DNA from: Patescibacteria group bacterium
GTDB lineage: Bacteria; Patescibacteriota; Microgenomatia; UBA8517
DNA length: 64,000 bases
Reading direction: 5' to 3'
Assembly (NCBI GenBank): GCA_035260845.1
Contig: DATFUL010000002.1
Location: 7,033 to 71,032 of the forward strand
Part shown: one piece after another, positions 1 through 64,000 of the stretch
Numbering within the stretch: the first letter of the stretch is position 1
How the letters are laid out: every line of letters starts with the position of its first letter
Position numbers and translations under genes: made by a program
The notes under the pieces: generated by a model
What the model was told of the DNA's origin: nothing
Seen by the model: only the letters and a program-made list of their open reading frames with translations
Database searches by the model: none

Positions 1-300
1 CAATCAGCATTTAGTGACAGTTCTCCGGAACAGGCAATTGGCAAATTAATCCAACTTGTTATCTGGCTTCTTATTATTGGTGCATCTGTTTATGCACTGA
101 TTAACTTGGTTTTAGCAGGCTACTCTTTTATGGCTGCCGGGGACGACAGTAAAAAAGTCGCAGGGGCTTGGGCAATGATTTGGCAAACAATGTTGGGTTT
201 AGCAATTTCCGCAGGGGCTTTTGTACTGGCTGCGATTTTTGGACAATTAATTTTTGGGGACCCAACGTTTATACTTAATCCAACCATCCCACCACTTTAA
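1..300 (+). CDS. T4SS-type pilin paralog 1 (5'-truncated by window edge; TrbC/VirB2-like two-helix membrane protein)
   Basis: Frame 1 is open from position 1 with no upstream stop in the window. The translation ...LIQLVIWLLIIGASVYALINLVLAGYSFMAAGDDSKKVAGAWAMIWQTMLGLAISAGAFVLAAIF shows hydrophobic helix, a GD(D/K) loop, then a second hydrophobic helix. The four downstream paralogs have the same architecture. Stop TAA at 298-300. Confidence 0.55.
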   Translation, partial: QSAFSDSSPEQAIGKLIQLVIWLLIIGASVYALINLVLAGYSFMAAGDDSKKVAGAWAMIWQTMLGLAISAGAFVLAAIFGQLIFGDPTFILNPTIPPL

Positions 301-677
301 TGAATAATTTATTGACACAAGCACAGAGCGGTTTACAAATTGCACCAAAGGGTGGTTTTACTGGTTTTGGTCCTTTGGGAACTGCGGGAAGCAATGGCGT
401 AAGTGTATTTAGTAAATTTATTTCCTCTATTGTAGGACTAATGACCATAATTGCCATTATTTGGTTTGTGTTTACTTTTATAGCAGGTGCAATTGGTATA
501 ATTGGCGCTGGAAGCGATAAAAACGCACTAGAGGGTTCAAGAAAAAAGATTGTAAATGGAATAATTGGACTTGTAGTTACGGTTGCCGCAATCTTTATAA
601 TTAACTTAGTCGGCTACCTGCTAGGATTCAAAAATATTTTAGATATCGGAACTTTAATTAATTCTTTAAACAAATGA
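300..677 (+). CDS. T4SS-type pilin paralog 2 (TrbC/VirB2-like)
   Basis: 125 aa with the core IGAGSDKNALEGSRKKIVNGIIGLVVTVAAIFII flanked by TM helices. The motif is shared with neighbouring paralogs (GGDKGALEGARGKISSAIVG, GGDKGATEGARNQITAALVG). Start overlaps the previous stop (TAATG). Confidence 0.6.
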   Translation: MNNLLTQAQSGLQIAPKGGFTGFGPLGTAGSNGVSVFSKFISSIVGLMTIIAIIWFVFTFIAGAIGIIGAGSDKNALEGSRKKIVNGIIGLVVTVAAIFIINLVGYLLGFKNILDIGTLINSLNK

Positions 678-991
678 TTACAAATCCGGCTTTGGGTAAT
701 ATTGGCAAACAATCTGGTGTAGAGTTTTTTAAGAACTTTATTCCCGGTCTTATTGGGTTGGGTTTTGTAGCTGGAACAATCATATTTTTCTTTATCTTAA
801 TCATCGGAGCAATTCAGTGGATTACGGCCGGAGGGGATAAAGGAGCTTTAGAAGGTGCGCGCGGCAAAATCTCAAGCGCAATTGTTGGAATTATAATACT
901 CTTCTCACTTTTTGCGGTGCTTGATCTTATTCATATATTTTTCAATATTAAAATTATGACACTTGACATAGGCCCATTGGTAATTCGATAA
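674..991 (+). CDS. T4SS-type pilin paralog 3
   Basis: 105 aa with TM helix, AGGDKGALEGARGKISSAIVGIIILFSLF, then TM helix. ATGA start/stop overlap with the previous gene. Confidence 0.6.
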   Translation: MITNPALGNIGKQSGVEFFKNFIPGLIGLGFVAGTIIFFFILIIGAIQWITAGGDKGALEGARGKISSAIVGIIILFSLFAVLDLIHIFFNIKIMTLDIGPLVIR

Positions 992-998
992 TACATAT

Positions 999-1337
999 AT
1001 GCAAGCTCACCTCGCGCAAATTAATTTACAAAATTTAGGCCAAAACAATCAAAATTTTGGTTCTCTTACAACTCTTACTTTGCCTTCAATAATTTCCGGA
1101 ATGATTAGGGGTGCATTAGTAGTTGCAGCTGTAGTCTTTTTCTTTATTTTAGTTATTGGTGGAATTAAATGGATTGCTTCAGGTGGCGATAAAGGCGCCA
1201 CAGAAGGCGCAAGAAACCAAATAACTGCAGCTTTGGTAGGACTTGTAATAGTCTTTGCGGCTTGGGCTATAGTCCAGCTTATTCAAGTATTCTTTGGAGT
1301 TAATATCTTCAATCTTTCACTTCCGACCGCGGGCTAA
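999..1337 (+). CDS. T4SS-type pilin paralog 4
   Basis: 112 aa containing ...VVAAVVFFFILVIGGIKWIASGGDKGATEGARNQITAALVGLVIVFAAWAIV. Same two-helix topology. Confidence 0.6.
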   Translation: MQAHLAQINLQNLGQNNQNFGSLTTLTLPSIISGMIRGALVVAAVVFFFILVIGGIKWIASGGDKGATEGARNQITAALVGLVIVFAAWAIVQLIQVFFGVNIFNLSLPTAG

Positions 1338-1386
1338 TAGTTAAATTAGGCTTGCCGAAACCTATTCTCTAGATTAGAATTACTTT

Positions 1387-1674
1387 ATGGCTGCATCACT
1401 ACCTCCACAAATAGCAGATTTAGAAGGAATATTCGGTAATATAGTCCAAGCTATCTTGGGTTTTGCTGGTATTGTTCTTTTTATTTTGATTCTTTCCGGC
1501 GGGATTAAATATTTAACCTCAGGGGGTGACCCAAAAGCTACTGAGGCTGCGCAAAAGACAATCACTTATGCAATTGGTGGACTTGTCTTGATTCTTCTTT
1601 CCTATATGATTCTAGTTTTAATCAAAACAATTACAGGAGTGAACGTTACTGAGTTTAAAGTGACATTACCTTAA
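1387..1674 (+). CDS. T4SS-type pilin paralog 5
   Basis: 95 aa containing ...ILGFAGIVLFILILSGGIKYLTSGGDPKATEAAQKTITYAIGGLVLILLSYMILV. Same family signature. Confidence 0.6.
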   Translation: MAASLPPQIADLEGIFGNIVQAILGFAGIVLFILILSGGIKYLTSGGDPKATEAAQKTITYAIGGLVLILLSYMILVLIKTITGVNVTEFKVTLP

Positions 1675-1770
1675 TTTTAAGTTATTTCTTACCCGTGCTT
1701 TTTCAATTTGATAAAATTTCTGTTCTTTATTCATTTTCTTTTCCAGAGATTCAATTAGTTTTCTAATATT

Positions 1771-2358
1771 CTAATCAGTTTTGTTTATAAGCTCAATGAG
1801 TATTTCGTAAGTCAGGTCTTCAGTTTTAATTGAATCTACGGGATTGTAGAGGAATTTAAATGGCTGACTAGATTCCTTTAAATTCCTGTAATTTCCCCTA
1901 AAGTCATCCGGCCTCGAAATCACAGACTTTTTTAAAGCCTCATGCCATTTAACTAAATCAATTTCTAAATCTTTTAAATTGGATCCTGGAATCGATTTTA
2001 AAAACTCATCCTGATAAGACCTTTGAATATCTCCTTTAACTTCTACCAAGCTTGCCCGAGAATAACCCAAAAAATTAATATATTCGGAGGTTGTCTGCCT
2101 TGCAAAACCCTCTTCGATGTTTGCTACGGTTGAGCGTGCAGCATCATCTAGTTGAGCCTTTAATCTGTATTCAAGTTTAGGTAGAGTGTTTGTATATTCT
2201 CGGATTAAAACTCTAAGAAGGCTTGCATTTGACCAGGCAACTAAGAAAATGTAACCGTTTGGAGTATTAGAGACTCGAGAACGCTCAATTGGTTTTGAAG
2301 TTTGGGAAAGTTCGCGTAAAGTTTTGTCGATAAGATCCTGAACGACTTTGTTGGGCAT
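1771..2358 (-). CDS. four-helix-bundle protein (23S rRNA IVS protein / Avd-like family)
   Basis: 195 aa whose core LPKLEYRLKAQLDDAARSTVANIEEGFARQTTSEYINFLGYSRASLVEVKGDIQ matches the E-Y-L-QL-RAA-S-NIAEG-R-S-EF-FL-A-GS-E signature of the four-helix-bundle/Avd family. It carries extra N- and C-terminal extensions. Confidence 0.55.
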   Translation of the reverse strand: MPNKVVQDLIDKTLRELSQTSKPIERSRVSNTPNGYIFLVAWSNASLLRVLIREYTNTLPKLEYRLKAQLDDAARSTVANIEEGFARQTTSEYINFLGYSRASLVEVKGDIQRSYQDEFLKSIPGSNLKDLEIDLVKWHEALKKSVISRPDDFRGNYRNLKESSQPFKFLYNPVDSIKTEDLTYEILIELINKTD

Positions 2359-2413
2359 AATTTAGTCTAAAGTATTTCTAGGGGAGATTAAAGGATCCTA
2401 AAGGAATTTAAGT

Positions 2414-5140
2414 TTGATGCGCTATAATAAGTTCATGCAAAAGCTGTCCAAATTTGTTTATTTTGTTTTTTTTCTTCTCACTTTTGTGTTCTGCTTTTTA
2501 TACCCTGTATTACAACCGGGGGTTGTAAACGCGCAGATTCCTAAATTAAGACTTCCTTGTACAGATGATGGGAAAAATCCTGAATTTAACTCTTTAAGAC
2601 CTTACCAAGCCGCCCCCTGCGGAGACGCAGGTAAAGCTCTTTATTGCAGCAATGATTTAATTTTTACAGAGGATTTTGATTTTGCCGGACAATGTGGTGG
2701 ACAAGCACCTGCTGGAACAGGAAATTTTACTTGTAAATTAAATGGCGGTCTAGGTTCAGGTCTCATTCCTGCACATACTCTTTATGTAACACTCGACAAT
2801 TCACAGTTCCCTATTGAGGGCAACACAGAACAAGTTAAAAATAGCCAAAACAGTAGCGATTCACTTGACGACGCAACTAAAGTTAATGAATACGTTAGCT
2901 GGTATTTAAGTGGCGTTACAGGCCATGCAGAAAATGGGGCTTCAACTAATGATCAAGTCGTAAACTATTCCGGTCCACTTAAAAAGCTTTTACCGGGTGC
3001 TATTCAAGACAATGCCCGCATCCAATCAATTAATAAGGCAACCAATCTTGTAAGATATCCTGAAGAAAGTGACACCCAGGGCCAGGCAGATGCGATAGTT
3101 ACGGGTCCGGAAACGCATAACCAAATTGTAGTTTGTGCCAATAAACAAATATTAGGGATCAATAATCCTTATATTGGTAGCACTCATCCATATCCTTGTT
3201 ATAAAGGTGATGGATCAGCCGCTGCACCGGAAAATGAAATCTATAGACTCAAAACATGGGATAAAGGAACGCTTTCTTTTGCCCGCACAACATCAGAGAT
3301 ATTAAAGGATTTTCTTCGCCTCTATCCCGGTATTACTCAAACAGTAATTGATAATTTGTTTAGTGGGCAAGCTTGGAACAAAAAGACACCTCCGCTTCCT
3401 TGGGACGATGTTGGGGATGGAACCGGCAAACCCTTCGCTTCCTCAAATTTATACTTAAAAGCCTACAACGAGTGGAGGGGTAAAAGCTGCATAATTGTTC
3501 CCTATTTAAACGTTCCTCTTTGTTTTGATAATCCTGGAGTCACCAATGAATATGCCGACCTTTTTTCATATGTTCCACTTGCAGTTACTCCTGATAAAAA
3601 AGGTGCTGAATATGTCGCGGATGTCCAAATAAAACCATCGCAAGGAACTGAATTGTCATCAAAAACTTACGACCCTGCCAGAAATGCTCCTTTATATTTC
3701 GCCCATACACAAGAAACATCAGATTCCTCTAATTTGCTTAATACAACCTATACTCCTAAAGGTTATAAAAGTCAGCCCGTCCCCGCAACAACAGAAAAAA
3801 ATGAATGTAGTATTGTAAACGTTAGAACTAACGCCGGGGACAATTTATTCCCAGGCGACCCTGACGAAATCCAAGTCCCGGGTGTTACTTACACAATAAG
3901 TTCTGTTGAATGCAAGCAAACAGTTAAAGAAAGTCTTTGTATAAAAAATCACAATAACCCAGAATATGACGGAAAAACTATGTGTATACAAAAAACCTTA
4001 GAGTGCAACGCAGAAGTCATAATAACACTTATTACAAATACCAAAACCCCTTCTGCAAATGAACTTTTTAGTTCAACGGTAGCCGATTCTGGTTCCACTT
4101 TTAGGAAAATTTATCCAAAGGTTGGAGAAGGATCCCCAATAAGCTGCATTGCTGATATTCCAACAGTAACCGACGTGACTTATGACTCTAGTAAAAGTCA
4201 GCCACCATTAGGCGGAGATCAAACATTTAAAGTGAGGAATAATCCCAAAGACGGAGCTTCTGGTAGTAATCAACTCACTTTCCCCCATATAGGAAGTGTT
4301 TATGAGTACTTCTTAAAAGGAATTCAGGCTGCGCTAAGACCAAAAGGTTATAGTGATCCGATCGTTGACGGCCAACTTTGTTATACCAATATGTGTACTC
4401 CTGTATCGGGCTTGCCAAAAGCCTCTGGGTCCTGTGCCCTAGGGGGGTCACTAAACCGGATTGGTGTAGTTGCTCCATCATTAAAGGCGGTCGTTGAAGC
4501 CGCTGCTCAAACATACAAAGTGCCACCAGGTCTTATTTTGGGAGTAATGTATGGGGAGGGTGTGTTTAATACAAATTTCTACAAAAATGAGGCCAATGTA
4601 AAAGATTTTGCGTCCTGTAGACCGCTTCCGAACTGTAATGCAAACGCGAGTGAAATTAAAAGTATTGTTCCTTTTATTAAGCCTTATTGGGACAATTTGG
4701 CAAAAGAAATTTTACCGGACTTAAAGAAAATTGATCCCAAAAAAACAAAGGCAGACCCATGTAATTTGTTGGACGCTACTTTTGGCTTGGCGAAAGATTT
4801 GCACGATAATGCAGGTGGGTCAGCATCAATAACAGGAAACTCTTGCTACGGAATCCCTATGACTTCCACAAACCCCGGTTCTTGTTCATGGGACAATAGT
4901 CAATACGAAACAGCAATTAGAGTTTGGGAAATAGGAACCGAGTACGATGTTGCCTCACAAAAAACATGTCTTACAACTCCAGGGACTTGTGAATCAGGGA
5001 TTGCGTCGGGAAGCGACTATACAAGCTCGCTTTGTCCAGGTGGAGATAACTGTGAAACGTTGGGGAGCTCTGGAAACACTAGTCACAATGCCTGTGTATT
5101 TGATGTATCTACAAGTGGTGGATCGGGAAATAAAAAGTAA
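2414..5140 (+). CDS. large secreted cysteine-rich protein with C-terminal lytic-transglycosylase (SLT)-like segment; candidate T4SS cell-wall hydrolase/adhesin
   Basis: 908 aa with an N-terminal signal/TM (KFVYFVFFLLTFVFCFLYPVL). It has many Cys and Gly/Ser/Thr-rich stretches. The segment AAQTYKVPPGLILGVMYGEGVFNTNFY resembles the SLT catalytic region (A-kYgV-p-ll-ai---ES-FNp). Domain assignment is tentative. Confidence 0.35.
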   Translation: MMRYNKFMQKLSKFVYFVFFLLTFVFCFLYPVLQPGVVNAQIPKLRLPCTDDGKNPEFNSLRPYQAAPCGDAGKALYCSNDLIFTEDFDFAGQCGGQAPAGTGNFTCKLNGGLGSGLIPAHTLYVTLDNSQFPIEGNTEQVKNSQNSSDSLDDATKVNEYVSWYLSGVTGHAENGASTNDQVVNYSGPLKKLLPGAIQDNARIQSINKATNLVRYPEESDTQGQADAIVTGPETHNQIVVCANKQILGINNPYIGSTHPYPCYKGDGSAAAPENEIYRLKTWDKGTLSFARTTSEILKDFLRLYPGITQTVIDNLFSGQAWNKKTPPLPWDDVGDGTGKPFASSNLYLKAYNEWRGKSCIIVPYLNVPLCFDNPGVTNEYADLFSYVPLAVTPDKKGAEYVADVQIKPSQGTELSSKTYDPARNAPLYFAHTQETSDSSNLLNTTYTPKGYKSQPVPATTEKNECSIVNVRTNAGDNLFPGDPDEIQVPGVTYTISSVECKQTVKESLCIKNHNNPEYDGKTMCIQKTLECNAEVIITLITNTKTPSANELFSSTVADSGSTFRKIYPKVGEGSPISCIADIPTVTDVTYDSSKSQPPLGGDQTFKVRNNPKDGASGSNQLTFPHIGSVYEYFLKGIQAALRPKGYSDPIVDGQLCYTNMCTPVSGLPKASGSCALGGSLNRIGVVAPSLKAVVEAAAQTYKVPPGLILGVMYGEGVFNTNFYKNEANVKDFASCRPLPNCNANASEIKSIVPFIKPYWDNLAKEILPDLKKIDPKKTKADPCNLLDATFGLAKDLHDNAGGSASITGNSCYGIPMTSTNPGSCSWDNSQYETAIRVWEIGTEYDVASQKTCLTTPGTCESGIASGSDYTSSLCPGGDNCETLGSSGNTSHNACVFDVSTSGGSGNKK

Positions 5141-5182
5141 AACCCCTTTGATTTTTTACCTCAACCCGCTAGAATAAACTTA

Positions 5183-6655
5183 ATGCCTGACGTGTTTAAA
5201 AAATTTCTGTTTTCATTTTTGGCTTTTTTAGTTGTTTTTACTTCTATTACTCCGAACTTTTTATCTGTTAAGGCTGCTAGTAATTCAGCAACGGATTCAG
5301 CTACCTCTACTGCAACTTGGTATAGCCCTGGTCTTTTTGAATTTTACAGTAAAGTATTTGACACAAGTAATAACGATATTTTTGGTGAAAGGTACACTTA
5401 TGCCCAAGTGGTTTGGATTATAGAATCACTTCCCCTTGCAATTTTAGGAATTAGCGCCAGCACTTTTCATGACATACTTCAACAGGTCCAATCAAACCCG
5501 AATGGTACAAGCGTTCTTTTAGACCAAGGTAATAGCCTTGCAAAAATCAATGATCCGTTTACTACAATAATTAGCCAATTTTATTCATCTCCACCTGCTT
5601 CTGGTAGATATTGGCTATCACAAAAAATAAATAACTTTAGTTTGGTTAAAAAAGCTTATGCAGCACCAGCCAACAGCTTTGGCTATTCATCCCTTTTAAT
5701 ATTTGAACCTCTTTGGAGTGCTTCACGCAATATTGCTTACACGTTAATAGTTTTAATTTTATTGGCAATTGCTTTCGCTGTAATGTTTAGGTTAAAAATT
5801 AGTCCCCAGGTGATTGTTACTGTCCAAAGTGCACTTCCAAAAATTGCAACTACGCTTATTTTAGTTACTTTCTCTTATGCGATTGTAGGATTTTTAATTG
5901 ATTTAATGTATTTAATTTTTGGAGCAATAGTCTACGGGATTGGGAACCAATCAGGTGTGTTGGCATCGGGTGTAAGTGCTCCAGATTTATTGAATAATTT
6001 TCTTAACGGAAACTTATTTACAAAAATATTTACGACAGCCGGTACCGGCGGAACTGTTGGAATTGTAGGAGTTGTTGTTGGGCTGATTGCTTTGGTTTTT
6101 ACACCAATAGGGCCGGCTATTATTCCTCTTGTTATAGGTATACTAATTGCTGGAATAATATTTTTTATAAAAACCTTTATTATGCTTGCTCAAACCTACC
6201 TGTCCCTTATTATGAACTTGGTGTTTGGGCCAATAATAATTTTGGCCGAAGCTATTCCATTTATTAAAGCATCGGCTGTGGACTGGATGAGATCGGTTAT
6301 TGCAGATATTTTAGTATTTCTTGCAGTAGGATTACTGTTCTTGGCCGAATCATTGATCAATGGAGCTTTAAGTACGACTGCAAGCACTCCACCCTGGAGC
6401 CCACCCTATTTGGGATTCAATGCCAATATTTTTAAGATAATGATTTGGGTTGGTGTTTGGTCAATCCTACCTAACATCAGATCTATTGTTTACAAAATGA
6501 TGGAGCGGTCAGCTGCAGAGATTCAGTTGCCAAGAGAATTTAGTAATCTGGGTGAAACCTTCCAACGTGGCCTTGGTGAATACACTGGAAATACACAGTT
6601 TAGAGATTCATTTAATAGATGGTTGTCAGGATTAAGAGGTCGTACAGGAACCTAA
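5183..6655 (+). CDS. polytopic membrane protein, VirB6/TrbL-like candidate
   Basis: 490 aa. Signal-like N-terminus (FLFSFLAFLVVFTSITPNFLSVKAAS) followed by at least 6 predicted TM helices (IAYTLIVLILLAIAFAVMF, IATTLILVTFSYAIVGFLIDLMYLIFGAIVYGI, VGIVGVVVGLIALVF, IIPLVIGILIAGIIFFI...). The call rests on position in the T4SS-like locus and topology only. Confidence 0.4.
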   Translation: MPDVFKKFLFSFLAFLVVFTSITPNFLSVKAASNSATDSATSTATWYSPGLFEFYSKVFDTSNNDIFGERYTYAQVVWIIESLPLAILGISASTFHDILQQVQSNPNGTSVLLDQGNSLAKINDPFTTIISQFYSSPPASGRYWLSQKINNFSLVKKAYAAPANSFGYSSLLIFEPLWSASRNIAYTLIVLILLAIAFAVMFRLKISPQVIVTVQSALPKIATTLILVTFSYAIVGFLIDLMYLIFGAIVYGIGNQSGVLASGVSAPDLLNNFLNGNLFTKIFTTAGTGGTVGIVGVVVGLIALVFTPIGPAIIPLVIGILIAGIIFFIKTFIMLAQTYLSLIMNLVFGPIIILAEAIPFIKASAVDWMRSVIADILVFLAVGLLFLAESLINGALSTTASTPPWSPPYLGFNANIFKIMIWVGVWSILPNIRSIVYKMMERSAAEIQLPREFSNLGETFQRGLGEYTGNTQFRDSFNRWLSGLRGRTGT

Positions 6656-6692
6656 ATATTATTTGATATATTCTCTAGTTGAAGATTAAAGT

Positions 6693-9059
6693 TTACTTCT
6701 TCTTACCTATAAAGATCCCCACTTGTTTAGTTAGTCTTTTTTCTGCATCAGCTATAACTTCTCCATTTTTCGCAAGTGGCTTTGTAGTTCTAAATTTCTT
6801 GTTTTCGTCCTCAAAATTCTTGATTACTTCTTCCTCAGTTTTAGGATTGCCATCCGATACTGCTTGTATATTTATTTCAGCAATTCTTGCAGCCGATACA
6901 TCCTCTAGATTGTTTTGGCCAAGATCTGGGTTAAACAATTTAACCACACTATTCAAAACATTGGTTGCAAAAGAGGCACTTTTAATCCTAGCCGCGTTCA
7001 TGTTGTCAAAGACATTTTTAACAACAATTTTATCTTTATCATCACTTATGTCGTATTTGTGCATGGACCCTTTGGTAAGTGTCAAAACATTGTAAACAAT
7101 ATTAAAGTATTTCCACATCTTCTTGAGTCCATTCAATGAGAAATCTTCTAATCTAAAATCAACCTTTATTAAAGCGTCTAGAACACCCCTTTCGTCTCTT
7201 CCAGAAAGCCATTGAATTAGGTCAAAGTTGCCATGAAAATCCCTTTGAAGAGACTCAAAGTTTAAATCTCCCAATCTGTTATACGGTTCTTCTGGAATTT
7301 CTATATTCGTAGGCTCCCCAGTTAAGAGATTTGTTCTAACTCCAGCCGCTGTTCCAAGCCAGGCATCAAAAAGAGATCTTGTTCTTATTTTATCATTACC
7401 CTCACTATCTTTGTCCATTATCTCTTTTCCATCTTCATTAAGCATAGCCACTTGGGAAAAGTCCATAAGGCTTGTAGCCATATCGGGAATTCTACCAATT
7501 AGATCCTTTAGGCCGGAAGGCCTACCGGCAAGGCCCTCTTTAAGGTTCCATAGGTAAACAAGAAACTTTCCAAGATCGTCTGAGGATATAAACTGTCCTT
7601 CCCCAAGTGCCAAAGCAAACTCTCCGTTTTCAAAATACACATAACCTTCAGAGGAGTAAACTCCAGCAGCTCTTAAAAAGGTAGCCGCCAACCATGAAGC
7701 CTCATCAATACTTTCGACTTTTCCTTTACGGTCGATTTTACCTGTACCAACAAGCTCACCTATATACTTTATAAACCCATTTTCCTTCTTAAGGTTCAGT
7801 TTCCCCCTGCCTGCAATATTTCCAAGCTCTGTTACTGGACCTCTTAATTTTTGTATTTTTTCAACTCCATTCTTGATAACTTTATTGGGAGTTTCTACAT
7901 ACTCAACAATTTTTCCCTTTTCATCTTTTCTCGGAACAAAACGTATACCCCGGTTCTCTTGATCTAATGTTTCTGTTATGATCACTTTACCCGTCTTTTC
8001 ATTCTTAACTGGTTTTAGAGTTCTATCAATAGATTTGGTCCATTTTTTCCAATCGCCCAATTGTTCTTTAAGAAATTCCCAAGCTTCATCATATTTCAAA
8101 CCCCTTCTCTCCATTAAGCGTTTAATCATTAATCCCTCTGTTGCCGGTTTATTGATAAATGCCTGCATTTGTTCAGGTGTCTCACTATTAAGCATGGCCA
8201 GATTCCACCATATTGCTTCTTCTATTTGATCACCAAGTTCGTGTAAACGCTTACCTTCTTTGTTGTGTATTGCCTTTTCACGCACAAGTTCTTTTTCGGA
8301 GGGTAAATTTAAAAATTCCTCAATATGTTCGACTCTAAGTTTAGAGGCACCAAGGTGATTTGATTCGGTAAGCCCATTTAAATCATCCCTAAAACGAAGT
8401 CTAATTCCTATTCTCGAATCCAAAATTATCCTAGATTCAAATTCCAATATACCTCTTTCGTAAGCGTTGGCCAATTCTGTTCTATCTTCATCAGTTCCAT
8501 AATTGTATTCAGTTTTATATCCAACCACCTGGCCATTCATCCGAATATCCTTCTGATCAACCGATAGGGCTGTGGATCCAAATTTAGCTTTTCTGGGCTC
8601 TCCAATACCAGTATTTGGATCATAAGATTCAAGCCAACCCCTTTCTTTTAGATCTTCAATTGTCATATTTAAAACTTCAGCTCTATCAATCATTACATCC
8701 AGAACTCTTGTGGGTGTGTAATGGTCAGCCAACTCGCGGGGAATCGTTCCACTCTCAATCCTAGCTTCAAACTTTCTTAAACCGTAGTAAAACTCAGATG
8801 GATATTCAGCATTTGTAATCATTTCCATCCTAAGAGACTCACCACCTCTATACTGCCTACTGTTTGCTTCTTCTAATTGTGGGTCGCCCTCGGGTTCCTT
8901 CTTTTTCCCGGCTGGGTTTGCCATAAATTCTTTAGCTCCAAGCAAATCATTATTCTGTTGTCCTTGTCTTTCGTAATGCCGAGGTTGACTACCCTTGTCT
9001 ATTCCAAAACTGGGATCTTGAGGAGTACCAAATTCATTATTAAAAGGATTATCCGCCAT
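6693..9059 (-). CDS. large hypothetical cytoplasmic protein (about 790 aa) of unknown function
   Basis: Long ORF on the minus strand. The ORF track starts at 9209, but the first 50 residues are low-complexity, so an internal start MADNPFNNEFG at 9059 is preferred. No signal peptide, no Walker A, no HUH motif and no recognisable domain. It is charged and K/E-rich. Confidence 0.6.
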   Translation of the reverse strand: MADNPFNNEFGTPQDPSFGIDKGSQPRHYERQGQQNNDLLGAKEFMANPAGKKKEPEGDPQLEEANSRQYRGGESLRMEMITNAEYPSEFYYGLRKFEARIESGTIPRELADHYTPTRVLDVMIDRAEVLNMTIEDLKERGWLESYDPNTGIGEPRKAKFGSTALSVDQKDIRMNGQVVGYKTEYNYGTDEDRTELANAYERGILEFESRIILDSRIGIRLRFRDDLNGLTESNHLGASKLRVEHIEEFLNLPSEKELVREKAIHNKEGKRLHELGDQIEEAIWWNLAMLNSETPEQMQAFINKPATEGLMIKRLMERRGLKYDEAWEFLKEQLGDWKKWTKSIDRTLKPVKNEKTGKVIITETLDQENRGIRFVPRKDEKGKIVEYVETPNKVIKNGVEKIQKLRGPVTELGNIAGRGKLNLKKENGFIKYIGELVGTGKIDRKGKVESIDEASWLAATFLRAAGVYSSEGYVYFENGEFALALGEGQFISSDDLGKFLVYLWNLKEGLAGRPSGLKDLIGRIPDMATSLMDFSQVAMLNEDGKEIMDKDSEGNDKIRTRSLFDAWLGTAAGVRTNLLTGEPTNIEIPEEPYNRLGDLNFESLQRDFHGNFDLIQWLSGRDERGVLDALIKVDFRLEDFSLNGLKKMWKYFNIVYNVLTLTKGSMHKYDISDDKDKIVVKNVFDNMNAARIKSASFATNVLNSVVKLFNPDLGQNNLEDVSAARIAEINIQAVSDGNPKTEEEVIKNFEDENKKFRTTKPLAKNGEVIADAEKRLTKQVGIFIGKKK

Positions 9060-9305
9060 ACAAAAATTGTAGCACAAAATAGACATGGAGAGTATTGAGT
9101 GGGTTGTGCATAAAAACTTGACTATGGGCCGAAAAAGTCCTACACTCGCGAGCAAGATGGGAAAAGAAAATCCAAAAGGCCTCTTTCGCAAACTCCTTGC
9201 TGCTTCCAACTCTGAAAAAGCGAAGAGTGAGGCTCTAGCTTTAGACGAATTAAAAAAAGAGATCTCGAAGATAAACGCCTCATATCAGAGTTTGACAATC
9301 GAATA

Positions 9306-9815
9306 GTGCCAGATTTGAAAAGAGCAAAAATGGAATTTTTACAACGGGGGCAAGTGCCGGCAGTTTTAGAGCTTTTCAACGATGTTGTTTTAGCTATTGA
9401 ACAAAAAGAGGGAGGAAGAAAACTGGAAAGAAGTGCTAAATTTTCTATTGAATTCTTGGGAGATATTGATAAAAACGATAATTTGTATGCAAACACGGTA
9501 AAATCCAGTTTCGTTCGTTTTTTACATGGCGAATCCGTAAATCAAATAGATGAACTTATAAAAAAGTTTACTGTAGAAATTCACGGTGATAGAACCAATG
9601 ATTCTTATGTTGAGTTTGGAATCTCAGTTTTTCCCGATAATACTTTTGGTTATTCATTTGGTGGTGCATATAATTATAGCGATAGAGCAACTAAAAAAAC
9701 TTTAGACAAAACAAATCTTGAGGTTTTTGCAGAAGATTTGGTAAGTGTTGTTACGAATAGAAAATATATGTATATAATATCACCAGGTCCTTATTTGGAC
9801 TTGAGTGGGCCGTAG
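9306..9815 (+). CDS. hypothetical protein
   Basis: 169-aa ORF with GTG start (alternative ATG at 9330). No recognisable motifs. A 73-aa ORF at 9085..9306 immediately upstream may be co-transcribed or spurious. Confidence 0.4.
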   Translation: MPDLKRAKMEFLQRGQVPAVLELFNDVVLAIEQKEGGRKLERSAKFSIEFLGDIDKNDNLYANTVKSSFVRFLHGESVNQIDELIKKFTVEIHGDRTNDSYVEFGISVFPDNTFGYSFGGAYNYSDRATKKTLDKTNLEVFAEDLVSVVTNRKYMYIISPGPYLDLSGP

Positions 9816-9910
9816 CCTATAAAAAATATTCACTTGTGAAAACACCTCCATATTGCACAGATCCCTTCACGCAGTAAGCTGACATTAGAGTAGTAATACT
9901 TTATCTGTCC

Positions 9911-10954
9911 ATGGAACAACACGCCATACCGCAAAACGTATCTTCGTACCAATTTAAGTTGGTTGGGGACATGACTCTTAAGCAATTTTTTCAACTCGCT
10001 GGTGGAATTTTGGTTGCAATTATTATTTACTCTCTACCACTTTTAGGAATTATTAAGTGGCCTTTTGCAATTCTTTCTGTTCTACTTGGTATTGGCCTTG
10101 CTTTCTTGCCACTTGAAGAACGGCCTTTAGAAAAATGGATATTTGCATTTTTTAGAGCTATTTATGCACCAACTATTTTTTCCTGGCAAAAAGCCGCAAC
10201 TCCTCCCAAATTTTTTCAGGACGAAAGCCCAACTAGTAGTACTCCACAGCAAGATTTGGCACTTAAAAGTTATTTGGGCACAACCGCTCAAGTATCGGGA
10301 GCGCTAGGAAACTTGGAAAAAGCTGAAAATGGATTTTTAGCAAAACTTACCGCACTCTTTTCTGGAATTGTTAATCCTACTCCCGCTACTCAAATTACCC
10401 CTGCCGCTACTCTTGTTCCGGAAAAATCAAAGGAGATGCAAATTCCGGAAACCCAGCCCATAAGAATTCAAGCTAATGCAACACATTTGGTGGTTGAAGA
10501 AAAACCAACTATTCAAACGGTTCAAAGTGAGCTTTCAACAAGCCAGGTTGCACCAATTATTGCAGGGAATGAGATGATTTCTACAAAACAAGCAATGTTT
10601 TCAATTGATGCGGCCCCTCCAAGCCCGCCCAGTCAACCCAATGTTGTAGTTGGCCAAATAGTTGATCAGGATAGGAAAATCGTAGAAGGCGCAATTATGG
10701 AAATTAGAGACTCAATGGGACGCCCAATAAGGGCCTTAAGAAGTAATCGAGCCGGACATTTTATTACGGTTACACAGCTAGATAATGGCCATTACGAAAT
10801 AATTACCGAGAAAGATGGTTATGAATTCGCTGCAGTTAGTTTTGACGCCAACGGCAACTTAATTCCGCCAATTTTGGTTCAAGGAAAACGAATTGCACCA
10901 ATAATTGAACCGGTACCTACCGGAATTGTTAAACCTGCATATTCTATTAACTAA
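9911..10954 (+). CDS. PrgI/VirB3-like membrane protein fused to a C-terminal CarboxypepD_reg-like beta-sandwich domain
   Basis: N-terminus MEQHAIPQNVSSYQFKLVGDMTLKQFFQLAGGILVAIIIYSLPLLGIIKWPFAILSVLLGIGLAFLPLEERPLEKWIFAFFRAI has the PrgI-family pattern: a short tail, the F-K-vG-lTlrQf segment and two TM helices. C-terminus VVGQIVDQDRKIVEGAIMEIRDSMGRPIRALRSNRAGHFITVTQLDNGHYEIITEKDGYEF resembles a carboxypeptidase-regulatory-like domain. It sits directly upstream of VirB4. Confidence 0.5.
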   Translation: MEQHAIPQNVSSYQFKLVGDMTLKQFFQLAGGILVAIIIYSLPLLGIIKWPFAILSVLLGIGLAFLPLEERPLEKWIFAFFRAIYAPTIFSWQKAATPPKFFQDESPTSSTPQQDLALKSYLGTTAQVSGALGNLEKAENGFLAKLTALFSGIVNPTPATQITPAATLVPEKSKEMQIPETQPIRIQANATHLVVEEKPTIQTVQSELSTSQVAPIIAGNEMISTKQAMFSIDAAPPSPPSQPNVVVGQIVDQDRKIVEGAIMEIRDSMGRPIRALRSNRAGHFITVTQLDNGHYEIITEKDGYEFAAVSFDANGNLIPPILVQGKRIAPIIEPVPTGIVKPAYSIN

Positions 10955-10956
10955 AC

Positions 10957-11661
10957 ATGAAGAATTCCTTAACATCTTTAAAAATCCCCAAAATTCCATA
11001 CCTGTCGGTTCCGGATGCACCAATCACTTCAACTACTCAAAGTCATTTACCCATAGCTGACGTCACAAACGACATTGTTATCTATAAAGACGGTGGGGCG
11101 GCGCTTGTTATGGAGTCGACTTCTTTAAACTTTGGACTCTTAAGCGAAAAGGAACAGGCTGCTGTTATTGCCGCCTATGCTGCAATGATTAATTCTCTTT
11201 CTTTTTCTATACAAATTATGGTTCGCACCCAAAGGAAAGATATAAGTAACTATATAACCTACATTGACGAAGAAGCTAAAAAATTAACTCACCCACTACT
11301 ACAAAAGCTTATGGGTGAATACAGGGCCTTTATAATGGACTCGGTTAAAAAGAAAAATGTTCTTGGAAAAAGATTTTATGTGGTTCTTTACCTATCGCCT
11401 CTTGAGCTTGGGGTTGGCAAATCAATTGCGGCAGTCACCAAACGCGGAATCACTCTCCCCTTTACCAAGTCTTACGTAATCAAAAAAGCCAAAATCACTC
11501 TTTATCCAAGACGCGATCATTTAATGCGCCAGGCTGGCCGACTTGGAATTAAATTTAGACAACTTACAACTCGTGAGTTAACTGATTTGTTTTATTCAAT
11601 CTATAACCCCGAGCATCCAGCGGTTAAAAAAGAGCCAGAAGTGATTCTTGAACACAAATGA
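10957..11661 (+). CDS. VirB4/TrbE/PrgJ-family ATPase, N-terminal domain fragment (split gene, part 1)
   Basis: 234 aa. IADVTNDIVIYKDGGAALVMESTSLNFGLLSEKEQAAVIAAYAAMINSLSFSIQIMVRT matches the N-terminal CagE/TrbE/VirB4 domain. The stop overlaps the next ORF start as ATGA. Confidence 0.6.
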   Translation: MKNSLTSLKIPKIPYLSVPDAPITSTTQSHLPIADVTNDIVIYKDGGAALVMESTSLNFGLLSEKEQAAVIAAYAAMINSLSFSIQIMVRTQRKDISNYITYIDEEAKKLTHPLLQKLMGEYRAFIMDSVKKKNVLGKRFYVVLYLSPLELGVGKSIAAVTKRGITLPFTKSYVIKKAKITLYPRRDHLMRQAGRLGIKFRQLTTRELTDLFYSIYNPEHPAVKKEPEVILEHK

Positions 11662-13463
11662 AACCAGACCAACCAACTAACCAACCGACAGTTCAACAAC
11701 AAGGCAAACCTAAAATCGGAAGTCCAAATATCGCTGTTTCCCAAGGATTAAACGTACTGGATGTTGTTGCCCCGCAATCCATCGAGGAAGATTTTGACTA
11801 TTTTAAAATAAACGACGTTTATTTTAGAACAATTTTTATTGGCGGCTATCCAAGATTTGTGGCCCCGGGTTGGCTTGAACCAGTTGTTAATTTTGATTCC
11901 TCCTTAGACATTTCTTTTTACGTTTATCCGGTTGACGGTAAAACCGTGCTTGATGACCTGAGACGCAAAATTGCAGAAATGGAGGCCGAGCTTTCGACCG
12001 ACATTGAGCGCGGCAGAATTGTTGACCCCTCAACTCAAGCAAAACTGGAAGACGCCAGAAATTTGCAAGAACAACTTGTTAAGGGAATCGAAAGATTTTA
12101 TGAATTTAGTTTCTACATTACAATCCCAGCAAATTCAGTTGAAGAACTAAACCATGTAACCAAGCAGATTGAGTCACAACTTGGTTCACTTTTAATTGTT
12201 AGTAAGCATGCGCTACTCGACCAAGAATCCGGGTTTTTGTCCACTGCCCCATTTGGAATAGACAGGCTAAACATTACAAGAAACATGGATACAACCTCTG
12301 TTGCCACAACTTTTCCATTAACTTCAACTGAACTATCTAGTGACCGCGGGGTTCTTTACGGAATAAATTCACAAAATGAATCTTTTATTATTTTTGACCG
12401 TTTTTCTTTGGAAAACGCAAATATGACTATTTTTGCTACAAGCGGTGCCGGAAAATCTTACTTTGTTAAACTCGAAGCCGTTCGTTCTTTAATGACTGGA
12501 ACAGAAGTAATAATAATTGACCCGGAAAGTGAATATAAACCCTTAGCACAGGCTGTTGGGGGTGAATATATTTCTTTTTCCTTTAATTCCCCTGCCAAAA
12601 TTAATCCGTTTGATTTAGCTCAAATTAGAGAAGAGGGTGAAAACCAGCTTGGACAAAAGATTCTTTCACTCCATTCTCTAATGAAGGTTATTATGGGAAC
12701 AATCTCCCCCACCCAAGAGGCCTTACTTGACCGTGCACTTGTCATGACTTACAGGAACAAAGGCATAACCATGGATCCAGACACCCAGGGCAAAGAACCG
12801 CCCCTAATGGAAGACTTGTATAAAACTTTAATTGGCATGGAAGTACCAGATGCTTTGGACCTTGCAGCAAGAATTGAAAAATTTGTCAGAGGTTCGTTTG
12901 TTGGTATTTTTGATAAACAAACAAACATAAACATCACAAATCCGTTTACTGTTTTTTCGGTTAAAGATTTGCAGGATGTTCTAAGGCCCATCGCCATGTT
13001 TATAATCCTAGACTACATTTGGACGAGAGTTAAAAAAGACCTCAAGAAACGCATCTTAATCGCCGAGGAGGCCTGGCAAATGATGAAGTACCCAGATACA
13101 GCCCAATTTTTATGGAGTGTCGTTAAAAGGGCTAGGAAATATTATTTAGGTTTAACAACGATTACTCAGGATGTGGAAGACTTTTTGGGCCAAGATATTG
13201 GTAAAGCAATTGTCACCAACAGTGCCATGCAGGTGCTTCTTAAACAGTCCCCAGCTGCAATCGATAAAATCGGGGAAATATTTTACTTAAGCCAGGGGGA
13301 AAAACAGTTACTCTTAGCAGCAAACGTTGGTGAGGGAATATTTTTTGCAGGCCCGCACCATGCTCCAATTAGGGTTGTTGCATCTGAGGATGAAAACAAA
13401 CTAATTACAACCAAACCACAAGAAATTGCAAAGATAAGTCCAAACGCATATGAAGCAAAATAA
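11658..13463 (+). CDS. VirB4/TrbE/PrgJ-family T4SS ATPase, C-terminal ATPase domain (split gene, part 2)
   Basis: 601 aa. Walker A MTIFATSGAGKSYFVKLE. Walker B/DEAW-type RILIAEEAWQMMKY. Conserved GLTTITQ and sensor region typical of the VirB4 C-terminal domain. Confidence 0.85.
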   Translation: MKPDQPTNQPTVQQQGKPKIGSPNIAVSQGLNVLDVVAPQSIEEDFDYFKINDVYFRTIFIGGYPRFVAPGWLEPVVNFDSSLDISFYVYPVDGKTVLDDLRRKIAEMEAELSTDIERGRIVDPSTQAKLEDARNLQEQLVKGIERFYEFSFYITIPANSVEELNHVTKQIESQLGSLLIVSKHALLDQESGFLSTAPFGIDRLNITRNMDTTSVATTFPLTSTELSSDRGVLYGINSQNESFIIFDRFSLENANMTIFATSGAGKSYFVKLEAVRSLMTGTEVIIIDPESEYKPLAQAVGGEYISFSFNSPAKINPFDLAQIREEGENQLGQKILSLHSLMKVIMGTISPTQEALLDRALVMTYRNKGITMDPDTQGKEPPLMEDLYKTLIGMEVPDALDLAARIEKFVRGSFVGIFDKQTNINITNPFTVFSVKDLQDVLRPIAMFIILDYIWTRVKKDLKKRILIAEEAWQMMKYPDTAQFLWSVVKRARKYYLGLTTITQDVEDFLGQDIGKAIVTNSAMQVLLKQSPAAIDKIGEIFYLSQGEKQLLLAANVGEGIFFAGPHHAPIRVVASEDENKLITTKPQEIAKISPNAYEAK

Positions 13464-15975
13464 AAATCCGCCTTCGGACTTTAATTTTCAAAAAACCACA
13501 GAGTTAATTGAGGCTCTACAGATAATGCTGCCCAAAAAGCTTGGCCTAAGTGATGTTTTGGCAAAAAAAACTCTTAAAACAGATTATTTTTCTTGGAAAA
13601 ACCCCGAACAACTAGAAAAATATACTCTCGAAGTAACGGGTGAGGACAATATTAAATATGCCGAAAGACGTCTAGTTCAGTGGCAAGAAGAGCTTGCTGA
13701 AACTTCCGCAAAAATCGTTGAGCCGCCAAAGACTGTTGTCGAAGCCAGTCTTCCCAATAAAGGTTTAAGAGAACAGCAACAAGCAGATGTAGAAAGGGCT
13801 GAGGCGCAAACTATCGAAAGAGAAGAAAGAATTGGAGTCAAACTCCAAGCCGAACTTGATGCCAAAGTAAAAGCCGCTGCTAACGCAAAAATAATAAGGG
13901 AGTTTAAAGAATCAGTTAAAAATAAAAATGTTTACGCAAAAGTTAAAGAGGCTAACGAGTCCCTACTTAGCCAAGATGACGAAGTTAAAATTAACAATTT
14001 AAAGTCAGAGGCAAAAATAGATCCAGACGGCTTAACAGCACAGGTTGCAGCCGATATAAAAAGCCGCCTTGAACAAGTTGGTGTTCAGGGAGATATAGAT
14101 GGTGCATCGGAATTAACTGCTCAAAATATGGTAGCCGTTTTGGGAGGAAATTCCCCACTAATCGAAGCCGTTATTGCTAAACAGTCAGTTGATAAAGGAA
14201 TGCTTGGGGCTGCGGGAGAGTTTGGGGCCGCACAAAATATAGTTAAAGATTATTCACAGTATCAAGTTGAGAGTTTTATGTTTAGTAAAAACATTGCTGA
14301 AGTCGCTTTCGGTAAAGATGGTAAGGGAATTACGGATCGAATTTTTTCTACTCCTGAATCTATACAAGTTGCAAATATTCCCACCGAAGGCTTTACCCCG
14401 TATGCAGTATCAAAACTAATCAACTCTGAGCCTACAGTCATAGTAAACACTTCTGATTTAGGAACCGGATCTAGTCAGCCAATTTTTATTAATCGTGTAA
14501 GTAGACCGCATTTTGAAGCAAGTTCTCGCCAAACAGACAGATTCGATTTTAGATCCCAAATGTCTTCTTTTAAACCTAGTCCGAGCACCAAGTCCGTAAA
14601 CATAAATGCTCAGAAAATTGGCACACCAAAGATTTCTATTTCAACGGCTCCACTAAGACAGGCTGCTTCTGGAATAACAAAGGTTTTTGCTGATCTTTTT
14701 TCTAAAGGCAAAATTGCAATTAAAGGCTTGGAAAATAGCCAAGGAGGGTTAATTGTTGGTGGAATTGCCGTGGCGGTTGCAGGAATAACTTCGGGTAGTG
14801 CACTTTTAACATCGGTTGGCTTTGGTAGTACTGCTGCCGGTTTTGTTGTAAATCCCGGTAGAGCTCTTAGTGGATCCGCTTTTGGCAATGTTGTTGCACC
14901 AATCTTGGGATTCTTTCATTCGGTTATGAATTTTGTACTTGAAGGGATTGTTCTACCTATCATCCTAGCTGTTCTTTGTGTTCCACTTTTAATAGCACTT
15001 TTTCTTTTTATAATAAATTCGGGTGCCTTAATTGTTCCACCCGGTCAGTCAACTTTAAGTAGCACAAATCCATACATCGAGGTTCGAAAGGTTCCTAACC
15101 CCGGAGGCCAACTTGGGTCGCCGCAAGCAATAACCTATACAATTACAGTCACCGCAAAAAAGGATCTTCTTACTAGGATAAGTTTTAAAACAGATTGCAA
15201 AGCAATCAAAAAAAGTGGCCCTAGTATTGATTGTAGTTCGCTTGAAAAAATTGCTACATCAACAGCCTCGATTGCACCCGGATCACCTTTTTCTTTCAAC
15301 TTTACATCAAACTACGATGCTAAATATCAAGATTCTCTTGTTTCAGACACTATCACAGTTTCTGCAGAGTCTAACGAGGGTGGAAAACTTTCGGAAACAG
15401 GCTCTGCATCGGTTTGTTTTGGAAAATGCCCTCTAAATTGTTTTGATTTTTCCAGCCCGACCTGGAGCTCTGTGCCTAATTTACAATCAAACCTAACCCA
15501 AGCCGCCGCCCAACTTGCATCTCAATACCCAAACTTTGCAGCCAAGGTTTGTGGAGGCGGAACGGTTAAACTTTGTTACACTACAAGTAATCCGACTCCT
15601 GTGGGTAAAGCTGGTATCTGCAATCAAGCAACTTACGCCAAAGATGTGGAACAAAAAGATTGTAATATCAACTTCAATCAGTGTGGAATTAAGTCGACCA
15701 GTGATGCACTGTTTATACTTACGCACGAAACAACTCACCATATTCAAATAATCAATAAAGGGTCTGAGAGGTTGTTTGAACAAAACGTACCACAATCAGA
15801 ATGGCCAATCTGCACATACGGCCTCACTGGAAGTAATCCTTATGAAAGTCAAGCTGAGGGAGATGCTTTGTTTGTGAATCAACACCCATCGTGGGCTTCA
15901 TCTTGTGTTACAAATTACGCAGTACAATACCCTAAACATTACAATTTTGCAAAGAATGTAATGTTTGGACCATAA
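13450..15975 (+). CDS. large T4SS-associated membrane protein (PrgK/TcpG position) with C-terminal HExxH metallopeptidase-like motif
   Basis: 841 aa. N-terminal roughly 440 aa is charged and coiled-coil-like (QQQADVERAEAQTIEREERIGVKLQAELDAKVKAAANAKI). A TM cluster follows (GGIAVAVAGITSG...VLPIILAVLCVPLLIALFLFIINS). C-terminal Cys-rich domain contains LTHETTHHIQ (HExxH) at about nt 15724-15738. Function is inferred from synteny with Gram-positive T4SS hydrolase genes. Confidence 0.45.
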   Translation: MKQNKNPPSDFNFQKTTELIEALQIMLPKKLGLSDVLAKKTLKTDYFSWKNPEQLEKYTLEVTGEDNIKYAERRLVQWQEELAETSAKIVEPPKTVVEASLPNKGLREQQQADVERAEAQTIEREERIGVKLQAELDAKVKAAANAKIIREFKESVKNKNVYAKVKEANESLLSQDDEVKINNLKSEAKIDPDGLTAQVAADIKSRLEQVGVQGDIDGASELTAQNMVAVLGGNSPLIEAVIAKQSVDKGMLGAAGEFGAAQNIVKDYSQYQVESFMFSKNIAEVAFGKDGKGITDRIFSTPESIQVANIPTEGFTPYAVSKLINSEPTVIVNTSDLGTGSSQPIFINRVSRPHFEASSRQTDRFDFRSQMSSFKPSPSTKSVNINAQKIGTPKISISTAPLRQAASGITKVFADLFSKGKIAIKGLENSQGGLIVGGIAVAVAGITSGSALLTSVGFGSTAAGFVVNPGRALSGSAFGNVVAPILGFFHSVMNFVLEGIVLPIILAVLCVPLLIALFLFIINSGALIVPPGQSTLSSTNPYIEVRKVPNPGGQLGSPQAITYTITVTAKKDLLTRISFKTDCKAIKKSGPSIDCSSLEKIATSTASIAPGSPFSFNFTSNYDAKYQDSLVSDTITVSAESNEGGKLSETGSASVCFGKCPLNCFDFSSPTWSSVPNLQSNLTQAAAQLASQYPNFAAKVCGGGTVKLCYTTSNPTPVGKAGICNQATYAKDVEQKDCNINFNQCGIKSTSDALFILTHETTHHIQIINKGSERLFEQNVPQSEWPICTYGLTGSNPYESQAEGDALFVNQHPSWASSCVTNYAVQYPKHYNFAKNVMFGP

Positions 15976-15984
15976 TATAGTTAA

Positions 15985-16569
15985 ATGAAAAAATTAACAG
16001 GTTTCATAAAAAAATATTGGATATTAATCATGTTGGTCTTAGCAGGAATTCTTTATGTAATTAACTTTTTTTTAAAAGGTCCAATCTCACCAGTAACACC
16101 AACTCCTACACCAATTAATAAAATCGCAGCATTTGGTTCGCTTATTCCTGGTGTAAGTAATGAAAACGATGTTTTGAATGTTTTAGGCCGTCCGATTGAC
16201 ACAAAAACTGAAAATGGACTAGTAACTTCTCAATATAAATCTACCAATCAGTACAGATTTAACAAAGTAATTTTCACAAATGGTACAACTAAATTAATAA
16301 AGGAGATTGTCAATTCAAACGATAACAAAGACGCGAGTTCAATAACTAGTATTTACGGGGCGCCCCAATACACACTTTATGAAAAATTATCGAACAGTGT
16401 TTTTAATTTATACGTATATCCCCAAAATGGGATAGCTTATCTTGGTGCAACAGATGGGACACTAAAAGAGATTTGGTATTTCGAACCCACTACGATAGAC
16501 AACTTCATCAAAGATTGGGGGCAGGATTTTGCAACAACTCCGGTTGGTGAAAAAGACAGTGCTTATTAA
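15985..16569 (+). CDS. small bitopic membrane protein (PrgL/VirB8-like position)
   Basis: 194 aa with one N-terminal TM (YWILIMLVLAGILYVINFFL) then a soluble domain. It is the last gene of the VirB4 operon. Assignment is by size, topology and synteny only. Confidence 0.35.
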   Translation: MKKLTGFIKKYWILIMLVLAGILYVINFFLKGPISPVTPTPTPINKIAAFGSLIPGVSNENDVLNVLGRPIDTKTENGLVTSQYKSTNQYRFNKVIFTNGTTKLIKEIVNSNDNKDASSITSIYGAPQYTLYEKLSNSVFNLYVYPQNGIAYLGATDGTLKEIWYFEPTTIDNFIKDWGQDFATTPVGEKDSAY

Positions 16570-17678
16570 GATTGAACTCTAACTGGCATTATCAAGTGAA
16601 GATAATTTGAATCCGAAGAATCTGTAAACACCCCTGCTTTATCGGTTGTAGTAAATTCCATTTTTACTTCCTCACCACTTACAGAGTGCAAAAATTCCTC
16701 AAGAAATCGGTAATTAAAAGCAATTTCAAAATCTTTCACCTCTCCGTCAATTTTAGCCTCGACCTGAGTCTCCTGACTACCCGAGTTGCTGCTTTCCGCA
16801 AAAACTTTCACGGAATTCTTATCTAATTTGAGTTTTACAACATTTGCCGCTTCCCTAGCGAATATTGAGGCTAGTTTTACCGCTCTTAAGAACTCCTCTT
16901 TGTCTAATCTAACTGTGATTGTTGAACTTTTGGGTATAATCTTTTCAAAATCTGGGTACTCTCCTTCCAGAAGTCTCGAAGAAAGAACAATGTCACCTAG
17001 TCCAAAAATAACTTGTTTTTCTTTCTCTTGTATCTCAAATTGGAATTCTGAAACGTCTTCCAAAGATCTTCCAAGCTCCCCAAGTACCCCTTTAGGAATT
17101 ACAATTTTCTGCTCCACCAGGTCTTTTTTATTTTTTAAGGCTATTTTCTTTCTTGATAGCCTAAAGCCGTCGGTTGCAACAATAGTTAATCCTTCTTTAT
17201 CCAAAACAAAAAGGACTCCTGTTAAAACCGGCCTTGTTTCATCTGCACTTGCAGCAAAAACTACTTGAGAAAGTGATTCCAATATTTCTTTTTTAGGCAA
17301 ACTTAAAGGTTTTACAACTGATTCCGGTATTTTTGGGAAGTCGGTTGCATTCATTCCTAATACTTTTGATGTAAAACCAGATGTTTCAATTTTAAGTTGT
17401 TCTTTTTCTGATTCCAAAGTTACATTTTCTTTTGGAAGATTACTCACAAGTTCAGATATTACTTTTGAGGGAATGCTTATCTCCCCTTCACTTTCTATTT
17501 TTGCGCCTATTTGTATTAGAACTGATATTTCAAGATTTGTTGAACTTATGTTGAGTTTTGTTTTTGTAGCTTTTAGTAGAATGTTTCCGAGTATTGGTAA
17601 TTGAGATCTTGTACTGGCAAACCTTGAAGCTTGAGTTATCGCTTTTGTTAAATTTTCCTGTAAAACCGTTAATTTCAT
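16566..17678 (-). CDS. dnaN: DNA polymerase III beta sliding clamp
   Basis: 370 aa. MKLTVLQENLTKAITQASRFASTRSQLPILGNILLKA... has three-domain length and pattern. Position is immediately downstream of dnaA. Confidence 0.9.
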   Translation of the reverse strand: MKLTVLQENLTKAITQASRFASTRSQLPILGNILLKATKTKLNISSTNLEISVLIQIGAKIESEGEISIPSKVISELVSNLPKENVTLESEKEQLKIETSGFTSKVLGMNATDFPKIPESVVKPLSLPKKEILESLSQVVFAASADETRPVLTGVLFVLDKEGLTIVATDGFRLSRKKIALKNKKDLVEQKIVIPKGVLGELGRSLEDVSEFQFEIQEKEKQVIFGLGDIVLSSRLLEGEYPDFEKIIPKSSTITVRLDKEEFLRAVKLASIFAREAANVVKLKLDKNSVKVFAESSNSGSQETQVEAKIDGEVKDFEIAFNYRFLEEFLHSVSGEEVKMEFTTTDKAGVFTDSSDSNYLHLIMPVRVQS

Positions 17679-17868
17679 ATTGTGTTAGTTATTATATATT
17701 AACTAGTAGTACTAGTAGTAGAGACGGTTGATAAGTTTATAAAACTCACTGTTTGGGTTTACCTTTCGGATAATATTAGTGTTGATACTAGCCTCAGTAA
17801 ATTGTTCATAACTTTGTGTATAAATATACGCAATCTGTTGATAAGTGCATAAGTATCTAAAATTATCC
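17679..17868. promoter_or_regulatory. dnaA-dnaN intergenic region with degenerate DnaA boxes and AT-rich stretch; candidate oriC / DNA unwinding element
   Basis: AGTGCATAA (about 17844-17852; 8/9 to TGTGNATAA). TTATCCTCA (about 17862-17870; 8/9 to TTATCCACA). GGATAAT (about 17768). Tandem ACTAGTAGT repeats and an AT-rich run TTATTATATATTAACTAG. Confidence 0.5.
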
Positions 17869-19248
17869 TCAAAGTGTGTTTTTTATCTTCAACATATCCT
17901 CACGAATATGCACATCTGTTGTGGCTAGTTGTGTAATTTTATTCACAGCATGCATGACAGTTGAATGGTCGCGGTTTCCAACTAGCCTACCAACTTCCTC
18001 AAAGGCAATTCCAAGCTGGGTCCTAAGGAGATACATCAGCATTTGTCGGGGGCGGGCAACTTGGCGTGCTCTGGTGTCACTTAATATCAACCTTTTTCCT
18101 ATTTGATAGTATTTACAAACAGCCTCGATAGTTTGTTCTGGTGTACTTCTTGATGCTTTTCCATTTATTTCCTCCTTATGGCTTAGAGCTCCTTCGACTA
18201 AGTCTTTTGTAATAGGTAGTTTTTTAAGATGAACTTCGTTCATTATTTTTATTAAAACCCCCTCAATGTTCCTTGCACCTTCGGTATTGGCAGCAATCAT
18301 CTGTATTTGATCCATCTCCAGTGGAATTTTTCTTTCTTGAGACTTGATCTGTACAATTGCACATTTGAGCTCAAAGTCAGGTGGGGAAACGTCTACTATT
18401 AAACCCGCCTCAAAACGGCTTCTTAAACGGTCTTCAAGCTTAAATATTTCAGAAGGAGGCTTGTCAGCGGTCATTATTACCTGTCCCCCAGCCGAGGTCA
18501 CGGCATTGAAAGTATGAAAGAATTCTTCTTGTGCAGTTTCCTTACCTGCAATAAACTGAATGTCGTCGACCATTAAGAGGTTTAGTTTCCTGTATTTTTT
18601 CCTGACTTCGGGCGTGGTTTTGTTGCGGATCCCGTCAATTATGTCGTTCGTAAAGTCCTCGGCTGTACATGATAAAACCAAACTGTGTGGATCCCGAAGC
18701 AATGTAGAATGCCCAACAGCCTGCATAAGATGGGTTTTGCCAACTCCGACCCCACCCCAGATAAATAATGGGTTGTATGCCGTTCCCAAGCTTTCAGAAA
18801 CAGCCAATGCTGCTGCGTGGGCCATTTGATTACTTCCCGAAACTGCAAAATTCTCAAAAGTAAAACTTGGTTTAATCCGTGACGTTCTAAGAACCTCGAT
18901 AAACTCTCTATCATCCTTTTTATTTTCAAATAACGGCGCTTCGGTTTCCTTACTTGGCTCAACTTTATCTAAGTTCTCTTTTACTATAAAAGTGACATCA
19001 CACGTTTTACCCACCACCTTATTCAAAGAGTCTTGGATTAAACCAAAATATCTTGATTCTATTGTGTTTTTGGCAAAAGAGGTCGGACAGCCAATTTCAA
19101 CAACTACCCTGTCCCCCACCTCATTTAAGCTTGCAATATGCGTTTTTGAAAACCAGGTAGAAAATATAGCCGGAGACACAGAAACTTTAATTATTTCTAA
19201 AGTGTCTTTCCAGGAAGTTTTTGGATCTATATTCATTGTTAATAACAA
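17869..19248 (-). CDS. dnaA: chromosomal replication initiator protein DnaA
   Basis: 459 aa. Walker A GGVGVGKTHLMQAVGH. Walker B LLMVDDIQFIAGKETAQEEFFHTFNA. C-terminal DNA-binding domain ...LSDTRARQVARPRQMLMYLLRTQLGIAFEEVGRLVGNRDHSTVMHA. Confidence 0.95.
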   Translation of the reverse strand: MLLTMNIDPKTSWKDTLEIIKVSVSPAIFSTWFSKTHIASLNEVGDRVVVEIGCPTSFAKNTIESRYFGLIQDSLNKVVGKTCDVTFIVKENLDKVEPSKETEAPLFENKKDDREFIEVLRTSRIKPSFTFENFAVSGSNQMAHAAALAVSESLGTAYNPLFIWGGVGVGKTHLMQAVGHSTLLRDPHSLVLSCTAEDFTNDIIDGIRNKTTPEVRKKYRKLNLLMVDDIQFIAGKETAQEEFFHTFNAVTSAGGQVIMTADKPPSEIFKLEDRLRSRFEAGLIVDVSPPDFELKCAIVQIKSQERKIPLEMDQIQMIAANTEGARNIEGVLIKIMNEVHLKKLPITKDLVEGALSHKEEINGKASRSTPEQTIEAVCKYYQIGKRLILSDTRARQVARPRQMLMYLLRTQLGIAFEEVGRLVGNRDHSTVMHAVNKITQLATTDVHIREDMLKIKNTL

Positions 19249-19390
19249 GGCACTTAGAAGAGAAAGGAGCAGTTTTTACTTTTGCTATGTGCTTTGTACT
19301 CTGTACTATTTACAAAGTTATCCACAATGAGTCAAGGGGCAAATTGTTAAATGGTTGATTAGTTAATTGGTTAATTGGTATAATAGCGTT
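19249..19390. promoter_or_regulatory. dnaA upstream region: perfect DnaA box plus sigma70-like promoter for rpmH
   Basis: TTATCCACA at 19318-19326. TTGATT (19355-19360), 18-nt spacer, then TATAAT (19379-19384) ending only 6 nt before the rpmH ATG at 19391. Confidence 0.6.
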
Positions 19391-19531
19391 ATGTCTACAA
19401 AGAGAACTTATCAACCAAGTAAAACAAAAAGGCGAAATACCCACGGTTTTATGTCTAGAATGAAGACTGTTAGCGGTCGCAATGTTCTAAAAAGAAGGAG
19501 ACTTAAAGGTAGAAAAGTCTTAGCCGTCTGA
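19391..19531 (+). CDS. rpmH: 50S ribosomal protein L34
   Basis: Manual translation gives [46 protein letters not shown] (46 aa), the canonical L34 pattern. It is absent from the ORF track because it is under 60 aa. It immediately precedes rnpA. Confidence 0.9.
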
Positions 19532-19548
19532 TCTTCAATTTTAATTAA

Positions 19549-19893
19549 ATGTTAGCAAAAAAATACAGACTCACAGGTTCGGGGGACTTTGCAAAAGTTC
19601 AGTCATTGGGCACGACCTTCCAATCAACTAATTTTGGTATAGCTGTTTTAGATAGGAAGGATGCAAATCCACCCAGGTTTGCTTTTATTATTTCAACCAA
19701 GATTGCCAAAGACGCGGTTGATAGAAACACAATTAGACGCCATATGAGCGAAACTGTAAGACTTATGACCTCTGAAGTAAAAAATGGCCTTGATGTGGTG
19801 TTTTTAGCTAAAACGAGCATAATGCGCATTCCGGCTGACGCGATTGTCCGTGAAGTAAGAACAGCAGTCCGGACTTGTGGAATAACTAAATAA
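19549..19893 (+). CDS. rnpA: ribonuclease P protein component
   Basis: 114 aa. Basic protein downstream of rpmH with an RnpA-like core FGIAVLDRKDANPPRFAFIISTKIAKDAVDRNTIRRHM. Confidence 0.85.
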   Translation: MLAKKYRLTGSGDFAKVQSLGTTFQSTNFGIAVLDRKDANPPRFAFIISTKIAKDAVDRNTIRRHMSETVRLMTSEVKNGLDVVFLAKTSIMRIPADAIVREVRTAVRTCGITK

Positions 19894-20121
19894 ATGAAGG
19901 CTTTGTTAATTTTTTTAATAAAATCTTATAAGAAAGTTGTTTCACCAGTTTTTGAAGTTTTGTTTGGAAAAGCTTGCAGGTTTACACCAACCTGTTCCGA
20001 GTATACAATTGAGGCTCTTGAAAAATTTGGAGCAAGTAGGGGAGTCGCGCTTGGAGCTAAAAGATTTTTAAGATGCCACCCTTGGGGAGGCTTAGGATTT
20101 GATCCGGTACCAAATAAATGA
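19894..20121 (+). CDS. yidD: membrane protein insertion efficiency factor YidD
   Basis: 75 aa. [66 protein letters not shown] has the conserved C-F-PTCS-Y...R-CHP-GG-G-DPVP signature. Confidence 0.95.
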
Positions 20122-20954
20122 ATATTTTTTCAACCATATTAACTCAACCATTAGCCAATGGCTTGATTCTTTTTTACAACTTCTTTGGCCACAACTTGGG
20201 GGTAGCCACAATTTTATTTAGCTCATTCTTGTTTTTGATTACACGTCCTTTGAGTAAACCCCAGATGGACTCAATGAAGAAAATTAAATCAGTCCAACCA
20301 TTGGTCGATAAACTTAAAAAGAAGTATGGGACAGATAAAATGGCATTCCAAAAAGCTCAAGCCGAGCTTTACAAGCAAAAGGGTATTAACCCGGGGGCCG
20401 GATGCTTGTTTCAGATTTTACAACTGGTTATATTAATTACTTTTTACCAAGTTTTTGCCACCTCTTTATCGAATAATGCCCAATCAATTGCCAAATTGAA
20501 TGCGCTTTTATATACACCTCTTAAAATTGCTTCTGAATCTACTCTTAATACAAGTTTTCTTTATTTAAACATTAGTAAGCCCGACCTCTTTAATATTCCA
20601 AGCCTTCCATTTGGTATTCCTGGAGTTTTCTTGATTTTGGCTACAATCTCACAATTTTTGTCAATTAAAATCACAGCTCCTTTTGTTGAAGCAGAAAAGA
20701 AAGTTGTCAAGTCAACAAAGAGTGAAACTGACGACATGCAGCTTGCCATGAGTTCATCTATGATGTACACAGTTCCTTTAATGACTTTGTATTTTGGTTA
20801 TAAATTTCCATCGGGCCTGGCCCTTTATTGGTTAGTTTTTTCGATTGGAACAGTTTGGCAACAGGTTGCCAATAATGGTTGGGGCAGTCTGACCCCTTTT
20901 ATTCGCCGCATTGGTCTGCTACAATCAAGCCTCAAGAATGGAAAAAAGAGTTAA
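20118..20954 (+). CDS. yidC: membrane protein insertase YidC/Oxa1 family (short form)
   Basis: 278 aa with 5 TM segments. [67 protein letters not shown]. Conserved yidD-yidC order. Confidence 0.9.
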
Positions 20955-21399
20955 AGACCTCAAAGGTATTACAGACGAGCTATTAACCTTAATGGGGACA
21001 AAAGCTACCGCTAACGTGTCATATGATGAAACGAATAAATCATACTTAGTTAATATTGATGGGGGAGACGAAACAGGACTTTTGATTGGTAAAAAAGGGG
21101 AGACACTTTTGAGTTTACAAACAATATTAGGCATTCTTCTTAAAAATGGATCTGATGAGTGGGAGAGAGTTACAGTCAACGTTGGTGACTATTTGGAAAA
21201 AGAGGAAGATTATCTTAAAAACCTTGCCGACAGTGCCGCCTCCCGTGCAAAAGAAACTGGAGAACCACAAAGTTTATATAACTTAAAACCAAACCAAAGA
21301 AGAATAATCCATATGATTCTCTCAGAAGACAAAGAAATTGTTACCGAATCAGTAGGGGAGGGAGAAGAGAGATATTTAGTTGTAAGAATTAAAAAGTAA
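20938..21399 (+). CDS. jag: KhpB/Jag (EloR) RNA-binding protein with KH and R3H domains
   Basis: KH-like LIGKKGETLLSLQTILGILL. R3H-like NLKPNQRRIIHMILSEDKEIVTESVGEGEERYLVVRIKK. ATG at 20938 is preferred over the TTG at 20911 used by the ORF track. It overlaps the yidC 3' end. Confidence 0.8.
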   Translation: MEKRVKDLKGITDELLTLMGTKATANVSYDETNKSYLVNIDGGDETGLLIGKKGETLLSLQTILGILLKNGSDEWERVTVNVGDYLEKEEDYLKNLADSAASRAKETGEPQSLYNLKPNQRRIIHMILSEDKEIVTESVGEGEERYLVVRIKK

Positions 21400-21468
21400 C
21401 TTTAATTCTTGGCACTAGATTCTAGAAATTCTATTGTGAAAGCCTCCAAATAGAGTAAAATCCAATAA

Positions 21469-22719
21469 GTGATCAAGTATGTTAAATCCCTTGAAAAATA
21501 TTTAGTATTCTTTCTCATCTTTTTACTTCCAACCCAGCTTGCTTACCATTTTTGGCCCCAATCGGCTTTTGTTTTTGGAATAAGGGTGGACTTACTTTCT
21601 CCAAGTATTTATTTAACAGACATTTTAATAGTTGGCCTCTTTTTAACTAAAGTTGTTGGGGATGTTGGTTTTTTGAGGCCACTTAAAAAGTACAAAAATC
21701 TATTACTCTTCATACTACTTTTTGTGATTATAAATAGTCTTTTTTCAATCACCCCTGCTGTCAGTGTCTACAAATGGTTTAAGGTTGTTGAGATGTCGTT
21801 TGTAACTTTATATTTTTCTAAACAAAATTTAGTTGAGTTTTCATCCATAACTAAAAGTTTATTTTATTCATCAATATTCTTCTCCCTGATTGGAATTATC
21901 CAATTCTTTAAAGGTGGCACAATTGGTGGACTCTTTTACTATTTAGGTGAGCGGAGTTTTAATTTGGGTTCCCCTGGAATTGCTCTTGTTAGTTTGGGAG
22001 GAGCCCTATACCTTAGAGCATACTCAACATTTTCTCATCCAAACTCTTTGGCGGGTTTTTTGGGAGTAATAACTCTTTTAATACTTTTAAGTGGAAAATT
22101 AAGAAAGACGCCAAGCAATATTTTAGGACTATTAATAATTCTTAGTTGTTTTATTTTATCTTTTTCCATCTCTGCTTATTTAGGTGTATTTTTATCGTTC
22201 GCTCTTTATCTGTTTTCTAAGAATAAAAAGGTTTTTAAATTTATAGTTCTGACGTTTCTTTTTTTATCAATCATTGGTAGCCTTTTATTACCAATAATGT
22301 CTCCGTGGATTTTGAAGACATTTGCTTTGAATGCTCAAAACATAACCGAGAGACTTAATCTTTCGTATATTGCAGGTAAAGTAATAAGCCACCATTTCTT
22401 GCTTGGGGCAGGCCTTGGAACTTTTATTATAAACATACCCATGTTTAGAGGAATTTTTTCTTACTCATGGATTCTTCAGCCGGTTCATAATATTTATCTT
22501 TTGGTCTTTTCGGAGGCGGGAATAATTGCCTTTTTAACTTTTTGTTATTTAATATATAAAGTATTAATGAATGGTTTAAAAAAGAATAAACTATATTTGC
22601 TACTGCCACTTATATTTATTTTATTTACAGGTCTTTTTGACCATTATTGGTTAACGCTTCAACAAAACCTGATCTTAGTATCGCTTCTTCTTGGTTTATC
22701 GTTTAGAATAACGACATAA
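21469..22719 (+). CDS. O-antigen ligase (Wzy_C)-family polytopic membrane protein
   Basis: 416 aa with about 10 TM helices. It has an internal loop and the motif ILQPVHNIYLLVFSEAGIIAFL (HN-YL---E-G--G), typical of the O-antigen ligase/Wzy_C family. Confidence 0.55.
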   Translation: MIKYVKSLEKYLVFFLIFLLPTQLAYHFWPQSAFVFGIRVDLLSPSIYLTDILIVGLFLTKVVGDVGFLRPLKKYKNLLLFILLFVIINSLFSITPAVSVYKWFKVVEMSFVTLYFSKQNLVEFSSITKSLFYSSIFFSLIGIIQFFKGGTIGGLFYYLGERSFNLGSPGIALVSLGGALYLRAYSTFSHPNSLAGFLGVITLLILLSGKLRKTPSNILGLLIILSCFILSFSISAYLGVFLSFALYLFSKNKKVFKFIVLTFLFLSIIGSLLLPIMSPWILKTFALNAQNITERLNLSYIAGKVISHHFLLGAGLGTFIINIPMFRGIFSYSWILQPVHNIYLLVFSEAGIIAFLTFCYLIYKVLMNGLKKNKLYLLLPLIFILFTGLFDHYWLTLQQNLILVSLLLGLSFRITT

Positions 22720-22725
22720 CAAAAC

Positions 22726-23139
22726 ATGGAAAAGCAGCTAGTAATTCATACAGATGGTGGGTCTCGCGGTAATCCCGGCCCTGCTGCTTGCGCTTTTGTT
22801 GCTGAAGAAAATGGTGTCGAAATATTTAAAGCCTCAAAATATTTAGCAGCTAAAACAAATAATTTTGCAGAATACAGTGGAGTGATATTGGCGCTTAAAT
22901 GGTTAGAAGAGAAAGCCATACAAACTTCACAAGTAACATTTTATCTTGACTCGGAATTAGTAGTTAAACAGATAAATGGAATTTATAAGGTGAAGGATGA
23001 AAATCTTAGAAATCTATTTTTTGAAATTTTAACGCTAATAAAAAAATTAGGAAATAGTTTTGTCTTCAAAAATGTTCCACGCGAAAAAAACAAGGAGGCA
23101 GACCTTTTAGTTAATTTAGAACTGGACAAGTCCCACTGA
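22726..23139 (+). CDS. rnhA: ribonuclease HI
   Basis: 137 aa. IHTDGGSRGNPGPAACAFVAEENG...NNFAEYSGVILALKW...FYLDSELVVKQING is the RNase H DEDD-fold signature (DGG-RGNPGPA, AEY, D-SELVV). Confidence 0.85.
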   Translation: MEKQLVIHTDGGSRGNPGPAACAFVAEENGVEIFKASKYLAAKTNNFAEYSGVILALKWLEEKAIQTSQVTFYLDSELVVKQINGIYKVKDENLRNLFFEILTLIKKLGNSFVFKNVPREKNKEADLLVNLELDKSH

Positions 23140-23256
23140 TTTTTTTCGGTACAATTTTCGGTGTGAAAGTTTCACGTCCTGAATTATATTCAGAAGTTTA
23201 CTCAAATCCGTTTGTTAATTTAAATACCATGCAGTTGCGGTAAAATAATACAAGAC

Positions 23257-25857
23257 ATGAACACGGATTCAAAACTGCGGGTCATACTCTTTTCTGATCC
23301 AAACTTTTTGGCTATTAATATTTTAGAGACTCTCCTTTCTAAAAATTGTTTAGTTAGTGTTGTTTCCGATGATCTTAATAAATGGCAAGAAAGAACCAAA
23401 CAAATCGCAACCAACTCCAGATTCTCGTTTGTAAAAATTTCAGAATATAAAAACCTTGATAATTTTTCCTACGCAATTTTTTGTGGAGGATTTTTAAATA
23501 AAGAAAGTATTACTGAGGACTTTAAGAAGTTCATTACAAATAAAAACTTTGGTACCGCAAAAACTCTGGCAATATTTCCATTTGAAACATTCTCCTTAAA
23601 AATCAGTAGCAAAATTGCTATCAGCGATAACGCCGGGATTATCTATTTGGGCGACCTTATGGGTCCAAGAATTGACCTTAATAGTAACCTTTTACTGCCA
23701 ACTCTTATAAGTGAAATGCTAACTAAAAGAACTGTGACTCTCCCTGTGGGGGAAATATTTTATCCAGTATTTATAACTGATGCAGCAAAAACAATTGTTA
23801 AGTGGTTATTATCATTTGGGCCCTACGGCCGTGACACTTTCCTTTTGGGGAGACAGTTTTCTAGCAGTGATTTTTGGAAACAAAACCTTAAATCATTCCC
23901 CGACCTGAAAGTTCTTTACGACACAAAACTCGAAACAAGATTTATTCCAAAAGGGTACGATATCCATTTTATTAACTCCAACCTTAATATTTGCTTGAAC
24001 GAGACTTACAGATGGTTAATTGGAACAAAAACCGTTCAGCAAAAAGAAAAAGTTAAAAAACCAAGAAAGTATAAATTTTTGCGCCCAGTAATTACCTCAA
24101 TACTTTTTATTCTTTTCTTGCCATTTATAACATCACTTATATCTGGAACTTTTCTATATTTTTCATACAAGCAATTTTTGCTTGAAAAAATTAGTAATGC
24201 ACAAAATTTAGTTTTATCTGCGAAAACAAGTTTTGTTGTTGGAAAAGCCGTGAGTGGGGTTTTGGGCAACATCCCATTATTGGGTAGAGTATATAAAGAA
24301 ACCTCCTATGTTTCAGAAGCAGGTGAAATCTTAACAGATATGTCACTGGCCATTATTCCAACAGCTGAGGATAGTCGCCAAATTTTAGGTAATGTACTGG
24401 GTGGGGGAATATTTGACCTAAAGGAGCCAGTATCACGTATAAAATTAAATTTGGATTATATTTACCAAGAACTTTCCTTTTTTGAGATCTTGACCAAAAA
24501 TTCTGTTGAGTCTGGTATTTTATCTGCAAAACAAGTTCAAGAACTTGTTGATTTTGATAAATTCAAAGATCTTTCACATGAAGGTGGCGTAATAGCCAAC
24601 AATCTGCCTTCAATTCTTGGAACTGAGGAGAACAAAAACTATTTAATACTTTTTGAGAATAATATGGAGCTAAGGCCCACTGGTGGGTTTATAGGTTCTT
24701 ATGGAGTTATTAACTTTGGAGGCGGAAAGATGAACGGTCTGACTGTTAATGATATTTATTCAGCAGACGGACAACTTAAAGGGCATATAGAACCCCCCGC
24801 TCCAATTAAAAACTATCTAAATGAAGCAAATTGGTGGTTTAGAGATAGTAATTGGGATCCTGATTTTCCCACATCATCCGAAAGAGCAGAGTGGTTTTTA
24901 AACAAAGAAATGGACCAAAAAGTGGATGGTGTTATTGCAATCGATTTGTCACCAATCAAAACAATCTTAAACTACACAGGTCCAATATTTTTACCGGATT
25001 ACAATTTAACAATTACTCCAGATAATTTATATGAAAAAACACAAGAAGAAGCCCAGGCGAACTCTTTCCCGGGATCTAGGCAAAAAGCTAGTTTTTTGAC
25101 AGCTTTATCAAGAACACTTATAGATCAAATAGTGAAAATGAATCCAAAAGACAGAGTCTTGGTACTAAAGGCTTTTTACGAAAGTTTGGAAGGGCGTCAC
25201 ATGCAAGTTTATTTACATGACAATAATGTTAGTAGTGCTCTAAATAAACTGGGTTGGGATGGCAAGATTCAATCTTATTCGTGCGGAGACGAGTGCTACT
25301 CGGATTTTGTTGGGGACGTTGAGGCAAACGTTGGGGTTAATAAATCCAATTATTTTGTAAAAAGACATCTTAATTTTAATGTTTCCTTTGATCCGCAAAA
25401 AATTACAAGGCAGATGACAATAGCTTTATCTAATTCTGCAAATTCGGCTCTCGGAGTATCTGGAATATACAAAAGCTATATTAGAATTATGATTCCGACA
25501 GACTCAAAATTGATTAGTGTAAATAGCCAGGCTGGGACAACTCAGATAAGCCTTAAACCAGAAATAACTCAAGAAAAGGGCCGCCAAGAAGTTGGAGTCT
25601 TGGTTGAAACAACCCCTGGGCAAAGTAAAAATATTGAGTTTGTTTGGCAAAACGATTTGCCTCAAAATCAAGTTAACAGTTATGGTCTTTTTGTCAGGAA
25701 ACAGGCAGGAGTTGAGGCAGATCCATTGTCCATTCAAGTTACAGGTATTGGTCAGATCGAAAGCCGTCCTGTTTTTTCCTTGACCGGGAACAGTGTTTAC
25801 ACGTATAATACGCTACTTAGCCAAGACTTCTTTGCCAGACTATCTTGGAATCATTAA
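23257..25857 (+). CDS. large membrane-anchored extracytoplasmic protein of unknown function (possibly DUF4012-like)
   Basis: 866 aa. Internal TM (ITSILFILFLPFITSLISGTFLYF). Conserved-looking block NNMELRPTGGFIGSYGVINFGGGKMNGLTVNDIYSADGQLKGHIEPPAP. The family name is a recollection, not verified. Confidence 0.45.
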   Translation: MNTDSKLRVILFSDPNFLAINILETLLSKNCLVSVVSDDLNKWQERTKQIATNSRFSFVKISEYKNLDNFSYAIFCGGFLNKESITEDFKKFITNKNFGTAKTLAIFPFETFSLKISSKIAISDNAGIIYLGDLMGPRIDLNSNLLLPTLISEMLTKRTVTLPVGEIFYPVFITDAAKTIVKWLLSFGPYGRDTFLLGRQFSSSDFWKQNLKSFPDLKVLYDTKLETRFIPKGYDIHFINSNLNICLNETYRWLIGTKTVQQKEKVKKPRKYKFLRPVITSILFILFLPFITSLISGTFLYFSYKQFLLEKISNAQNLVLSAKTSFVVGKAVSGVLGNIPLLGRVYKETSYVSEAGEILTDMSLAIIPTAEDSRQILGNVLGGGIFDLKEPVSRIKLNLDYIYQELSFFEILTKNSVESGILSAKQVQELVDFDKFKDLSHEGGVIANNLPSILGTEENKNYLILFENNMELRPTGGFIGSYGVINFGGGKMNGLTVNDIYSADGQLKGHIEPPAPIKNYLNEANWWFRDSNWDPDFPTSSERAEWFLNKEMDQKVDGVIAIDLSPIKTILNYTGPIFLPDYNLTITPDNLYEKTQEEAQANSFPGSRQKASFLTALSRTLIDQIVKMNPKDRVLVLKAFYESLEGRHMQVYLHDNNVSSALNKLGWDGKIQSYSCGDECYSDFVGDVEANVGVNKSNYFVKRHLNFNVSFDPQKITRQMTIALSNSANSALGVSGIYKSYIRIMIPTDSKLISVNSQAGTTQISLKPEITQEKGRQEVGVLVETTPGQSKNIEFVWQNDLPQNQVNSYGLFVRKQAGVEADPLSIQVTGIGQIESRPVFSLTGNSVYTYNTLLSQDFFARLSWNH

Positions 25858-26534
25858 AAATGGATAAGAAAATACTCAAAGCAGAAGAGAGAAAAATTAG
25901 CGGTAGAAAAGTAAAAACTATCAGAGTTGGTGGTTTTTTACCTGGGAATGTTTATGGTAAAAACATTAAATCGCTTTCAGTTCAAGTTGATAAAAAAGAA
26001 TTTGCTAGTGTTTATAAAGAAGTAGGGGAGACAGGACTTATTATGCTTCAGGTAGGTAAAGATGAACTTCCAGTTTTGGTCAATAATGTGCAAAAACACC
26101 CAATAACAGATGAATCTATTCATGTTGACTTTAGGCAGGTAGACCTTAAAGTTAAGGTTTCTGCAAAGGTTCCAGTTGAGGTTGTGGGTGAGTCTCCTGC
26201 AGAAAAACAGAGCATTGGTACTGTTGTTCAGTACTTAAACGAGGTTGAGGTTGAAGCCCTTCCAGCTGACCTTCCTGAGAAATTTGAAGTTGATACATCG
26301 AATCTTTCTGAAGTTGACCAAGCAATTCATGTAAAGGATTTGAAAGTTGATTCTTCAAAGATCGAAATTAAAACTAATCTAGAAGAGATTGTGGTTAAAG
26401 TCGATCCGCCTCAAAAAGAAGAAGAGGTTGTTGCTCCAATCGTTGCAGTTGGCGCGGAAGGTGAAGTTCCTGCCGAAGGCGCTATCCCAGCAGAAGGTGA
26501 AGCCACAGAAGCTCCAAAAGAAGAAGCAAAGTAA
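25845..26534 (+). CDS. rplY: 50S ribosomal protein L25 / general stress protein Ctc
   Basis: 229 aa. LKAEERKISGRKVKTIRVGGFLPGNVYGKNIKSLSVQVDKKEF...PVLVNNVQKHPITDESIHVDFRQV, with a C-terminal acidic extension. Confidence 0.85.
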   Translation: MESLKMDKKILKAEERKISGRKVKTIRVGGFLPGNVYGKNIKSLSVQVDKKEFASVYKEVGETGLIMLQVGKDELPVLVNNVQKHPITDESIHVDFRQVDLKVKVSAKVPVEVVGESPAEKQSIGTVVQYLNEVEVEALPADLPEKFEVDTSNLSEVDQAIHVKDLKVDSSKIEIKTNLEEIVVKVDPPQKEEEVVAPIVAVGAEGEVPAEGAIPAEGEATEAPKEEAK

Positions 26535-26538
26535 TCCA

Positions 26539-26802
26539 CTATTTTATTTCGTAGTTAGGATCAATTAATTTGGCTTTATCAACACTACCAGTTTCAATCC
26601 AACCCGGAATATAACTAGGATTTTTGTTTAGAAAATCGTTCCAAAAAACCTCTTCACTATTGTCGGTTTCTGTTCCCAGCACTCGGATTTGTTTAGGCTT
26701 TAAATAATTATCAAAATTGATTGATATTAGAAGAAGAATAACGAGGAAAGAAATGTAAATAAAAAGCTCTTTAGCATTTTTGTTGACCAATTTACTTAAC
26801 AT
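26539..26802 (-). CDS. small membrane protein, hypothetical
   Basis: 87 aa with an N-terminal TM (LFIYISFLVILLLISINF). No motif. Confidence 0.4.
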   Translation of the reverse strand: MLSKLVNKNAKELFIYISFLVILLLISINFDNYLKPKQIRVLGTETDNSEEVFWNDFLNKNPSYIPGWIETGSVDKAKLIDPNYEIK

Positions 26803-27294
26803 GTGATAATGTTAATATTAGACATGAATCCAACTGATAACAATCCACAAACAGAGAACGCTAACTTAGGTAAACTTGAAGAAGATTTAAACAAATTGAC
26901 TCAAGAAGCTGTGGTAACACCTTCTCCGACTCCCACTGAACCTACTAGCCCGCCACAAATAACTACTCCTTCTGTTGAACCAATGGATACTCCTCCTGCG
27001 CCACCCAATATTCCAGTCGAAACTCCAAAGAAAGGAAGCTCTGTTATGACAATCGCAATGATTCTATTAGTTGTCGCTTTAGTTGTCGCAATTGGCTACA
27101 TGGTCTATACAAAATTCTTTGTTCAAACCCCAACAACTCAAACAGTTATTCCAACTTATTTACCGACAAATACACCTATTCCAGTAGTCTCACCTCAAGC
27201 ATCGGATTCAGCAATTCCTTTGGTGACTCCGGCGGTCTCGCCAAGTGCTAGCGCCTCCCCCTCTGCAAGTGCTACACCTTTGGCCACGCCGTAA
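26803..27294 (+). CDS. Pro/Thr/Ser-rich single-pass membrane protein, hypothetical
   Basis: 163 aa. Low-complexity PTP/SPS repeats and a central TM (MTIAMILLVVALVVAIGYMVY). Its 3' end overlaps the valS 3' end on the opposite strand. Confidence 0.4.
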   Translation: MIMLILDMNPTDNNPQTENANLGKLEEDLNKLTQEAVVTPSPTPTEPTSPPQITTPSVEPMDTPPAPPNIPVETPKKGSSVMTIAMILLVVALVVAIGYMVYTKFFVQTPTTQTVIPTYLPTNTPIPVVSPQASDSAIPLVTPAVSPSASASPSASATPLATP

Positions 27295-29392
27295 TTAATA
27301 GAAGATCATCATTTTCCATTTCATGCCAGATTTGTTCTGTGACGAATGGCATAAAAGGATGAAGAATTTTAAGAGACTGCTCAAGGACTTGTTGTAAAAT
27401 AGGAACCGCACTTTCACGAACTCCAAAATTGTCACCGTCTTTGGTTTTGGTTTTCTCGATATAAATATCGGCAAACTTATGCCAGACAAAATCATAAATC
27501 TCTTCAGCCGCTTCGTTAAGTTTGAATTTATCTAGATTTTTAGTTACGGATAGAGTTGTCTTTTTAAGTTCTTCTAAAATCCATTCGTCATCTGTTTTTA
27601 CAGATTTATCTGATTTAGTGTTTATAGATTCGCTTTCTGTTACAAAACGGGTTATATTCCAAACTTTATTGGCAAAGTTTCTGTATCCTCTGATCCTATC
27701 TTCCGAAAGTTTAATATCGTTTCCGGGGGCTGCGCCAATGATTAAGGACATACGAACAGCATCGGCTCCATATTTATCAATCATATCCACTGGATTAATA
27801 ATGTTACCCAAAGACTTACTCATTTTTCGTCCCTGGTTATCACGTACCAAGCCATGCAAATAAACTTGCTTAAATGGCACCTCTCCTAAAAGAAACGAAC
27901 TCATAAGTATCATGCGTGCTACCCAGAAGAAAAGAATGTCGTAACCTGTTTCAAGAAGGCTTGTCGGATGGAAGTTTTTAAGATCCTCTGTTTGTTCCGG
28001 CCAACCTAACGTTGAAAAAGTCCAAAGACCTGAGGAGAACCAAGTGTCAAGTGTGTCTGGGTCTTGTTCCCAGCCTTTTTCTTTTGGCGCTTCTGTTCCT
28101 ACAAATATTTCCTCTCCCTTGTACCAAACCGGAATTCTATGACCAAACCAAATTTGACGACTGATGCACCAATCTCTTAAATTATCTATCCAGTGATAAT
28201 ATGTTTTTTCAAATCTAGATGGGGTTATTTTAGTTGCACCACTTTTTATGGCCTCTCGCATTAAATCTTTAAGACTTTTATTGTCTCTCTCCGGAATTTC
28301 TTTGTTTACATCAACCCACCATTGAAGTTTAATTTGGGGCTCAATAGTTCCACCTCCGCGGTAGTTGATAGCAATTTTATGAATATATTTTTCATCAACT
28401 TTTTCGATTAGACCTTTCTGTTTAAGTTTCTCAACAATTAAAGGTCTAGCCTTTTTAATGTGCTGACCTGCAAACTCACCTGCAATGGGAAGTAAGAGTC
28501 CCTTCTCATCGATTACTTGTTCAATGTCTAAGTTGTGACGTTTGGCTATTTCAAAATCTACAAAAGAATGGGATGGGGTAATGGTCATTACACCCGACCC
28601 AACTTCTGGGTCAGCGGCCGTATCTTTAATAATTGTTGCGGTCAGTGGGCCATTTATCCACTCGAGTTTAATTTTGTCACCGTGTTTATATTTTTTATAC
28701 CGTTTGTCATCTGGATGCATAACCACATACTTGTCTCCGAATTTTGTTTCCGGCCGAACTGTACCGATTGTAAAAGGACCATATTTAAAATAATAAAATG
28801 GATCTATTTGCTCTTTGTATTCAATTTCATCATCAGCTACAGTTGTTTGGAACTGTGGATCCCAATTAACAATCCTGTTGCCTCTATAAATTAAACCAGC
28901 TTTATACATCCGTACAAAGGCTTCCATTACAGCTTTATAGCGTGTTCCATCCAAGGTATATGCATAGCGGCTCCAATCAAGTGAACTACCCATCCGTTTA
29001 ACCTGACTAATAATAGTGCTCTCGCTATCCTTGATAAAAGCTTCAATCCGGTTCATTAACTCCGTGCGTCCTATGTCGTGTCGAGTTTTGCCCTCCTCCT
29101 TATATAAAACGCTTTCAACTTTGCTTTGGGTGGCAATGGCGGCTGAGTCCGTTCCCGGAATCCAAACAGTTTTCTTGCCTTGCATTCGGTTGTACCGGAC
29201 TAAAATATCTTCAACCGCAAGCATGGCCGCATGGCCCAAATGTAAGGTTCCTGTCACGTTTGGTGGGGGAAGAACTATAGAAAAAGTTTCCTTTCGCTCT
29301 CCCGGTAAATTATCGGGATTAAAATAACCAGAGGTTTCCCATTTTTTATAAATTTTCTCTTCGTACAGTTTATGATTATAAGTTTTATCCAT
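27272..29392 (-). CDS. valS: valine--tRNA ligase (shortened form)
   Basis: 706 aa. PPPNVTGTLHLGHA (class I HIGH, ValRS-type context). KMSKSLGNIINP. WCISRQIWFGHRIPVWY. It lacks the long C-terminal coiled-coil of canonical ValRS. Confidence 0.8.
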   Translation of the reverse strand: MDKTYNHKLYEEKIYKKWETSGYFNPDNLPGERKETFSIVLPPPNVTGTLHLGHAAMLAVEDILVRYNRMQGKKTVWIPGTDSAAIATQSKVESVLYKEEGKTRHDIGRTELMNRIEAFIKDSESTIISQVKRMGSSLDWSRYAYTLDGTRYKAVMEAFVRMYKAGLIYRGNRIVNWDPQFQTTVADDEIEYKEQIDPFYYFKYGPFTIGTVRPETKFGDKYVVMHPDDKRYKKYKHGDKIKLEWINGPLTATIIKDTAADPEVGSGVMTITPSHSFVDFEIAKRHNLDIEQVIDEKGLLLPIAGEFAGQHIKKARPLIVEKLKQKGLIEKVDEKYIHKIAINYRGGGTIEPQIKLQWWVDVNKEIPERDNKSLKDLMREAIKSGATKITPSRFEKTYYHWIDNLRDWCISRQIWFGHRIPVWYKGEEIFVGTEAPKEKGWEQDPDTLDTWFSSGLWTFSTLGWPEQTEDLKNFHPTSLLETGYDILFFWVARMILMSSFLLGEVPFKQVYLHGLVRDNQGRKMSKSLGNIINPVDMIDKYGADAVRMSLIIGAAPGNDIKLSEDRIRGYRNFANKVWNITRFVTESESINTKSDKSVKTDDEWILEELKKTTLSVTKNLDKFKLNEAAEEIYDFVWHKFADIYIEKTKTKDGDNFGVRESAVPILQQVLEQSLKILHPFMPFVTEQIWHEMENDDLLLITAWPKV

Positions 29393-29512
29393 TTAAGTAC
29401 TACCGTGCCCTTCCGAAGCTTATAGCGAAGGAGGGTGGATCTGTGTTTGTATTGTAGCATTTAGGTTTGATTTTTGCAGATATTCAAACTATCATGATAA
29501 TATTTTTTTATT

Positions 29513-29767
29513 ATGAACAAAGAACAAAAAGAAAATAGTCAGGTGGAAGCGTCCACTCGGTTGGCATACAAAATTGAAAAGGCTATGATAGTCATAGGTA
29601 TGGCAGGTGGTGCTTCTTTAATGACAGGAGTTATACTACAAACTTTTTTGGAAATCCCAACTACTGAAGTACCTACCTACCTGGTAACAATGATACCAGC
29701 GGCAATTGTTGGTGCCGGAATAGGGGTTTATTTAAACCGTTTCGATAATCAAGATTTAGGAAAGTGA
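29513..29767 (+). CDS. small membrane protein, hypothetical
   Basis: 84 aa with two predicted TM helices. No motif. Confidence 0.35.
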   Translation: MNKEQKENSQVEASTRLAYKIEKAMIVIGMAGGASLMTGVILQTFLEIPTTEVPTYLVTMIPAAIVGAGIGVYLNRFDNQDLGK

Positions 29768-30772
29768 TAATCTGGGATTGCGGTCAATTTTATCTGGATC
29801 TACAAATTCTTCTCTCTCAGCTTTAAAGTAAGCAGCGATGCCAATCATTGCTGCGTTGTCGCCGTATAATCTATTCGAATAGGGAAAATGCAAATTGATA
29901 TTAAATGCTTTACCAAGTTTTCTTAATCTTTTTCTCATTTCGACATTTATTCCAACGCCGCCTCCAACTAATAAGTCTTTAGGCGTCTTTGGATAATCAT
30001 TAGATAAAATAAAATGGAAAACTCGAATAATGTGTGTAAATGCGGCATCCTGGAAGCTAGCTGCTAAATCGTATATTTTCTCTTTAGTTAAAGGTTTTTC
30101 TGATTCTACCAGTCTCATCATTGAAGTTTTTAAGCCAGAGTACGAAAACATTCTGCGGTTTTCTTGGCCTGCTATAGGAACTGGAAGAGTGTATTTTTTA
30201 GGATTACCAAGTTTTGCCATTTTTTCGAAAATTGCTCCACCAGGGTACCCTAAACCCAACATTCTTGCAGCCTTATCAAGCGCCTCACCCAATGCATCGT
30301 CATGAGTTTCTGCAAGAACTTTGTAATTACCAATTTTATCTATTTGAATAATTTGTGTATTTTTCCCAGAAATGACTAACCCAAGTGCTGGGAATTTAAT
30401 ATCAATGTTTTGATTTGCAAAAGAGGAGAGAAGGTGTCCTTCCAAATGATTAACTGCGATTAGTTTTTTGTTATATTTAATTGCCAATTCTTTGGCTTTA
30501 TTAACTCCAACCCCAAGTGCGATAGAAAGACCTGGGCCAATCGTTACCGCAATCGCATCGATATCCTTTGTTATTTCAAACTTTCCAAGAGCCTTTTTTA
30601 TGACGAAGTCGATTCGCTCCTCGTGCATTCTTTGAGCCAGAGAGGGCATCACGCCGCCAAATTTAGCATGTGCTGAAGCTTGGGACCAAATAATATTACT
30701 TAATATTTTTGTATCCTCGGTTACTGCTGCAGCAGTTTCGTCACAGCTTGTATCAATCGAGAGAATTTTCAT
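29756..30772 (-). CDS. tsaD: tRNA N6-adenosine threonylcarbamoyltransferase TsaD (Kae1/Gcp family)
   Basis: 338 aa. MKILSIDTSCDETAAAV...NHLEGHLLSSF (HxEGH metal site)...GGGVGIN. Confidence 0.9.
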   Translation of the reverse strand: MKILSIDTSCDETAAAVTEDTKILSNIIWSQASAHAKFGGVMPSLAQRMHEERIDFVIKKALGKFEITKDIDAIAVTIGPGLSIALGVGVNKAKELAIKYNKKLIAVNHLEGHLLSSFANQNIDIKFPALGLVISGKNTQIIQIDKIGNYKVLAETHDDALGEALDKAARMLGLGYPGGAIFEKMAKLGNPKKYTLPVPIAGQENRRMFSYSGLKTSMMRLVESEKPLTKEKIYDLAASFQDAAFTHIIRVFHFILSNDYPKTPKDLLVGGGVGINVEMRKRLRKLGKAFNINLHFPYSNRLYGDNAAMIGIAAYFKAEREEFVDPDKIDRNPRLSLS

Positions 30773-30788
30773 CGTTATCTATTTAACC

Positions 30789-31700
30789 TTAATACTTTCT
30801 TGAAGAATGGAATATTCCCATTTTAACTAAATGATATTTAACTATTTCAGATGAATCCATTCCATTTGTCTTACGCTCGGCCTTTAAGTGTCTCAAGATA
30901 TCATCAATTTTAAGTCTGTTATCTTCAAACGCAACACTGTTTGGGGTTTTTGAAGTGGACCATAAACCTTCAAAAGTTTTTGGTTTTATATTTGCTTCAA
31001 CCGAAACGATTCCGTCCGCACCCATTTCAAGTGAGTCTGCAGCATCTGCTGTATTACCCTGAAAAACTTTGAAAGAAGCATTTTTTAATTTTAGAACACT
31101 CTCAAACTGTTGAATGTCTTTACTTGATGACTTTATTCCAACAACTCTTCCTTTGGACTCGTCTTTAGCAAATTGAACCAGATCAAATGGAATTTCCTTC
31201 CCTTCGGTCATGCTTGGATTACTATAAAGAAGAACTGGTAAGCTAGTTGCATCTAGGACTGTCTCAAGAGCTTTGTAAGGATCACGACTTAACATGGGTG
31301 CAAATATAATTCCATCTGCTCCCACTGAATTTGCTGTTTTTGCAAATTCGGTAATTTCAGACATCTCCTTTTTAAGAACTCCTGCGAGTACAGGCACTCT
31401 GTTGATAGAATGCTTATCCCTACTGTTGATAACAGTAGTTAACAAAACGTTATAATTTTCTAAATCAAGAGATAAACCTTCACCAGCATTTCCTGCCGGA
31501 AATAAAGCGCCTGAGTGGTTGACGACACTAGCCACCAGGTTATCCAAGTCTTTTACTTGAACTAAGGGTTTCTTACTTTTCTCTGAAAAAGGAGTTACAA
31601 GCGGAATTACAACAGCCTTTAATTTACTTGGATTAAGTACTTCTTTTTGATCGACATGTCTCAATTTGAGATCAACCATGGTGTGGCGATTATAACACAC
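30789..31700 (-). CDS. dihydrodipicolinate synthase / N-acetylneuraminate lyase-family (DapA-like) aldolase
   Basis: 303 aa. VIPLVTPFSE...VASVVNHSGALFPAGNAGEGLSLDLENYNVLL matches the DHDPS-family N-terminal pattern (vvP-vTPF...G--gl---GttGE---Ls--E). Confidence 0.5.
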   Translation of the reverse strand: MCYNRHTMVDLKLRHVDQKEVLNPSKLKAVVIPLVTPFSEKSKKPLVQVKDLDNLVASVVNHSGALFPAGNAGEGLSLDLENYNVLLTTVINSRDKHSINRVPVLAGVLKKEMSEITEFAKTANSVGADGIIFAPMLSRDPYKALETVLDATSLPVLLYSNPSMTEGKEIPFDLVQFAKDESKGRVVGIKSSSKDIQQFESVLKLKNASFKVFQGNTADAADSLEMGADGIVSVEANIKPKTFEGLWSTSKTPNSVAFEDNRLKIDDILRHLKAERKTNGMDSSEIVKYHLVKMGIFHSSRKY

Positions 31701-32742
31701 CCCAAGAGATCAGTCTTTCGTTTTCAAATTTACCTGACTTAATATTTACCCAAATAACAATTGCTTCTTCGTCATACTTACGAATTTCGTCAGTTACTTT
31801 TTCTGCCCATTCAATTGAGACTACGGATTTGTTTTTAATTAAATCCGGAAAACCCAAAGCTGTTAATTCATCTGAATTTTCTAGCCTCCAAGTATCGAAA
31901 TGGAATAATTTTTTACTGCCTTCTCCATATTCGTTTTCAAGAGCAAAAGTTGGTGAGGTAACTAGTTCAGTTATTCCCATGGCGCGGGCCAGCCCTTTTG
32001 TAAATTGAGTTTTACCTGCTCCCATTTGGCCTTCCAAGGCGAAAACAATTGCCCTTTTGCCTTTATAATTTTCATATTTTTGCCACAATTCTTTACCAAT
32101 GTTTTGGGTATTTTCTTCTGAACGAGAAAGAACCTCATTTTTATCCTTAATTTTTATTTCACCTTGTCTTAAAACTGTTGGGTCATCAAGTGTTGTATCA
32201 ATTACTGTTGAGGGTTCGTTTTTAGGAAGTTCGCCAACATCGATAATTAAGTCAATCAACCCTTTTTGCTTTTCAGAAATATTTCTGAGGATGTCATCAA
32301 TTTTGTATGGCCGTTTTTGGTATGAAGCGTTGGCACTGGTTGCCACAATTGGACGGCCAAATTTGGTAATCAAATTAAGCATATTTTTATAATCCGGAAT
32401 CCTAACTCCCAAGGTTCCTGTTTCTGACTCGATCCCTTTAGCAACTTTTCCTTTCCCATTGGAAATAACTGTAACCGGCCCAGGCAGAAAAGTTTTATAG
32501 AGATTTCGGGCGGTGTCGTTTAACTCTACATATTCCTCGGCCATTTTTTGATCAGAACACATAATGGCATAAGGTTTTCCTAATGGTCTTTCTTTGTATT
32601 TACTTAATTTTTCAATAGCCTCGGGGTTTTGTGAGTCCACGGCAACACCGTAAACAGTTTCGCAGGGGAAGACTACTAGCCCGCCAGCCTCAAGTGTTTT
32701 TAAAATCGTGTCTAAATCATCAAAATTGTTTACAAGCTTCAT
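31690..32742 (-). CDS. fused TsaC/Sua5/YrdC (L-threonylcarbamoyladenylate synthase) - TsaE (P-loop) protein
   Basis: 350 aa. N-terminal YrdC fold: LEAGGLVVFPCETVYGVAVDSQNPEAIEKLSKYKERPLGKPYAIMC...FLPGPVTVI. C-terminal TsaE: ALEGQMGAGKTQFTKGLARAMGITELVTSPTFALENEY...FHFDTWRL. Confidence 0.8.
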   Translation of the reverse strand: MKLVNNFDDLDTILKTLEAGGLVVFPCETVYGVAVDSQNPEAIEKLSKYKERPLGKPYAIMCSDQKMAEEYVELNDTARNLYKTFLPGPVTVISNGKGKVAKGIESETGTLGVRIPDYKNMLNLITKFGRPIVATSANASYQKRPYKIDDILRNISEKQKGLIDLIIDVGELPKNEPSTVIDTTLDDPTVLRQGEIKIKDKNEVLSRSEENTQNIGKELWQKYENYKGKRAIVFALEGQMGAGKTQFTKGLARAMGITELVTSPTFALENEYGEGSKKLFHFDTWRLENSDELTALGFPDLIKNKSVVSIEWAEKVTDEIRKYDEEAIVIWVNIKSGKFENERLISWGVL

Positions 32743-32984
32743 GAGGCCATTATACCTCCTAGTTGTTGGATTATGAATAAAAGTGTTAAATTTAGTTAAT
32801 GTCTGTTTGGAACGAAGGACTACGTAAAATTGTAGATTTTCACTTGATTGACCCGAACTTTGATGGTACTCGGCAACTTTTTACTTTTTATAGAACCGGT
32901 AAGTATTCACTTGGGACTGAAAAAGATATGAATAAGGTAAGAAAAGACTCTGACAAAAAAAGTGCTATTGAAGACATAATCTTT

Positions 32985-34766
32985 TTAAATAGCAGGTCCA
33001 GTACCCTTTAAATAAATAGCTGCCCAGGGTTGGTAATTACTAACAAATGTCTTTTTATAAATACTTTCTCCATTTCTTGTTACTAAATAGTTAAATGTAA
33101 TTTTGGCCCCACTTGCAGCAAAATCTGTTTGTTTTAGAGTTCCAGCTGGGAGAGTTGGATCGTCCTGGTAAATTGTAGGTAGTGCTGGTATAACATTAGA
33201 AACAACTGGTTTAGAAACCACCGACACTCTTCCATCACTTGTCCCATAAAGTTCAAAAACTAATGAATAATTTTTTGGATTATTTTTGGCTTGAATCAAG
33301 ATGTACCCCGGTGTGTCGTTTTTAAACTTAAAATCTGGTGAAGGTGCATAAACTGTGGCGTCAATTCCTGGCGCGGAATTTTGTTCGTAATAACCAACAC
33401 GATAAGCATGTGCTGTACGTTCCATTATTGGCAGTCCCGCATTAAGTGTTGCACGAAAAAGTGTCGTTGAGACTTGGCAAACCCCACCGCCATCACCGAG
33501 AATGGTGCGGCCTTCAGAAATTATGTAGGCCTCTTTATATCCTGTTAGTTTTGAAACATCACCCAAAGTTTGATTAAAAGAAAATGTGTCACCCGGTTTA
33601 ATCAATGTACCATTTATTCTACTGGCCGCTAAATTTACGTTAAAAACACGCCCAGGAATTGAATGGAAATAGGTGGAAGTACCGCGACCAATCATCTCCT
33701 TTATTCCCAAGTTGTTGATTTCGTTGGTTGCGACATCGGACTTAGTTCTTGTTACTGGAACATCAATTGCAATATTTTTGTCTGTTGAATCCGCTAATTT
33801 ATCAAGACTATTTATTAGTAGATCTTTAAGTTTTTGATTGTCTAAAGTAATTCCATCAAGTGCTGGTTGAAACTCACTAACTTTTAAGCCATTAAATTCA
33901 AATTTAGGATTTTGCGATTCCCTATTTACGCTTTTTGAAACTGCAAGGATTGTGTTATTTATTTCTTGATCGTTATAGCCCCCACTTGGGTTTATGAATT
34001 TAAGGATACGGTCTTTGTTATAGTCAAAACTTTCCACTTCAAATTTTAAAGAAATACTTTTGTCCAAATATTTTTCTCCTCTGGTTTTTGCTGCAATTAT
34101 TTCTTGATCGCTTAAGCGTGGATCAATTGTTTGCATTGGAATTTGAACGTCACCAGTTCTTGCATAGGACAAAACCTGTCCAACAATTGCCTTAAGTAGT
34201 TCTTGGTCAACCAGCGTCCCTTCCGCACCTTTATTCACTTCAATATTTCCATTTTTGACTTCGATTGATGGATAAATCGGATTAACTGTAATTTGTTTAT
34301 CGATTAGAGCAATAATATTTGAAAGTTTTTCGGTACTTATATTTGTGGTGAGACCCAAGTTTTGCCCCTGTCTCAAAAGATTAATTTGTGTAATTGAATC
34401 AGTAATAAAGTTTCCTGTTCTGGTTAAGTTGTAAACTCTATCAACCGAAGCCTCAAAGTTGTAACTTATATCTATGTCTTTTGTATTTAAATCAAAAGAT
34501 TTTTTTGTGCTTACTAGACTAATTTTGTCTGCTATTTTAACTTCATTTGTAAGAGTTGCAACCGCCTCAGCAGGAGTTTGCCCACCAAGACTGATACCGG
34601 CAATATAAATATTTGGATAAATTCTGCCTAGGTATTTAACCTGATAGAAGAGGAAAAACCCTAAAACGAAAACAATAACTGAAAAGAAGAAGATTACAAC
34701 CGAACGACCAAAGTTTTTCGGTTTTTTAGGCAGTTTTTTATTTACAATCGATCTCGCACTGCTCAT
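32985..34766 (-). CDS. VanW-family protein (membrane-anchored, cell-wall associated)
   Basis: 593 aa. N-terminal TM (VVIFFFSVIVFVLGFFLFY). C-terminal VanW core GGGVCQVSTTLFRATLNAGLPIMERTAHAYRVGYYEQNSAPGIDATVY. Confidence 0.75.
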   Translation of the reverse strand: MSSARSIVNKKLPKKPKNFGRSVVIFFFSVIVFVLGFFLFYQVKYLGRIYPNIYIAGISLGGQTPAEAVATLTNEVKIADKISLVSTKKSFDLNTKDIDISYNFEASVDRVYNLTRTGNFITDSITQINLLRQGQNLGLTTNISTEKLSNIIALIDKQITVNPIYPSIEVKNGNIEVNKGAEGTLVDQELLKAIVGQVLSYARTGDVQIPMQTIDPRLSDQEIIAAKTRGEKYLDKSISLKFEVESFDYNKDRILKFINPSGGYNDQEINNTILAVSKSVNRESQNPKFEFNGLKVSEFQPALDGITLDNQKLKDLLINSLDKLADSTDKNIAIDVPVTRTKSDVATNEINNLGIKEMIGRGTSTYFHSIPGRVFNVNLAASRINGTLIKPGDTFSFNQTLGDVSKLTGYKEAYIISEGRTILGDGGGVCQVSTTLFRATLNAGLPIMERTAHAYRVGYYEQNSAPGIDATVYAPSPDFKFKNDTPGYILIQAKNNPKNYSLVFELYGTSDGRVSVVSKPVVSNVIPALPTIYQDDPTLPAGTLKQTDFAASGAKITFNYLVTRNGESIYKKTFVSNYQPWAAIYLKGTGPAI

Positions 34767-34788
34767 TCCGATATGATACCATTTAAGG

Positions 34789-36219
34789 GTGGATACTAAC
34801 CAGAATCCCCCTAATACTTATACAATTCCGGCGACACCAGCTAGTCCTATCCCTCCTGTTTCGGAAGTCCCGAGTGTGCCACCAATAGTTCCACCGATTC
34901 CAAAGAAAACTATTCCTAAAGTAGCAATCTTTGCAGGTATTGGTGTTTTGGTTTTAATTATTATTTTTGCGATTTTCAAAATTCTAACTTCTACTTCAAC
35001 ATCTAAAATTTCTGGAGGAACAATTACTTGGTGGGGACTTTGGGAAGATCCTAAAGCTGTACAACCATTAATTGATGCCTATCAAACTGCTCATAGTGGA
35101 GTAAAAATAAATTATATAAAAGAGTCCCCCCAGGATTATCGCGAACGTTTAACAAGTTCTCTTGCCAAAAGCAGCGGTCCCGATATCTTCACCTTTCATA
35201 ATTCTTGGGTACCGATGTTTAAAGGAAGTTTGGATTCACTCCCCGCATCAGTCATGAACCCGGCAGACTTTGCCAAGACTTTTTATCCAATAACTTCATC
35301 TGATTTAACCTCTGGAAGTAGTATTGTTGGAATTCCTTTGGAGTATGATGCCTTAACATTATTTATTAACCAGGATATTTTTGATAAAGCAGGTAAGACC
35401 GCGCCGACAAGTTGGGATGATTTTAGATCGGTTGCAAAACAGCTCACAGTTAAAGATGATCAAGGTGTTATTACTCAATCGGGAGCAGCAATGGGAAGAA
35501 CAGAAAATATTGATCATTGGCCAGAAATTTTAGCTCTTTTAATGCTTCAAAATGGAGTAAGCCTAAGTAATCCAACGGGACCAGGTGCTGAAGGGGCACT
35601 GACCTACTTTACACTTTTTTCAACGACTGACGGAATTTGGGACGCAACCCTCCCTTCTTCAACTCAATCTTTTGCAGCAGGAAAACTAGCGATGTACATT
35701 GGCCCTTCGTGGCGCGCTTTTGATATCCAAGCCCAAAATCCAAATTTGAAATTTAAAACGGTACCTATCCCACAACTCCCTAAGGATAGTCCAAGCCAAG
35801 CTGATATAACTTATGCAACTTACTGGGCTAGTGGAGTTTGGTCTGGGAGTTCCCATAAAGCTGCAGCTTGGGATTTCTTAAAATTCCTTTCAACTCAAGA
35901 TTCGCTAACCAAACTTTACCAGAATGAGAGCAAAGTCAGAAGTTTTGGTGAACCATATCCAAGAGTCGACATGGCCAGTTTACTTTCGAGTCACCCTGTT
36001 CTTGGTTCAATAATTTCCCAGGCCCCGGGAGCAACTAGTTGGTATTTAGCTTCTCGTACTTTTGATGGCCCAACTGGAATAAACTCACAAATGATTAATT
36101 ACTTTGGCGATGCTGTTAACGCGGTTGCAAATGGAACTTCAACTGCCGATAAAGCTCTAGCAACAGCCGCACAAGGTGTTTCGCAAATACTTGCCCAGTA
36201 TAAACTGATTGCAAAGTAA
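34789..36219 (+). CDS. ABC transporter extracellular solute-binding protein (family 1, sugar-type)
   Basis: 476 aa. GTG start. Pro-rich N-terminus plus TM anchor. GGTITWWGLWEDPKAVQPLIDAYQTAHSGVKINY...GPDIFTFHNSWVPMF is typical of SBP_bac_1. Confidence 0.65.
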   Translation: MDTNQNPPNTYTIPATPASPIPPVSEVPSVPPIVPPIPKKTIPKVAIFAGIGVLVLIIIFAIFKILTSTSTSKISGGTITWWGLWEDPKAVQPLIDAYQTAHSGVKINYIKESPQDYRERLTSSLAKSSGPDIFTFHNSWVPMFKGSLDSLPASVMNPADFAKTFYPITSSDLTSGSSIVGIPLEYDALTLFINQDIFDKAGKTAPTSWDDFRSVAKQLTVKDDQGVITQSGAAMGRTENIDHWPEILALLMLQNGVSLSNPTGPGAEGALTYFTLFSTTDGIWDATLPSSTQSFAAGKLAMYIGPSWRAFDIQAQNPNLKFKTVPIPQLPKDSPSQADITYATYWASGVWSGSSHKAAAWDFLKFLSTQDSLTKLYQNESKVRSFGEPYPRVDMASLLSSHPVLGSIISQAPGATSWYLASRTFDGPTGINSQMINYFGDAVNAVANGTSTADKALATAAQGVSQILAQYKLIAK

Positions 36220-37075
36220 AATGCTAAACCTGTATTCTATTGCCTTAAATCAAGAACCTACCAAAGAAGATTTGGACGACAAAGAAAAGGCATCCATCCT
36301 CTATCATAATTTATTTGATTACCCTCTAAGTTTTTCCGACTTAATAAAATGGAAATCAGGCAATAAAGTAGAAGTAACCAAGGCACGGAATCAGGTTACA
36401 AATAAAAGAGGTTTTTATTTTCTGGAAGGCCGAGAAGGACTTATTTACAAAAGGCTTTTAAGAAAAAGAGTCTCTGATAAAAAAATGAAAATCGCAAAGG
36501 CTTCTGCCAAGATTTTCGCGCTAATTCCTACCATCAAGATGGTTGCAGTCACGGGTTCCTTGGCTATGGAAAATGCTGCTGAGGAAAGTGATATTGATTT
36601 AATGATGGTTACAAAAAAAGGTACACTTTGGATAACCCGACTACTCACTTATTTACTTACCTACTTATTCAATCTTTCTATCCGAAAACCCTCTGATAAT
36701 AATCAAAAAGACAAGTTTTGTTTGAATATTTGGCTAGATGAAACAGATTTGCTTTGGAGCAAAAAGGACAGAAATGTCTACACTGCCCACGAAATTGCCC
36801 AGATTATTCCACTAGTTAACAAAGATAAAACTTACGAAAAATTCTTGCATAAAAATAAATGGTTATTAGATTACTGGCCCAACTCAGTAAAAATTAGCGA
36901 AAAGCGAAGAGTGAAAAGTGAAAAAGTTTTTTCTTTAGATCTAATAGAAAAATTGGCTTTTAATTTGCAAAAAAATTATATGATGAAGAAAGTTACTCGC
37001 GAAATCGTGACCCCCACCCGTGCCCTTTTCCATCCTCAGGATTGGGGAAAAGTAGTTTTAGGAAGACTTACTTGA
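36209..37075 (+). CDS. nucleotidyltransferase-fold protein (Pol-beta-like NTase), hypothetical
   Basis: 288 aa. VAVTGSLAMENAAEESDIDLMMV is the GS-x(n)-DxD NTase signature. Confidence 0.45.
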   Translation: MQSKMLNLYSIALNQEPTKEDLDDKEKASILYHNLFDYPLSFSDLIKWKSGNKVEVTKARNQVTNKRGFYFLEGREGLIYKRLLRKRVSDKKMKIAKASAKIFALIPTIKMVAVTGSLAMENAAEESDIDLMMVTKKGTLWITRLLTYLLTYLFNLSIRKPSDNNQKDKFCLNIWLDETDLLWSKKDRNVYTAHEIAQIIPLVNKDKTYEKFLHKNKWLLDYWPNSVKISEKRRVKSEKVFSLDLIEKLAFNLQKNYMMKKVTREIVTPTRALFHPQDWGKVVLGRLT

Positions 37076-37118
37076 CATATCGGCGCACCCTAGCTTAGAA
37101 TAGCAGTCATAGGGATCG

Positions 37119-37147
37119 AATGCTAACAGTGTTAGCATTATTTTTTC
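37119..37147 (+). terminator. perfect 9-bp stem / 3-nt loop hairpin followed by T6 (intrinsic terminator of upstream gene and/or groES leader operator)
   Basis: AATGCTAAC-AGT-GTTAGCATT at 37119-37139, then ATTTTTT. It lies between a TTGACA(37072-37077)-17 nt-TAGAAT(37096-37101) promoter-like pair and the groES ATG at 37155. Confidence 0.55.
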
Positions 37148-37154
37148 GCTAAAA

Positions 37155-37451
37155 ATGGCAAAACTTAACTTAAAACCGACCGCAGGCTATCTTCTTATTG
37201 AGCCTTTAGAAAAAGAAACAAAAACAGCTTCCGGAATTTATTTACCTGATAACGCCGGTGAAAAACCACAAAAAGGAAAAGTACTAGCAACTGGTGGAGC
37301 ACTTCTTTCTGATGGTCATAAAATTGAAGCACCGGCAAAAGTTAACGACACAGTTCTTTACAAAAAATGGGGCGGAAACGAAGTCAAAATCGAAGGCAAA
37401 GAATATTTATTTGTTAAGTTTGAGGATGTTTTGGCAGTAGAAGAAAAATAA
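37155..37451 (+). CDS. groES: co-chaperonin GroES
   Basis: 98 aa. LKPTAGYLLIEPLEKETKTASGIYLPDNAGEKPQKGKVLATG...VLYKKWGGNEVKIEGKEYLFV. Confidence 0.95.
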   Translation: MAKLNLKPTAGYLLIEPLEKETKTASGIYLPDNAGEKPQKGKVLATGGALLSDGHKIEAPAKVNDTVLYKKWGGNEVKIEGKEYLFVKFEDVLAVEEK

Positions 37452-37452
37452 T

Positions 37453-37692
37453 ATGGCTTTAACAGAAACTTTATTAGATTTACAACAAACTTTTGACTTG
37501 ACACCTAAAGAAGCGATTGCTGTGGCTACAGTTAGAAGCGGTCAAACAACATCTATAAATGCTCACCTAAAGGGTCAAGAACTAAAAGGGTTAGATGCTC
37601 AGGTGGCAAGAGTTGCTAATACAAATCTCTACAGATCTGCCTTAAACAAAATCAATCAGAAAAATACAGAAGTAGAATCAGTCGATTATTAA
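37453..37692 (+). CDS. small hypothetical protein inserted between groES and groEL
   Basis: 79-aa ORF packed with 1-2 nt gaps on both sides (groES stop 37451, groEL start 37695). No motif. Reality uncertain. Confidence 0.4.
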
Positions 37693-37694
37693 AT

Positions 37695-39320
37695 ATGGCT
37701 AAACAATTAAAATTTTCTAAAGACGCAAGGAAAGCCTTATTAAAAGGTATCGATACTGTTGCTAAAGCAGTTGTAACTACACTTGGGCCAAAAGGTAGGA
37801 ACATCGCTTTAGACAAGAAATGGGGAGCTCCAAATATAGTTCATGACGGAGTTTCCGTTGCCAAAGAAATTGATTTACCAGATCCATTCGAAAACATGGG
37901 TGCCCAGCTTGTTAAAGAAGCCGCCAGTAAAACCAACGATAACGCGGGGGATGGAACCACAACTTCAACTCTTCTTGCCCAAGTAATCACTCAAAAAGGT
38001 ATGGCTAAAATTGACTCAGGCGCAAACCCAATGATTGTTAAAAAAGGAATTGAAAAAGCGGTTGAAGCAGTTACCTTGGAGCTTAAAAGAATGGCTAAGC
38101 CTATTAAAGGCAAAGAAGAAATAGGCCAAGTGGCTACAATTTCTGCAGGGGACACAATAATTGGAAGTAAAATCGCAGAAGCCCTTGATAAAGTAGGCCG
38201 CGATGGAGTTGTAACAGTTGAAGAAGGCAAAGGTTTAACAATCGATATTGAATACAAAGAAGGCATGGAATTTGACCGTGGTTATGCTTCAGCTTACTTT
38301 GTAACAAATGCGGATAAAATGGAGGCAGAACTTGATAATCCATATATTTTACTAACCGACAAGAAAATCACTTCGATTCAGGATATGCTTCCCTTCCTTG
38401 AAAAATTCGTAAAAGTCAGTAAAAACCTTGTAATTATTGCTGATGAAATAGAAGGAGAAGCCTTGGCTACCCTTGTTGTAAATAAACTTAAAGGAACATT
38501 TAACACTTTAGCCATAAAGGCACCCGGGTTTGGTGATAGGCGTAAAGAAATGCTTGAAGATGTTGCAATTCTTACAGGTGCAACTGTAATAAGTGAAGAT
38601 ACAGGTATGACTTTTGAATCAATTGAGGTAACTGATTTGGGTCGTGCCGAAAAAGTCTGGGCCGATAAAGACAATGCCAGAATAATCGGCGGTAAAGGTG
38701 AGAAAAAGGCAATTGATTCCAGAGTTGAGTCAATCAAAAAGCAAATTAAAGCATCTGATAGTGACTTTGATAAAGAAAAATTTGAAGAAAGATTAGCTAA
38801 ACTTGCGGGTGGAGTTGCCGTAATTAACGTTGGTGCAGCAACTGAAGTTGAGCTAAATGATAAAAAAGAAAGAGTAAAGGATGCAGTTGGGGCTACAAAA
38901 GCAGCAGTTGAGGAAGGAATAGTCCCAGGAGGGGAAACAGCACTTCTTAGGGCACGTGAGGTACTCAAAAAAGTTAAGGTCGAAAAGGGTGATGAAAAGA
39001 TTGGTCTTGATATAGTTTATGATGCACTCGCTGAGCCAATCCAATGGTTAGCTAAAAATGCAGGGGATGATGAAAAACTGGTTCTTAAAAAAGTAATGGC
39101 CTCAAAAGATAATGATTTTGGCTATAACGCTCTTACTTCCGAATTTGGCTCAATGACCAAAATGGGAATTATTGACCCTGTAAAAGTTACCAGAAGCGCA
39201 CTTCAGAATGCCGCAAGTGTAGCCATGATGGTTTTAACCACCGAAGGATTGGTAACAGACATTCCAGAACCAAAGGCCCCTCCAATGCCACAAGGCGGAA
39301 TGGGTGGAATGGATTATTAA
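37695..39320 (+). CDS. groEL: chaperonin GroEL
   Basis: 541 aa. [60 protein letters not shown]...[12 protein letters not shown]...C-terminal GGMGGMDY. Confidence 0.97.
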
Positions 39321-39322
39321 AA

Positions 39323-39520
39323 ATGGAAAGAGATCCAAAAAGAAACGAAAAAAGAGTTAGAAAACTTCACCTTCCAAAAGCCGCTAGAGAGATAATTAAA
39401 GATATTTTAGATACAAAAGATATTGCTCGTGGTTACGGCAAGGTGCATGGAATTGGTGGTACTCCTCAGACAGGTGCTAATACAGTTGTTAGAACCGGGT
39501 TAATAGATCATACAATATAA
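39323..39520 (+). CDS. small basic hypothetical protein immediately downstream of groEL
   Basis: 65-aa ORF starting 2 nt after the groEL stop. MERDPKRNEKRVRKLHLPKAAREII... No motif. Confidence 0.3.
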   Translation: MERDPKRNEKRVRKLHLPKAAREIIKDILDTKDIARGYGKVHGIGGTPQTGANTVVRTGLIDHTI

Positions 39521-39553
39521 CCCCCTCTTGTTTTATAATCTTCATTAAAAAAA

Positions 39554-40216
39554 CTAAGCCTGTTGTGCTTTTGAGGGTTCTTGGTAAACAAAAATAGGCA
39601 AAGCCCTATCATACTGTCGTTGTGTAGTAAATTTTTCCCAGAAGTGGGCTACGTACCTTGGGGCAAATTTTGTGTGAACACCAACTAAACTGGATGACAT
39701 ATCAATAACATTTCCAGTCTTCGTTCTTGACTTTGTTGGTAGAAGTTCATTCCGGTGACCATTTGATTCAGTTAGGTCTACTAAGATTGGGGCCTCTTTT
39801 ATCATTTTTTCGTATAAAGTCGAATAAATATTTGCATATGTAGTTGCATTGCCCAAAATAGCACTCACGCCTTTAATATTTAGACTTTTTCCTGATTCTG
39901 CCACTAATTCCTCCATTTGATCAGCAGTTTTTGGTTCATGCCAACTAACCCTAACCAAGTTTTTTAGTACTGCAACTTGGCCTGATAGAGAAGTTTCTTC
40001 ATCTAGAGAGTCTGTATAATCTTCAATATCCTTTTCTTTTTTAATAAAATTCTCAGGCAACAGAGTGATTCCTTTTAAGTCCTTCATTTGTTCAGGTCTA
40101 AGAGTTATAAACCAATAATTGTCTCCCATTTTCTCCTTTATTTCCTTGGGAAAAACCCCGTATTGCTCAACGGGCTTCTTTTGCTCTACATTTGGCTGTG
40201 AAAGGGGTACTTCCAT
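39554..40216 (-). CDS. hypothetical protein
   Basis: 220-aa ORF. No recognisable motif. Confidence 0.45.
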   Translation of the reverse strand: MEVPLSQPNVEQKKPVEQYGVFPKEIKEKMGDNYWFITLRPEQMKDLKGITLLPENFIKKEKDIEDYTDSLDEETSLSGQVAVLKNLVRVSWHEPKTADQMEELVAESGKSLNIKGVSAILGNATTYANIYSTLYEKMIKEAPILVDLTESNGHRNELLPTKSRTKTGNVIDMSSSLVGVHTKFAPRYVAHFWEKFTTQRQYDRALPIFVYQEPSKAQQA

Positions 40217-40251
40217 TTTAAGTAAGTTGATTATATCATCAGCTTTAATGC

Positions 40252-40848
40252 ATGTGGAAAAATGCTGAGAAATTTCTTCTAAAAGATAAATATATTGGCC
40301 CTTTAATTAAAACTTGGGGACACTGCACCATAAAATTTCGACCTCACAAAGACTATTTTGGGCACATTGCCGGGAACATTATTGGTCAACAGCTTTCGGG
40401 CAAAGTTGCCGACGTTATTGAGGGAAGATTTATTAAAGCCGTAGGTGGAAAAGTAACTCCAGACTCCATTCTAAAAGTAGATGGTCAAAAACTGCGTGAT
40501 TGCGGGATGAGTTGGGGAAAGGTGTCATATGTTAAGGACTTGGCTGAAAAAACCAAGTCAGGTGAGCTTCAAACTAAAAAACTAGCAAACCTCACAGATA
40601 GTGAAGTGATAAAGGAACTTGTTGCAGTCAAAGGAATTGGTGGTTGGACGGCCGAAATGTTTTTAATGTTTTCTTTGGCCCGCCCCGATATTTTCCCTGT
40701 AGCGGACTTAGGTATTAAGAAAGGATTTGAGAAAGTAACCGGCAAAAAGTGGAACAAAATAAACTCTCCTAAATTTGCAGAAAAAACCTGGAAGCCTTAT
40801 AGAACTGTGGCCTCGTGGTATTTATGGCGTAGTCTCGAAAACAGGTAA
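40252..40848 (+). CDS. HhH-GPD superfamily DNA glycosylase (DNA-3-methyladenine glycosylase II / AlkA-like)
   Basis: 198 aa. FGHIAGNIIGQQLSGKVADVI...LVAVKGIGGWTAEMFLMFSLARPDIFPVADLGIKKG shows the helix-hairpin-helix with GIG and catalytic Asp (ADLG). Confidence 0.7.
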   Translation: MWKNAEKFLLKDKYIGPLIKTWGHCTIKFRPHKDYFGHIAGNIIGQQLSGKVADVIEGRFIKAVGGKVTPDSILKVDGQKLRDCGMSWGKVSYVKDLAEKTKSGELQTKKLANLTDSEVIKELVAVKGIGGWTAEMFLMFSLARPDIFPVADLGIKKGFEKVTGKKWNKINSPKFAEKTWKPYRTVASWYLWRSLENR

Positions 40849-41589
40849 TTACCTAGGTAAGACCGAAAGGGGGTTAAGTGGAATTCCGTTTTGTCTAATT
40901 TCCAAATGCAAATGAGGGCCGGTTGAATGCCCCGTAATACCAACTTTACCAATTTCAGTCTCAGTTGTTACGTAGTCGCCAATTTTGACCTCAATTTTAC
41001 TTAAGTGGGCATACCTAGAAGTTAATCCCTTGCCATGGTCAATTAAAACAGTGTTTCCGTAGCCATCTGTTTCGTAGCCAGCTTCGATTACATCTCCAGA
41101 TTTGATAGCCATAATCTCTGTTCCAACTTCTGCTCCAAGGTCAAGTCCAGGGTGAAAAATACTAAATCCCTGATTAATTTTAATTTCAGCAAAAGGGTAT
41201 TGGATTGCCTTTTCGGTTTTAAGGGTGTTTTGAGTTTCAATAATGGCTTGGTCAGTGGTCACGTTTTGTGCCTGGGCGTTAAGTTGGCTTGACGGAAATA
41301 CTGTACCAATAATTGCTAAGGCCGCCATATTGGTAGCCACAAGTCTTTTGGTGCTTTTATGTTCGCTCATGTGCCTGGCAATTTTTCCCAATAATGTACC
41401 ACTCCTATACTTTTTGTTGATTATTGAAGCTGTAGGCACGAATGGCTCTTCCACAAGAGGTTTGCGCCTTTTAACTAGCTTCGCATGAAGCACAAGGCGG
41501 AACTTTGGCAGTTCAAGGCTAAATTTACGCATATAACCCCGAGAACTCAGGGTTTGGTCCGTTCCTTGCCACTTGGCTTGGTCAGGCAT
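40849..41589 (-). CDS. M23-family metallopeptidase (LytM-like peptidoglycan endopeptidase)
   Basis: 246 aa. HPGLDLGAEVGTEIMAIKSGDVIEAGYETDGYGNTVLIDHGKGLTSRYAHLS...GHSTGPHLHLEI carries HxxxD and HxH motifs. Confidence 0.85.
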   Translation of the reverse strand: MPDQAKWQGTDQTLSSRGYMRKFSLELPKFRLVLHAKLVKRRKPLVEEPFVPTASIINKKYRSGTLLGKIARHMSEHKSTKRLVATNMAALAIIGTVFPSSQLNAQAQNVTTDQAIIETQNTLKTEKAIQYPFAEIKINQGFSIFHPGLDLGAEVGTEIMAIKSGDVIEAGYETDGYGNTVLIDHGKGLTSRYAHLSKIEVKIGDYVTTETEIGKVGITGHSTGPHLHLEIRQNGIPLNPLSVLPR

Positions 41590-41666
41590 GTAAAAACCCG
41601 CTATAAAGCGGGCGAGCCGCTATTCTACCTTAATTTAGGCTCAAAAGTCAAGTTTCCTGGAGTGCT

Positions 41667-42101
41667 TTAGAATTTGATGTCAAAATTTATAGCAGGGGGT
41701 TTAAGGCGGCTTTCGTTAATATCTAAGTTATTTATTTGAATCTTTAATTTGCTAAGTTTATTTTGTGAATCAATAAGAATATCACCGGATGAACTGGCCT
41801 CTGGAGTATTTTCTATAACAGGAGGTGGGGTAGGTACTGGGGTCATGTTCTGACCAAGATTTTTACGTCCAAAAAGTAATCCCAGAATTATGATTAAAAG
41901 AATAAGGCCAAAAGAAATACTTACAGGCCAAAATATTTTTTTGTTAGAATAGAATTTGTTTAGGCCGCGTATGGCCAAAAGCTTGATTTTTTCAGTTAAA
42001 GATTTTAAATCTGAACCTAGTTTGGGTGTTTCTTGAGGCGGGACATTAACCTGCGGCATAGGAATTGGATTTTGGTTTACGGTTTGATTTTGGTCTATCA
42101 T
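41667..42101 (-). CDS. hypothetical single-pass membrane protein
   Basis: 144 aa. Pro-rich N-terminus, TM (IFWPVSISFGLILLIIILGLLF). Overlaps the next gene. Confidence 0.4.
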   Translation of the reverse strand: MIDQNQTVNQNPIPMPQVNVPPQETPKLGSDLKSLTEKIKLLAIRGLNKFYSNKKIFWPVSISFGLILLIIILGLLFGRKNLGQNMTPVPTPPPVIENTPEASSSGDILIDSQNKLSKLKIQINNLDINESRLKPPAINFDIKF

Positions 42102-42907
42102 TTGATTTGGTTTTGAATGGAATTTAACATTTCGGTCAAATAGTTATTAAGCTGAGAAAGTGGGCTTAAAGAGGCAGAGAGAATTTGTATAGCTTCGTTG
42201 TAAGTGCTTGCAGTTCCAAAATTCTGAGTATATATGGTTTGTATTTTAGTAGCTCCCGAGGCCTCGTTCTTTTTAAGCAACTGAAGAACCGCGTCGGTAT
42301 CGTTTAGCCACCTATTAAATGGGTCGATTTTTAAAGTCCCTTTTGCGACCTGATCGTTAATGTAATTTTTTAGATCTGAGTAGATTTGCTCGTGATCCTT
42401 TCTTATGCCTATTTCTTTACTTAAGCCAATATCAAACAGTGCTTCATCAACAATTGGGGTTGTATTTGTTTCATTCCTGCTTCTACCCTCATCGGCCTTG
42501 TTGAATAGGTCAACAAGTTCATCGCTGTCTTTGTAGTTTGGGATATGGATTTTGTACCAATCAACTTCTGAATCAATTTTGCCAAAAATGGCACCTTTTT
42601 GGCTGTCGTCAAAGCCTGTTGTCTCAACAATTTGTATGCGGAGGGCAGTTAAATAAACAATCATAAGCTGATCACGGTCTTTTAACATTTTTAAAGTTTT
42701 TTGCCGAGCATCCTCTTTAAGCTGGAGTGTGGGGTTAGCCAGATAGAATGTTTTAGCTTCTTGGAAATTTGAATAATCCTCCTGGTATATGCTCAGTTGA
42801 TACTGGTAGTCAGCATAGGCTTTATTGGCATCGAAAGTTTGTGCAACTACCTTGGCAGGAAAAAAGAGAAAAATAACAACGAGGCCAAATAAGGCAGTTT
42901 TCTTCAT
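42098..42907 (-). CDS. hypothetical secreted protein
   Basis: 269 aa with signal peptide MKKTALFGLVVIFLFFPAKVVAQ. No motif. Confidence 0.45.
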   Translation of the reverse strand: MKKTALFGLVVIFLFFPAKVVAQTFDANKAYADYQYQLSIYQEDYSNFQEAKTFYLANPTLQLKEDARQKTLKMLKDRDQLMIVYLTALRIQIVETTGFDDSQKGAIFGKIDSEVDWYKIHIPNYKDSDELVDLFNKADEGRSRNETNTTPIVDEALFDIGLSKEIGIRKDHEQIYSDLKNYINDQVAKGTLKIDPFNRWLNDTDAVLQLLKKNEASGATKIQTIYTQNFGTASTYNEAIQILSASLSPLSQLNNYLTEMLNSIQNQIK

Positions 42908-42950
42908 ACTTATTACATTCTAATCTATTTTAGGCAGTTGTGGTTTCTTG

Positions 42951-43022
42951 AGACCGGAGCGGGAATCGAACCCGCGCATGGAGGTTTTGCAGACCCCAGC
43001 GTTTCCACTTCGCCATCCGGTC
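42951..43022 (-). tRNA. tRNA-Cys (anticodon GCA)
   Basis: Hand-folded minus-strand sequence GACCGGA-UG-GCG-AAGUGGAAA-CGC-U-GGGGU-CUGCAAA-ACCUC-CAUGC-GCGGG-UUCGAUU-CCCGC-UCCGGUC-U. 7-bp acceptor. U8. GG in D-loop. U33 and anticodon GCA. TUCGA T-loop. Discriminator U typical of tRNA-Cys. No encoded CCA. Confidence 0.85.
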
Positions 43023-43108
43023 AGGGATACGCTATTTTACCACGAGGCTTGTCAAAAGCTGAGTGGCAAGCTTGCTTATTATAAATATGGTAAACTCGAG
43101 GCTGGATA

Positions 43109-43978
43109 ATGAAGACGTTAAAAATAGTGTTTGTAGTTCTTGTTACCCTGGCAGTAGTAGTTACAACTGGCTTTTTCTTAATTGGTTATCTTAAACCGAA
43201 GCCGGGTGGGCTTATGGTTGTTACTACACCCACGTCAAGCGTTTACATAAACGGAAAACTTATGGGTAAAAGTCCATACAAGGGCACAGATACCGCAGGC
43301 CAAATCAATCTTAAATTAATACCAGACGTAAGTGATCAAAGTTTAATTCCTTATGAAACAAAGGTTAATTTAGTAGCTGGTATTCAAACCATTGTTAGAC
43401 GTGAATTTGGAACTACAGAGGACGCCTCTTCCGGGGATGTCATTTCTTTTGATAAACAAAGCGGGAACCTTTCTGGCCTTGTGGTTGTTTCAAATCCAGA
43501 TAATTCCCAAATTTTTGTGGATGGTGTAGCTCAGGGTTTTTCTCCTTATAATCTAAACTCTGTTGCTACAGGTTCGCATCAAATTACAGTTAAAGCTGCT
43601 GGGTTTTTGGACCGGACAATGGACGTTAAAACACAAACTGGTTACAAGCTTACTGTCTTTGCCAAATTAGCAAAAACTTCTGAAGTTGAGCCAACACCAA
43701 CTTTAGAGCCAAGCCCTATCCAAACAAGCAAAACTTATATTTTGATTAAAGATACCCCGACTGGATTTTTAAGAATGAGAACGGAACCAGGAGCAAAAGG
43801 TGAGGAAATTGCCGAACTTAAACCCGGCGGTAAATATTTGTTTTTAGAGGCAGATATCACTTCTGGTTGGTTTAAAATCCAATATCAAGACTCGGCTCCT
43901 GGGCTTCCAAACGGGATTGTTGGTTGGGTTTCTAACCAATATGCTGAGATTTCAACAGAGAGTGCAACCTTGAAATAA
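43109..43978 (+). CDS. PEGA-domain protein with C-terminal SH3-like domain, membrane-anchored
   Basis: 289 aa. N-terminal TM. Two PEGA-like repeats (VVTTPTSSVYINGKLMGKSPYKG... and VVSNPDNSQIFVDGVAQGFSPYNLNSVATGSHQITVKAAGF). C-terminal GWVSNQYAEI SH3-like segment. Confidence 0.5.
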   Translation: MKTLKIVFVVLVTLAVVVTTGFFLIGYLKPKPGGLMVVTTPTSSVYINGKLMGKSPYKGTDTAGQINLKLIPDVSDQSLIPYETKVNLVAGIQTIVRREFGTTEDASSGDVISFDKQSGNLSGLVVVSNPDNSQIFVDGVAQGFSPYNLNSVATGSHQITVKAAGFLDRTMDVKTQTGYKLTVFAKLAKTSEVEPTPTLEPSPIQTSKTYILIKDTPTGFLRMRTEPGAKGEEIAELKPGGKYLFLEADITSGWFKIQYQDSAPGLPNGIVGWVSNQYAEISTESATLK

Positions 43979-44947
43979 TTAGGAAGCTCCAGTAACTGAA
44001 ACTCCTGAGTAAAGTACCCAATAAACTAAAATTAACCAAATTGCGACTGTTGTAATTAGAGACTTGTCTGTTAAAAGCAATCTTTCAGGTGTTTCGGATC
44101 TATTTTCAAAAATTAAAGACTCATACCTCATGATTCCAAAAATAGTAACCGGGATTGTAAACATCAAAAGCTTATCTATAGTTGTGGTTCTGCTAAGCTC
44201 GGCGAGAACTAACCAAAAAGGAAGAGTGGCTTTCGGGCTTTCAAAAAATGTAAAAAGAGCCCAACTCATCCAGGAAGCATTGCCAAACATGGTTACGTAA
44301 GAATCTAAAAGTTCTCTTTTATACTCTCCAAGACTTTTCCTTGTCATGGTATTATCTTGACCAACTAAATTTAATTCGGCACGGCGTTTACCTGAGGCTA
44401 AAAATAATGCAACTGAAATTACACAAAGCAGGAACCAAACCGAAAGATGCGCGTTAACTACAAAGGCTCCGGCATAAACTCTAATTACGAATCCGGCAGC
44501 AATTATGACAATATCTACAATTGCTATATTTTTTAATCCTAAGCTATAAAATATTTGCATTAAAATATATCCAAGTACTAAGAAAAAAAATAAAGAATTG
44601 AGATTTGCACTAATAAGGAGTGCAAATAACGCCAAACATACAGCTTCTGTTACTGCAAACCCTAAGGGAAGAGCGCCACTTGCAATTGATCTAAACCTTT
44701 TTGTTGGATGCAGTCTGTCACGTTTTATGTCTAATATGTCATTAATTACATATGTCGCTGAGGTTGCAAAACAGAAGGCAATAAAACCTTGGAAGACCAA
44801 ACTAAACTCTCCCTTATCGAATAGAATTCCAGAAAGGAACACCGCCGCAAAAAGAGATATATTTTTAATCCAATGAATTGGACGAGCTGCTTTAATTGCC
44901 GCCGTAATTAAACTGGTTTTTGGTTTTTTGATCTCTGAGTTAACCAT
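43979..44947 (-). CDS. UbiA-family prenyltransferase (decaprenyl-phosphate phosphoribosyltransferase-like)
   Basis: 322 aa, polytopic. YVINDILDIKRDRLHPTKRFRSIASG contains the exact NDxxDxxxD motif of UbiA-family polyprenyl-phosphate transferases. Confidence 0.65.
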   Translation of the reverse strand: MVNSEIKKPKTSLITAAIKAARPIHWIKNISLFAAVFLSGILFDKGEFSLVFQGFIAFCFATSATYVINDILDIKRDRLHPTKRFRSIASGALPLGFAVTEAVCLALFALLISANLNSLFFFLVLGYILMQIFYSLGLKNIAIVDIVIIAAGFVIRVYAGAFVVNAHLSVWFLLCVISVALFLASGKRRAELNLVGQDNTMTRKSLGEYKRELLDSYVTMFGNASWMSWALFTFFESPKATLPFWLVLAELSRTTTIDKLLMFTIPVTIFGIMRYESLIFENRSETPERLLLTDKSLITTVAIWLILVYWVLYSGVSVTGAS

Positions 44948-45981
44948 AAAATAAATCCACCGAGTACAACTGCCACTCCAACCATTGTATAAATCTTTTG
45001 ACTGGTATTCAAATTAAGTGCAATTATCCCAAGAAATGCCGTTACTGTCCAATAAAAAATAGCAACTTGGCCTTTAGTCAGACCAGCATCAAGAAGTTTA
45101 TGGTGCAAATGATTTCTGTCTCCCCAGACAGGGGATTTACCTTTTAATATCCTATTAACAATAACATAACCTGTATCAATTAAAGGTATTCCAAGAACAA
45201 CAAGAAGAACGCCAACTTTGGCAGTTGCTAGTATTGAAAGAACTCCAAGAAGATAACCAGCAAGAGTACTACCTCCATAACCTGGCATTATTTTTTGGGG
45301 AAAAATATGCCAAGGCAAAAATCCTAAATACGCTCCTCCTGTAATTGCTGCCAAAATAATGATCGGCCACTGAGTAATGTCCGCAGAATATTTAAGTGAA
45401 ATAAGCGCGATTACAAATGCCGCTATTACTGTTACGCCGGAAAGTTGGCCATCGACTCCTTTTGCTCCCATATTAATCATATTCATTAAAAAAGTTACCC
45501 AAAAAATGGCAAACAGGTCGGCAATTAGCCAAATATGATGTGTTATTCCAAAGATTGAAAAAGTTATTTGCGGCTGACTTAAATCAATAACACCACCAAA
45601 AGGATTTGTAATGAAAGCAATACCAATTCCGGCAGCAATTGGAGCACTGGCCGCAACAACTCCGAGTACAAGTCTAAGATATGGGTTCAAATTATATTTA
45701 TCATCAAGCACTCCCATGACCACTAAGATAAGTGCACCCACCAAAATGCCAATTATGTGTTTATCTATTGGCAAGAATATGAGTGTGGCAATTAAAAGGG
45801 CTATGAATATTGGAATTCCACCACCTCTTGGAGTTGGGGTAACATGAATTGTTTTTGGGTGACTGCTTTTTTTTGGGTCGTCTATAATTCCTAATTTTCC
45901 GGCAAATTTAATCACAACAGGAGTTGTTATAAACGATATAGCCATCGAAGTGAGCCAAGGTGGTAAAAAAAGGTTCCACAT
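44908..45981 (-). CDS. glycosyltransferase family 4 polyprenyl-phosphate sugar-1-phosphate transferase (MraY/WecA/TagO-like)
   Basis: 357 aa, about 10 TM. IDDPKKSSHPKTIHVTPTPRGGGIPIF...GVLDDKYNLNPYLRLVLG...HLHHKL matches MraY/WecA signatures. Confidence 0.65.
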   Translation of the reverse strand: MWNLFLPPWLTSMAISFITTPVVIKFAGKLGIIDDPKKSSHPKTIHVTPTPRGGGIPIFIALLIATLIFLPIDKHIIGILVGALILVVMGVLDDKYNLNPYLRLVLGVVAASAPIAAGIGIAFITNPFGGVIDLSQPQITFSIFGITHHIWLIADLFAIFWVTFLMNMINMGAKGVDGQLSGVTVIAAFVIALISLKYSADITQWPIIILAAITGGAYLGFLPWHIFPQKIMPGYGGSTLAGYLLGVLSILATAKVGVLLVVLGIPLIDTGYVIVNRILKGKSPVWGDRNHLHHKLLDAGLTKGQVAIFYWTVTAFLGIIALNLNTSQKIYTMVGVAVVLGGFILWLTQRSKNQKPV

Positions 45982-45984
45982 AAT

Positions 45985-46317
45985 TTAAAAAAATCCAACC
46001 AATAAAATAATCTTCAAGACGGCTACAGTTAAAAGAAATGAGACAAAGGCACTGGAAATTATTAAAGTTTTTTTCAAAAAAAGATCTTTTGTAAAACGGC
46101 AGACAAAAATGTTTAGAAGTACTACGACAATACCAATTGCAGGAACTGTTATAAGCCCGAGAGTTGGTGTCAGTTGTTCACCGCCGCTGGGAAGGCCATA
46201 GAAAAGAGGCACAACAGGAGGAAGGAATGTCTTCAAAGCCAATATAATTAGGATAGAAAGGACATTAATAGCAAAAGAAAAGTAAACATAGCCCTTGTAC
46301 GGTATATTCTTCCACAT
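45985..46317 (-). CDS. small membrane protein, hypothetical
   Basis: 110 aa with 3 TM helices. Located between the GT4 and GT-C genes. Confidence 0.4.
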   Translation of the reverse strand: MWKNIPYKGYVYFSFAINVLSILIILALKTFLPPVVPLFYGLPSGGEQLTPTLGLITVPAIGIVVVLLNIFVCRFTKDLFLKKTLIISSAFVSFLLTVAVLKIILLVGFF

Positions 46318-46370
46318 CCAAGGCCTATTTTACCATTTGCCAAGACAAATGGCCAAGGTTCTCGCGGCAG

Positions 46371-47885
46371 CTATTTTTTTGGAGCTAAATCTATGCGGGC
46401 GTATATGCTGGCGTTTTCAATCTGATTAATAAGAAGATACTTTGTTCTTAGGAGTGGATTTAAATCAGGAAACGGATGGGCTGAAGTTAATACTATAAAT
46501 TTAGGGAGATTGTTTGTAAGTTCTCTAGCGACTTCAGATTGGCTTGAATAATCGAGTACATGATAATCGGCAACATATTTTATTGGAGGCAACCTTCTGG
46601 AAAGAGCATACACAACAGCCGAATCGGGATCCCACATAAAGACACGGTCAGATACTTTACTTGATTGCGACAAAAATTTGGCTATTTCGTAATTTCGATT
46701 AACTGTTGAACCGAAGGCCTGAAAATACTCCATCTTATTTGTCTTTCCTGTAGCGAAATTGATGAAACGAACATAATAACTGGCTGTTTGGTAATAGTAG
46801 AATTTATAATAGACGGGCACAAAAAAGGTCAGAGCTAGGGGTAATACTGCAAGTGACTGCATAACGCTTTTTTCAGCAAAAAACATGCCAAAAAGAAGAG
46901 ATAAAGGTGGAAGCACCTGGACAAAATAATGTGGATATGGTCTTTCCGATAAAGTAACTGCAAAAAGGGCAAGGAGTGTCCAAATGCTAAAAAGAATAAA
47001 GTTTCTGGATACTTTTTTTCTACTCAGAAATAAAGCAAAACTACCAAGAGCAACAATCAGCGCTCTTATTAAAAGGGGAGCGTTTCTAACATAGAACGGT
47101 TTTTGAACATCGCTTGGCCTAAAGCTGCTTAAATAACCAACATTTTGTAGGAATGCAGCCTTGATATATTCTGGGAGTGCACCTCTAAAGTAATACCAAC
47201 CAAAGGTAAACAAGATTGGCGTGCCAAAACCTAAGCTTAAAATAATAGTATTTTTGATTACATTACCCCAATTTTTAAAGTCATTAGTAATAAACCAATA
47301 AATTATTATTACAGGCAAATCAAAAGCCGCAGGAACTTTAAAAAGAGTGCCAAGCCCAAATAAAACTCCTGCAAAAAATATTTTTTTAGAATTTAGGCTT
47401 TCTGAAAGAAGAATAAATAGGGCAATAATAGTAAAACCAATCATAAAAAGTTCGGAATTGACTATATTCCCTTCAAAAAGTGGAATTGTAGTCAAGATCG
47501 CAAAAATTGAGGTCGATACCATCTGAGCCTTTTCATTTTTCTCAAACAGCTTTGCTGACAATTTATAAAAGAAGACGATACTAATTAGGCTCCAGAAGCA
47601 TAGAATCGCCTTAAACCAGAATAAGTTTCCGGCAACCGCCGCAGTTAAATAAAGAAGGGGGGGTTTGTTGTCATGTATATCTTTATAGAGGGTGAGTCCC
47701 TGGCGCACACCCTGACCAAGACTCATATAAATCATTTCGTCGCCATAATAATAGGGCTCAAAGAAAGACGGAATCCTAAGAATCAAAACGAGTGCTAAAA
47801 TTCCCAAGACCCAAGCTGGAAAATCAGGAAGATGTAATTTGTCTCCGACTCTGTGAAGCATATTCCAGAATGATTTCATTACCAT
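46371..47885 (-). CDS. GT-C fold glycosyltransferase (ArnT/PMT family 39/83-like)
   Basis: 504 aa with more than 10 TM. The first periplasmic loop YYGDEMIYMSLGQGVRQGLTLYKDIHDNKPPLLYL carries the DE...KPPL motif typical of ArnT/PMT_2 enzymes. Confidence 0.55.
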   Translation of the reverse strand: MVMKSFWNMLHRVGDKLHLPDFPAWVLGILALVLILRIPSFFEPYYYGDEMIYMSLGQGVRQGLTLYKDIHDNKPPLLYLTAAVAGNLFWFKAILCFWSLISIVFFYKLSAKLFEKNEKAQMVSTSIFAILTTIPLFEGNIVNSELFMIGFTIIALFILLSESLNSKKIFFAGVLFGLGTLFKVPAAFDLPVIIIYWFITNDFKNWGNVIKNTIILSLGFGTPILFTFGWYYFRGALPEYIKAAFLQNVGYLSSFRPSDVQKPFYVRNAPLLIRALIVALGSFALFLSRKKVSRNFILFSIWTLLALFAVTLSERPYPHYFVQVLPPLSLLFGMFFAEKSVMQSLAVLPLALTFFVPVYYKFYYYQTASYYVRFINFATGKTNKMEYFQAFGSTVNRNYEIAKFLSQSSKVSDRVFMWDPDSAVVYALSRRLPPIKYVADYHVLDYSSQSEVARELTNNLPKFIVLTSAHPFPDLNPLLRTKYLLINQIENASIYARIDLAPKK

Positions 47886-47911
47886 TCTATATTAGGATAT
47901 AATTTGCCTAT

Positions 47912-48856
47912 ATGCAAAAAGTTCTCATTACTGGGGGTGCTGGATTCATTGGGTCTCATTTATGTGAGGTTTTACTAAACAAAGGTTATAAGATAATTTG
48001 TTTAGATAATTTACTAACTGGATCTAAGAAAAATATTGAGCCACTTTTGGGAAACTCTAATTTTGAATTTATTGAAGCTGATGTTTGTAAACCTTTAGAC
48101 AATTTTGTTAATCAAGAAATTAGTCATATTTTTCATCTGGCCTCTCCCGCCTCGCCAATTGATTATCAGAATCACCCAGAAGAAACGTTGTTAGTTAACT
48201 CTCAGGGAACGCTAAATGTTTTAGCACTAGCGCGTGACTCAAAAGCCAAAATTTTGGTAGCATCTACATCTGAAGTTTATGGGGATCCGCTTGAGCATCC
48301 CCAAAAAGAAACTTATTGGGGAAATGTTAATTCGTTTGGGCCAAGATCTTGTTATGATGAAAGTAAGCGTTTTGCAGAGTCTGCTACTTATATATTTTTA
48401 AATAAATATAAAATTGACGCAAGGATAGTTAGGATTTTTAATACCTACGGTCCTAAAATGCAAAAAGACGATGGACGAGTAGTAAGTAATTTTATTAATG
48501 CGGCTTTAACCAACCAAGATATAAAAATTGACGGAGATGGAAGCCAGACCCGTTCTTTTTGTTTTGTCTCCGACTTGGTGGATGGAATAACAAAAGCCAT
48601 GTTTTCGGAACAGACAACCGGGGAGATCTTTAATTTAGGAAACCCGGTTGAATATACTATTAAAGAACTAGCCGATAAGGTGATTAAACTTACCGCCGCA
48701 AGCTCTCAAATTAAATATAGTGAAACCTTTAGACAAGATGATCCAATGAGAAGAAAACCAGATATAACAAAAGCAAAAAATGTTTTGGGTTGGGAGCCAA
48801 ATGTAAATATTGAAGAGGGACTTGGGAAGACTATTGAGTATTACAAATCTCTTTAA
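47912..48856 (+). CDS. uxs: UDP-glucuronate decarboxylase (UDP-xylose synthase), SDR family
   Basis: 314 aa. MQKVLITGGAGFIGSHLCEVLLNKGYKIICLDNLLTGSKKNIEPL. Catalytic YDESKRFAE (YxxxK). STSEVYG. High similarity to the UXS/ArnA decarboxylase-domain pattern. Confidence 0.75.
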   Translation: MQKVLITGGAGFIGSHLCEVLLNKGYKIICLDNLLTGSKKNIEPLLGNSNFEFIEADVCKPLDNFVNQEISHIFHLASPASPIDYQNHPEETLLVNSQGTLNVLALARDSKAKILVASTSEVYGDPLEHPQKETYWGNVNSFGPRSCYDESKRFAESATYIFLNKYKIDARIVRIFNTYGPKMQKDDGRVVSNFINAALTNQDIKIDGDGSQTRSFCFVSDLVDGITKAMFSEQTTGEIFNLGNPVEYTIKELADKVIKLTAASSQIKYSETFRQDDPMRRKPDITKAKNVLGWEPNVNIEEGLGKTIEYYKSL

Positions 48857-48864
48857 ACCTTAAT

Positions 48865-50352
48865 TTACACCTTCTCTGTAACTCGATATTCTATATATTT
48901 GCCAAGCATTAGTCGAGTATGCGCATCAATTCCAGGTAAAGCTCCAAAGAAAAACCCAGCGACTGGCAATAAAACAAATTCAAAAGGAGTAAGTATTACT
49001 CTCCAAAGCGGATAATCTTTTGGCCTTTCGGGTTTATGAATATTATCAATAAAAATCATAACTAGAAGAAAAATAAGCGCAACAGTAAGAGTCCAAGAAG
49101 ATAATTTTGGAACTGTGTAACCTAGAGCGGTTCTTCCAAAAGCTGGGTTCAATAGTGTTGGAACGGTTAAACCGATTGTAATAATGAACCAATTAACAGG
49201 CCAAAGGAAATGGGCCCAAAGAACCTGGAAGAGCCTTGTTGTTTTTTCCAAAAATGGAATATCGGTTAATAAATAACTTTTAATTATCCAAGGATCGTCA
49301 CTTACCCCCCAAGCCCACCTTTGAATTTGTTGATATTGATTTTTGACAGTTTTCCAAAATGAAGTCGATTGTGGGGCGTCAGCAAAAAGAGGTAAGTAAA
49401 TTGGTTCGACTTCGATTCCACCACCCTTTTTGTAAAAAGTTTTAAAGAATATTCCCCAGTCCTCCGGAATTTTATCTGCATCCCAGTAACCAATTTCATC
49501 CAACAACTTAAAAGATAGGGAATAGTTAGCGGTATTAATTAATCTATCGCGTCTTGCAAGCTGAGAAAGATTTAATATAGACATTAAGGAATTGGGGACA
49601 CGGGTAATTGCTGGAACTTCCCAAATGTTGTTATAAAACATAACCGAAGGCTGCCAAAACATTCTATAACGGTTTGGATTATCCAAAAATTTAAATGTTA
49701 AGGAAGCAAAATGTTTGGGGTGATATTTATGATCGGCGTCACATGAAGTAACTGTAAAGTAATCTATGTTTTTCTTTTCTCGGTCTATATAGTTTTCTTT
49801 GACCCAGATTGCGGCAAAGCGTTCGTTTGAGGCTTTTCCTGCAACCTCACCCATTTCGAGTTCGTGAACAGTAATAAAAATATTTTTAAATATTCCTTTA
49901 AATTTTGCTTTTAAATATTTAACTTTTTCTTCTCTGTCTTCTCTGACTTCTTTTCCTTCCATAGCAAGAACAACGTTAATTTGTTTGGTAGGGAATTCTT
50001 GAGACGCAAGAGAGTTGAAAGTTCTTTCAAGAGTATGAATGGGTTCTTTATAGGTTGGAATAATTACAACATGCTCAACTTTTTCCCAATCAGGAAAGCC
50101 TTTGACGTCACCCATCCAATCATATACTTTTGCAGCCTGAATTCTTAAATGAGCAACAATTGCTGAGATTGCAATTTGAAGGGATTGGAAAAACCAATAA
50201 ATATTAAAAATTAAAACAAAGTAAGCAACAACTTGAGGCATTACAAAAATTCCCCAATAGGGGAAGAGGATAAGATTCCAAGAAGTAAAACCCGGCAAAA
50301 TTTCAAGAAGACGAAGAACTCCTTTTTCGTGTTTTCTAATATAGTCCTTCAT
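48865..50352 (-). CDS. processive family-2 glycosyltransferase (cellulose/chitin-synthase-like) membrane protein
   Basis: 495 aa. HVVIIPTYKEP. TSCDADHKYH (DxD). QIQRWAWG (QxxRW). N- and C-terminal TM helices. Confidence 0.65.
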   Translation of the reverse strand: MKDYIRKHEKGVLRLLEILPGFTSWNLILFPYWGIFVMPQVVAYFVLIFNIYWFFQSLQIAISAIVAHLRIQAAKVYDWMGDVKGFPDWEKVEHVVIIPTYKEPIHTLERTFNSLASQEFPTKQINVVLAMEGKEVREDREEKVKYLKAKFKGIFKNIFITVHELEMGEVAGKASNERFAAIWVKENYIDREKKNIDYFTVTSCDADHKYHPKHFASLTFKFLDNPNRYRMFWQPSVMFYNNIWEVPAITRVPNSLMSILNLSQLARRDRLINTANYSLSFKLLDEIGYWDADKIPEDWGIFFKTFYKKGGGIEVEPIYLPLFADAPQSTSFWKTVKNQYQQIQRWAWGVSDDPWIIKSYLLTDIPFLEKTTRLFQVLWAHFLWPVNWFIITIGLTVPTLLNPAFGRTALGYTVPKLSSWTLTVALIFLLVMIFIDNIHKPERPKDYPLWRVILTPFEFVLLPVAGFFFGALPGIDAHTRLMLGKYIEYRVTEKV

Positions 50353-50401
50353 ATAATATAAATAGATTATAGCTCTTGACGGGCCTTGCCCGCCGAAGCT
50401 G

Positions 50402-51814
50402 TTAGCGTAGGCGGGGGAATAGCGGAGCCTCTGATTTTATTTTTGGCCCTTTGAATTGATTTTCAATTTTTTGCGCGGTCTCTGGGAGGAAGGGTTTTAA
50501 CTCAAACCCGATCTGACGAATTCGGTCTACACAAATTTGAAGAAAATCTTTCAGCTTTGTTTCATCCTTTATATTCCATGGCTCAGTTTTATTAATCATC
50601 TCATCTAGGGATTTTATCTCTGTCTGAACAATTCCAATTACTTGATCCAACTTGAATTCTTCGACATCTTTTATGTACTCTTTTGTAAATGCAGGTTTAT
50701 ATTCAGTGAAAACATCAACTTTTTCTGAGAGTTTAGCAATCCTTGCAACAACATTTCCCAAACCGTTTGCCAAGTCGGAATTAAACTTTGTATCAAAAGA
50801 TTTCAATGAAATATTTCCATCTGATCCAAACGAAACAGCGGAAATCATCAAATATCTGGCCCCATCGACTCCGTATTTATCTACCAACTGCTTCGGGGTT
50901 ATTACGTTCCCCAGAGATTTGGACATCTTCTGTCCGTAGATTGTAAAAAATCCATGAGCGAAGACTGTGTCTGGTATTTTTTCTCCAGCTGCAATAAGTA
51001 ACGCTTCCCAAATTACTGCATGAAACCAAAGAATATCCTTTGCCATTAAGTGAAGATCGGCTGGCCAGAATTTTTCTTTATCTTCTAAGAATTTTGTCGC
51101 AGAAAAATAATTTATTAATGCATCCACCCAAACATAAATAGTTTGAGATTTATCCCATGGAAGTGGAATTCCCCAAGTGACTCCTTCTCGGGAAACCGAG
51201 ACGTCCTCAATTCCTTGCTCAATACGGCTTAAGATTTCGTTTTTTCTTTCTTCCGGAAGAATGTTATATTCCGCCGACTTTAATTTTGGCAAGACCTTAT
51301 CGTTCACCAACTCTTTGAGTTTTAGAAAATAGTTCTTCTCTTTTTGATACGAAATCTCTTTGTTTGGATGAAGTGGGCATCTGCCGTCGACAAGCTCTGA
51401 TTCTTTGTAAAACCTTTCACAACCAATACAATACGGTCCTTCGTAAATTCCAGAATAAATATAGCCCGCATCGTAAACCTTTTGCAATAGTTCACTAACT
51501 ATTTTTTCATGCCTTGGATCTGTTGTCCTGATAAAAAAATCGTAGTCAATGTTTAGAAGTTTCCAGGCCTCCTTAAATTCTTGGGAAACTTTATCAGCAA
51601 GTTGGATCGGTGTAAGACCTTTTTCTTTGGCTACTGTCTGAATTTTTTGGCCATGTTCATCAGTTCCCACTAAAAAAAAGACATTTTCTTTGCCAAACTT
51701 TCCGCGGTAGTACCTGGCAATAATATCTCCGGCCAAAGTGGTATAGGCGCTCCCGATATGGGGGGCGTCGTTCACATAATAAATAGGAGTTGTGACGTAA
51801 TATTTCTTAGGCAT
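50402..51814 (-). CDS. metG: methionine--tRNA ligase (short form)
   Basis: 470 aa. YYVTTPIYYVNDAPHIGSAYTTLAGDIIARYYR. Zn knuckle CPLHPNKE...C. KMSKSLGNVITP. No C-terminal tRNA-binding appendix. Confidence 0.9.
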   Translation of the reverse strand: MPKKYYVTTPIYYVNDAPHIGSAYTTLAGDIIARYYRGKFGKENVFFLVGTDEHGQKIQTVAKEKGLTPIQLADKVSQEFKEAWKLLNIDYDFFIRTTDPRHEKIVSELLQKVYDAGYIYSGIYEGPYCIGCERFYKESELVDGRCPLHPNKEISYQKEKNYFLKLKELVNDKVLPKLKSAEYNILPEERKNEILSRIEQGIEDVSVSREGVTWGIPLPWDKSQTIYVWVDALINYFSATKFLEDKEKFWPADLHLMAKDILWFHAVIWEALLIAAGEKIPDTVFAHGFFTIYGQKMSKSLGNVITPKQLVDKYGVDGARYLMISAVSFGSDGNISLKSFDTKFNSDLANGLGNVVARIAKLSEKVDVFTEYKPAFTKEYIKDVEEFKLDQVIGIVQTEIKSLDEMINKTEPWNIKDETKLKDFLQICVDRIRQIGFELKPFLPETAQKIENQFKGPKIKSEAPLFPRLR

Positions 51815-51847
51815 GCCTATATTGTACCCTTTTTGAGACTAAAAAGC

Positions 51848-52105
51848 CTATGAAGTTGGTTTAGAAGACTCATTTTTTATTTTGAGGAGGGCCACTAGTT
51901 CATTGATTCGTGGAATATTTATTTCACCATAAGCCACATTGTTTCTTTTAGCTAAAGCTCTTACTAAGCCTCTCATGTTGTCAGTTCTTCCCTCGTCACT
52001 TTGTTCACTGACAAATCCACGAGTATTCTCCATATATCTTGCTCGAAAAGTACTATGATTACCATCTACTCTTATACCGATACTAACTATTCGCCTATCA
52101 ATCAT
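51848..52105 (-). CDS. hypothetical small protein
   Basis: 85-aa ORF with no motif. Coding reality uncertain. Confidence 0.3.
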   Translation of the reverse strand: MIDRRIVSIGIRVDGNHSTFRARYMENTRGFVSEQSDEGRTDNMRGLVRALAKRNNVAYGEINIPRINELVALLKIKNESSKPTS

Positions 52106-52142
52106 GATTATGGTTATAAAATATTTTCTTAATTAAGTCAAA

Positions 52143-52499
52143 TTAATCTTTGGTGAATTTCTTGATTCTTTGATCCCAAACATTTGCCCATTCATCGGCT
52201 TCAATATTTTTAATCGCCAGTTTTAAGCCATTTGTTTTTAACAACTTCTCAGTTTCAGTAATTTCTTTTACAGAGGCTTCTAAGTTTGTTTTAATATTTT
52301 CTACGTCTCGGCCTTTTTTAAGCCAGTAGGCGACTGCTAAACGTTTTATATATTTTTCCAGTTCATTATCATCAAAAAAATCTGTTAAGAATAATTCAAT
52401 TTCCTTCGGATTTTTTAAATCAGAGAGCATTTTACTAAGAGTTCTAAGGAGTTGCCTTTTGAGGGAAGAGTTCATTGAGCGAAATATAACTCCACACAT
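52143..52499 (-). CDS. putative TrpR/YerC-YecD-like DNA-binding protein
   Basis: 118 aa. EKYIKRLAVAYWLKKGRDVENIKTNLEASVKEITETEK loosely fits the TrpR-like HTH. Weak call. Confidence 0.3.
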   Translation of the reverse strand: MCGVIFRSMNSSLKRQLLRTLSKMLSDLKNPKEIELFLTDFFDDNELEKYIKRLAVAYWLKKGRDVENIKTNLEASVKEITETEKLLKTNGLKLAIKNIEADEWANVWDQRIKKFTKD

Positions 52500-52843
52500 A
52501 TCGCTATTGCAACTATCAAAAGAATGTTAAGAATATTTCCTACTCCTAAGTAGCTTAATATCGCAAAAAAAGTGAGAGCGATAGACACAATAATTCCGCG
52601 TCTGGTGTTGCCAAAAATTAGAGAGAAAGTAAAAAGGAGAACACTAAAAAATAATATAAAAAATATTGGAATAGCTGCAAAAGTTCCTGGATCTATAAAA
52701 TAAACCAACCCAGCAATAAGAAGCCAAAGGACTATTGTTGCAAATAGGGTAGGTAAAAAATTTTTATGTTTAAGTTTTTGCTCTCTTCTTAACTCTTTCT
52801 TCATGGCATATAATAGGCGAATGGATCCAGCAATTGTTCTCAT
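52472..52843 (-). CDS. small membrane protein, hypothetical
   Basis: 123 aa with 3 TM helices. The 5' end overlaps the rmuC start region, so the true start is probably the internal Met. Confidence 0.4.
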   Translation of the reverse strand: MRTIAGSIRLLYAMKKELRREQKLKHKNFLPTLFATIVLWLLIAGLVYFIDPGTFAAIPIFFILFFSVLLFTFSLIFGNTRRGIIVSIALTFFAILSYLGVGNILNILLIVAIAICVELYFAQ

Positions 52844-53807
52844 TATAGTATTATCCGCCCTGGTTATATTGGCAATTTTTGTTAATAGAAAATTATCAGA
52901 TATTAAAGATTCACAAAAACCATCCGACGAGTTACTTGAGATTATAAAAACTTTACAAACTGGCTCCCGTGAAGACAGGCGCGATTTACTTTCTTCTCTC
53001 CAAAAAAATACTCAAGCTGTTAATGAAAGATTGGACAATGCTGCAAGAGTAATTTCCCAAGTCCAAAAAAATATTGGGGAATTCTCTGAAATTGGCCGTG
53101 GGATGAAAGACTTGCAAGAATTTCTCAATTCCCCAAAACTAAGGGGGAATATGGGAGAGCAAATTTTAAAAGAACTTCTTAAACAATTTTTACCAAGTCA
53201 CGCCTTTGCCATTCAATATACTTTCAAGAGCGGGGAGAAGGTGGACGCAATTATTAAAACTTCTGGTGGAATTATTCCAGTCGACTCAAAATTCCCAATG
53301 GAAAACTTCCGCAAGATGTCTGGAGACGGGGATGAAGTTTTCAAAAAAGGTGCTTCACGCGATTTTCTGAATGATGTTAAAAAACATATAGATGACATAT
53401 CTCGTAAATATATATTAGTTGATGAAGGAACGGTTGATTATGCTTTAATGTACATTCCTTCTGAATCTATTTATTACGAAATAATTAATAACGCCAGTCT
53501 TTTTGATTATTCATCAGAAAAAAGAATCTTAATCGTTTCTCCAAGCACTTTTTACGCTTATATGAAGGCAATCTTAATGAGCTTTGAGGGTCAAAAAATA
53601 GAAGCCCAAGCAAAAATCATTCTTTCCTCACTTCGTTCAATTCACAAAGACTATGGAAGAGTTAACGACAACCTGGGAGTAATGCAGAAGCATTTAACTA
53701 ATGCATACAACATGATGGGTAATGTTTTCTCCTCGTTCAATCAGCTAGGTCAAAAGATTGATTCTATACAAAAGTTGGGTGGGGGCGGGAAAAAAGAATT
53801 GGAATAA
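52803..53807 (+). CDS. rmuC: DNA recombination protein RmuC
   Basis: 334 aa. N-terminal TM plus coiled coil. RGNMGEQILKELLKQFLPSHAFAIQYTFKSGEKVDAIIKTSGGIIPVDSKFPMENF has the RmuC signature (GE--L---L, D-vi-lp-g--l-iDsK-P). Confidence 0.75.
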   Translation: MAYNRRMDPAIVLIIVLSALVILAIFVNRKLSDIKDSQKPSDELLEIIKTLQTGSREDRRDLLSSLQKNTQAVNERLDNAARVISQVQKNIGEFSEIGRGMKDLQEFLNSPKLRGNMGEQILKELLKQFLPSHAFAIQYTFKSGEKVDAIIKTSGGIIPVDSKFPMENFRKMSGDGDEVFKKGASRDFLNDVKKHIDDISRKYILVDEGTVDYALMYIPSESIYYEIINNASLFDYSSEKRILIVSPSTFYAYMKAILMSFEGQKIEAQAKIILSSLRSIHKDYGRVNDNLGVMQKHLTNAYNMMGNVFSSFNQLGQKIDSIQKLGGGGKKELE

Positions 53808-53875
53808 ATCCACAATTGACTTTTTAATTCAAAATATTTTAAGCTAGATATGTAGGAGAAGGGGGGTGATTATTT

Positions 53876-54397
53876 ATGGCATTAAGTTCTTTGGTTAACG
53901 AACTAAAAGATGCGATGATTGCTACTATTAAAGGGGCTTCTGACATGCTGACTGCACTTCGTGAGGGAGTAAAAACTCAAATTACAGGCGGAATGAAAGA
54001 TGTAACTGACGTAGTTGCCGCCGGAGTCCTTTCAGCGAAAGCTACTGGTGTCGCCCTAATTGACGCAGTCAAAAATGTAGTTTCTGCAGCAATAATGGCG
54101 GTAAGTGACACCGGAGGAGACGTAATGACAGCAACTTGGAAAGCTGTCTCTGGTGCGGTTTCTGGGGCTGCCGAGGTTGGTGAAGATGTTGGCGCAGTTG
54201 CAGTTTCTGCTGTAGAAAGTGCAATTGAAACTGCTGGAAAAGCAGGTAAGAGTACCGACGAAGCAGTTAAGATGGCAGTCGGTGGAGCAGTTGAAGCTGC
54301 TGACAAGATCGGTGGCGACGCAGGAAATTCTGTGCGCAGTGCACTTAGATCTGCGGCTTCTCTTCCAAAAGATTTGGTCGAGTCAGCCCTTAAGTAA
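53876..54397 (+). CDS. Ala/Val/Gly-rich hypothetical protein
   Basis: 173-aa low-complexity helical-repeat ORF. Strong SD (GGAGAAGGGGGG) upstream. Confidence 0.45.
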   Translation: MALSSLVNELKDAMIATIKGASDMLTALREGVKTQITGGMKDVTDVVAAGVLSAKATGVALIDAVKNVVSAAIMAVSDTGGDVMTATWKAVSGAVSGAAEVGEDVGAVAVSAVESAIETAGKAGKSTDEAVKMAVGGAVEAADKIGGDAGNSVRSALRSAASLPKDLVESALK

Positions 54398-54412
54398 TTT
54401 GTAGTTCACAAG

Positions 54413-54439
54413 CCTCGCCGGCAGAATGTGTCGGCGAGG
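54413..54439 (+). terminator. GC-rich hairpin downstream of 53876..54397 (possible terminator, no clear U-tract)
   Basis: CCTCGCCG-GCAGAATGTGT-CGGCGAGG. 8-bp GC-rich stem. Confidence 0.35.
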
Positions 54440-54462
54440 AAGATTTCTGGTATTATTCTTCT

Positions 54463-55032
54463 GTGGTAAACATCTTAGTGCTTCATGGATCCCATGGAAC
54501 TCCATATAAAAATTGGTATCCATATCTCAAGAAAATTGCTTCTAAAAAAGGATATGTTGTGAATATTCCTCAAATGAACTTTATTGAGAGTTTGGATGTT
54601 GAAAAAACTGCTAATAAACTTATTGAAAAAGATTTGATTAATTCTGAAACAACTATAATCGCGCATTCAAGTGGATCGCGTGTGGCTCTGGGAATTTTAA
54701 ATAATCTTCCCAAAAAAATAGTAGTTCAAAAAACAATCATGGTAGCTGGTTTTTCAAATTACAATTTACACCAAGCTCTATTCAGAGTAATTCCTAAAAG
54801 ATTTTACGTAAGGCTCTTCAATGTTAAATGGGATTGGGAGAAAGTTAAGAGTAGTTGTAAGAAATTTATATTTATTTACTCAGATGATGACCCATATGTG
54901 CCAATTGAGCAAGTAAAAATTTTAAATGAGAAATTGGGAGGCAAGTTGATTTGTATTCTTGGAGCTAAGCATTTTTCAGTCAATACAGATCCAAGGTTCA
55001 AAAAATTTCCACAAATGGTTAAATTTATCTGA
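54463..55032 (+). CDS. alpha/beta serine hydrolase (YdeN/RBBP9-like)
   Basis: 189 aa. NILVLHGSHGTPYKNWYP...IIAHSSGSRVAL (GxSxG-like nucleophile elbow) ...DDDPYVP. Confidence 0.5.
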   Translation: MVNILVLHGSHGTPYKNWYPYLKKIASKKGYVVNIPQMNFIESLDVEKTANKLIEKDLINSETTIIAHSSGSRVALGILNNLPKKIVVQKTIMVAGFSNYNLHQALFRVIPKRFYVRLFNVKWDWEKVKSSCKKFIFIYSDDDPYVPIEQVKILNEKLGGKLICILGAKHFSVNTDPRFKKFPQMVKFI

Positions 55033-55128
55033 ACCGAGTTATTCTTCATGCCACGACCTTTGTAATTTTTCTTGTTTTGCTCCATCCTATAATTTGATTT
55101 CTAGGCCCCAGAAATATATAATAGCCAC

Positions 55129-55476
55129 ATGTCAAACGGAACTGAATTTAGATTACCTCCAGAGTTGGAACAAGAAATGAGAAAATTTGAGGCTGAAAAA
55201 GCAGCGAAGATGGAGTCAATACACGCTGTTTTTGTAAAAATTGACGAACTTCCACTCATGAATTTTAACTCTGACCTTAAGAAAATGGAGAGGGTCAGGC
55301 CTGGGCAGTTCCACGGTGTAGAACATATTGCGAGACCTAGTGATCTGCTTGATAAAGACTACGGATCACAAGTTGATTTTCTTTTTGATGTCGAGACTCC
55401 AGATTTTGGAAGGGTGATGGACTTAATGACTATGTATGCAGTTGGAGAAGTATTGCATCAAATGGCTAGAGGTTAG
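55129..55476 (+). CDS. hypothetical protein
   Basis: 115-aa ORF. No motif. Confidence 0.4.
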   Translation: MSNGTEFRLPPELEQEMRKFEAEKAAKMESIHAVFVKIDELPLMNFNSDLKKMERVRPGQFHGVEHIARPSDLLDKDYGSQVDFLFDVETPDFGRVMDLMTMYAVGEVLHQMARG

Positions 55477-55522
55477 GTGCAACTTTTGATAAAGTATCAA
55501 TTCTTCATGTTACAATCTCTTC

Positions 55523-58423
55523 GTGGACAAGACTTCAAACCTAAAACTTAACAAAGAACAGCAGGATGCGATTAAATTTGGTGATGGACCACTTTTAATT
55601 ATTGCGGGGGCTGGAACAGGGAAAACTACTGTTATAACCGAGAGAATTAAATATTTAATATTTGGGAAATATGCCAAACCAGAAGAAATCTTGGCATTAA
55701 CTTTTACGGAAAAAGCGGCAAGGGAAATGGAAGAGAGGATAGATGTTGCCATGCCATATGGTTATACGCAGATGTGGGTTATGACTTTCCATTCTTTTTG
55801 TGATCGGATACTTCGGCGAGAAGCTTTACATATTGGACTTGATCCAAAATATAAATTAATGACGGAAGCTGAGAGCATTCAACTTCTAAGATCTAATTTA
55901 TTTAAACTTGAACTTAATTATTTCCGTCCGCTAGGGAACCCAAATAAATTTTTAAGTGGAATGTTACAACATTTCTCGCGTTTACAGGACGAAGACGTAT
56001 CACCCAGCGATTACACCTCATGGGTAAAAGCGCAAAAGGTAAAAGGAAAAGTGAAAAGTGAAAACGATAAGATAGAACTGGAAAAGTGGGAAGAGCTAGC
56101 AAAGGCTTACAAAGCTTACGATGAACTAAAAACAAAAGAAGGCTTAATGGATTTTGGTGATGTGATTGTTAAAACACTAAAACTTTTCCGTGACCGTAAA
56201 AACATATTGGCAAGTTATCAAAAACAATTTAAATATTTATTGGTGGACGAATTTCAGGACACGAATTATGCTCAAAATGAATTAGCTATAATGCTTTCAG
56301 GGAAGTCTAAAAACATTAATGTGGTGGGGGATGATGATCAATCGGTTTACAGGTTCCGCGGTGCTGCTGTAAGTAACATTCTACAGTTCAGAAAAACATT
56401 TCCAAAAACAAAAGTAATAGTACTAACCAAAAATTATCGTTCGACCCAAGAAATTTTGGATAGAAGTCACGATCTTATAGAACACAATAATCCGGATAGA
56501 CTGGAAGTAGTCGAAAAAATTGACAAGAGGCTGATGTCACAAACTGGAAATCCTCCTTTGCAAAATGCTACGGCGGACGCAGTTGAATTTATTCATACCG
56601 ATAGAGTTGAAAATGAATCTGATCAAATCGCCAAGAAAATCTTAGAACTTCAAAAAGAAAACAAATACCAGTACAAAGATTTTGCCATTTTAGTTCGTGC
56701 CAACAACCATTCGGAACCTATTATGCGAGCCTTGTCGCGAAACGGAATTCCGTTTCAGTTTTTGGGGCCAGGCAGACTTTTTAAACAACCAGAAATTATT
56801 GATTTAATTTCGTTCCTTAAAGTTCTTTATGATTTTACCGATTCCGTTTCTTTTTACAGATTATTATCAATCGACCATTTTGGAATAACGGGACGGGAAG
56901 TCGCTGAACTAGGGAATTATGCACGCAAAAACCATACAAGTTTATTTGAAGCGGCAGAAAAAATAGGAAGCGACAGAGTTACAAAGTTAACTGAGTTAAT
57001 CAATAAAAACTTAGACAAAGTTAAGAAAGAATCAGCAGGGCAACTTCTATATTTCTTTTTGGAAGAAACTGGACTTTTACAAAAACTTTTGTCTCCAGAA
57101 AATGCAGAAGCAGAAAAAAGGGCCAAAAATATTTCCAAACTTTTTGACAAATTAAAGTCGTATGAGGCAGATCATGAAGATGCATCTGTAACTGCGATTG
57201 TAGATTGGCTCGACTTATCAATGGAACTGGGGGAGTCCCCACTTGCTGCAAACGAAGACTGGACAGAAATAAATGCAGTAAATATTTTAACAGTCCATAG
57301 TGCAAAAGGATTAGAGTTTCCAGTAGTCTTCTTAGTTAATTTGGTTGCACAAAGATTTCCAAGTATGGAGAGGCGCGAGCAAATTCCAATTCCCGAGAGT
57401 CTTATAAAAGAAGTTTTACCAATTGGGGACTTCCATTTGGAAGAAGAACGCCGTTTATTTTATGTTGGTATGACGAGGGCCAAGGAAAGACTTTTTTTGA
57501 CTGCGGCTGATTACTACGGAGAAGGGAAGAGAGAAAAGAAACTTTCACCGTTTATATTCGAGTCATTGGGAAATAAAGTAGGCGAGTCGGAAAAATATTC
57601 CGCCAATGTTGATCAGTTAACTTTTCTTGATTACGAAACAAAAAATATTCCAGAGGTAATTGTAGCAAGTGAGAAACTCCATATTAACTATCTTTCTTAT
57701 TCCCAAATAGAAACTTTCCAGACTTGCCCAATGCACTACAAACTTCGTTATATTTATAGTTTGCCAACACCGCCCTCTGCATCACAAAGCTTTGGAACGG
57801 CAATGCACGCAACATTAAAAGAGTTTTTTGAAGCCGTTTCCAAAAAAGAAAAACCAACAGATAAATTAATTTATCAACTACTTAATAAAAATTGGATAAG
57901 TGAGGGCTATAAAACAAAATCTCACGAAAGGGAATTCATGCAAAAGGGAAAAGATTATTTAGTTGGGTTTTTGAAAAACAATTTCGACGCAAAGAATTTA
58001 CCAATTGCGATGGAACAAAAGTTCACACTTCCCTTAGGGGATGGACTTAAAATTGGGGGAACAGTAGATAGAATTGATAAACTTCCGGATGACTCAATCG
58101 AAATTATTGATTACAAAACCGGAGCAACAATCCCCACACAGCGCGAGGTTGATAAAAACTTACAATTATCTTTTTACGCTTTAGCAGCTACCAAAATTCA
58201 GGACTTCCCATTTGGTAAAAAACCAGAGCAGATTAAATTATCTTTGTATTATTTGGATTCCCAGGAAAAAATTTCTACAACACGAACTGCAAAACAGTTA
58301 GATGAAGCGATTAAGGAAATATTTAAAGTCAGGGAAGAGATAGAGAAGAGTGACTTTAAATGTAGCAATCACATTTTCTGCCAGATGGGGTGTGAATTTT
58401 CGCTTTTTTGTAAAACGGATTAA
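55523..58423 (+). CDS. UvrD/PcrA-family helicase fused to C-terminal Cas4/AddB-type PD-(D/E)XK nuclease with 4-Cys cluster
   Basis: 966 aa. Helicase motif I IIAGAGTGKTTVITERI. Motif II LLVDEFQDTNYAQ. VHSAKGLEFPVVFL. C-terminal nuclease: YSQIETFQTCPMHYKLRY, GGTVDRIDKLPDDSIEIIDYKTG, QLSFYALA, terminal CSNHIFCQMGCEFSLFC. Confidence 0.8.
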   Translation: MDKTSNLKLNKEQQDAIKFGDGPLLIIAGAGTGKTTVITERIKYLIFGKYAKPEEILALTFTEKAAREMEERIDVAMPYGYTQMWVMTFHSFCDRILRREALHIGLDPKYKLMTEAESIQLLRSNLFKLELNYFRPLGNPNKFLSGMLQHFSRLQDEDVSPSDYTSWVKAQKVKGKVKSENDKIELEKWEELAKAYKAYDELKTKEGLMDFGDVIVKTLKLFRDRKNILASYQKQFKYLLVDEFQDTNYAQNELAIMLSGKSKNINVVGDDDQSVYRFRGAAVSNILQFRKTFPKTKVIVLTKNYRSTQEILDRSHDLIEHNNPDRLEVVEKIDKRLMSQTGNPPLQNATADAVEFIHTDRVENESDQIAKKILELQKENKYQYKDFAILVRANNHSEPIMRALSRNGIPFQFLGPGRLFKQPEIIDLISFLKVLYDFTDSVSFYRLLSIDHFGITGREVAELGNYARKNHTSLFEAAEKIGSDRVTKLTELINKNLDKVKKESAGQLLYFFLEETGLLQKLLSPENAEAEKRAKNISKLFDKLKSYEADHEDASVTAIVDWLDLSMELGESPLAANEDWTEINAVNILTVHSAKGLEFPVVFLVNLVAQRFPSMERREQIPIPESLIKEVLPIGDFHLEEERRLFYVGMTRAKERLFLTAADYYGEGKREKKLSPFIFESLGNKVGESEKYSANVDQLTFLDYETKNIPEVIVASEKLHINYLSYSQIETFQTCPMHYKLRYIYSLPTPPSASQSFGTAMHATLKEFFEAVSKKEKPTDKLIYQLLNKNWISEGYKTKSHEREFMQKGKDYLVGFLKNNFDAKNLPIAMEQKFTLPLGDGLKIGGTVDRIDKLPDDSIEIIDYKTGATIPTQREVDKNLQLSFYALAATKIQDFPFGKKPEQIKLSLYYLDSQEKISTTRTAKQLDEAIKEIFKVREEIEKSDFKCSNHIFCQMGCEFSLFCKTD

Positions 58424-58428
58424 AAATC

Positions 58429-58752
58429 TTAATCAAGTATAAGCATCTGAATGTGACCAACTTTTTTAAGAACAACTGTTATATTTTTACGATCAAGTGT
58501 TATCTGATCGCCTGGGACAAGGACTCTTTGTTCTTTGTCGAAACATATTACGACAGGTCCACCCACGACCGGGTTATCTAGACTGAAAGTGGTTTCATCT
58601 CCCTTAGTATGGATATGAAGCTCTTTCATGATTGCGGAAACCAGTGTTTCGGATGCTGGTCCGAATGGAGTTGTTTGAGAACCTCCCTCCTGACGAATTT
58701 CCTGACCAGGTGCGATGACTAATGATCTGAAATGACGTTCGCTAACTGACAT
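58429..58752 (-). CDS. cupin-domain protein
   Basis: 107 aa. LHIHTKGDETTFSLDNPVVGG...VLVPGDQITLD fits the cupin_2 pattern (H-H---E-f-vl-G...GD-i). Confidence 0.5.
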   Translation of the reverse strand: MSVSERHFRSLVIAPGQEIRQEGGSQTTPFGPASETLVSAIMKELHIHTKGDETTFSLDNPVVGGPVVICFDKEQRVLVPGDQITLDRKNITVVLKKVGHIQMLILD

Positions 58753-58762
58753 GGCAGAAATA

Positions 58763-58936
58763 TTACTTCTTTTTTCGGGAAAGATCCATTACGAAGTGCC
58801 AGAAGACTAAGATTGTAGAAAAAAGTATTAACCAATCACGCATATTGTGAGGTTCAAAAACATCGTGGAACGAAAGCCAAACAACTCCAAGAAGCGAGAA
58901 AATCGCACCCAACATGATAATTTTATCTGACTTCAT
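58763..58936 (-). CDS. small membrane protein (57 aa), hypothetical
   Basis: Manual translation MKSDKIIMLGAIFSLLGVVWLSFHDVFEPHNMRDWLILFSTILVFWHFVMDLSRKKK gives two TM helices. It is below the ORF-track cutoff. Confidence 0.3.
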   Translation of the reverse strand: MKSDKIIMLGAIFSLLGVVWLSFHDVFEPHNMRDWLILFSTILVFWHFVMDLSRKKK

Positions 58937-58945
58937 ATATTAATA

Positions 58946-59830
58946 CTACAACGGCAAACGAAACTTTGTAAAGGAACCAGGATAGAGGACTTCGGTTCCG
59001 CCGAATGAGCGCTTGAAGTGGGTGAATCCCAACCAACTTTTATTAGGGAAGCGTTCGTCATAGATCCCTTCGAAGTCAAATATTTTATAACCCTGTTTCT
59101 TAGCCCATAGTATAGCTTGGTAGAGAAGTGGAGCTTGAGATAGGGAAGTGCGACCTTCATTATTTGTAAATCCGTACCAATAGTAAGTGATACAGTTTGA
59201 TCTGTCGTGTAAAGAAGTCGTGAAAAGCGCTCCTCCTATAATTCTGCCAAATATATTGTGCGACGCAAGTAATAGGGACTTATTACCAGGAAAACTTTTG
59301 CGTAGATTCAAAATTTGGTTAAGACTTGGCACGTAACGGCTTAATTTAACTGAATTTTTCCAGGCTTTGTGCCACTTTTTTATGTCTTTTATGGACGAGT
59401 AAGATTTAATTAAATTGGTCTCTCCCCTTTTCACGACCCTTCTAGTATCTTTTTTAAAACTAGCAAGAATTTGTTTTTGGCTTTTGGTTAGGTCAATTTG
59501 GAGTGTTTTTGTGGGTAAATATGGAGATTTGCTTACTTTAAAGCCATTTGAGGCTAAAACTTTAATATCTTTATCTGTTTTAGGCTCCACAATAACTTGA
59601 AAAATACGGTATTTTCGGCATAATTTGTCTATTACTTCAAAATCTATTATTTCTGGTCTCTGAACTTTAAGAAAAGAGCCTACCATTGGAAACTTTTTAA
59701 TGAAGTAATTTATTTCCTCTACTCTTTCAACTATCCAACCTTCACGCCTTAAGTAATCAGCATATTCAGAAGTTTGCCTTATATCGATCATGTTAGAAAC
59801 TTGCTTTTGAGAGCCCGAATTTTGCGGCAA
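58946..59830 (-). CDS. FemAB-family peptidoglycan-branch aminoacyltransferase paralog
   Basis: 294 aa. C-terminal IFDFEGIYDERFPNKSWLGFTHFKRSFGG matches the FemX/FemAB C-terminal block (YDLGGI...FK--FG). Confidence 0.55.
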   Translation of the reverse strand: MPQNSGSQKQVSNMIDIRQTSEYADYLRREGWIVERVEEINYFIKKFPMVGSFLKVQRPEIIDFEVIDKLCRKYRIFQVIVEPKTDKDIKVLASNGFKVSKSPYLPTKTLQIDLTKSQKQILASFKKDTRRVVKRGETNLIKSYSSIKDIKKWHKAWKNSVKLSRYVPSLNQILNLRKSFPGNKSLLLASHNIFGRIIGGALFTTSLHDRSNCITYYWYGFTNNEGRTSLSQAPLLYQAILWAKKQGYKIFDFEGIYDERFPNKSWLGFTHFKRSFGGTEVLYPGSFTKFRLPL

Positions 59831-60764
59831 GTTTAAGGACTGGCCAGCGCACTTTTTCTGCCAACTTATAAACTTTATAAAGAGGTTTATTTATTACCAA
59901 ATCCCAGGTGCCCAAGAATTCAATAACTTTTGGACTATACCCTTCTTTGAATTTAGTAAAACCTTTACCTTCTTCCCTCCCCCAAAGATCAAATGTTTTT
60001 AAACCAAGTTTTTTACCAAACTTAATTGCTTCCCACATCATAAGATTATTGGCCATAACATTTTTGTGCTGCTCAGTGCTGGCCCCGTATGGGTAATATA
60101 AAAAATCGCGCCAAGTAAATAAAATCCAAGTTGTAATAATTTCTTTTTTATAAGTGGCAGTCATAAGGTGGGCAATTCCGGCATTTTTTAATATCGCGAA
60201 CATTAATTTGTGATATTTTTCTGTATGGGCGTAGAAGCCCTGCCTATTTACAGTTTCACGAGTTAATTCAAGATATTTATCAAACGCTTTATCTGAATTA
60301 TCTTCTTTAACAGTAACGCCGCTCTTTATAGCCAGGCGAATGTTGTAACGGGTTTTACTAGAAAAACTTTTCATCAAATCTTCTTCGCTTGGTTTTAAGT
60401 CAATCCAAAAAGTTGTTGGGGTAAAAACGGTTTTCCCTGGAACCGCGCCATATTTTGTAAGAAGTTTTATGGCCTTGTCCTTATCTGCACAAGCCATATT
60501 ATCTTTTTTGACAGGGTAATTCGGTTCAAGTTTAATAAATACTAAATTGTTTTCTTTTCCAATTTTGACAAGGTCTTTTATCATTTCCTCTGTCGGCATT
60601 GGGCCTTTTTCAAAAATCGCAATTTTATTTGCAGTAAACGGTAGTTTGTGGATAGTAAAAAGACCCCATTTTGTTTCTAATATTTCGTTTCCCCATTCTT
60701 TTCTAAATACTGCCCAAGCAGAAGTTTGCAACGGGTGAGTAGCAATTTTATCTAGATTGTTCAT
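59793..60764 (-). CDS. FemAB-family (FemX-like) aminoacyl-tRNA-dependent peptidoglycan aminoacyltransferase
   Basis: 323 aa. N-terminus HPLQTSAWAVFRKEWGNEI (compare FemX QDLGWAKVK). C-terminus TFDLWGREEGKGFTKFKEGYSPKVIEFLGTWDLVINKPLYKVYK. Confidence 0.6.
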   Translation of the reverse strand: MNNLDKIATHPLQTSAWAVFRKEWGNEILETKWGLFTIHKLPFTANKIAIFEKGPMPTEEMIKDLVKIGKENNLVFIKLEPNYPVKKDNMACADKDKAIKLLTKYGAVPGKTVFTPTTFWIDLKPSEEDLMKSFSSKTRYNIRLAIKSGVTVKEDNSDKAFDKYLELTRETVNRQGFYAHTEKYHKLMFAILKNAGIAHLMTATYKKEIITTWILFTWRDFLYYPYGASTEQHKNVMANNLMMWEAIKFGKKLGLKTFDLWGREEGKGFTKFKEGYSPKVIEFLGTWDLVINKPLYKVYKLAEKVRWPVLKLAAKFGLSKASF

Positions 60765-61327
60765 TTATGTAAAAATTCTTCCAAATTTGCAATATCTCGG
60801 TCTATGTCTTCTCTATGCTTCTTTTCTTTTTTATCATTTAGTTCGTCCTCAGGTAAAGTAGCTTCAAAAGAAAATCCATTTAAGTTCACTTGGTGGGTTC
60901 TATATTCTTGCGTTTCGTTCTTGCTACCATCGCTTTTGATTATTATTTTTTCTTTATCAAAAGGATCTCCTTCAACCTTGATGTAGTAAAAATCTGCACA
61001 AAAATCACCCTTAACTGCAAGGAAATTATGATAAAAAGTTGAGCGACCTTTGTCTCGCCATTTTACTCCTTTAGGATCAAATTGATCGGTCTGTATGGAA
61101 TTTAATAGGTTTTGCAAAACTTCCTTGGCGTTGTCGGAATTTCCATAAACTTGCATATCGATATCTTTATGAGGTTTAGTGATTTTTCCTAAGGTTCCAT
61201 CTACAGAATAACCTCCATGAATTATTATCCTAACCCCCACTTCCTTTGCCCTTTTGGTTAGTGAAGAAATAAAGTTTAAATCTCTTGCGATTTTATCTAG
61301 ATTAGTCATTTTGTAGATACTTCTCAA
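60761..61327 (-). CDS. Lnu(A)/ANT(2'')-like nucleotidyltransferase (antibiotic nucleotidyltransferase family)
   Basis: 188 aa. VRIIIHGGYSVDGTLGKITKPHKDIDMQV aligns with the LnuA motif WLDGGWGVDVLTGKQQREHRDIDIDF (GG-x-VD-x-GK-x3-H-x-DID). Confidence 0.5.
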   Translation of the reverse strand: MRSIYKMTNLDKIARDLNFISSLTKRAKEVGVRIIIHGGYSVDGTLGKITKPHKDIDMQVYGNSDNAKEVLQNLLNSIQTDQFDPKGVKWRDKGRSTFYHNFLAVKGDFCADFYYIKVEGDPFDKEKIIIKSDGSKNETQEYRTHQVNLNGFSFEATLPEDELNDKKEKKHREDIDRDIANLEEFLHK

Positions 61328-61348
61328 CGATTTATCGAGAAAAATTCT

Positions 61349-63274
61349 TTAGGAATTATCCAAGTATTTTTCTATTATATCGTCAAAGGTGCCTTTGATG
61401 TCGTCTACGCTATCTAACTTAAAATCATTTACTGCGCTAAAGTTTCCACCCCCTATATTTTCAATTAAATTTTCTGGTATATCCATTATGAATCTTGATG
61501 GTGGGTTACTTAATTTTTCCCCAAAATATAAACGGGAATTGGCATAAGTTAAATATAAACTTTCTTTGGCACGTGTTATACCAACGTAGGCGATTCTTCG
61601 TTCTTCTTCAAGCTGCGCGCTGTCCATGAGACTTCTGCTATGTGGAAAAAGGCCTTCCTCCATGCCAACTATGAACACAATTGGGAATTCGAGGCCCTTT
61701 GCTGAATGAAGTGTCATTAAAGTGACTACATTAGCGTCCCCCGAAGCTTCGCGTCTCAATTTTCCTTTTGAGTTTTGTTCTGCCTCAACTAGCGCAACAT
61801 TTTCTAAAAACTCATTAATTTTAGGAAACTCAGTAGCTACAGACCTTAACTCCTTAATGTTTTCGAGTCTGGCAATGTTTTCCTCAGAATCTTTTTGGAA
61901 CAGAGCTAAGTAATCTGTTTTGGCAATTACTGCATCCAAAATATCAAGTGTTGTCAGGTTCTCTAAATCTGGTTCTTCGTTTTTACCAGGGCTTTGACTG
62001 GCCAAGCTCTGCTTATAACTTTCCAACTTTTCAAATCTTCTTATACCAACTTTCTCAATTCTTTTTTTGGAAACTGAATCTTTTGGATTCACTAAATAGC
62101 GGACAAGAGCAATTACATCTTTGATTTCTTTTCTATCGTAAAATCTAGTTCCACCAACTAAAGTATATGGAATACCCTCGTGAAGAAGCGCCTCCTCCAT
62201 TACACGGGATTGGGCATTGGTACGATAAAGAATTGCAACATCCGAATATTTATTGATGCGGCGTATTTCATCAACCACAAAGTCTGCCTCGGCAAATCCA
62301 TTACTCGCTGCATAAAGTTTTATTTTGTCACCAGCATTTTTCTCGGTCCATAACTTTAAAATTGGATGGCTAGTGTTTTTCGAAATTACAAAGTTGGCGG
62401 CGTCCAAAATATTTTGAGTTGATCTGTAATTCTGTTCAAGATTAATTATTTTTAGGTCTGGATAGTCTCTGCTTAAATTATTTATATTTTTATAATCTGC
62501 CCCACGCCAGGAATAAATGGACTGACTTGCATCCCCCACGGCAGTTATGTTTTTTCTTTTACCCACCAGCATTTTGACCAATGCATACTGAATTTTATTT
62601 GTGTCCTGCCATTCGTCAACAAAAATATGAGTTAAGTTTCCCTGCCATTTTGCGAGGACCTCAGGAACCTCCTTAAATAGAATCACAGTTTTAATTAAAA
62701 GATCATCAAAGTCTAAAGCGCCGTTTTCCTTTAGTGTTTTTTCGTATCTATCGTAAATTTTAGCAACAATCTCTTGCCAATCTCCTCTTGCAAAACCTGC
62801 ATATTCGGCTGGAGTCATCATTTGATTTTTGGCTTCGCCGATTCCATTTAAAATTGCAGCCGGATTATACTGATCGGTAGACAAATTCATGGATTCTAAG
62901 ATCTGTTTGATTAAATCTTTTTGATCGGTGTCGTCGTAAATTACAAAATGGTCTGGAATTCCAATATTATGTCCCTCAACTCGCAAAACTTTAACGCAAA
63001 AAGAGTGAAACGTACCCGCAAAAGGTTGACCAGTTGTTTCGACCAACTTTTTAATCCTCTCACGCATCTCGGCGGCTGCTTTATTGGTGAAGGTTAAAAG
63101 AAGACAATTTTCAGGTTTGGCTAAGTTTTGGGAGATAAAATAGGCTACACGGTGAGTGAGGACTTTGGTTTTACCGCTTCCTGCGCCGGCTAGAACTAAA
63201 AGAGGACCATCGGTATAAGTAACAGCCTCTTTTTGTTTATCGTTAAGACCAGCTATACTATCTATATTCAACAT
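61349..63274 (-). CDS. pcrA: ATP-dependent DNA helicase PcrA/UvrD
   Basis: 641 aa. LNDKQKEAVTYTDGPLLVLAGAGSGKTKVLTHRVAYFI. IFVDEWQDTN. LEQNYRSTQNIL. TLHSAKGLEFPIVFIVGMEEGLFP. YVGITRAKESLYL. Confidence 0.9.
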   Translation of the reverse strand: MLNIDSIAGLNDKQKEAVTYTDGPLLVLAGAGSGKTKVLTHRVAYFISQNLAKPENCLLLTFTNKAAAEMRERIKKLVETTGQPFAGTFHSFCVKVLRVEGHNIGIPDHFVIYDDTDQKDLIKQILESMNLSTDQYNPAAILNGIGEAKNQMMTPAEYAGFARGDWQEIVAKIYDRYEKTLKENGALDFDDLLIKTVILFKEVPEVLAKWQGNLTHIFVDEWQDTNKIQYALVKMLVGKRKNITAVGDASQSIYSWRGADYKNINNLSRDYPDLKIINLEQNYRSTQNILDAANFVISKNTSHPILKLWTEKNAGDKIKLYAASNGFAEADFVVDEIRRINKYSDVAILYRTNAQSRVMEEALLHEGIPYTLVGGTRFYDRKEIKDVIALVRYLVNPKDSVSKKRIEKVGIRRFEKLESYKQSLASQSPGKNEEPDLENLTTLDILDAVIAKTDYLALFQKDSEENIARLENIKELRSVATEFPKINEFLENVALVEAEQNSKGKLRREASGDANVVTLMTLHSAKGLEFPIVFIVGMEEGLFPHSRSLMDSAQLEEERRIAYVGITRAKESLYLTYANSRLYFGEKLSNPPSRFIMDIPENLIENIGGGNFSAVNDFKLDSVDDIKGTFDDIIEKYLDNS

Positions 63275-64000
63275 GCCTGAACATTCTACAACAGATTCAA
63301 AGATGACCGAAGTACCTAAAAATCAAAAAAAGGCAAAGATTGAGTATTCTAGAATCAAAAGACAAATTCTAAGTCATGTTCTACTCGTTCGGATTTTTAT
63401 AATCGCCATTTTCTTGGGAGTTTTGTTTTTAATTATTTCCTTTGGAGTAAAAGGGGCGCGAGCTTTAAATATCCCACTCTATTTTGACACTGCATACAAT
63501 TTTGTTAAAGCTCCGGTTGAGAAGCTGGCATCTTTTAATGGAAGAACCAATATTCTAGTAATGGGAAAGGCTGGTGGTGTCCACGATGGGCCAGAGTTAA
63601 CCGATACGATGATGCTGGTTTCGGTATCACTAACTTCCCCCAATATAAAAATTATTTCTATCCCCCGTGACACTTGGATTCCAGAAATTCGTGCCAAAAT
63701 TAATAGCGCATATTATTGGGGAAACCAAAAAACCGTGGGCGGCGGAATTACCTTTGCTAAGGCAATTAGTGAAGAAGTTGTAGGAGTTCCAATACATTAT
63801 GGAGTTGTAATAGATTTCTCGGGATTTAGGGACATTATTAACGAAATTGGTGGAATTAGTGTTGATGTTCCTAATTCATTTACTGATTATTATTATCCAA
63901 TTGCCGGTCGTGAGAATGACACCTGTGGTGGGCACGACCCTAAATTTATGTGCAGATATGAAACATTAACCTTTACGTCTGGCCTCCAGATGATGGACGG
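63273..64000 (+). CDS. LytR-CpsA-Psr (LCP) family cell-envelope phosphotransferase, 3'-truncated by window edge
   Basis: ATG at 63273, open to the end of the window. N-terminal TM (VLLVRIFIIAIFLGVLFLIISF). LCP core NILVMGKAGGVHDGPELTDTMMLVSVSLTSPNIKIISIPRDTWIPE...GGGITFAKAISEEVVGVPIHYGVVIDFSGFRDIINEIGGISVDV. The start codon overlaps the divergent pcrA start. Confidence 0.85.
   Translation, partial: MPEHSTTDSKMTEVPKNQKKAKIEYSRIKRQILSHVLLVRIFIIAIFLGVLFLIISFGVKGARALNIPLYFDTAYNFVKAPVEKLASFNGRTNILVMGKAGGVHDGPELTDTMMLVSVSLTSPNIKIISIPRDTWIPEIRAKINSAYYWGNQKTVGGGITFAKAISEEVVGVPIHYGVVIDFSGFRDIINEIGGISVDVPNSFTDYYYPIAGRENDTCGGHDPKFMCRYETLTFTSGLQMMD

What the first reader, a model, noticed from the sequence alone, without database searches (positions are those of the whole stretch)
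1..1674. Five tandem, divergent pilin paralogs
At least five consecutive genes (the first truncated at the window edge) encode small proteins with the same architecture. Each has a variable N-terminal leader, a TM helix, a conserved GG(D)K-x-A-x-EGAR/K-x-I-x-x-A-I-V/G-G-L loop, and a second TM helix. Flanking regions are clearly diverged. The genes are separated by 0-50 nt, and several use overlapping stop/start codons. Candidate explanations are a heteropolymeric pilus, minor/major pilin specialisation, or a reservoir for surface variation. The leaders (for example MNNLLTQAQSGLQIAPKGGFTGFGPLGTAGSNG) look like cleavable pro-peptides.
Basis: seen in the sequence. Interest (0 to 1): 0.6.

Follow-up and report, generated by a model that had tools for sequence, protein, structure and literature searches.

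The report
Conserved eight-gene T4SS pilin array

Summary
Window 1-1674 holds five same-strand genes for about 100-aa helical-hairpin proteins of Pfam PF18895 (T4SS_pilin). Identical contigs show the window cuts an array of eight genes (p1-p8). The array lies beside VirB3/PrgI- and VirB4-like genes, about 15 kb from dnaN/dnaA, in a Candidatus Woesebacteria genome.

Tandem divergent VirB2-like pilin arrays in Patescibacteria are already described (Wang 2023; Quinonero-Coronel 2025), so the kind is known.

- The eight paralogs have one-to-one counterparts in the same order in 52 of 85 related loci. Orthologs are 44-63% identical and paralogs 20-48%. dN/dS is 0.02-0.30.
- A near-consensus promoter, TTGACA-N18-RATAAT (window 963-992), sits just upstream of p7 in 45 of 52 genomes and upstream of no other array gene. 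p7 is also the most conserved paralog.
- Only p1, which lies outside the window, has a Sec signal peptide. The other N-terminal "leaders" are conserved within each paralog group.

These results favour fixed, non-redundant subunits with p7 as the likely major one. They argue against a variation reservoir and do not support cleavable TrbC-type pro-peptides. No pilus has been shown.

The parts
1..300 (+). p4: the 3' 99 codons of a 115-aa pilin-like gene, fourth of the eight. Its start lies 48 nt beyond the window edge.
   Evidence: Frame-1 translation. The full gene is on identical contigs at L002 9654-10001. PF18895 match is only E=0.18-0.29. The AF2 model is a hairpin, H25-62/H66-101, pLDDT 82. 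Orthologs are 71-85% identical.
300..677 (+). p5: 125-aa pilin-like hairpin protein. Its start overlaps the p4 stop (TAATG).
   Evidence: PF18895 E=4e-4, below the gathering score. One-to-one orthologs in related genomes.
674..991 (+). p6: 105-aa pilin-like hairpin protein. ATGA overlap with p5. Its last codons contain the -35 box of the p7 promoter.
963..992 (+). Sigma-70-type promoter TTGACA (963-968), 18-nt spacer, GATAAT (987-992). The -10 box ends 6 nt before the p7 ATG.
   Evidence: 11 of 12 consensus match. It is the only exact TTGACA-N18-RATAAT in the 64 kb, against 0.08 expected by chance. It is conserved upstream of p7 in 45 of 52 genomes and upstream of none of the other seven genes.
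999..1337 (+). p7: 112-aa pilin-like protein, the most conserved paralog and the candidate major subunit.
   Evidence: PF18895 33.9 bits. The AF2 model is a hairpin, H28-60/H65-99. Orthologs are 64-88% identical with 38 invariant columns. Mean pairwise identity is 63%, the highest of the eight. dN is the lowest in most of the closest pairs.
1387..1674 (+). p8: 95-aa pilin-like protein, last gene of the array.
   Evidence: PF18895 39 bits. One-to-one orthologs.
2414..5140 (+). Context: 908-aa Cys-rich protein with a hydrophobic N-terminal segment. In relatives its counterpart directly follows p8. It diverges fast.
   Evidence: No Pfam, NCBIfam or PDB-sequence match. Counterparts in the same position are only 34-39% identical. 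In L004, L006 and L007 a 786-879 aa gene abuts p8.
5183..6655 (+). Context: 490-aa polytopic membrane protein. It is a VirB6-like candidate by position only.
   Evidence: No family match. Conserved position in relatives. The VirB6 assignment is inference.
9911..10954 (+). Context: PrgI-family (VirB3-like) T4SS protein.
   Evidence: PF12666 PrgI, 29.1 bits, above the cut-off of 27.
10957..11661 (+). Context: 234-aa protein whose orthologs carry PF26593 TraC-like.
   Evidence: 81-88% identical to the L004, L006 and L007 genes annotated PF26593. The window protein itself gave no Pfam hit.
11658..13463 (+). Context: VirB4-like T4SS ATPase.
   Evidence: PF19044 TraG P-loop 103.5 bits, plus DUF87 and AAA_10.

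Best explanation
The five genes are p4-p8 of an eight-gene operon-like array (p1-p8). The array encodes the pilin-like subunits of the chromosomal, Gram-positive-type type IV secretion system of a Candidatus Woesebacteria (Microgenomatia, Patescibacteria) bacterium.

Shown:
- Each protein is a two-helix membrane hairpin of the T4SS_pilin family.
- The eight are ancient, distinct paralogs kept one-to-one and in the same order across the clade, under purifying selection.
- p7 is the most conserved and is the only one preceded by a conserved near-consensus promoter.

Inferred:
- The hairpins insert with both ends outside and the G-G-D-K turn in the cytoplasm. p1 uses a Sec signal peptide. p2-p8 rely on nearly uncharged N-tails that can be translocated without one.
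- The VirB4/VirB3/VirB6-like machine then extracts them from the membrane and polymerises them into a short tube.
- p7 is the abundant shaft subunit. The other seven are low-copy, position-specific subunits for the tip, base or adaptor.
- p1, with its Cys-rich ectodomain, is a candidate tip piece.
For: Family and context:
- PF18895 is the best hit for all eight proteins, and five pass the cut-off.
- PrgI/VirB3-like and VirB4-like genes lie 8-10 kb downstream, and dnaN/dnaA follow.
- The organism titles of 80 related loci are Woesebacteria, Microgenomates or Patescibacteria.

Link to TrbC/VirB2:
- The window's profile hits archaeal multi-hairpin proteins at E about 1e-33 to 1e-40.
- Three of those proteins (P0133, P0144, P0152) also hit PF04956 TrbC/VIRB2 at 84-145 bits.

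Fold:
- AF2 gives hairpins for p7 and p4.

Fixed set:
- All five genomes first examined have eight genes with position-wise best hits. Orthologs average 59-76% identity and different positions 25-48%.
- 52 of 85 loci read exactly p1..p8. Most of the rest are cut contigs, lack one call, or have p6 scored as p7.
- dN/dS is 0.02-0.30.
- p7 and p4 are about as conserved as SmpB encoded nearby.

p7 as major subunit:
- The promoter is found in 45 of 52 genomes at 11/12 match, against 0 of 52 for every other position. It is kept even where it lies fully between genes.
- It is unique in the 64-kb window.

Topology:
- Only p1 has a signal peptide.

Literature:
- The pilin series is essential in Southlakia epibionticum (PMC10633639).
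- Arrays of 2-11 genes are described, and are especially abundant in Microgenomatia (PMC12102498).
- A tube or 'lance' 8.6-9 nm wide and 61-70 nm long, with a barbed tip, was seen by cryoET in a Saccharibacterium (PMC11880426). The width is that of conjugative pili (my own knowledge). The authors did not assign it to the T4SS.
Against: - No filament made of these proteins has been observed in any Patescibacterium.
- No direct sequence or fold match to solved VirB2/TraA pilins was found. The profile search of PDB sequences gave nothing. Foldseek gave nothing better than E=2; the only pilin hit was the Aeropyrum pernix conjugation pilus at E=6.2. hhalign against VirB2 and TraA gave probabilities of 1.2% and 0.15%.
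- A promoter consensus is not a measure of expression, and the promoter would also drive p8 and, in relatives, the downstream genes.
- p4, p5 and p6 fall below Pfam's cut-off.
- The role assigned to each subunit is inference only.
Confidence: 0.55

Rival explanations
1. Not a pilus: the hairpins are membrane-embedded parts of the T4SS channel, or form a ring or bundle in the membrane, and the name 'pilin' reflects only topology.
For: Gram-positive-type T4SSs normally lack pili (PMC12102498, PMC12857230). No significant structural match to pilus subunits was found. Relatives exist as single polypeptides of 6-17 fused hairpins, an arrangement also known for fused c-ring rotor subunits (my own knowledge).
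Against: The fused relatives hit TrbC/VIRB2 pilin above threshold. Because both termini are outside, fused hairpins are equally compatible with a helical tube. p1's secreted Cys-rich ectodomain suggests surface exposure. A tube of matching width is seen in a Saccharibacterium (PMC11880426).
Confidence: 0.2
2. Obligate equal-stoichiometry heteropolymer: all eight subunits co-assemble in a fixed repeating order, with no major/minor distinction.
For: Gene number and order are conserved. Natural fusions of adjacent hairpins occur in relatives.
Against: A dedicated conserved promoter precedes p7 only. Conservation differs widely between paralogs, 44-63%. p1 carries a large extra domain of variable length, 89-417 aa.
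Confidence: 0.12
3. Reservoir for surface or host-range variation, as proposed for VirB2 paralogs of Bartonella and Anaplasma and suggested for Patescibacteria in PMC12102498.
For: Paralogs are only about 20-48% identical. The neighbouring 908-aa protein evolves fast.
Against: Each paralog has a one-to-one ortholog at a fixed position in 52 loci. dN/dS is 0.02-0.30. There are no recent duplicates and no homogenised tracts. The series is essential in S. epibionticum (PMC10633639).
Confidence: 0.08
4. Chance resemblance: generic hydrophobic low-complexity ORFs with no real shared motif.
For: Three of the five window proteins score below the Pfam cut-off.
Against: Loop residues are invariant. The family has thousands of homologs (2,718 hits; 62,623 representatives). 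The AF2 hairpins are confident. Synteny is conserved.
Confidence: 0.01

Closest known systems
VirB2-like pilin arrays of Patescibacterial T4SSs (Southlakia epibionticum ML1 essential six-pilin series; TM7x 'Sec secreted array'; 441 arrays of 2-11 genes in 383 assemblies) - PMC10633639, PMC12102498, PMC12857230
   Same: Same Pfam family (PF18895). Tandem divergent paralogs at about 25% identity, inside a relaxase-less, Gram-positive-type chromosomal T4SS locus near dnaA. The class Microgenomatia is explicitly listed as rich in such arrays.
   Different: This is an eight-gene Woesebacterial version. Those papers do not mention orthologs, promoters or fused pilins. Seven of the eight proteins here lack a Sec signal peptide, whereas the TM7x array was named 'Sec secreted'.
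TrbC/VirB2/TraA conjugative pilins of diderm T4SSs (Pfam PF04956; F, RP4 and Ti plasmids)
   Same: Small two-helix hairpin with a short polar turn, encoded next to VirB3/VirB4-type genes. The predicted membrane topology has both ends outside.
   Different: No direct sequence or fold match; the link is only through intermediates. There is no long Sec leader on p2-p8 and no TraF- or TraQ/TraX-type maturation genes were seen. There are eight distinct subunits rather than one, and the cell is a monoderm.
Mbov_0395 family pilin-like conjugal transfer proteins of Mycoplasma ICEs (NCBIfam NF045849)
   Same: p1, p2, p3, p7 and p8 match this model over nearly its whole length, at E from 1e-7 to 3e-3. 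It belongs to a monoderm conjugation system.
   Different: All scores (17-31 bits) are below the model's cut-off of 40. I did not examine whether the Mycoplasma genes form arrays.
Major/minor pilin sets of type IV pili and the T2SS pseudopilus (for example GspG plus GspH-K)
   Same: Works alike, not related: a fixed, ordered operon of several distinct small subunits, one abundant and the others low-copy tip or priming pieces (my own knowledge).
   Different: Unrelated fold and machinery. There is no prepilin-peptidase motif here.

Membership tests
Pfam PF18895 T4SS_pilin | Score above the gathering threshold (26.6 bits) against the family HMM | tested here: met
   p1 37.5, p2 40.7, p3 34.2, p7 33.9 and p8 39.0 bits pass. 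p4 (about 12), p5 (20.7) and p6 (16.2) have it as best hit but fall below the cut-off. All eight align to one another.
Patescibacterial T4SS VirB2-like pilin array | Two or more pilin genes in tandem, near virB4, in a Patescibacteria genome | tested here: met
   Eight tandem genes. The VirB4-like gene is about 10 kb downstream and the PrgI gene about 8 kb downstream. Organism titles are Woesebacteria or Patescibacteria.
Patescibacterial T4SS VirB2-like pilin array | Low identity between members of one array (reported mean 25%, maximum 54%) | tested here: met
   Within-genome pairs are 20-48% identical.
TrbC/VirB2 pilin family (PF04956) | Detectable sequence homology to TrbC/VirB2 | tested here: inconclusive
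   No PF04956 hit at E<=1 for any of the eight. Indirect link: the window profile hits P0133, P0144 and P0152 at 1e-34 to 1e-40, and these hit PF04956 at 84-145 bits.
TrbC/VirB2 pilin family (PF04956) | Long Sec-type signal peptide removed by signal peptidase, with further C-terminal trimming or cyclisation in TrbC | tested here: not met
   Only p1 has an N-terminal hydrophobic segment (residues 4-23). p2-p8 have two hydrophobic segments only, and their N-tails have few charged residues. No S26/TraF-like gene was found in the window.
TrbC/VirB2 pilin family (PF04956) | Fold match to solved conjugative pilus subunits | tested here: inconclusive
TrbC/VirB2 pilin family (PF04956) | Polymerises into an extracellular tube with bound lipid | not testable with these tools
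   Needs filament purification or cryo-EM.
NCBIfam NF045849 Mbov_0395 pilin-like conjugal transfer protein | Score above the curated cut-off (40 bits) | tested here: not met
   Best score is 31.5 bits (p2). p8 28.7, p7 24.3, p1 22.5 and p3 17.2.

The most novel reading that the evidence does not exclude
The eight individually conserved, order-fixed hairpin proteins build a heteromeric conjugative-type pilus in a monoderm cell. p7 forms the shaft and the others, including Cys-rich p1, form a defined tip and base. This would be the roughly 9-nm 'lance/conduit' seen by cryoET between Patescibacteria and their hosts. If so, it would be the first VirB2-type filament with an obligate multi-subunit composition, analogous to major/minor pilins of type IV pili.
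Probability: 0.3. Interest if true: 0.7.

Novelty: new member of a known kind. Interest (0 to 1): 0.35.

Why it matters
The T4SS and its pilin series are essential for the epibiotic life of the one Patescibacterium tested genetically, yet the role of the system is described as completely unknown (PMC11665869) and no pilus has been seen.

Three results here turn a vague 'many divergent pilins' picture into testable predictions. The pilin set is fixed and ordered across a whole class-level lineage. One member has its own conserved strong promoter. The family connects to TrbC/VirB2 through multi-hairpin fusion proteins.

From these follow predictions about which subunit should dominate a filament, which should be rare, and that the paralogs should not be interchangeable. 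The results also argue against the published suggestion that the arrays serve host-range variation, at least in Woesebacteria.

Tried and rejected
- Profile search of the eight paralogs against PDB sequences gave only chance hits.
- The first attempt to scan genome contigs with the mixed-paralog alignment failed for lack of a conserved stretch. It worked with p7 orthologs only.
- The generic promoter/terminator scan of the array was at chance level overall: 13 sites found against 12 expected, and no convincing terminator. Only the p7 site stood out, and it was then tested by conservation.
- Shine-Dalgarno motifs are rare before all eight genes, so they say nothing about relative translation.
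- dN/dS between paralogs is not meaningful because the sites are saturated. It was computed between close orthologs instead, where dS is also near saturation, so the ratios are rough.
- The neighbouring 908-, 490-, 838-, 841-, 169- and 194-aa proteins gave no family match. NCBIfam was run only on the 908- and 490-aa proteins and PDB-sequence search only on the 908-, 841- and 490-aa proteins; both gave nothing. Their roles stay open.
- P0001 and P0003, apparent p6-p7 and p7-p8 fusions, look like read-through or gene-calling artefacts and were not used as evidence.
Full report
**1. The observation**

Window 1-1674 carries five same-strand ORFs:
- 1-300, running in from the window edge
- 300-677 (125 aa)
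- 674-991 (105 aa)
- 999-1337 (112 aa)
- 1387-1674 (95 aa)

The junctions are TAATG, ATGA, a 7-nt gap and a 49-nt gap. The five proteins share one plan: a polar N-tail, a hydrophobic helix, a short turn G-(G/S/D)-D-x-K...E-G-A-R/K, a second hydrophobic helix and a short C-tail. G, D, I and G are invariant, and identity to the first sequence is 18-26%.

All five have Pfam PF18895 'T4SS_pilin' as their best match. Two are above the gathering score. AlphaFold2 with homolog alignments gives confident two-helix hairpins for the 112-aa protein (H28-60/H65-99, helices above pLDDT 90, first 24 residues disordered). It does the same for the full-length form of the truncated first gene (H25-62/H66-101, pLDDT 82).

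**2. The array is larger than the window shows**

Looking up the 125-aa protein returned three contigs that are 100% identical to the window over 3-10.7 kb. They show three more pilin genes upstream, plus the missing start of the first one. The complete array is therefore p1 (203 aa), p2 (114), p3 (103), p4 (115, the truncated window ORF), p5 (125), p6 (105), p7 (112) and p8 (95). A divergently transcribed SpoIID-domain gene precedes it.

p1 differs from the rest. It has a classical Sec signal peptide and a Cys-rich domain of about 90 aa in front of the hairpin. p1, p2 and p3 also pass the PF18895 threshold.

**3. Context and organism**

Downstream of the array lie, in order:
- a minus-strand 23S_rRNA_IVP-family gene
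- a 908-aa Cys-rich protein and a 490-aa polytopic protein, neither with any family match
- a PrgI-family (VirB3-like) gene
- a gene whose orthologs are 'TraC-like'
- a VirB4-like ATPase (TraG P-loop, 103 bits)
- dnaN, dnaA, rnpA and yidC

The rest of the window is housekeeping. This is a chromosomal T4SS locus next to the replication origin. Record titles of related loci name Candidatus Woesebacteria, Microgenomates or the Patescibacteria group.

**4. What is already known**

- Wang et al. [quoted passage not shown]
- Quinonero-Coronel et al. 2025 (PMC12102498) searched 3,035 Patescibacteria genomes with PF18895 and other profiles. They reported 441 arrays of 2-11 pilin genes, especially in Microgenomatia and Saccharimonadia, with mean within-array identity of 25%. 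They also noted the proximity to dnaA, and suggested that the variability might help adaptation to different hosts.
- A 2025 review calls these systems unique among monoderms for their potential to make conjugative pili (PMC12857230).

The finding is therefore an instance of a published kind.

**5. The paralogs are a fixed, ordered set**

Four related genomes found through p7 homologs all carry eight pilin genes between SpoIID and a large downstream gene. Best hits are strictly position-for-position. Orthologs average 59-76% identity, against 25-48% for different positions.

A scan of GTDB species representatives with the p7 ortholog alignment found 118 species and returned 80 loci. I built eight group HMMs from the first five genomes and classified the ORFs in each locus. 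Of 85 loci, 52 read exactly p1-p2-p3-p4-p5-p6-p7-p8. Most of the others are cut contigs, lack one call, or have p6 scored as its closest paralog p7.

Each group has its own conserved consensus, including in the N-tail:
- p4: NPFG..I..P
- p5: GGF.GFGPLG
- p6: I.NPALG
- p7: LLA....INL.P...F..L..LT.P

.

Between the closest ortholog pairs, dN is 0.02-0.49 while dS is at or near saturation. That gives dN/dS of 0.02-0.30, lowest for p7 in most pairs. p7 and p4 are about as conserved as the nearby SmpB, while the 908-aa neighbour is only 34-39% identical.

This pattern is what one expects of non-redundant structural subunits. It is not what one expects of a variation cassette.

**6. A dedicated promoter for p7**

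The consensus scan of the array was at chance level overall. It did flag TTGACA-N18-GATAAT ending 6 nt before the p7 start, at window 963-992. This is the only exact TTGACA-N18-RATAAT in the 64 kb, where 0.08 is expected.

Across the 52 complete arrays, the best promoter score upstream of p7 averages 10.5 of 12, and 45 genomes reach 11. For each of the other seven genes the mean is 7.6-7.9 and none reaches 11.

In most genomes the -35 box lies inside the last codons of p6. It is equally conserved in the loci where the p6-p7 gap is 48-282 nt and the box is fully intergenic (L015, L016, L040, L054, L065, L067, L068, L077, L080). The constraint is therefore on the DNA, not on the p6 protein.

The -10 box ends 3-24 nt (median 9) before the start codon, and Shine-Dalgarno motifs are absent. 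The p7 message would therefore have little or no leader (inference).

Together with p7's top conservation, this makes p7 the best candidate for the abundant subunit. In the window genome a convergent IVP gene follows p8, so this promoter would serve p7 and p8 only.

**7. The 'leaders'**

Only p1 has an N-terminal hydrophobic segment. p2-p8 have just the two hairpin helices, and their N-tails have few charged residues. That is the property expected of N-tails translocated without a signal peptide (my inference, from knowledge of N-tail insertion by YidC/Sec).

p1's signal peptide and Cys-rich domain place the N-terminus outside. This gives an N-out, turn-in, C-out topology, as for VirB2/TraA in the membrane (established knowledge).

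A short motif M-x(1-3)-[LIM][LI]-A-[QDE] begins many p2, p4, p5, p6 and p7 orthologs: 11-26 of 52 per group, against 0 of 344 background ORFs. I cannot explain it. In a more distant relative the aligned position is the end of a Sec-like signal peptide, so it may be a vestige. It may instead be a recognition site.

It is not excluded either.

**8. Is it a VirB2/TrbC relative?**

Directly, no similarity is detectable:
- no PF04956 hit
- no PDB sequence hit
- hhalign probabilities of about 1% against VirB2 and TraA
- Foldseek non-significant, with the Aeropyrum pernix conjugation pilus second for p4 at E=6.2

Indirectly, there is a link. An exhaustive profile search found 62,623 cluster representatives at E<=1e-3. 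Of the 150 best-scoring, 111 contain 2-10 hairpin units by my local re-scan, and the remote search reported up to 17. P0133 (1,775 aa), P0144 and P0152 hit both PF18895 (200-302 bits) and PF04956 TrbC/VIRB2 (84-145 bits). P0133 is a continuous ORF in an archaeal context. A cluster-mate of P0161 is named Candidatus Altiarchaeales. These proteins bridge the two families.

NCBIfam adds sub-threshold matches to a Mycoplasma ICE 'pilin-like conjugal transfer protein'. This hints that monoderm MPF-FATA systems may have such proteins too.

**9. Mechanism proposed**

Shown: eight distinct hairpin proteins of a T4SS pilin family, a fixed set, purifying selection and a p7-specific promoter.

Inferred:
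- membrane insertion with both ends outside
- extraction and polymerisation by the VirB4/VirB3/VirB6-like machine into a short tube, with the GGDK turn inside
- p7 as the shaft
- p1-p6 and p8 as low-copy, position-specific pieces
- p1's ectodomain at the tip

CryoET of the Saccharibacterium Mycosynbacter amalyticus shows a tube or 'lance' 8.6-9 nm wide and 61-70 nm long, with a barbed tip, at the host interface (PMC11880426). That width is the width of conjugative pili (my knowledge). The authors did not link it to the T4SS, so I treat it as a lead and not as evidence.

The existence of fused multi-hairpin relatives shows that neighbouring hairpins can work side by side in one assembly. This fits a heteromeric structure, but it fits a membrane ring equally well.

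**10. Verdict**

The kind is known and this is a new member of it. The session adds three details I did not find in the papers read: positional orthology, the p7 promoter, and the bridge to TrbC/VirB2 through polyproteins. Interest is moderate.

Noticed in passing
Not in the window: P0133 (L089 8001-13328), P0152, P0144, P0161, P0123 (L088 1777-3435): Relatives of these pilins exist as single polypeptides of 6-17 tandem hairpin units, up to 1,775 aa. Some come from archaeal (Altiarchaeales-like) contigs. P0133, P0144 and P0152 hit both PF18895 and PF04956 TrbC/VIRB2 above threshold; P0161 and P0123 hit PF18895 only. P0123 sits inside an array of single-hairpin genes. I found no mention of such 'poly-pilins' in the papers read.
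   Followed up: partly
window 1771-2358 (minus strand); L007 7771-8127; L026, L037, L065 and others: A 23S_rRNA_IVP-family gene (195 aa here) interrupts the locus after p8, on the opposite strand. Homologs sit at different places and in different orientations in or near the array in 13 of 85 related loci: between p1/p2, between p2/p3, or downstream. It behaves like a small mobile or sporadically inserted gene.
   Followed up: partly
window 300-320, 999-1020; L002 8993-9010, 9654-9675: Many p2, p4, p5, p6 and p7 orthologs begin with the short motif M-x-N-L-L-A-Q (11-26 of 52 genomes per group, 0 of 344 background ORFs). It is not a Sec signal peptide. It may be a vestige of a signal-peptide c-region or a processing or recognition site.
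   Followed up: partly
window 2414-5140 and 5183-6655: The 908-aa Cys-rich protein and the 490-aa polytopic protein that follow the array keep their position in relatives. They are only 34-52% identical there and match no Pfam, NCBIfam or PDB sequence. They look like fast-evolving T4SS-associated surface or membrane proteins. The VirB6-like role for the second is a guess from position.
   Followed up: partly
window 13450-15975 and 6693-9209 (minus strand): Two large ORFs (841 and 838 aa) inside the T4SS locus have no family match. The 841-aa ORF overlaps the end of the VirB4-like gene by 14 nt and may be a further T4SS component. No coupling protein or relaxase was recognised in the locus.
   Followed up: no
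L008, L015, L016 and many other loci: Dozens of the related MAG records are titled 'uncultured Gammaproteobacteria bacterium' although they carry the Woesebacteria-type locus. These look like placeholder or wrong organism names in the public records.
   Followed up: no
window 989-991, and related loci: The conserved C-terminal peptide of p6 (..T-L-D-I-G-P-L..) is encoded by the DNA that forms the -35 box and spacer of the p7 promoter. Part of that peptide's conservation may therefore be imposed by the promoter rather than by p6 function.
   Followed up: partly

Follow-up and report, generated by a model that had tools for sequence, protein, structure and literature searches.

[quoted passage not shown] The gene lies in a 64,000-nt stretch of DNA, called here the window, at a position named slot X, which is directly downstream of and convergent with a VirB6-like (VirB6L) gene. 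The reading that best accounts for the data, held tentatively and at somewhat less than an even chance, takes the slot-X product as a polymorphic protein dedicated to this T4SS, either as its substrate or in interaction with the host.

The cluster (Table 1) spans 300..16569 and is a replication-origin-proximal, monoderm-type (MPF_FATA-like) T4SS of Microgenomatia/Woesebacteria-like Patescibacteria. Within these bounds slot X is the only large minus-strand gene, as a sequence-only reading of the locus had remarked, and the Avd/23S-IVP-like gene is the sole other gene on that strand. VirB6L has a signal-like N-terminus and about 5-6 TM-like segments; no HMM matched it, and it was assigned by topology and position. 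A 37-nt gap separates it from slot X, and a bidirectional terminator was sought in this gap and not found. B908 is probably extracellular, given its N-terminal hydrophobic anchor/signal and its cysteines, and the 841-aa protein is probably the cell-wall hydrolase of the cluster (a VirB1 analogue), since Amidase_2 or Peptidase_M23 domains occur in its homologues at other loci. No relaxase or coupling protein was recognisable in the cluster, and neither was VirB8 (Pfam/NCBIfam scans for the type IV coupling protein, T4CP, and VirB8).

Table 1. Features of the T4SS cluster and its surroundings, in window coordinates
Feature	Position	Strand	Remarks
Four small VirB2-like T4SS pilin genes, array	300..1674	+	
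Avd/23S-IVP-like gene	1771..2358	-	195 aa
B908	2414..5140	+	908 aa; N-terminal hydrophobic anchor/signal, 29 cysteines; conserved cluster member
VirB6L, polytopic membrane protein	5183..6655	+	Topology and position
Slot-X gene	6693..9059	-	CDS, stop included; 788-aa soluble protein; ORF, gene calls, alignments
Extended -10 element TGcTACAAT	9066..9074	-	6-nt spacer 9065..9060, then ATG 9059
Divergent sigma-70-type promoter TTGACT-17-TACACT	9118..9146	+	Small partner gene
Divergent small gene, first piece	9157..9306	+	49 codons; N-terminal coiled-coil-like piece
Divergent small gene, second piece	9306..9815	+	169-aa ORF; no known domain
PrgI/VirB3-like membrane protein	9911..10954	+	
TrsD/TraC-like protein	10957..11661	+	Related to VirB4 N-terminal domain
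VirB4-type ATPase	11658..13463	+	TraG P-loop / AAA_10
841-aa protein	13450..15975	+	Homologues elsewhere with Amidase_2 or Peptidase_M23
p194	15985..16569	+	194-aa single-TM protein; final cluster gene before dnaN
dnaN	16566..17678	-	
dnaA	17869..19248	-	

The slot-X gene, its product and its promoter

The open-reading-frame listing gave an ORF of 838 codons on the minus strand at 6693..9209, the one described in the sequence-only reading. That reading placed the probable start at 9059, and three kinds of evidence agree with it. The 788-aa product was called identically by NCBI, JGI and ENA in independent gene calls, full-length homologue alignments begin at its Met-1, and an extended -10 box lies 6 nt upstream; ATG 9059 is therefore the true start. 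The ORF is a genuine gene and not a chance ORF, as its synteny is conserved and some 30 cluster representatives are homologous to it.

The protein has a mass of ∼90 kDa and is acidic (pI 5.5), with 31% charged residues. TM or signal-like segments are absent from the window protein (maximal 19-residue Kyte-Doolittle score 0.66), the family-wide maximum is at most 1.54, and the longest hydrophobic run within the first 60 residues is 3, all of which agrees with the earlier description of a soluble, highly charged protein that has no signal peptide. The P-loop and HUH motif that it was said to lack were not found either: Walker A ([AG]x4GK[ST]) is absent from the window protein and all 28 family members, and HxH is absent from the window protein, with one non-conserved HLH in one homologue. 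A disordered N-terminus of ∼58 residues is followed by a compact mixed alpha/beta body, and the conserved core of the family covers approximately residues 460-700. The C-terminal tail is of the VG[RK]VxG[KR] type; the window protein reads VGIFIGKKK there, and about 24 of the 28 members keep the motif. Charge at this end, raised earlier as a possible mark of T4SS substrates, gave a divided result. The last 30 residues of the window protein carry net +5, whereas the family ranges from -3 to +6, mostly +1 to +3, with many homologues at +1 to +2 and some negative.

Neither Pfam, NCBIfam and PADLOC nor PDB sequences gave a match to the protein, and a 28-sequence profile of the family fared no better against domains and PDB sequences. 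About 30 relatives came out of an exhaustive HMMER scan over 1.84 billion representatives, and those with a source name were all Patescibacteria hypothetical proteins; a profile search of a word-indexed database of 5.8 billion proteins gave at least two proteins. No homologues were found on plasmids or phages. By these searches the family appears to be previously undescribed and restricted to Patescibacteria. The AlphaFold (AF2) model has a pLDDT of 83.5 and a pTM of 0.84, while AF2 run from a 2-sequence alignment was uninformative (pLDDT 31). Foldseek found no match to the model (best E 2.4 in PDB and 0.54 in BFVD), so the earlier failure to recognise a domain holds under sensitive profile and fold searches. 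A confident predicted structure that matches neither PDB nor viral models points to a probable new fold.

The extended -10 box ahead of slot X is kept in homologous loci. Its placement ∼6 nt before the ATG suggests that the mRNA is leaderless. The signature TAnAAT-N5-8-ATG occurs in 67% of slot-X genes, and in 45% with the TGn extension, as against 0-8% in most other genes and at most 7% in any other class for the TGn-extended form. Without the TG extension the signature is also enriched at p194, VirB6L and B908 genes, so it is not a marker of substrates as such.

Upstream, a conserved DNA block gave no match as a tRNA or Rfam RNA and is explained as a divergent promoter together with the start of a small neighbour gene; the promoter block is conserved in loci L001 and L003. 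Here the divergent small ORFs noted earlier within 9085..9815 were found as 9085..9306 and 9306..9815. ATG 9157, which follows the divergent promoter, is the most likely start of the first, and its closing TAG overlaps the GTG of the second. Compared with the single 218-aa gene of L003, the small gene appears to be split by a frameshift near an A7 run within GAATTAAAAAAAGAG (∼9250-9265). Its second piece falls within the variable stretch that separates slot X from the PrgI-like gene. A consistent small partner, either chaperone or immunity protein, was not supported, the partners being heterogeneous and often absent.

Slot X across related loci

All 36 of the VirB4-anchored metagenome loci that contain a VirB6-like gene carry one large soluble opposite-strand gene directly after it, and every target-anchored locus carries one slot-X gene. 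The position and orientation of the slot are constant relative to the VirB6-like, PrgI, TrsD and VirB4 genes across genomes, and the cluster is collinear in L003, L004, L005, L009, L010 and L011. Absence from otherwise syntenic loci had been taken earlier as a point against a secretion role. The family of the window protein is indeed missing in ∼45% of them, but a different soluble protein then fills the slot, with a size, orientation and promoter similar to those of the target family. BLAST sorts the occupants into four clusters, of which cluster 3 proved homologous to the target family (HHalign 96%, E 2.7e-9). No signal was obtained for cluster 1, which occupies 14 loci, even with a 50-sequence profile. 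At least two families that look unrelated in sequence alternate in slot X. Across all families the slot-X proteins are soluble, with N-termini rich in P/S/Q/G and C-terminal tails conserved within each family; the conserved tails of the other clusters differ from VG[RK]VxG[KR]. Between X and the PrgI-like gene the content varies: L004 has YcaO and nitroreductase there, L003 has a PycTM-like protein, and several loci have Avd/23S-IVP-like genes.

Compared with the window, VirB4 is 74-92% identical, DnaN 47-83% and PrgI 43-79%; identity falls to 27-57% for B908 and 28-52% for VirB6L, and for X is 24-47% or undetectable. Within pairs of loci, L015 and L016 share 96% in VirB4, 87% in PrgI, 71% in B908, 54% in VirB6L and 35% in X, and L058 and L061 share 94% in VirB4, 92% in PrgI and 25% in X. 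Since no distinct X pair exceeds 60% identity, synonymous sites in X are saturated and dN/dS cannot be used for comparison with VirB4. A cassette model, in which the X type co-varies with the VirB6L or B908 type, was not supported by identity comparison.

The Avd/23S-IVP-like genes prompted the idea of a diversity-generating retroelement (DGR). This was rejected as the cause of hypervariability, there being no template/variable direct repeats of at least 40 nt in 1..20000. Among the ORFs of 300..29392 the only RT-related Pfam match was an RNase H-like ORF at 22726..23139 (RVT_3/RNase_H), whose 137 aa fall short of the size of a DGR reverse transcriptase.

Candidate functions of slot X

The sequence-only reading had offered a T4SS substrate or effector, a regulator and a novel accessory protein as options. 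That it is a novel protein tied to the T4SS locus is now firmly supported, and a regulator is less favoured than a substrate or effector because of the extreme divergence and the replacement of slot occupants by seemingly unrelated families. As a substrate, slot X would be transcribed alone from the extended -10 promoter abutting its start codon, giving a leaderless mRNA, and the protein, having no Sec signal, would be synthesised in the cytoplasm. Recognition might occur via the disordered N-terminus, the conserved C-terminal tail or both, after which VirB4 would push the protein through the VirB6-like channel and pilus to a host bacterium, where it would act. We infer both the export and the action on the host.

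Some features weigh against a substrate. A fixed single copy per cluster is more typical of a machine subunit, and effectors usually vary in number and location. Nothing nearby encodes a coupling protein that could recruit a substrate from the cytoplasm, X carries only modest positive charge at its C-terminus and no known T4SS signal domain, and no immunity-like gene is consistently paired with it. The essential T4SS cluster of Saccharibacteria also has no slot-X equivalent. That slot X is the long-sought cargo of the essential Patescibacteria T4SS is possible, if somewhat improbable; each genome would then encode one polymorphic, host-manipulating protein of new fold, from one family or several analogous ones, for injection into the host bacterium. 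If true, X families diversify in an arms race with hosts, and the alternating unrelated occupants of the slot are a catalogue of epibiont effectors.

The main rival, rather unlikely though credible, is that slot X encodes a cytoplasmic subunit or adaptor, serving as a docking or gating platform on the VirB6-like channel. Such a non-ATPase would bind the cytoplasmic face of VirB6L (and VirB4/TrsD) and replace a coupling protein or VirB8-like scaffold, and its divergence would reflect co-evolution with VirB6L. One copy at a constant position and orientation beside the VirB6-like gene, in the 36 VirB4-anchored and all target-anchored loci, fits a subunit, as does the lack of a recognisable T4CP and VirB8 (also in the text available from PMC12102498). 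VirB6L is itself very divergent, the AF2 model of X is compact, soluble and confidently folded, and X could be a split-off equivalent of the soluble ARM-like domains in the longer saccharibacterial VirB6-like proteins. However, X is less conserved than all other components, extracellular ones included, and apparently unrelated families swap while VirB4, TrsD and PrgI stay 60-96% identical. Tight co-evolution with VirB6L or B908 is disfavoured, as similarity in neither of them tracks the family to which X belongs. With no Walker A or P-loop, X cannot supply ATPase-driven energy.

It is improbable that slot X is a passenger gene with no link to secretion, be it a regulator, an anti-phage/anti-defence gene or other fast-evolving cargo, sitting in a recombination-prone gap near oriC. 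The adjoining X-PrgI region is clearly a variable insertion site, and X has its own promoter and orientation; yet all 36 loci share size class, strand, VirB6L junction and promoter architecture, which is unexpected for passengers, PADLOC gave no matches, no DNA-binding domain was detected, and the plasmid and phage searches were empty.

Least probable is a novel nucleic-acid-processing protein, relaxase-like or a DNA-uptake factor, coupling DNA to the T4SS for transfer to or from the host: nearly all Patescibacteria T4SS clusters lack a relaxase, and according to the accessible text of PMC12102498 very different ones may remain to be found, X is large, soluble, free of a Sec signal and beside transfer genes as relaxases are, and its core has invariant or near-invariant charged residues (D495, K498, K507, E508, D533, E591, K650), but no HUH, Rep_trans, Pfam nuclease, primase or topoisomerase match was obtained, Foldseek found no PDB nucleic-acid enzyme of like fold, an identity of 25-35% between close relatives is far below what is normal for DNA-processing enzymes, and no oriT-like repeat was seen, 1..20000 being free of direct repeats of at least 40 nt. 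A PD-(D/E)xK nuclease built on D495/K498/K507/E508 was rejected, as these D..K/KE residues lie in predicted helices and not in the beta-strands of such a core, and no fold matched.

Comparison with known secretion systems

The closest known clusters are the MPF_FATA-like clusters near dnaA/dnaN of Patescibacteria (Quinonero-Coronel et al., 2025; PMC12102498) and SEML1_0006-0019 of Southlakia epibionticum (Wang et al., 2023; PMC10633639). The window shows the layout described for them, with a VirB2-like pilin array, PrgI/VirB3, TrsD and VirB4, together with a cell-wall hydrolase and a VirB6-like protein that is divergent. The parts of the two papers at hand describe Patescibacteria T4SS with no relaxase, usually no nearby coupling protein and an unknown substrate, and report that a Saccharibacterium needs the system for its epibiotic growth. 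Analysis there is confined to genes that match T4SS profiles, unannotated genes being left uncharacterised, and these parts make no mention of a large soluble opposite-strand gene. Unlike the window, the Saccharibacteria cluster has no slot-X equivalent, and its VirB6-like proteins are ∼1000-1088 aa long with extra soluble ARM-like domains, compared with ∼490-570 aa for VirB6L here.

Patescibacteria T4SS are widespread, lie beside the replication origin and, in the single lineage examined, are required for epibiotic growth. Slot X, always present, soluble, Sec-independent and the fastest evolving of the cluster genes, is the most obvious candidate for their cargo or cargo selector, and gives experiments a defined protein for tagging, localisation, expression in candidate hosts and structure determination.

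Like VirE2/VirF of Agrobacterium and the X-Tfe effectors of Xanthomonas/Stenotrophomonas, X is soluble, Sec-signal-free and encoded with T4SS genes, and it resembles them in strong divergence between strains and perhaps in its conserved extreme C-terminal tail, which is often basic. It differs from these effectors in having no VirD4 to read a signal and a single fixed copy per cluster. X-Tfe toxins have a C-terminal XVIPCD domain and an adjacent cognate immunity gene; Pfam shows neither XVIPCD nor another known signal domain in X, which also has no consistent immunity partner and, by Foldseek, no known toxin fold in its body.

VirD4/TcpA coupling proteins resemble X in size and in their place beside channel genes, and the cluster has no such partner, but X lacks Walker A/B, an N-terminal TM anchor and any Pfam or fold match, and it is not a type IV coupling protein. 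Against HUH MOB relaxases, no HUH motif, Pfam/NCBIfam match or PDB fold match was found, and against a VirB8/PrgL-like scaffold, no TM segment and no NTF2-like match by Foldseek.

The extended VirB6 family, which includes the C-terminal domain of TraG in the F plasmid and ICEs, the VirB6 paralogues of Rickettsiales and the ∼1000-aa saccharibacterial proteins, has a large variable soluble module genetically tied to the channel, as is found here. In F/SXT systems this VirB6-linked module is the specificity-determining, partly translocated part. Unlike in the extended VirB6 proteins, the soluble module of the window cluster is a separate gene on the opposite strand.

The gene and its family

The sequence-only reading had placed a soluble protein on the minus strand (6693..9209), with its probable start at 9059. 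The 838-codon ORF is present, and the start at ATG 9059 agrees with NCBI, JGI and ENA gene calls (exactly 788 aa), with the point where full-length homologues begin aligning (residue 1 of this form) and with an extended −10 box directly upstream. Four contigs, which come from at least three samples, carry the identical 788-aa protein, and the target gene is real. Its product is soluble as proposed: hydropathy over 19 residues peaks at 0.66, and no segment is hydrophobic. The protein is without a signal-like N-terminus, Walker A or HxH motif; it is 31% charged, with a pI of 5.5 and zero cysteine.

Its domain content, described as unrecognisable, gave zero matches in Pfam, NCBIfam, PADLOC and PDB sequences. 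PHROGs returned only two weak, non-specific matches (E 0.0019 and 0.059), both to families without a known function, and a tblastn search of 72,556 plasmid and 50,697 phage genomes gave none. When 1.84 billion cluster representatives were scanned exhaustively with HMMER, only 30 proteins came up, 27 of them at E < 1e-30 (mostly 680-920 aa, with a few fragments; 33-52% identity), and the named members are "hypothetical protein" in Patescibacteria MAGs. A 28-sequence profile searched against PDB sequences and a Pfam scan of all 28 members found nothing consistent.

The conservation pattern and AlphaFold model were based on a 28-sequence family alignment (A2). At the N-terminus, ~60 residues vary and are rich in P/S/Q/G, frequently starting MP[DE]GMSxE; conservation is moderate over the first half and strong in the core (about residues 460-700), which has the motifs SEGYV, LGEGRxISGDDTGK, KEGxKGRxSGLKDxIGRIPDMA, RSIWDAWLGT, HRLGDLxFxSLxRDFHG and KKxxKYIGIVxNPxxLTKGSxHLY. 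About 24 of the 28 members end in a VG[RK]VxG[KR] tail. The model is confident and compact (mean pLDDT 83.5, pTM 0.84), with residues 1-58 disordered; two-sequence input gave an unusable pLDDT of 31. The family is new and confined to Patescibacteria; its structure is predicted with confidence, and no relatives of it are detectable.

The T4SS cluster and the slot downstream of VirB6L

The surrounding cluster is of the monoderm (MPF_FATA-like) Patescibacteria type, as described by Quinonero-Coronel et al. 2025 (PMC12102498). B908, its 908-aa protein, is probably extracellular because it combines an N-terminal signal/anchor with 29 cysteines. Cysteine-rich members of the cluster are the extracellular ones (B908 and the 841-aa protein), and all remaining cytoplasmic, pilin and membrane proteins are Cys-free, as is X.

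Features of the cluster, with identity to the window across comparison loci
Feature	Position	Strand	Remarks	Identity
Four VirB2-like pilins	300..1674		first in order	48-71% (last gene, 1387..1674)
23S-rRNA-IVP/Avd-like gene	1771..2358	-
B908	2414..5140	+	second; 29 Cys	27-57%
VirB6L (VirB6-like, polytopic)	5183..6655	+	third, before target gene	28-52%
Target gene (slot X)	9059..6693	-	opposite strand	24-47% or undetectable
Extended −10 box TGcTACAAT	9074..9066	-	6 nt before ATG 9059
Promoter TTGACT-17-TACACT	9118..9146	+	ahead of ATG 9157
Small gene, 49-codon piece	9157..9306	+
Small gene, 169-codon piece	9306..9815	+	GTG overlaps TAG of first piece
PrgI/VirB3-like			after target gene	43-79%
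TrsD-like			after PrgI	53-88%
VirB4	11658..13463	+	after TrsD	74-92%
841-aa protein	13450..15975		after VirB4; 13 Cys; homologues with amidase or M23 peptidase domains
p194 (194 aa, single-TM)	15985..16569	+	end of cluster; dnaN and dnaA directly next
DnaN	16566..17678	-		47-83%
23S-rRNA-IVP/Avd-like genes	L004 5666..6037; L005 9483..9860; L010 2238..2609		two copies each in L023 and L041

The collinear arrangement also occurs in a Candidatus Woesebacteria chromosome (L003), a 482-kb MAG contig (L004) and other contigs reached via family members (L005, L009, L010, L011); in L010 the target still converges with the VirB6-like gene despite an inversion of the PrgI-TrsD-VirB4 block. For the L010 ORF at the VirB4 position (3394..5358; 80% identity to VirB4 of the window), the precomputed annotation includes intein-splicing and LAGLIDADG homing-endonuclease matches, which suggests an inserted intein. 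L004 (CAZWNZ010000001.1), labelled Gammaproteobacteria, holds the whole collinear cluster with VirB4 85% identical to the window's, and L002 (DATJGY010000015.1; 3.4 kb), labelled Alphaproteobacteria, holds the slot-X and VirB6-like pair only; both are of Patescibacteria type and the labels are probably binning errors.

To avoid circularity, 80 metagenome loci were fetched through VirB4 (74-92% identical to the window's) and their genes mapped. All 36 loci with VirB6L and its downstream flank hold one large opposite-strand ORF directly after VirB6L (515-1235 codons, stop to stop), overlapping the VirB6L end in L041. Five more loci end before VirB6L and carry a contig-edge target-family ORF in the same orientation. 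BLAST clustering divided the 36 occupants into four groups: the target family itself (cluster 0, 17 loci); cluster 1 (14 loci), whose relation to it is undetectable even with a 50-sequence profile; cluster 2 (3 loci), of ambiguous relation (HHalign E 0.007, probability 5.6%); and cluster 3 (2 loci), which is homologous (probability 96%, E 2.7e-9, 432 columns). No Pfam domain was found in 10 scanned representatives of clusters 1-3. All are soluble with disordered acidic/Pro/Ser-rich N-termini; across all clusters, 80% have P/A/S/T at position 2 and 70% have D/E at position 3, and the extreme C-terminal motif is conserved within each cluster and specific to it. Linkage of a slot-X-type gene to the T4SS cluster is obligatory, and the gene has its own promoter and diverges extremely.

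Promoters, neighbourhood and divergence

The pattern TG-n-TA-n-AAT, followed by 6 nt and ATG, is common to four diverged loci. TAnAAT-N5-8-ATG was found at 67% of slot-X starts (45% with the TG extension), at 0-8% of most other genes, and at 45%, 35% and 21% of p194, VirB6L and B908 starts, where the TG extension almost never occurs. In sigma-70 promoters, transcription normally starts about 7 nt past the −10 box. By this geometry the slot-X mRNA would be leaderless. VirB6L and slot X converge across a gap of 37 nt, where no intrinsic terminator could be detected.

A compact ~100-bp bidirectional promoter region (window 9060..9160, L001, L003) is conserved in DNA, with flanking proteins only ~35% identical. 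It reads TTGACa-17-TACACT-CGCGrGCAAG-ATG on the small-gene side and TGnTAnAAT-6-ATG on the slot-X side, and both genes would be nearly without a 5' leader. The small plus-strand ORFs reported beside the target exist, the first probably starting at ATG 9157. They appear to be one divergent small gene (9157..9815) split into two pieces, broken near an A7 run inside GAATTAAAAAAAGAG (~9250-9265); the L003 counterpart is one 218-aa gene with the same promoter. The identical split sequence recurs in three contigs from other samples (L006-L008), which makes a one-off assembly error improbable; the split could reflect a pseudogene, translational coupling or homopolymer slippage.

Insertions are frequent in the stretch that separates slot X from the PrgI-like gene, a hot spot with YcaO and nitroreductase genes (RiPP-like) at L004 7840..9833 and a Pycsar-effector-like TM protein at L003 8073..8597; HEPN and nucleotidyltransferase genes lie nearby in L010 (5360..5680 and 36..1157). 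23S-rRNA-IVP/Avd-like four-helix-bundle genes recur at differing positions within these clusters.

The identities to the window and two close genome pairs show slot X to be the cluster's fastest-evolving gene: VirB4 96%, PrgI 87%, B908 71%, VirB6L 54% and X 35% for L015/L016, and VirB4 94%, PrgI 92%, VirB6L 39% and X 25% for L058/L061. The closest distinct X pairs, at most 60% identical, are too diverged for dN/dS. Co-segregation of X family type with VirB6L or B908 similarity was not found. A diversity-generating retroelement (DGR) was considered as the source of variability; the first 20 kb of the window hold no template/variable direct repeat of 40 nt or more, and no DGR-type reverse transcriptase was found among ORFs scanned (300..29392). 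VirB4 is more conserved than DnaN across L012-L091, a constraint unusually strong for a secretion ATPase.

Possible roles and known systems

According to PMC12102498, Patescibacteria T4SS have no relaxase and, in most cases, no coupling protein close by; they are thought to export proteins or have another role; in Southlakia the T4SS is essential for epibiotic growth (also PMC10633639). Slot X may be a translocated substrate or effector, a reading we favour tentatively, at somewhat under an even chance, because X outpaces even extracellular machine parts in evolution and because unrelated families swap in the slot beside an ATPase that remains more than 90% identical. X, which has no Sec signal, would be made in the cytoplasm, and it behaves as if under host-driven diversifying selection.

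The main rival, a cytoplasmic adaptor or gate on the variable VirB6-like channel, is somewhat less likely. It fits the one-copy, fixed-position pattern better than the substrate reading does. It also fits the saccharibacterial cluster, where VirB6-like proteins have double the length and extra soluble domains and a separate X gene is absent. Family replacement and the missing co-segregation with VirB6L are less well explained by it. A passenger or regulator unrelated to secretion is improbable, and a novel DNA-processing enzyme more so.

Slot X lacks the defining features of coupling proteins, relaxases, VirB8-like scaffolds and XVIPCD toxins. As to the basic C-terminal signal generic to T4SS effectors, the last 30 residues have a net charge of +5 in the target protein and of −3 to +6 (mostly +1 to +3) across the family. 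The portions consulted of PMC12102498 and PMC10633639 do not mention the gene. The T4SS cluster type is already known, and slot X is its previously unrecognised, universally present and hypervariable soluble component.

Follow-up and report, generated by a model that had tools for sequence, protein, structure and literature searches.

CwlT of ICEBs1 and TcpG of pCW3 are VirB1-type wall hydrolases of monoderm T4SSs, and we know of no HExxH zincin that serves as a machine-associated wall hydrolase of a T4SS. A literature search turned up no enzyme with HExxH or a resemblance to PPEPs, either in Woesebacteria or among the machine components of a T4SS. Among Patescibacteria, the T4SS proved essential to epibiotic growth in the only species examined. 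A survey of this group detected few VirB1 homologues, mostly unassociated with virB4, and VirB8 homologues only rarely; it allowed that other enzymes take the VirB1 role, and its text mentions no HExxH or zinc-peptidase component (PMC12102498). Known PPEPs are secreted or wall-bound and have been reported from Clostridiales and Bacillales only (PMC8610288). In PPEP-1, Tyr178 is the oxyanion-hole tyrosine (PMC12828418).

The window analysed here, a stretch of 64,000 nucleotides from a Patescibacteria group bacterium, is part of a Woesebacteria-like Patescibacteria chromosome in which a T4SS adjoins dnaN and dnaA. Its gene order by synteny, PrgI-TrsD-VirB4-p841-p194-dnaN-dnaA, matches the layout published for Patescibacteria T4SSs beside dnaN/dnaA (PMC12102498). 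The forward strand encodes a PrgI/VirB3-like protein (9911-10954; Pfam PrgI, E = 1.4e-6), a TrsD-like VirB4 N-domain protein (10957-11661; NCBIfam TrsD, E = 3.8e-6) and a VirB4-type T4SS ATPase (11658..13463; NCBIfam conju_CD1110, E = 6.9e-111; Pfam P-loop_TraG, E = 1.3e-29). Three VirB2-like T4SS pilin genes stand in tandem on the same strand (300..1337): the ORFs at 999-1337 and 300-677 match Pfam T4SS_pilin PF18895 (E = 3.4e-8 and 4.3e-4, respectively), and the middle one has the same two-TM layout as the two that flank it. All three pilins bear N-terminal extensions of ~30 aa, and no obvious leader peptidase dedicated to them is encoded in the cluster. The T4SS is chromosomal and of the monoderm type. 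The same gene cluster encodes a 908-aa secreted Cys-rich protein (2414-5140), for which Pfam and PDB searches returned no hydrolase signature; a possible SLT-like 'GEG' motif, read in it by eye, found no support in either.

Directly 3' of virB4 lies the gene that we call p841 (13450..15975, forward strand). It encodes an 841-aa T4SS-associated membrane protein in the VirB1/PrgK slot, its ATG start overlapping the VirB4 stop by 14 nt; the product is an exact match to a hypothetical protein of a Patescibacteria MAG. The N-terminal ~430 aa (13450..14739) form a hydrophilic region, E/K/A/Q-rich, charged and helical, with neither signal peptide nor hydrophobic segment, and are presumably cytoplasmic. 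For this region, Pfam returned no match and the PDB only weak ones to coiled-coil proteins. The region evolves fast: orthologues with VirB4 proteins 80-91% identical match it at only 20-27%.

The membrane region (14740..15030) was delimited from the hydropathy profile and the alignment of homologues. A Gly/Ala/Ser-rich, weakly hydrophobic stretch (aa ~430-495, Kyte-Doolittle <= 1.67) precedes one strong TM segment (aa ~497-527, nt 14938-15030, Kyte-Doolittle up to 3.07), which ends in the family-wide motif FIINSGA(Y/L)(I/V)VPP, an anchor motif found in 134 family members. This single segment replaces the cluster of TM helices proposed in the initial annotation. As many as four segments, hydrophobic or rich in Gly, may be marked out at aa 430-527, of which the last alone is strongly hydrophobic; the Gly-rich stretch could add membrane passes. 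The count of K and R around the last segment, 0.92 before and 1.17 after, makes the positive-inside rule uninformative.

Past the membrane, p841 continues with two domains. The first (aa 540-655; 15067..15414) is a beta-sandwich spacer of DUF7507/DUF11/CARDB-like type, recognized from the AF2 model, Foldseek, DUF7507 matches and invariant columns. It is all-beta in the model, with a pLDDT of ~90-97; Foldseek aligns it with Spo0M, RhoGDI, arrestin and CARDB-type sandwiches; DUF7507 matches occur in 12 of 30 members, and the Cys pair C583 and C595 is invariant in the family alignment. The second domain (aa 656-841, ~186-190 aa; 15415..15972) is predicted by AF2, Foldseek and profile search to be a gluzincin-like metallopeptidase. 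It holds the only HExxH of the protein, HETTH at aa 759-763 within LTHETTHHIQ, exactly at nt 15724-15738 where the initial annotation had read it in an 841-aa ORF. With only 7 His in p841, 0.0034 HExxH motifs would be expected by chance. The C-terminal part had also been described as Cys-rich, and indeed 12 of the 13 Cys of the protein fall at aa 583-819.

An exhaustive phmmer search with aa 420-841 of p841 (E <= 1e-3) gathered 460 representative clusters at 50% identity. We aligned the best 150 of these representatives: HExxH is kept in each of the 131 members that align over the C-domain, and in the 19 without it the alignment is restricted to the TM and sandwich region. Loss of the motif among orthologues, raised beforehand as a sign of a non-catalytic domain, was thus seen in no C-domain-aligning member of the best 150. 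Besides H759, E760 and H763 of the motif itself, two further positions stand out. Y790 (15817..15819), which profile alignments pair with Tyr178 of PPEP-1, is Tyr in 128 of 133 members (96%). E799, the predicted third zinc ligand and counterpart of PPEP-1 Glu185, opens an ExxAE motif, E799-S-Q-A-E803 (15844..15858), and is kept in 132 of 133 (99%), so that a candidate for the downstream ligand sought in orthologues is present; E803 follows with 130/133 (98%) and A802 with 108/133. In the AF2 domain model, HETTH sits on a predicted helix (residues 99-117 of the model), and E799, 36 residues past H763, lies at the start of another (146-158).

The conserved Cys columns are C583/C595, C664/C701 and C788/C819; C664 is kept at 100% and C701 at 99% in the 133 members. 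Overall column identity across these members is only ~35%, against 96-100% for H, E, H, Y and E: such retention of catalytic-type residues is what active enzymes typically show. The ectodomain as a whole is 31-66% identical between orthologues, versus 80-91% for VirB4. On the strength of this conservation, the HExxH of p841 is a genuine zincin active-site motif, accompanied by a downstream Glu and a catalytic-type Tyr.

The C-domain belongs to no Pfam family and gave only sub-threshold matches to zincins; the M34 model is absent among Pfam matches at E <= 1 for 30 members. AF2 modelled the two domains together with a pLDDT of 90.7. With that model, Foldseek returned matches to beta-sandwiches only and none to a zincin, and we therefore modelled the zincin domain separately (pLDDT 90.4, pTM 0.89). 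Searched alone against the PDB, it has PPEP-1 as all of its top 8 matches (E ~0.02, prob 0.99, TM 0.50), at an identity of ~14%; a search of BFVD for viral folds gave only weak, generic zincin matches. The domain profile run against PDB sequences ranks PPEP-1 at E = 0.0024 (21 bits), lethal factor (LF) at 0.19 and PPEP-2 at 0.43. These profile alignments pair the HExxH, Tyr and Glu of p841 with those of PPEP-1 and LF, and the ExxAE region with EEFFAES of PPEP-1 and EAEFFAEA of LF; E799 aligns there with what we take to be Glu735 of LF. The order of elements in the model, helix, sheet, active-site helix and helical subdomain, equals the one described for PPEPs (PMC12828418).

The structure check called for by the initial annotation places a zincin relative on top for the C-domain modelled alone. 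The C-domain is probably a previously undescribed zinc-peptidase domain, and both model and profile suggest PPEP-1/Zmp1, of the M34 gluzincins, as its nearest, though distant, solved relative. A TM of 0.50, 14% identity and E-values of 0.002-0.02 speak against a strong M34 kinship. Both PPEP-1 and LF cleave proteins, not peptidoglycan.

We then compared loci, with a search seeded by an alignment of 7 close sequences. The slot after virB4 holds a zincin-type p841 in 9 further loci (L001-L007, L013 and L014), which keep the order PrgI-TrsD-VirB4-p841-p194-dnaN-dnaA. The 19 HExxH-less members of the best 150 carry other catalytic domains: Peptidase_M23 in 8 above the Pfam cut-off and 4 weaker, and CHAP in 1. 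These M23 and CHAP variants share the TM and sandwich scaffold and are likewise placed between VirB4 and dnaN. In a VirB4 tree, M23 and zincin types are intermixed; the VirB4 of L011 (M23) and of L007 (zincin) are 96% identical, and the shared part of the slot protein is ~30% identical between the two types. In p841 itself, Pfam and NCBIfam searches found no SLT, muramidase, CHAP, LytM/M23 or NlpC/P60 domain.

The assumption that this is the slot of the wall hydrolase is supported by positional orthologues with Peptidase_M23 or CHAP in near-identical loci. With a zincin domain where relatives on the same scaffold have M23 or CHAP, the earlier suggestion of a different hydrolase chemistry is well founded. 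Since p841 is placed where its relatives carry known cell-wall-cutting domains, it is probably the wall-remodelling enzyme of these systems. The equivalence is no proof of wall cleavage, because in pCF10 PrgK the LytM and CHAP domains reportedly have a regulatory role and are not the active wall-degrading part (PMC12857230).

The gene p194 (15985..16569, forward strand) begins 9 nt downstream of p841, in a position equivalent to prgL. From its ORF and TM prediction, it encodes a bitopic protein of 194 aa, as the initial annotation had it, with an N-terminal TM, a Pro/Thr linker and an ectodomain of ~145 aa. We found 23 homologues. The proposed VirB8 identity drew on size, topology and position alone, and found no support in the remote-homology check: a 27-member p194 profile searched against all PDB sequences gave no match, with no chain of VirB8, PrgL or TraM at E <= 10, and in Pfam the family has no VirB8 match. 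Sequence searches are known to miss VirB8-like proteins (PMC12102498). Weak BamE-like matches were obtained instead: 15 of 27 members matched BamE PF04355, the best at E = 1.6e-4 and none reaching the Pfam cut-off, with 12.6-15.4 bits over residues ~43-94 in the single members inspected, for a cut-off of 23.2; DUF4309 matched in 3/27 and DUF3862 in 1/27. A tandem BamE/BLIP-like repeat was considered and dropped, hhalign between the halves of p194 being insignificant (prob 0.3).

The distribution of p194 follows the catalytic type. It lies downstream of the zincin type in 10 of 10 loci and is absent from M23 and CHAP loci; an unrelated family of ~330-346 aa replaces it in the former and a Big_5 partner in the latter. 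A generic scaffold subunit would not be expected to have its ectodomain swapped for unrelated proteins in this manner, and we infer that p194 is a cognate, type-specific partner of the zincin-type p841. Because the partner is replaced whenever the catalytic domain changes, hydrolase and partner behave, across the loci compared, as one swappable and fast-evolving pair beside a highly conserved VirB4.

Putting these elements together, we favour with moderate confidence a p841 that acts as the membrane-anchored wall-remodelling subunit of the T4SS, in the VirB1/PrgK slot, and is a zinc endopeptidase. Its ~430-aa N-terminal region would stay in the cytoplasm beside the VirB4 complex; the single strong TM, after the Gly-rich, membrane-associated stretch, would lead out of the cell, where the disulfide-containing beta-sandwich would serve as a spacer and present the 186-aa endopeptidase at its tip. 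This enzyme would be a previously unclassified gluzincin, distant kin of M34 (PPEP-1 and anthrax lethal factor), in which H759, H763 and E799 would bind zinc, E760 would act as general base and Y790 would stabilise the oxyanion. Most likely, it would cut peptide bonds of the wall (stem peptides, cross-links) or wall-bound proteins, and so let the T4SS channel and the VirB2-like pilus pass locally across the wall of the cell itself, and possibly across that of the host. M23 and CHAP domains would do the same job on the same scaffold in sister loci, and p194 would be the type-specific partner of the enzyme. Gene position, family, conservation of the catalytic residues, fold kinship and the exchange with M23/CHAP are observed here; the outside topology, zinc dependence, the substrate and the role of the partner are deduced.

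A possible, if unlikely, alternative is that the zincin is a protease directed at proteins of the cell surface and not a peptidoglycan hydrolase. Candidate substrates would be the leader-bearing VirB2-like pilins, other surface parts of the T4SS, S-layer proteins or proteins anchored in the wall of the cell itself, or those on the host surface where the epibiont touches it. The closest solved relatives act on proteins, PPEP-1 releasing wall-anchored adhesins and LF cleaving MAPKKs, and the ectodomain, so much less conserved than VirB4, varies as would a module that meets variable partners; the N-terminal extensions of the pilins, with no obvious leader peptidase at hand, point the same way. 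However, sister loci with nearly identical VirB4 have peptidoglycan-directed M23 or CHAP folds instead, and a pilin-processing step would be lost in them.

PrgK offers a precedent for another reading, very improbable here, of the zincin domain as a mainly non-catalytic or regulatory wall-binding module: its LytM and CHAP domains seem regulatory, and its middle muramidase domain is active (PMC12857230). Cutting would then fall to another enzyme, such as the large secreted protein at 2414-5140. The absence of a hydrolase signature from that protein in Pfam and PDB searches, and the retention of H, E, H, Y and E at 96-100% across 133 diverged members, argue for a catalytic p841.

An outside location of the C-domain is favoured by its 12 Cys with paired conserved columns and its surface-type beta-sandwich, by the combination of no signal peptide with one strong TM, and by equivalence with the M23 and CHAP domains. 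It is barely credible that an even number of passes leaves the domain in the cytoplasm, where it would act as a protease in regulation or quality control of the T4SS: up to four segments can be drawn and the positive-inside count is indecisive, but strong hydrophobicity is confined to the last segment, M23 or CHAP follows the same TM anchor motif in positional orthologues, and paired Cys and a surface-type sandwich ill suit that compartment.

On the wall-remodelling reading, p841 is a specific candidate to fill the VirB1 position of Woesebacteria-type T4SSs: a putative new family of zinc endopeptidases on a conserved scaffold, interchangeable with M23 and CHAP, each with its own partner. Its family can serve as an annotation marker for hundreds of unnamed proteins. 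Evolving faster than any other part of a machine that is otherwise highly conserved, it is also a candidate for host specificity. A broader proposal, in our view quite unlikely, would unite the hydrolase gene with its bitopic neighbour downstream in a swappable 'wall-breaching cassette', tuned to the wall or surface of the host and determining host range. Three versions were seen, pairing zincin with a BamE-like protein, M23 with one of ~340 aa and CHAP with a Big_5 protein; on this proposal the cassette evolves and changes hands at a much higher rate than other T4SS parts, and the partner would regulate, inhibit or target its cognate enzyme and would not be a VirB8 scaffold.

Among known peptidases, PPEP-1/Zmp1 of Clostridioides difficile is the best and almost the only match of the p841 C-domain by fold and profile. 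Together with LF (MEROPS M34), it shares HExxH on the active-site helix, the downstream Tyr and the Glu in E-x-x-A-E; PPEP-1 also has the same order of N-terminal helices, small sheet, active-site helix and helical C-subdomain, and is an extracytoplasmic enzyme of a monoderm, as p841 would be if its domain lies outside. Unlike PPEP-1, the p841 peptidase domain has extra conserved cysteines, is joined to a beta-sandwich, an anchor in the membrane and a long, presumably cytoplasmic part, and is encoded in a T4SS operon. Among the X-Tfe effectors of bacteria-killing Xanthomonadales T4SSs, a putative HExxH metalloprotease is likewise tied to a T4SS and to envelope attack (PMC6536674). By their description, these effectors are toxins that diderm systems secrete by means of an XVIPCD secretion signal, whereas p841 is the membrane-anchored product of a conserved machine gene.

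The VirB1-type hydrolases PrgK of pCF10 and TraG of pIP501 resemble p841 in its predicted layout, in which a cytoplasmic N-terminal part is followed by a membrane anchor and catalytic module(s) outside the cell, and the M23 or CHAP domains of its positional orthologues occur in PrgK and TraG as well. We take the place of p841, directly after virB4, to reflect a prgH/I/J/K/L-like order. Its module differs: an HExxH gluzincin in place of SLT, muramidase, CHAP, LytM or NlpC/P60, with no glycosidase domain, a beta-sandwich spacer and an N-terminal part of ~430 aa. Within Patescibacteria, the T4SS of Southlakia epibionticum (Saccharimonadia) has wall-hydrolase-type genes directly after virB4, essential for epibiotic growth as the survey relates it (PMC12102498, citing Wang et al. 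2023). This species, compared by description, belongs to a different class from the p841 host, and the word 'peptidase' is absent from the main text of the Cell paper used for the comparison. Also close are the M23-type positional orthologues of Woesebacteria and Chisholmbacteria (e.g. P0128, MCX6703970.1, which NCBI names 'peptidoglycan DD-metalloendopeptidase family protein'): they have the same slot, anchor motif and beta-sandwich and nearly identical T4SS neighbours, with VirB4 up to 96% identical, but a different catalytic fold and a different partner.

The 841-aa membrane protein p841 (13450-15975, +) is encoded directly after virB4, with a 14-nt overlap between its ATG and the upstream stop codon, and is identical in sequence to a hypothetical protein from a Patescibacteria MAG. 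Direct reading confirms the HExxH motif reported for it in the initial annotation: HETTH occupies residues 759-763 (nt 15724-15738), within LTHETTHHIQ, and is the only one in the protein, the chance expectation being 0.0034 given 7 His. The N-terminus comprises ~430 hydrophilic residues, with no signal peptide. A membrane region follows, as the annotation had it, but not as a clean cluster of TM helices: a weakly hydrophobic, Gly/Ala/Ser-rich stretch (aa ~430-495, Kyte-Doolittle KD ≤ 1.67) precedes the sole strongly hydrophobic segment (aa ~497-527, KD up to 3.07). This last TM terminates with the motif FIINSGAY(I/V)VPP throughout the family. Of the 13 Cys in the protein, 12 fall within aa 583-819, and the columns C583/C595, C664/C701 and C788/C819 are conserved.

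With one or three membrane passes, the C-domain would lie outside the cell. Such a location is consistent with the 12 Cys in conserved columns, a surface-type sandwich and the M23 and CHAP equivalents described below; we infer it, as the K/R count around the last TM gives no decisive orientation signal.

When aa 420-841 served as query in an exhaustive phmmer search, 460 representative clusters reached E ≤ 1e-3, of which 133 reached E ≤ 1e-30; most are proteins of ~800-1000 aa with the matching part at the C-terminal end. The whole C-domain is aligned in 131 of the 150 best matches and all 131 carry HExxH, so that no orthologue lacking the motif occurs among them. In the 133-sequence alignment of the zincin part (mean column identity ~35%), where H759, E760 and H763 are invariant by selection, Y790 is kept in 128, E799, a predicted downstream ligand of the kind sought, in 132 and E803 in 130 sequences; C664 is found in 133, C701 in 132 and C788 in 128. 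Judged from these alignments, the HExxH of the family is under strong constraint.

The AF2 model of aa 540-841 (pLDDT 90.7) consists of an all-beta sandwich (aa 540-~655) and an alpha/beta domain. Foldseek with this two-domain model matched sandwiches only (Spo0M, RhoGDI, arrestin, CARDB); Pfam DUF7507 is found in 12 of 30 family members. Modelled alone (aa 652-841; pLDDT 90.4, pTM 0.89), the zincin domain opens with three N-terminal helices and a small sheet, after which come the active-site helix bearing HExxH and a helical subdomain; Y790 lies in a loop and E799 at a helix start. The same order of elements is described for PPEPs (PMC12828418). The top eight Foldseek matches in the PDB are all the Pro-Pro endopeptidase PPEP-1/Zmp1 (prob 0.99, ~205 columns), followed by a Bacteroides putative zinc peptidase and no other credible match. 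The PPEP-1 match is distant (TM 0.50, E ~0.02) and agrees with the zincin-like domain proposed initially. By sequence profile, PPEP-1 scores E = 0.0024, anthrax lethal factor 0.19, PPEP-2 0.43 and minigluzincins ~0.5; in these alignments HExxH, Y790 and E799-x-x-A-E803 coincide with the catalytic Tyr and Glu of PPEP-1 and lethal factor. Pfam and NCBIfam give no match above threshold, the sub-threshold ones being SprT-like, eCIS_core, M64, M91 and Mx1. We conclude that the C-domain represents a gluzincin family as yet unclassified; M34 peptidases are its closest relatives of solved structure, and the matches do not place it firmly in M34.

The remaining 19 of the 150 best matches, without HExxH, align solely over the membrane region and sandwich (query 1-~260). 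Their C-terminal domain is Peptidase_M23 above the Pfam cut-off in eight (P0096, P0128, P0131, P0134, P0135, P0136, P0140, P0147), a weaker M23 in four, CHAP in P0062 and not recognised in six; NCBI lists one M23 member, under Woesebacteria, with the name 'peptidoglycan DD-metalloendopeptidase family protein'. In M23 loci the gene is preceded by PrgI, a TraC/TrsD-like protein and VirB4. The slot gene is followed in L009, L012 and the CHAP locus L010 by a bitopic protein and then dnaN, with dnaA also visible in L009 and L012; L011 ends after the bitopic gene. The Chisholmbacteria locus L008 has the M23 form too. Between M23-type and zincin-type loci VirB4 is 76-96% identical, and the types are intermixed in a neighbour-joining tree. 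At the extreme, VirB4 is 96% identical between L011 (M23) and L007 (zincin), yet their slot proteins have only 30% identity across aa 1-767 and no relationship after that point. The M23 and CHAP forms sit at the equivalent place, so that one scaffold in one machine carries a zincin, M23 or CHAP module. This exchange is the strongest support for the initial reading of the gene after VirB4 as a hydrolase position.

The exchange extends to the downstream gene. The 194-aa p194 (15985-16569, +) has one N-terminal TM, a Pro/Thr linker and 23 close homologues. A bitopic protein always follows the slot gene, and its type strictly matches the upstream catalytic type: a p194-family partner (E 1e-44 to 1e-81) in 10/10 zincin loci (window, L001-L007, L013, L014), with zincin domains down to 31% identity; a mutually homologous family of ~330-346 aa in 4/4 M23 loci (L008, L009, L011, L012); and a 210-aa Big_5 protein in the one CHAP locus, L010. 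The likeness of M23 and CHAP partners to p194 is confined to the N-terminal TM, and the ectodomain varies with catalytic type even at 96% VirB4 identity. We read p194 as a probable type-specific partner of the enzyme. A VirB8-like identity, raised earlier from its VirB8/PrgL size class, is unsupported rather than disproved: searched with a 27-member profile, the PDB yielded no chain of VirB8, PrgL, TraM or TcpC at E ≤ 10. A member-by-member Pfam scan gave BamE in 15/27 (best E = 1.6e-4), DUF4309 in 3/27 and DUF3862 in 1/27, all below threshold where inspected and spanning residues ~43-94. A test for an internal repeat was negative. In L010, a small gene pair including a faint AbiEii-like toxin (3954-4882, -) is inserted between the partner gene and dnaN.

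The window VirB4 (11658-13463; CD1110 family, E = 6.9e-111) is 80-91% identical to Woesebacteria orthologues (L001-L007, L014), against 58-68% for DnaA, 49-64% for DnaN and 59-74% for YidC in the same loci (window 16566-19248 comparison); core replication proteins are thus less conserved than the T4SS ATPase. The slot protein beside VirB4, in contrast, has 20-27% identity over the N-part and 31-66% over the ectodomain. In two relatives the VirB4 gene encodes ~1190 aa instead of ~600-650 (L013 207-3794, L004 4420-7995); Intein_splicing and LAGLIDADG_3 domains, absent from the window VirB4, indicate that an intein interrupts the ATPase in L013.

The surrounding cluster is the Patescibacteria T4SS of Quinonero-Coronel et al. 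2025 (PMC12102498), described there as MPF_FATA-like, usually without relaxase and often adjoining dnaA/dnaN. It opens with three VirB2-like pilins (300-1337), two matching PF18895 and the middle ORF sharing their two-TM layout. A 23S_rRNA_IVP (PF05635) four-helix-bundle gene (1771-2358, -) recurs inside the cluster at differing positions (L004 1729-2112; L012 939-1340, between PrgI-like and TrsD-like genes). Between the pilins and a 490-aa polytopic candidate VirB6 analogue (5183-6655) lies a 908-aa, very Cys-rich secreted protein (2414-5140, +) without match in family, Pfam or PDB sequence searches; an SLT-like motif suspected by eye is unsupported, and L009 has an 879-aa gene at the equivalent position. 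The divergent 838-aa hydrophilic protein (6693-9209, -), without Pfam family and possibly starting at an internal MADNPF..., has homologues in L003, L005 and L007, and L008, L009 and L011 hold a large minus-strand gene there. An ORF of 169 aa that begins with GTG (9306-9815, +) is without homologues in L001-L008 and could be either specific to the lineage or no gene at all. It precedes the PrgI/VirB3-like protein (9911-10954, +), whose 347 aa (346-380 in orthologues), Pro/Thr/Gln-rich linker and C-terminal CarboxypepD_reg-like beta-sandwich (sub-threshold, E = 0.0016) are unusual among VirB3-type proteins and are retained by the orthologues. The TrsD-like VirB4 N-domain protein (10957-11661), VirB4, and p841 with p194 (13450-16569) complete the cluster, followed by convergent dnaN and dnaA, then rnpA, yidD, yidC and jag.

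Together, the sequences show a T4SS scaffold on which a zincin with a conserved active site alternates with M23 and CHAP. We infer that p841 is a membrane-anchored extracellular zinc endopeptidase: the sandwich would hold the peptidase at wall height, the cytoplasmic part would tie it to the VirB4 complex, and the enzyme would make a local opening in the wall for channel and pilus. The chief alternative, a protease directed at pilins, surface proteins or host proteins, is credible because the solved relatives of the zincin cut proteins. That the catalytic residues are conserved makes a regulatory, non-catalytic zincin less likely.

According to the published survey, VirB8 homologues are rare in Patescibacteria, and the few VirB1 homologues are mostly unlinked to virB4; other enzymes possibly fill the VirB1 role, as with peptidase and lysozyme homologues 3' of virB4 in Ca. 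S. epibionticum (PMC12102498, which mentions no zinc or HExxH component). HExxH domains do figure in a list of X-Tfe toxins that bacteria-killing T4SSs secrete (PMC6536674); full-text searches returned no paper in which a PPEP-like or HExxH enzyme is connected with Woesebacteria or with a machine slot of a T4SS. T4SS wall hydrolases as such are known; what is new is the zincin family on which this putative one is built, together with the co-swap of enzyme and partner beside a very conserved VirB4.
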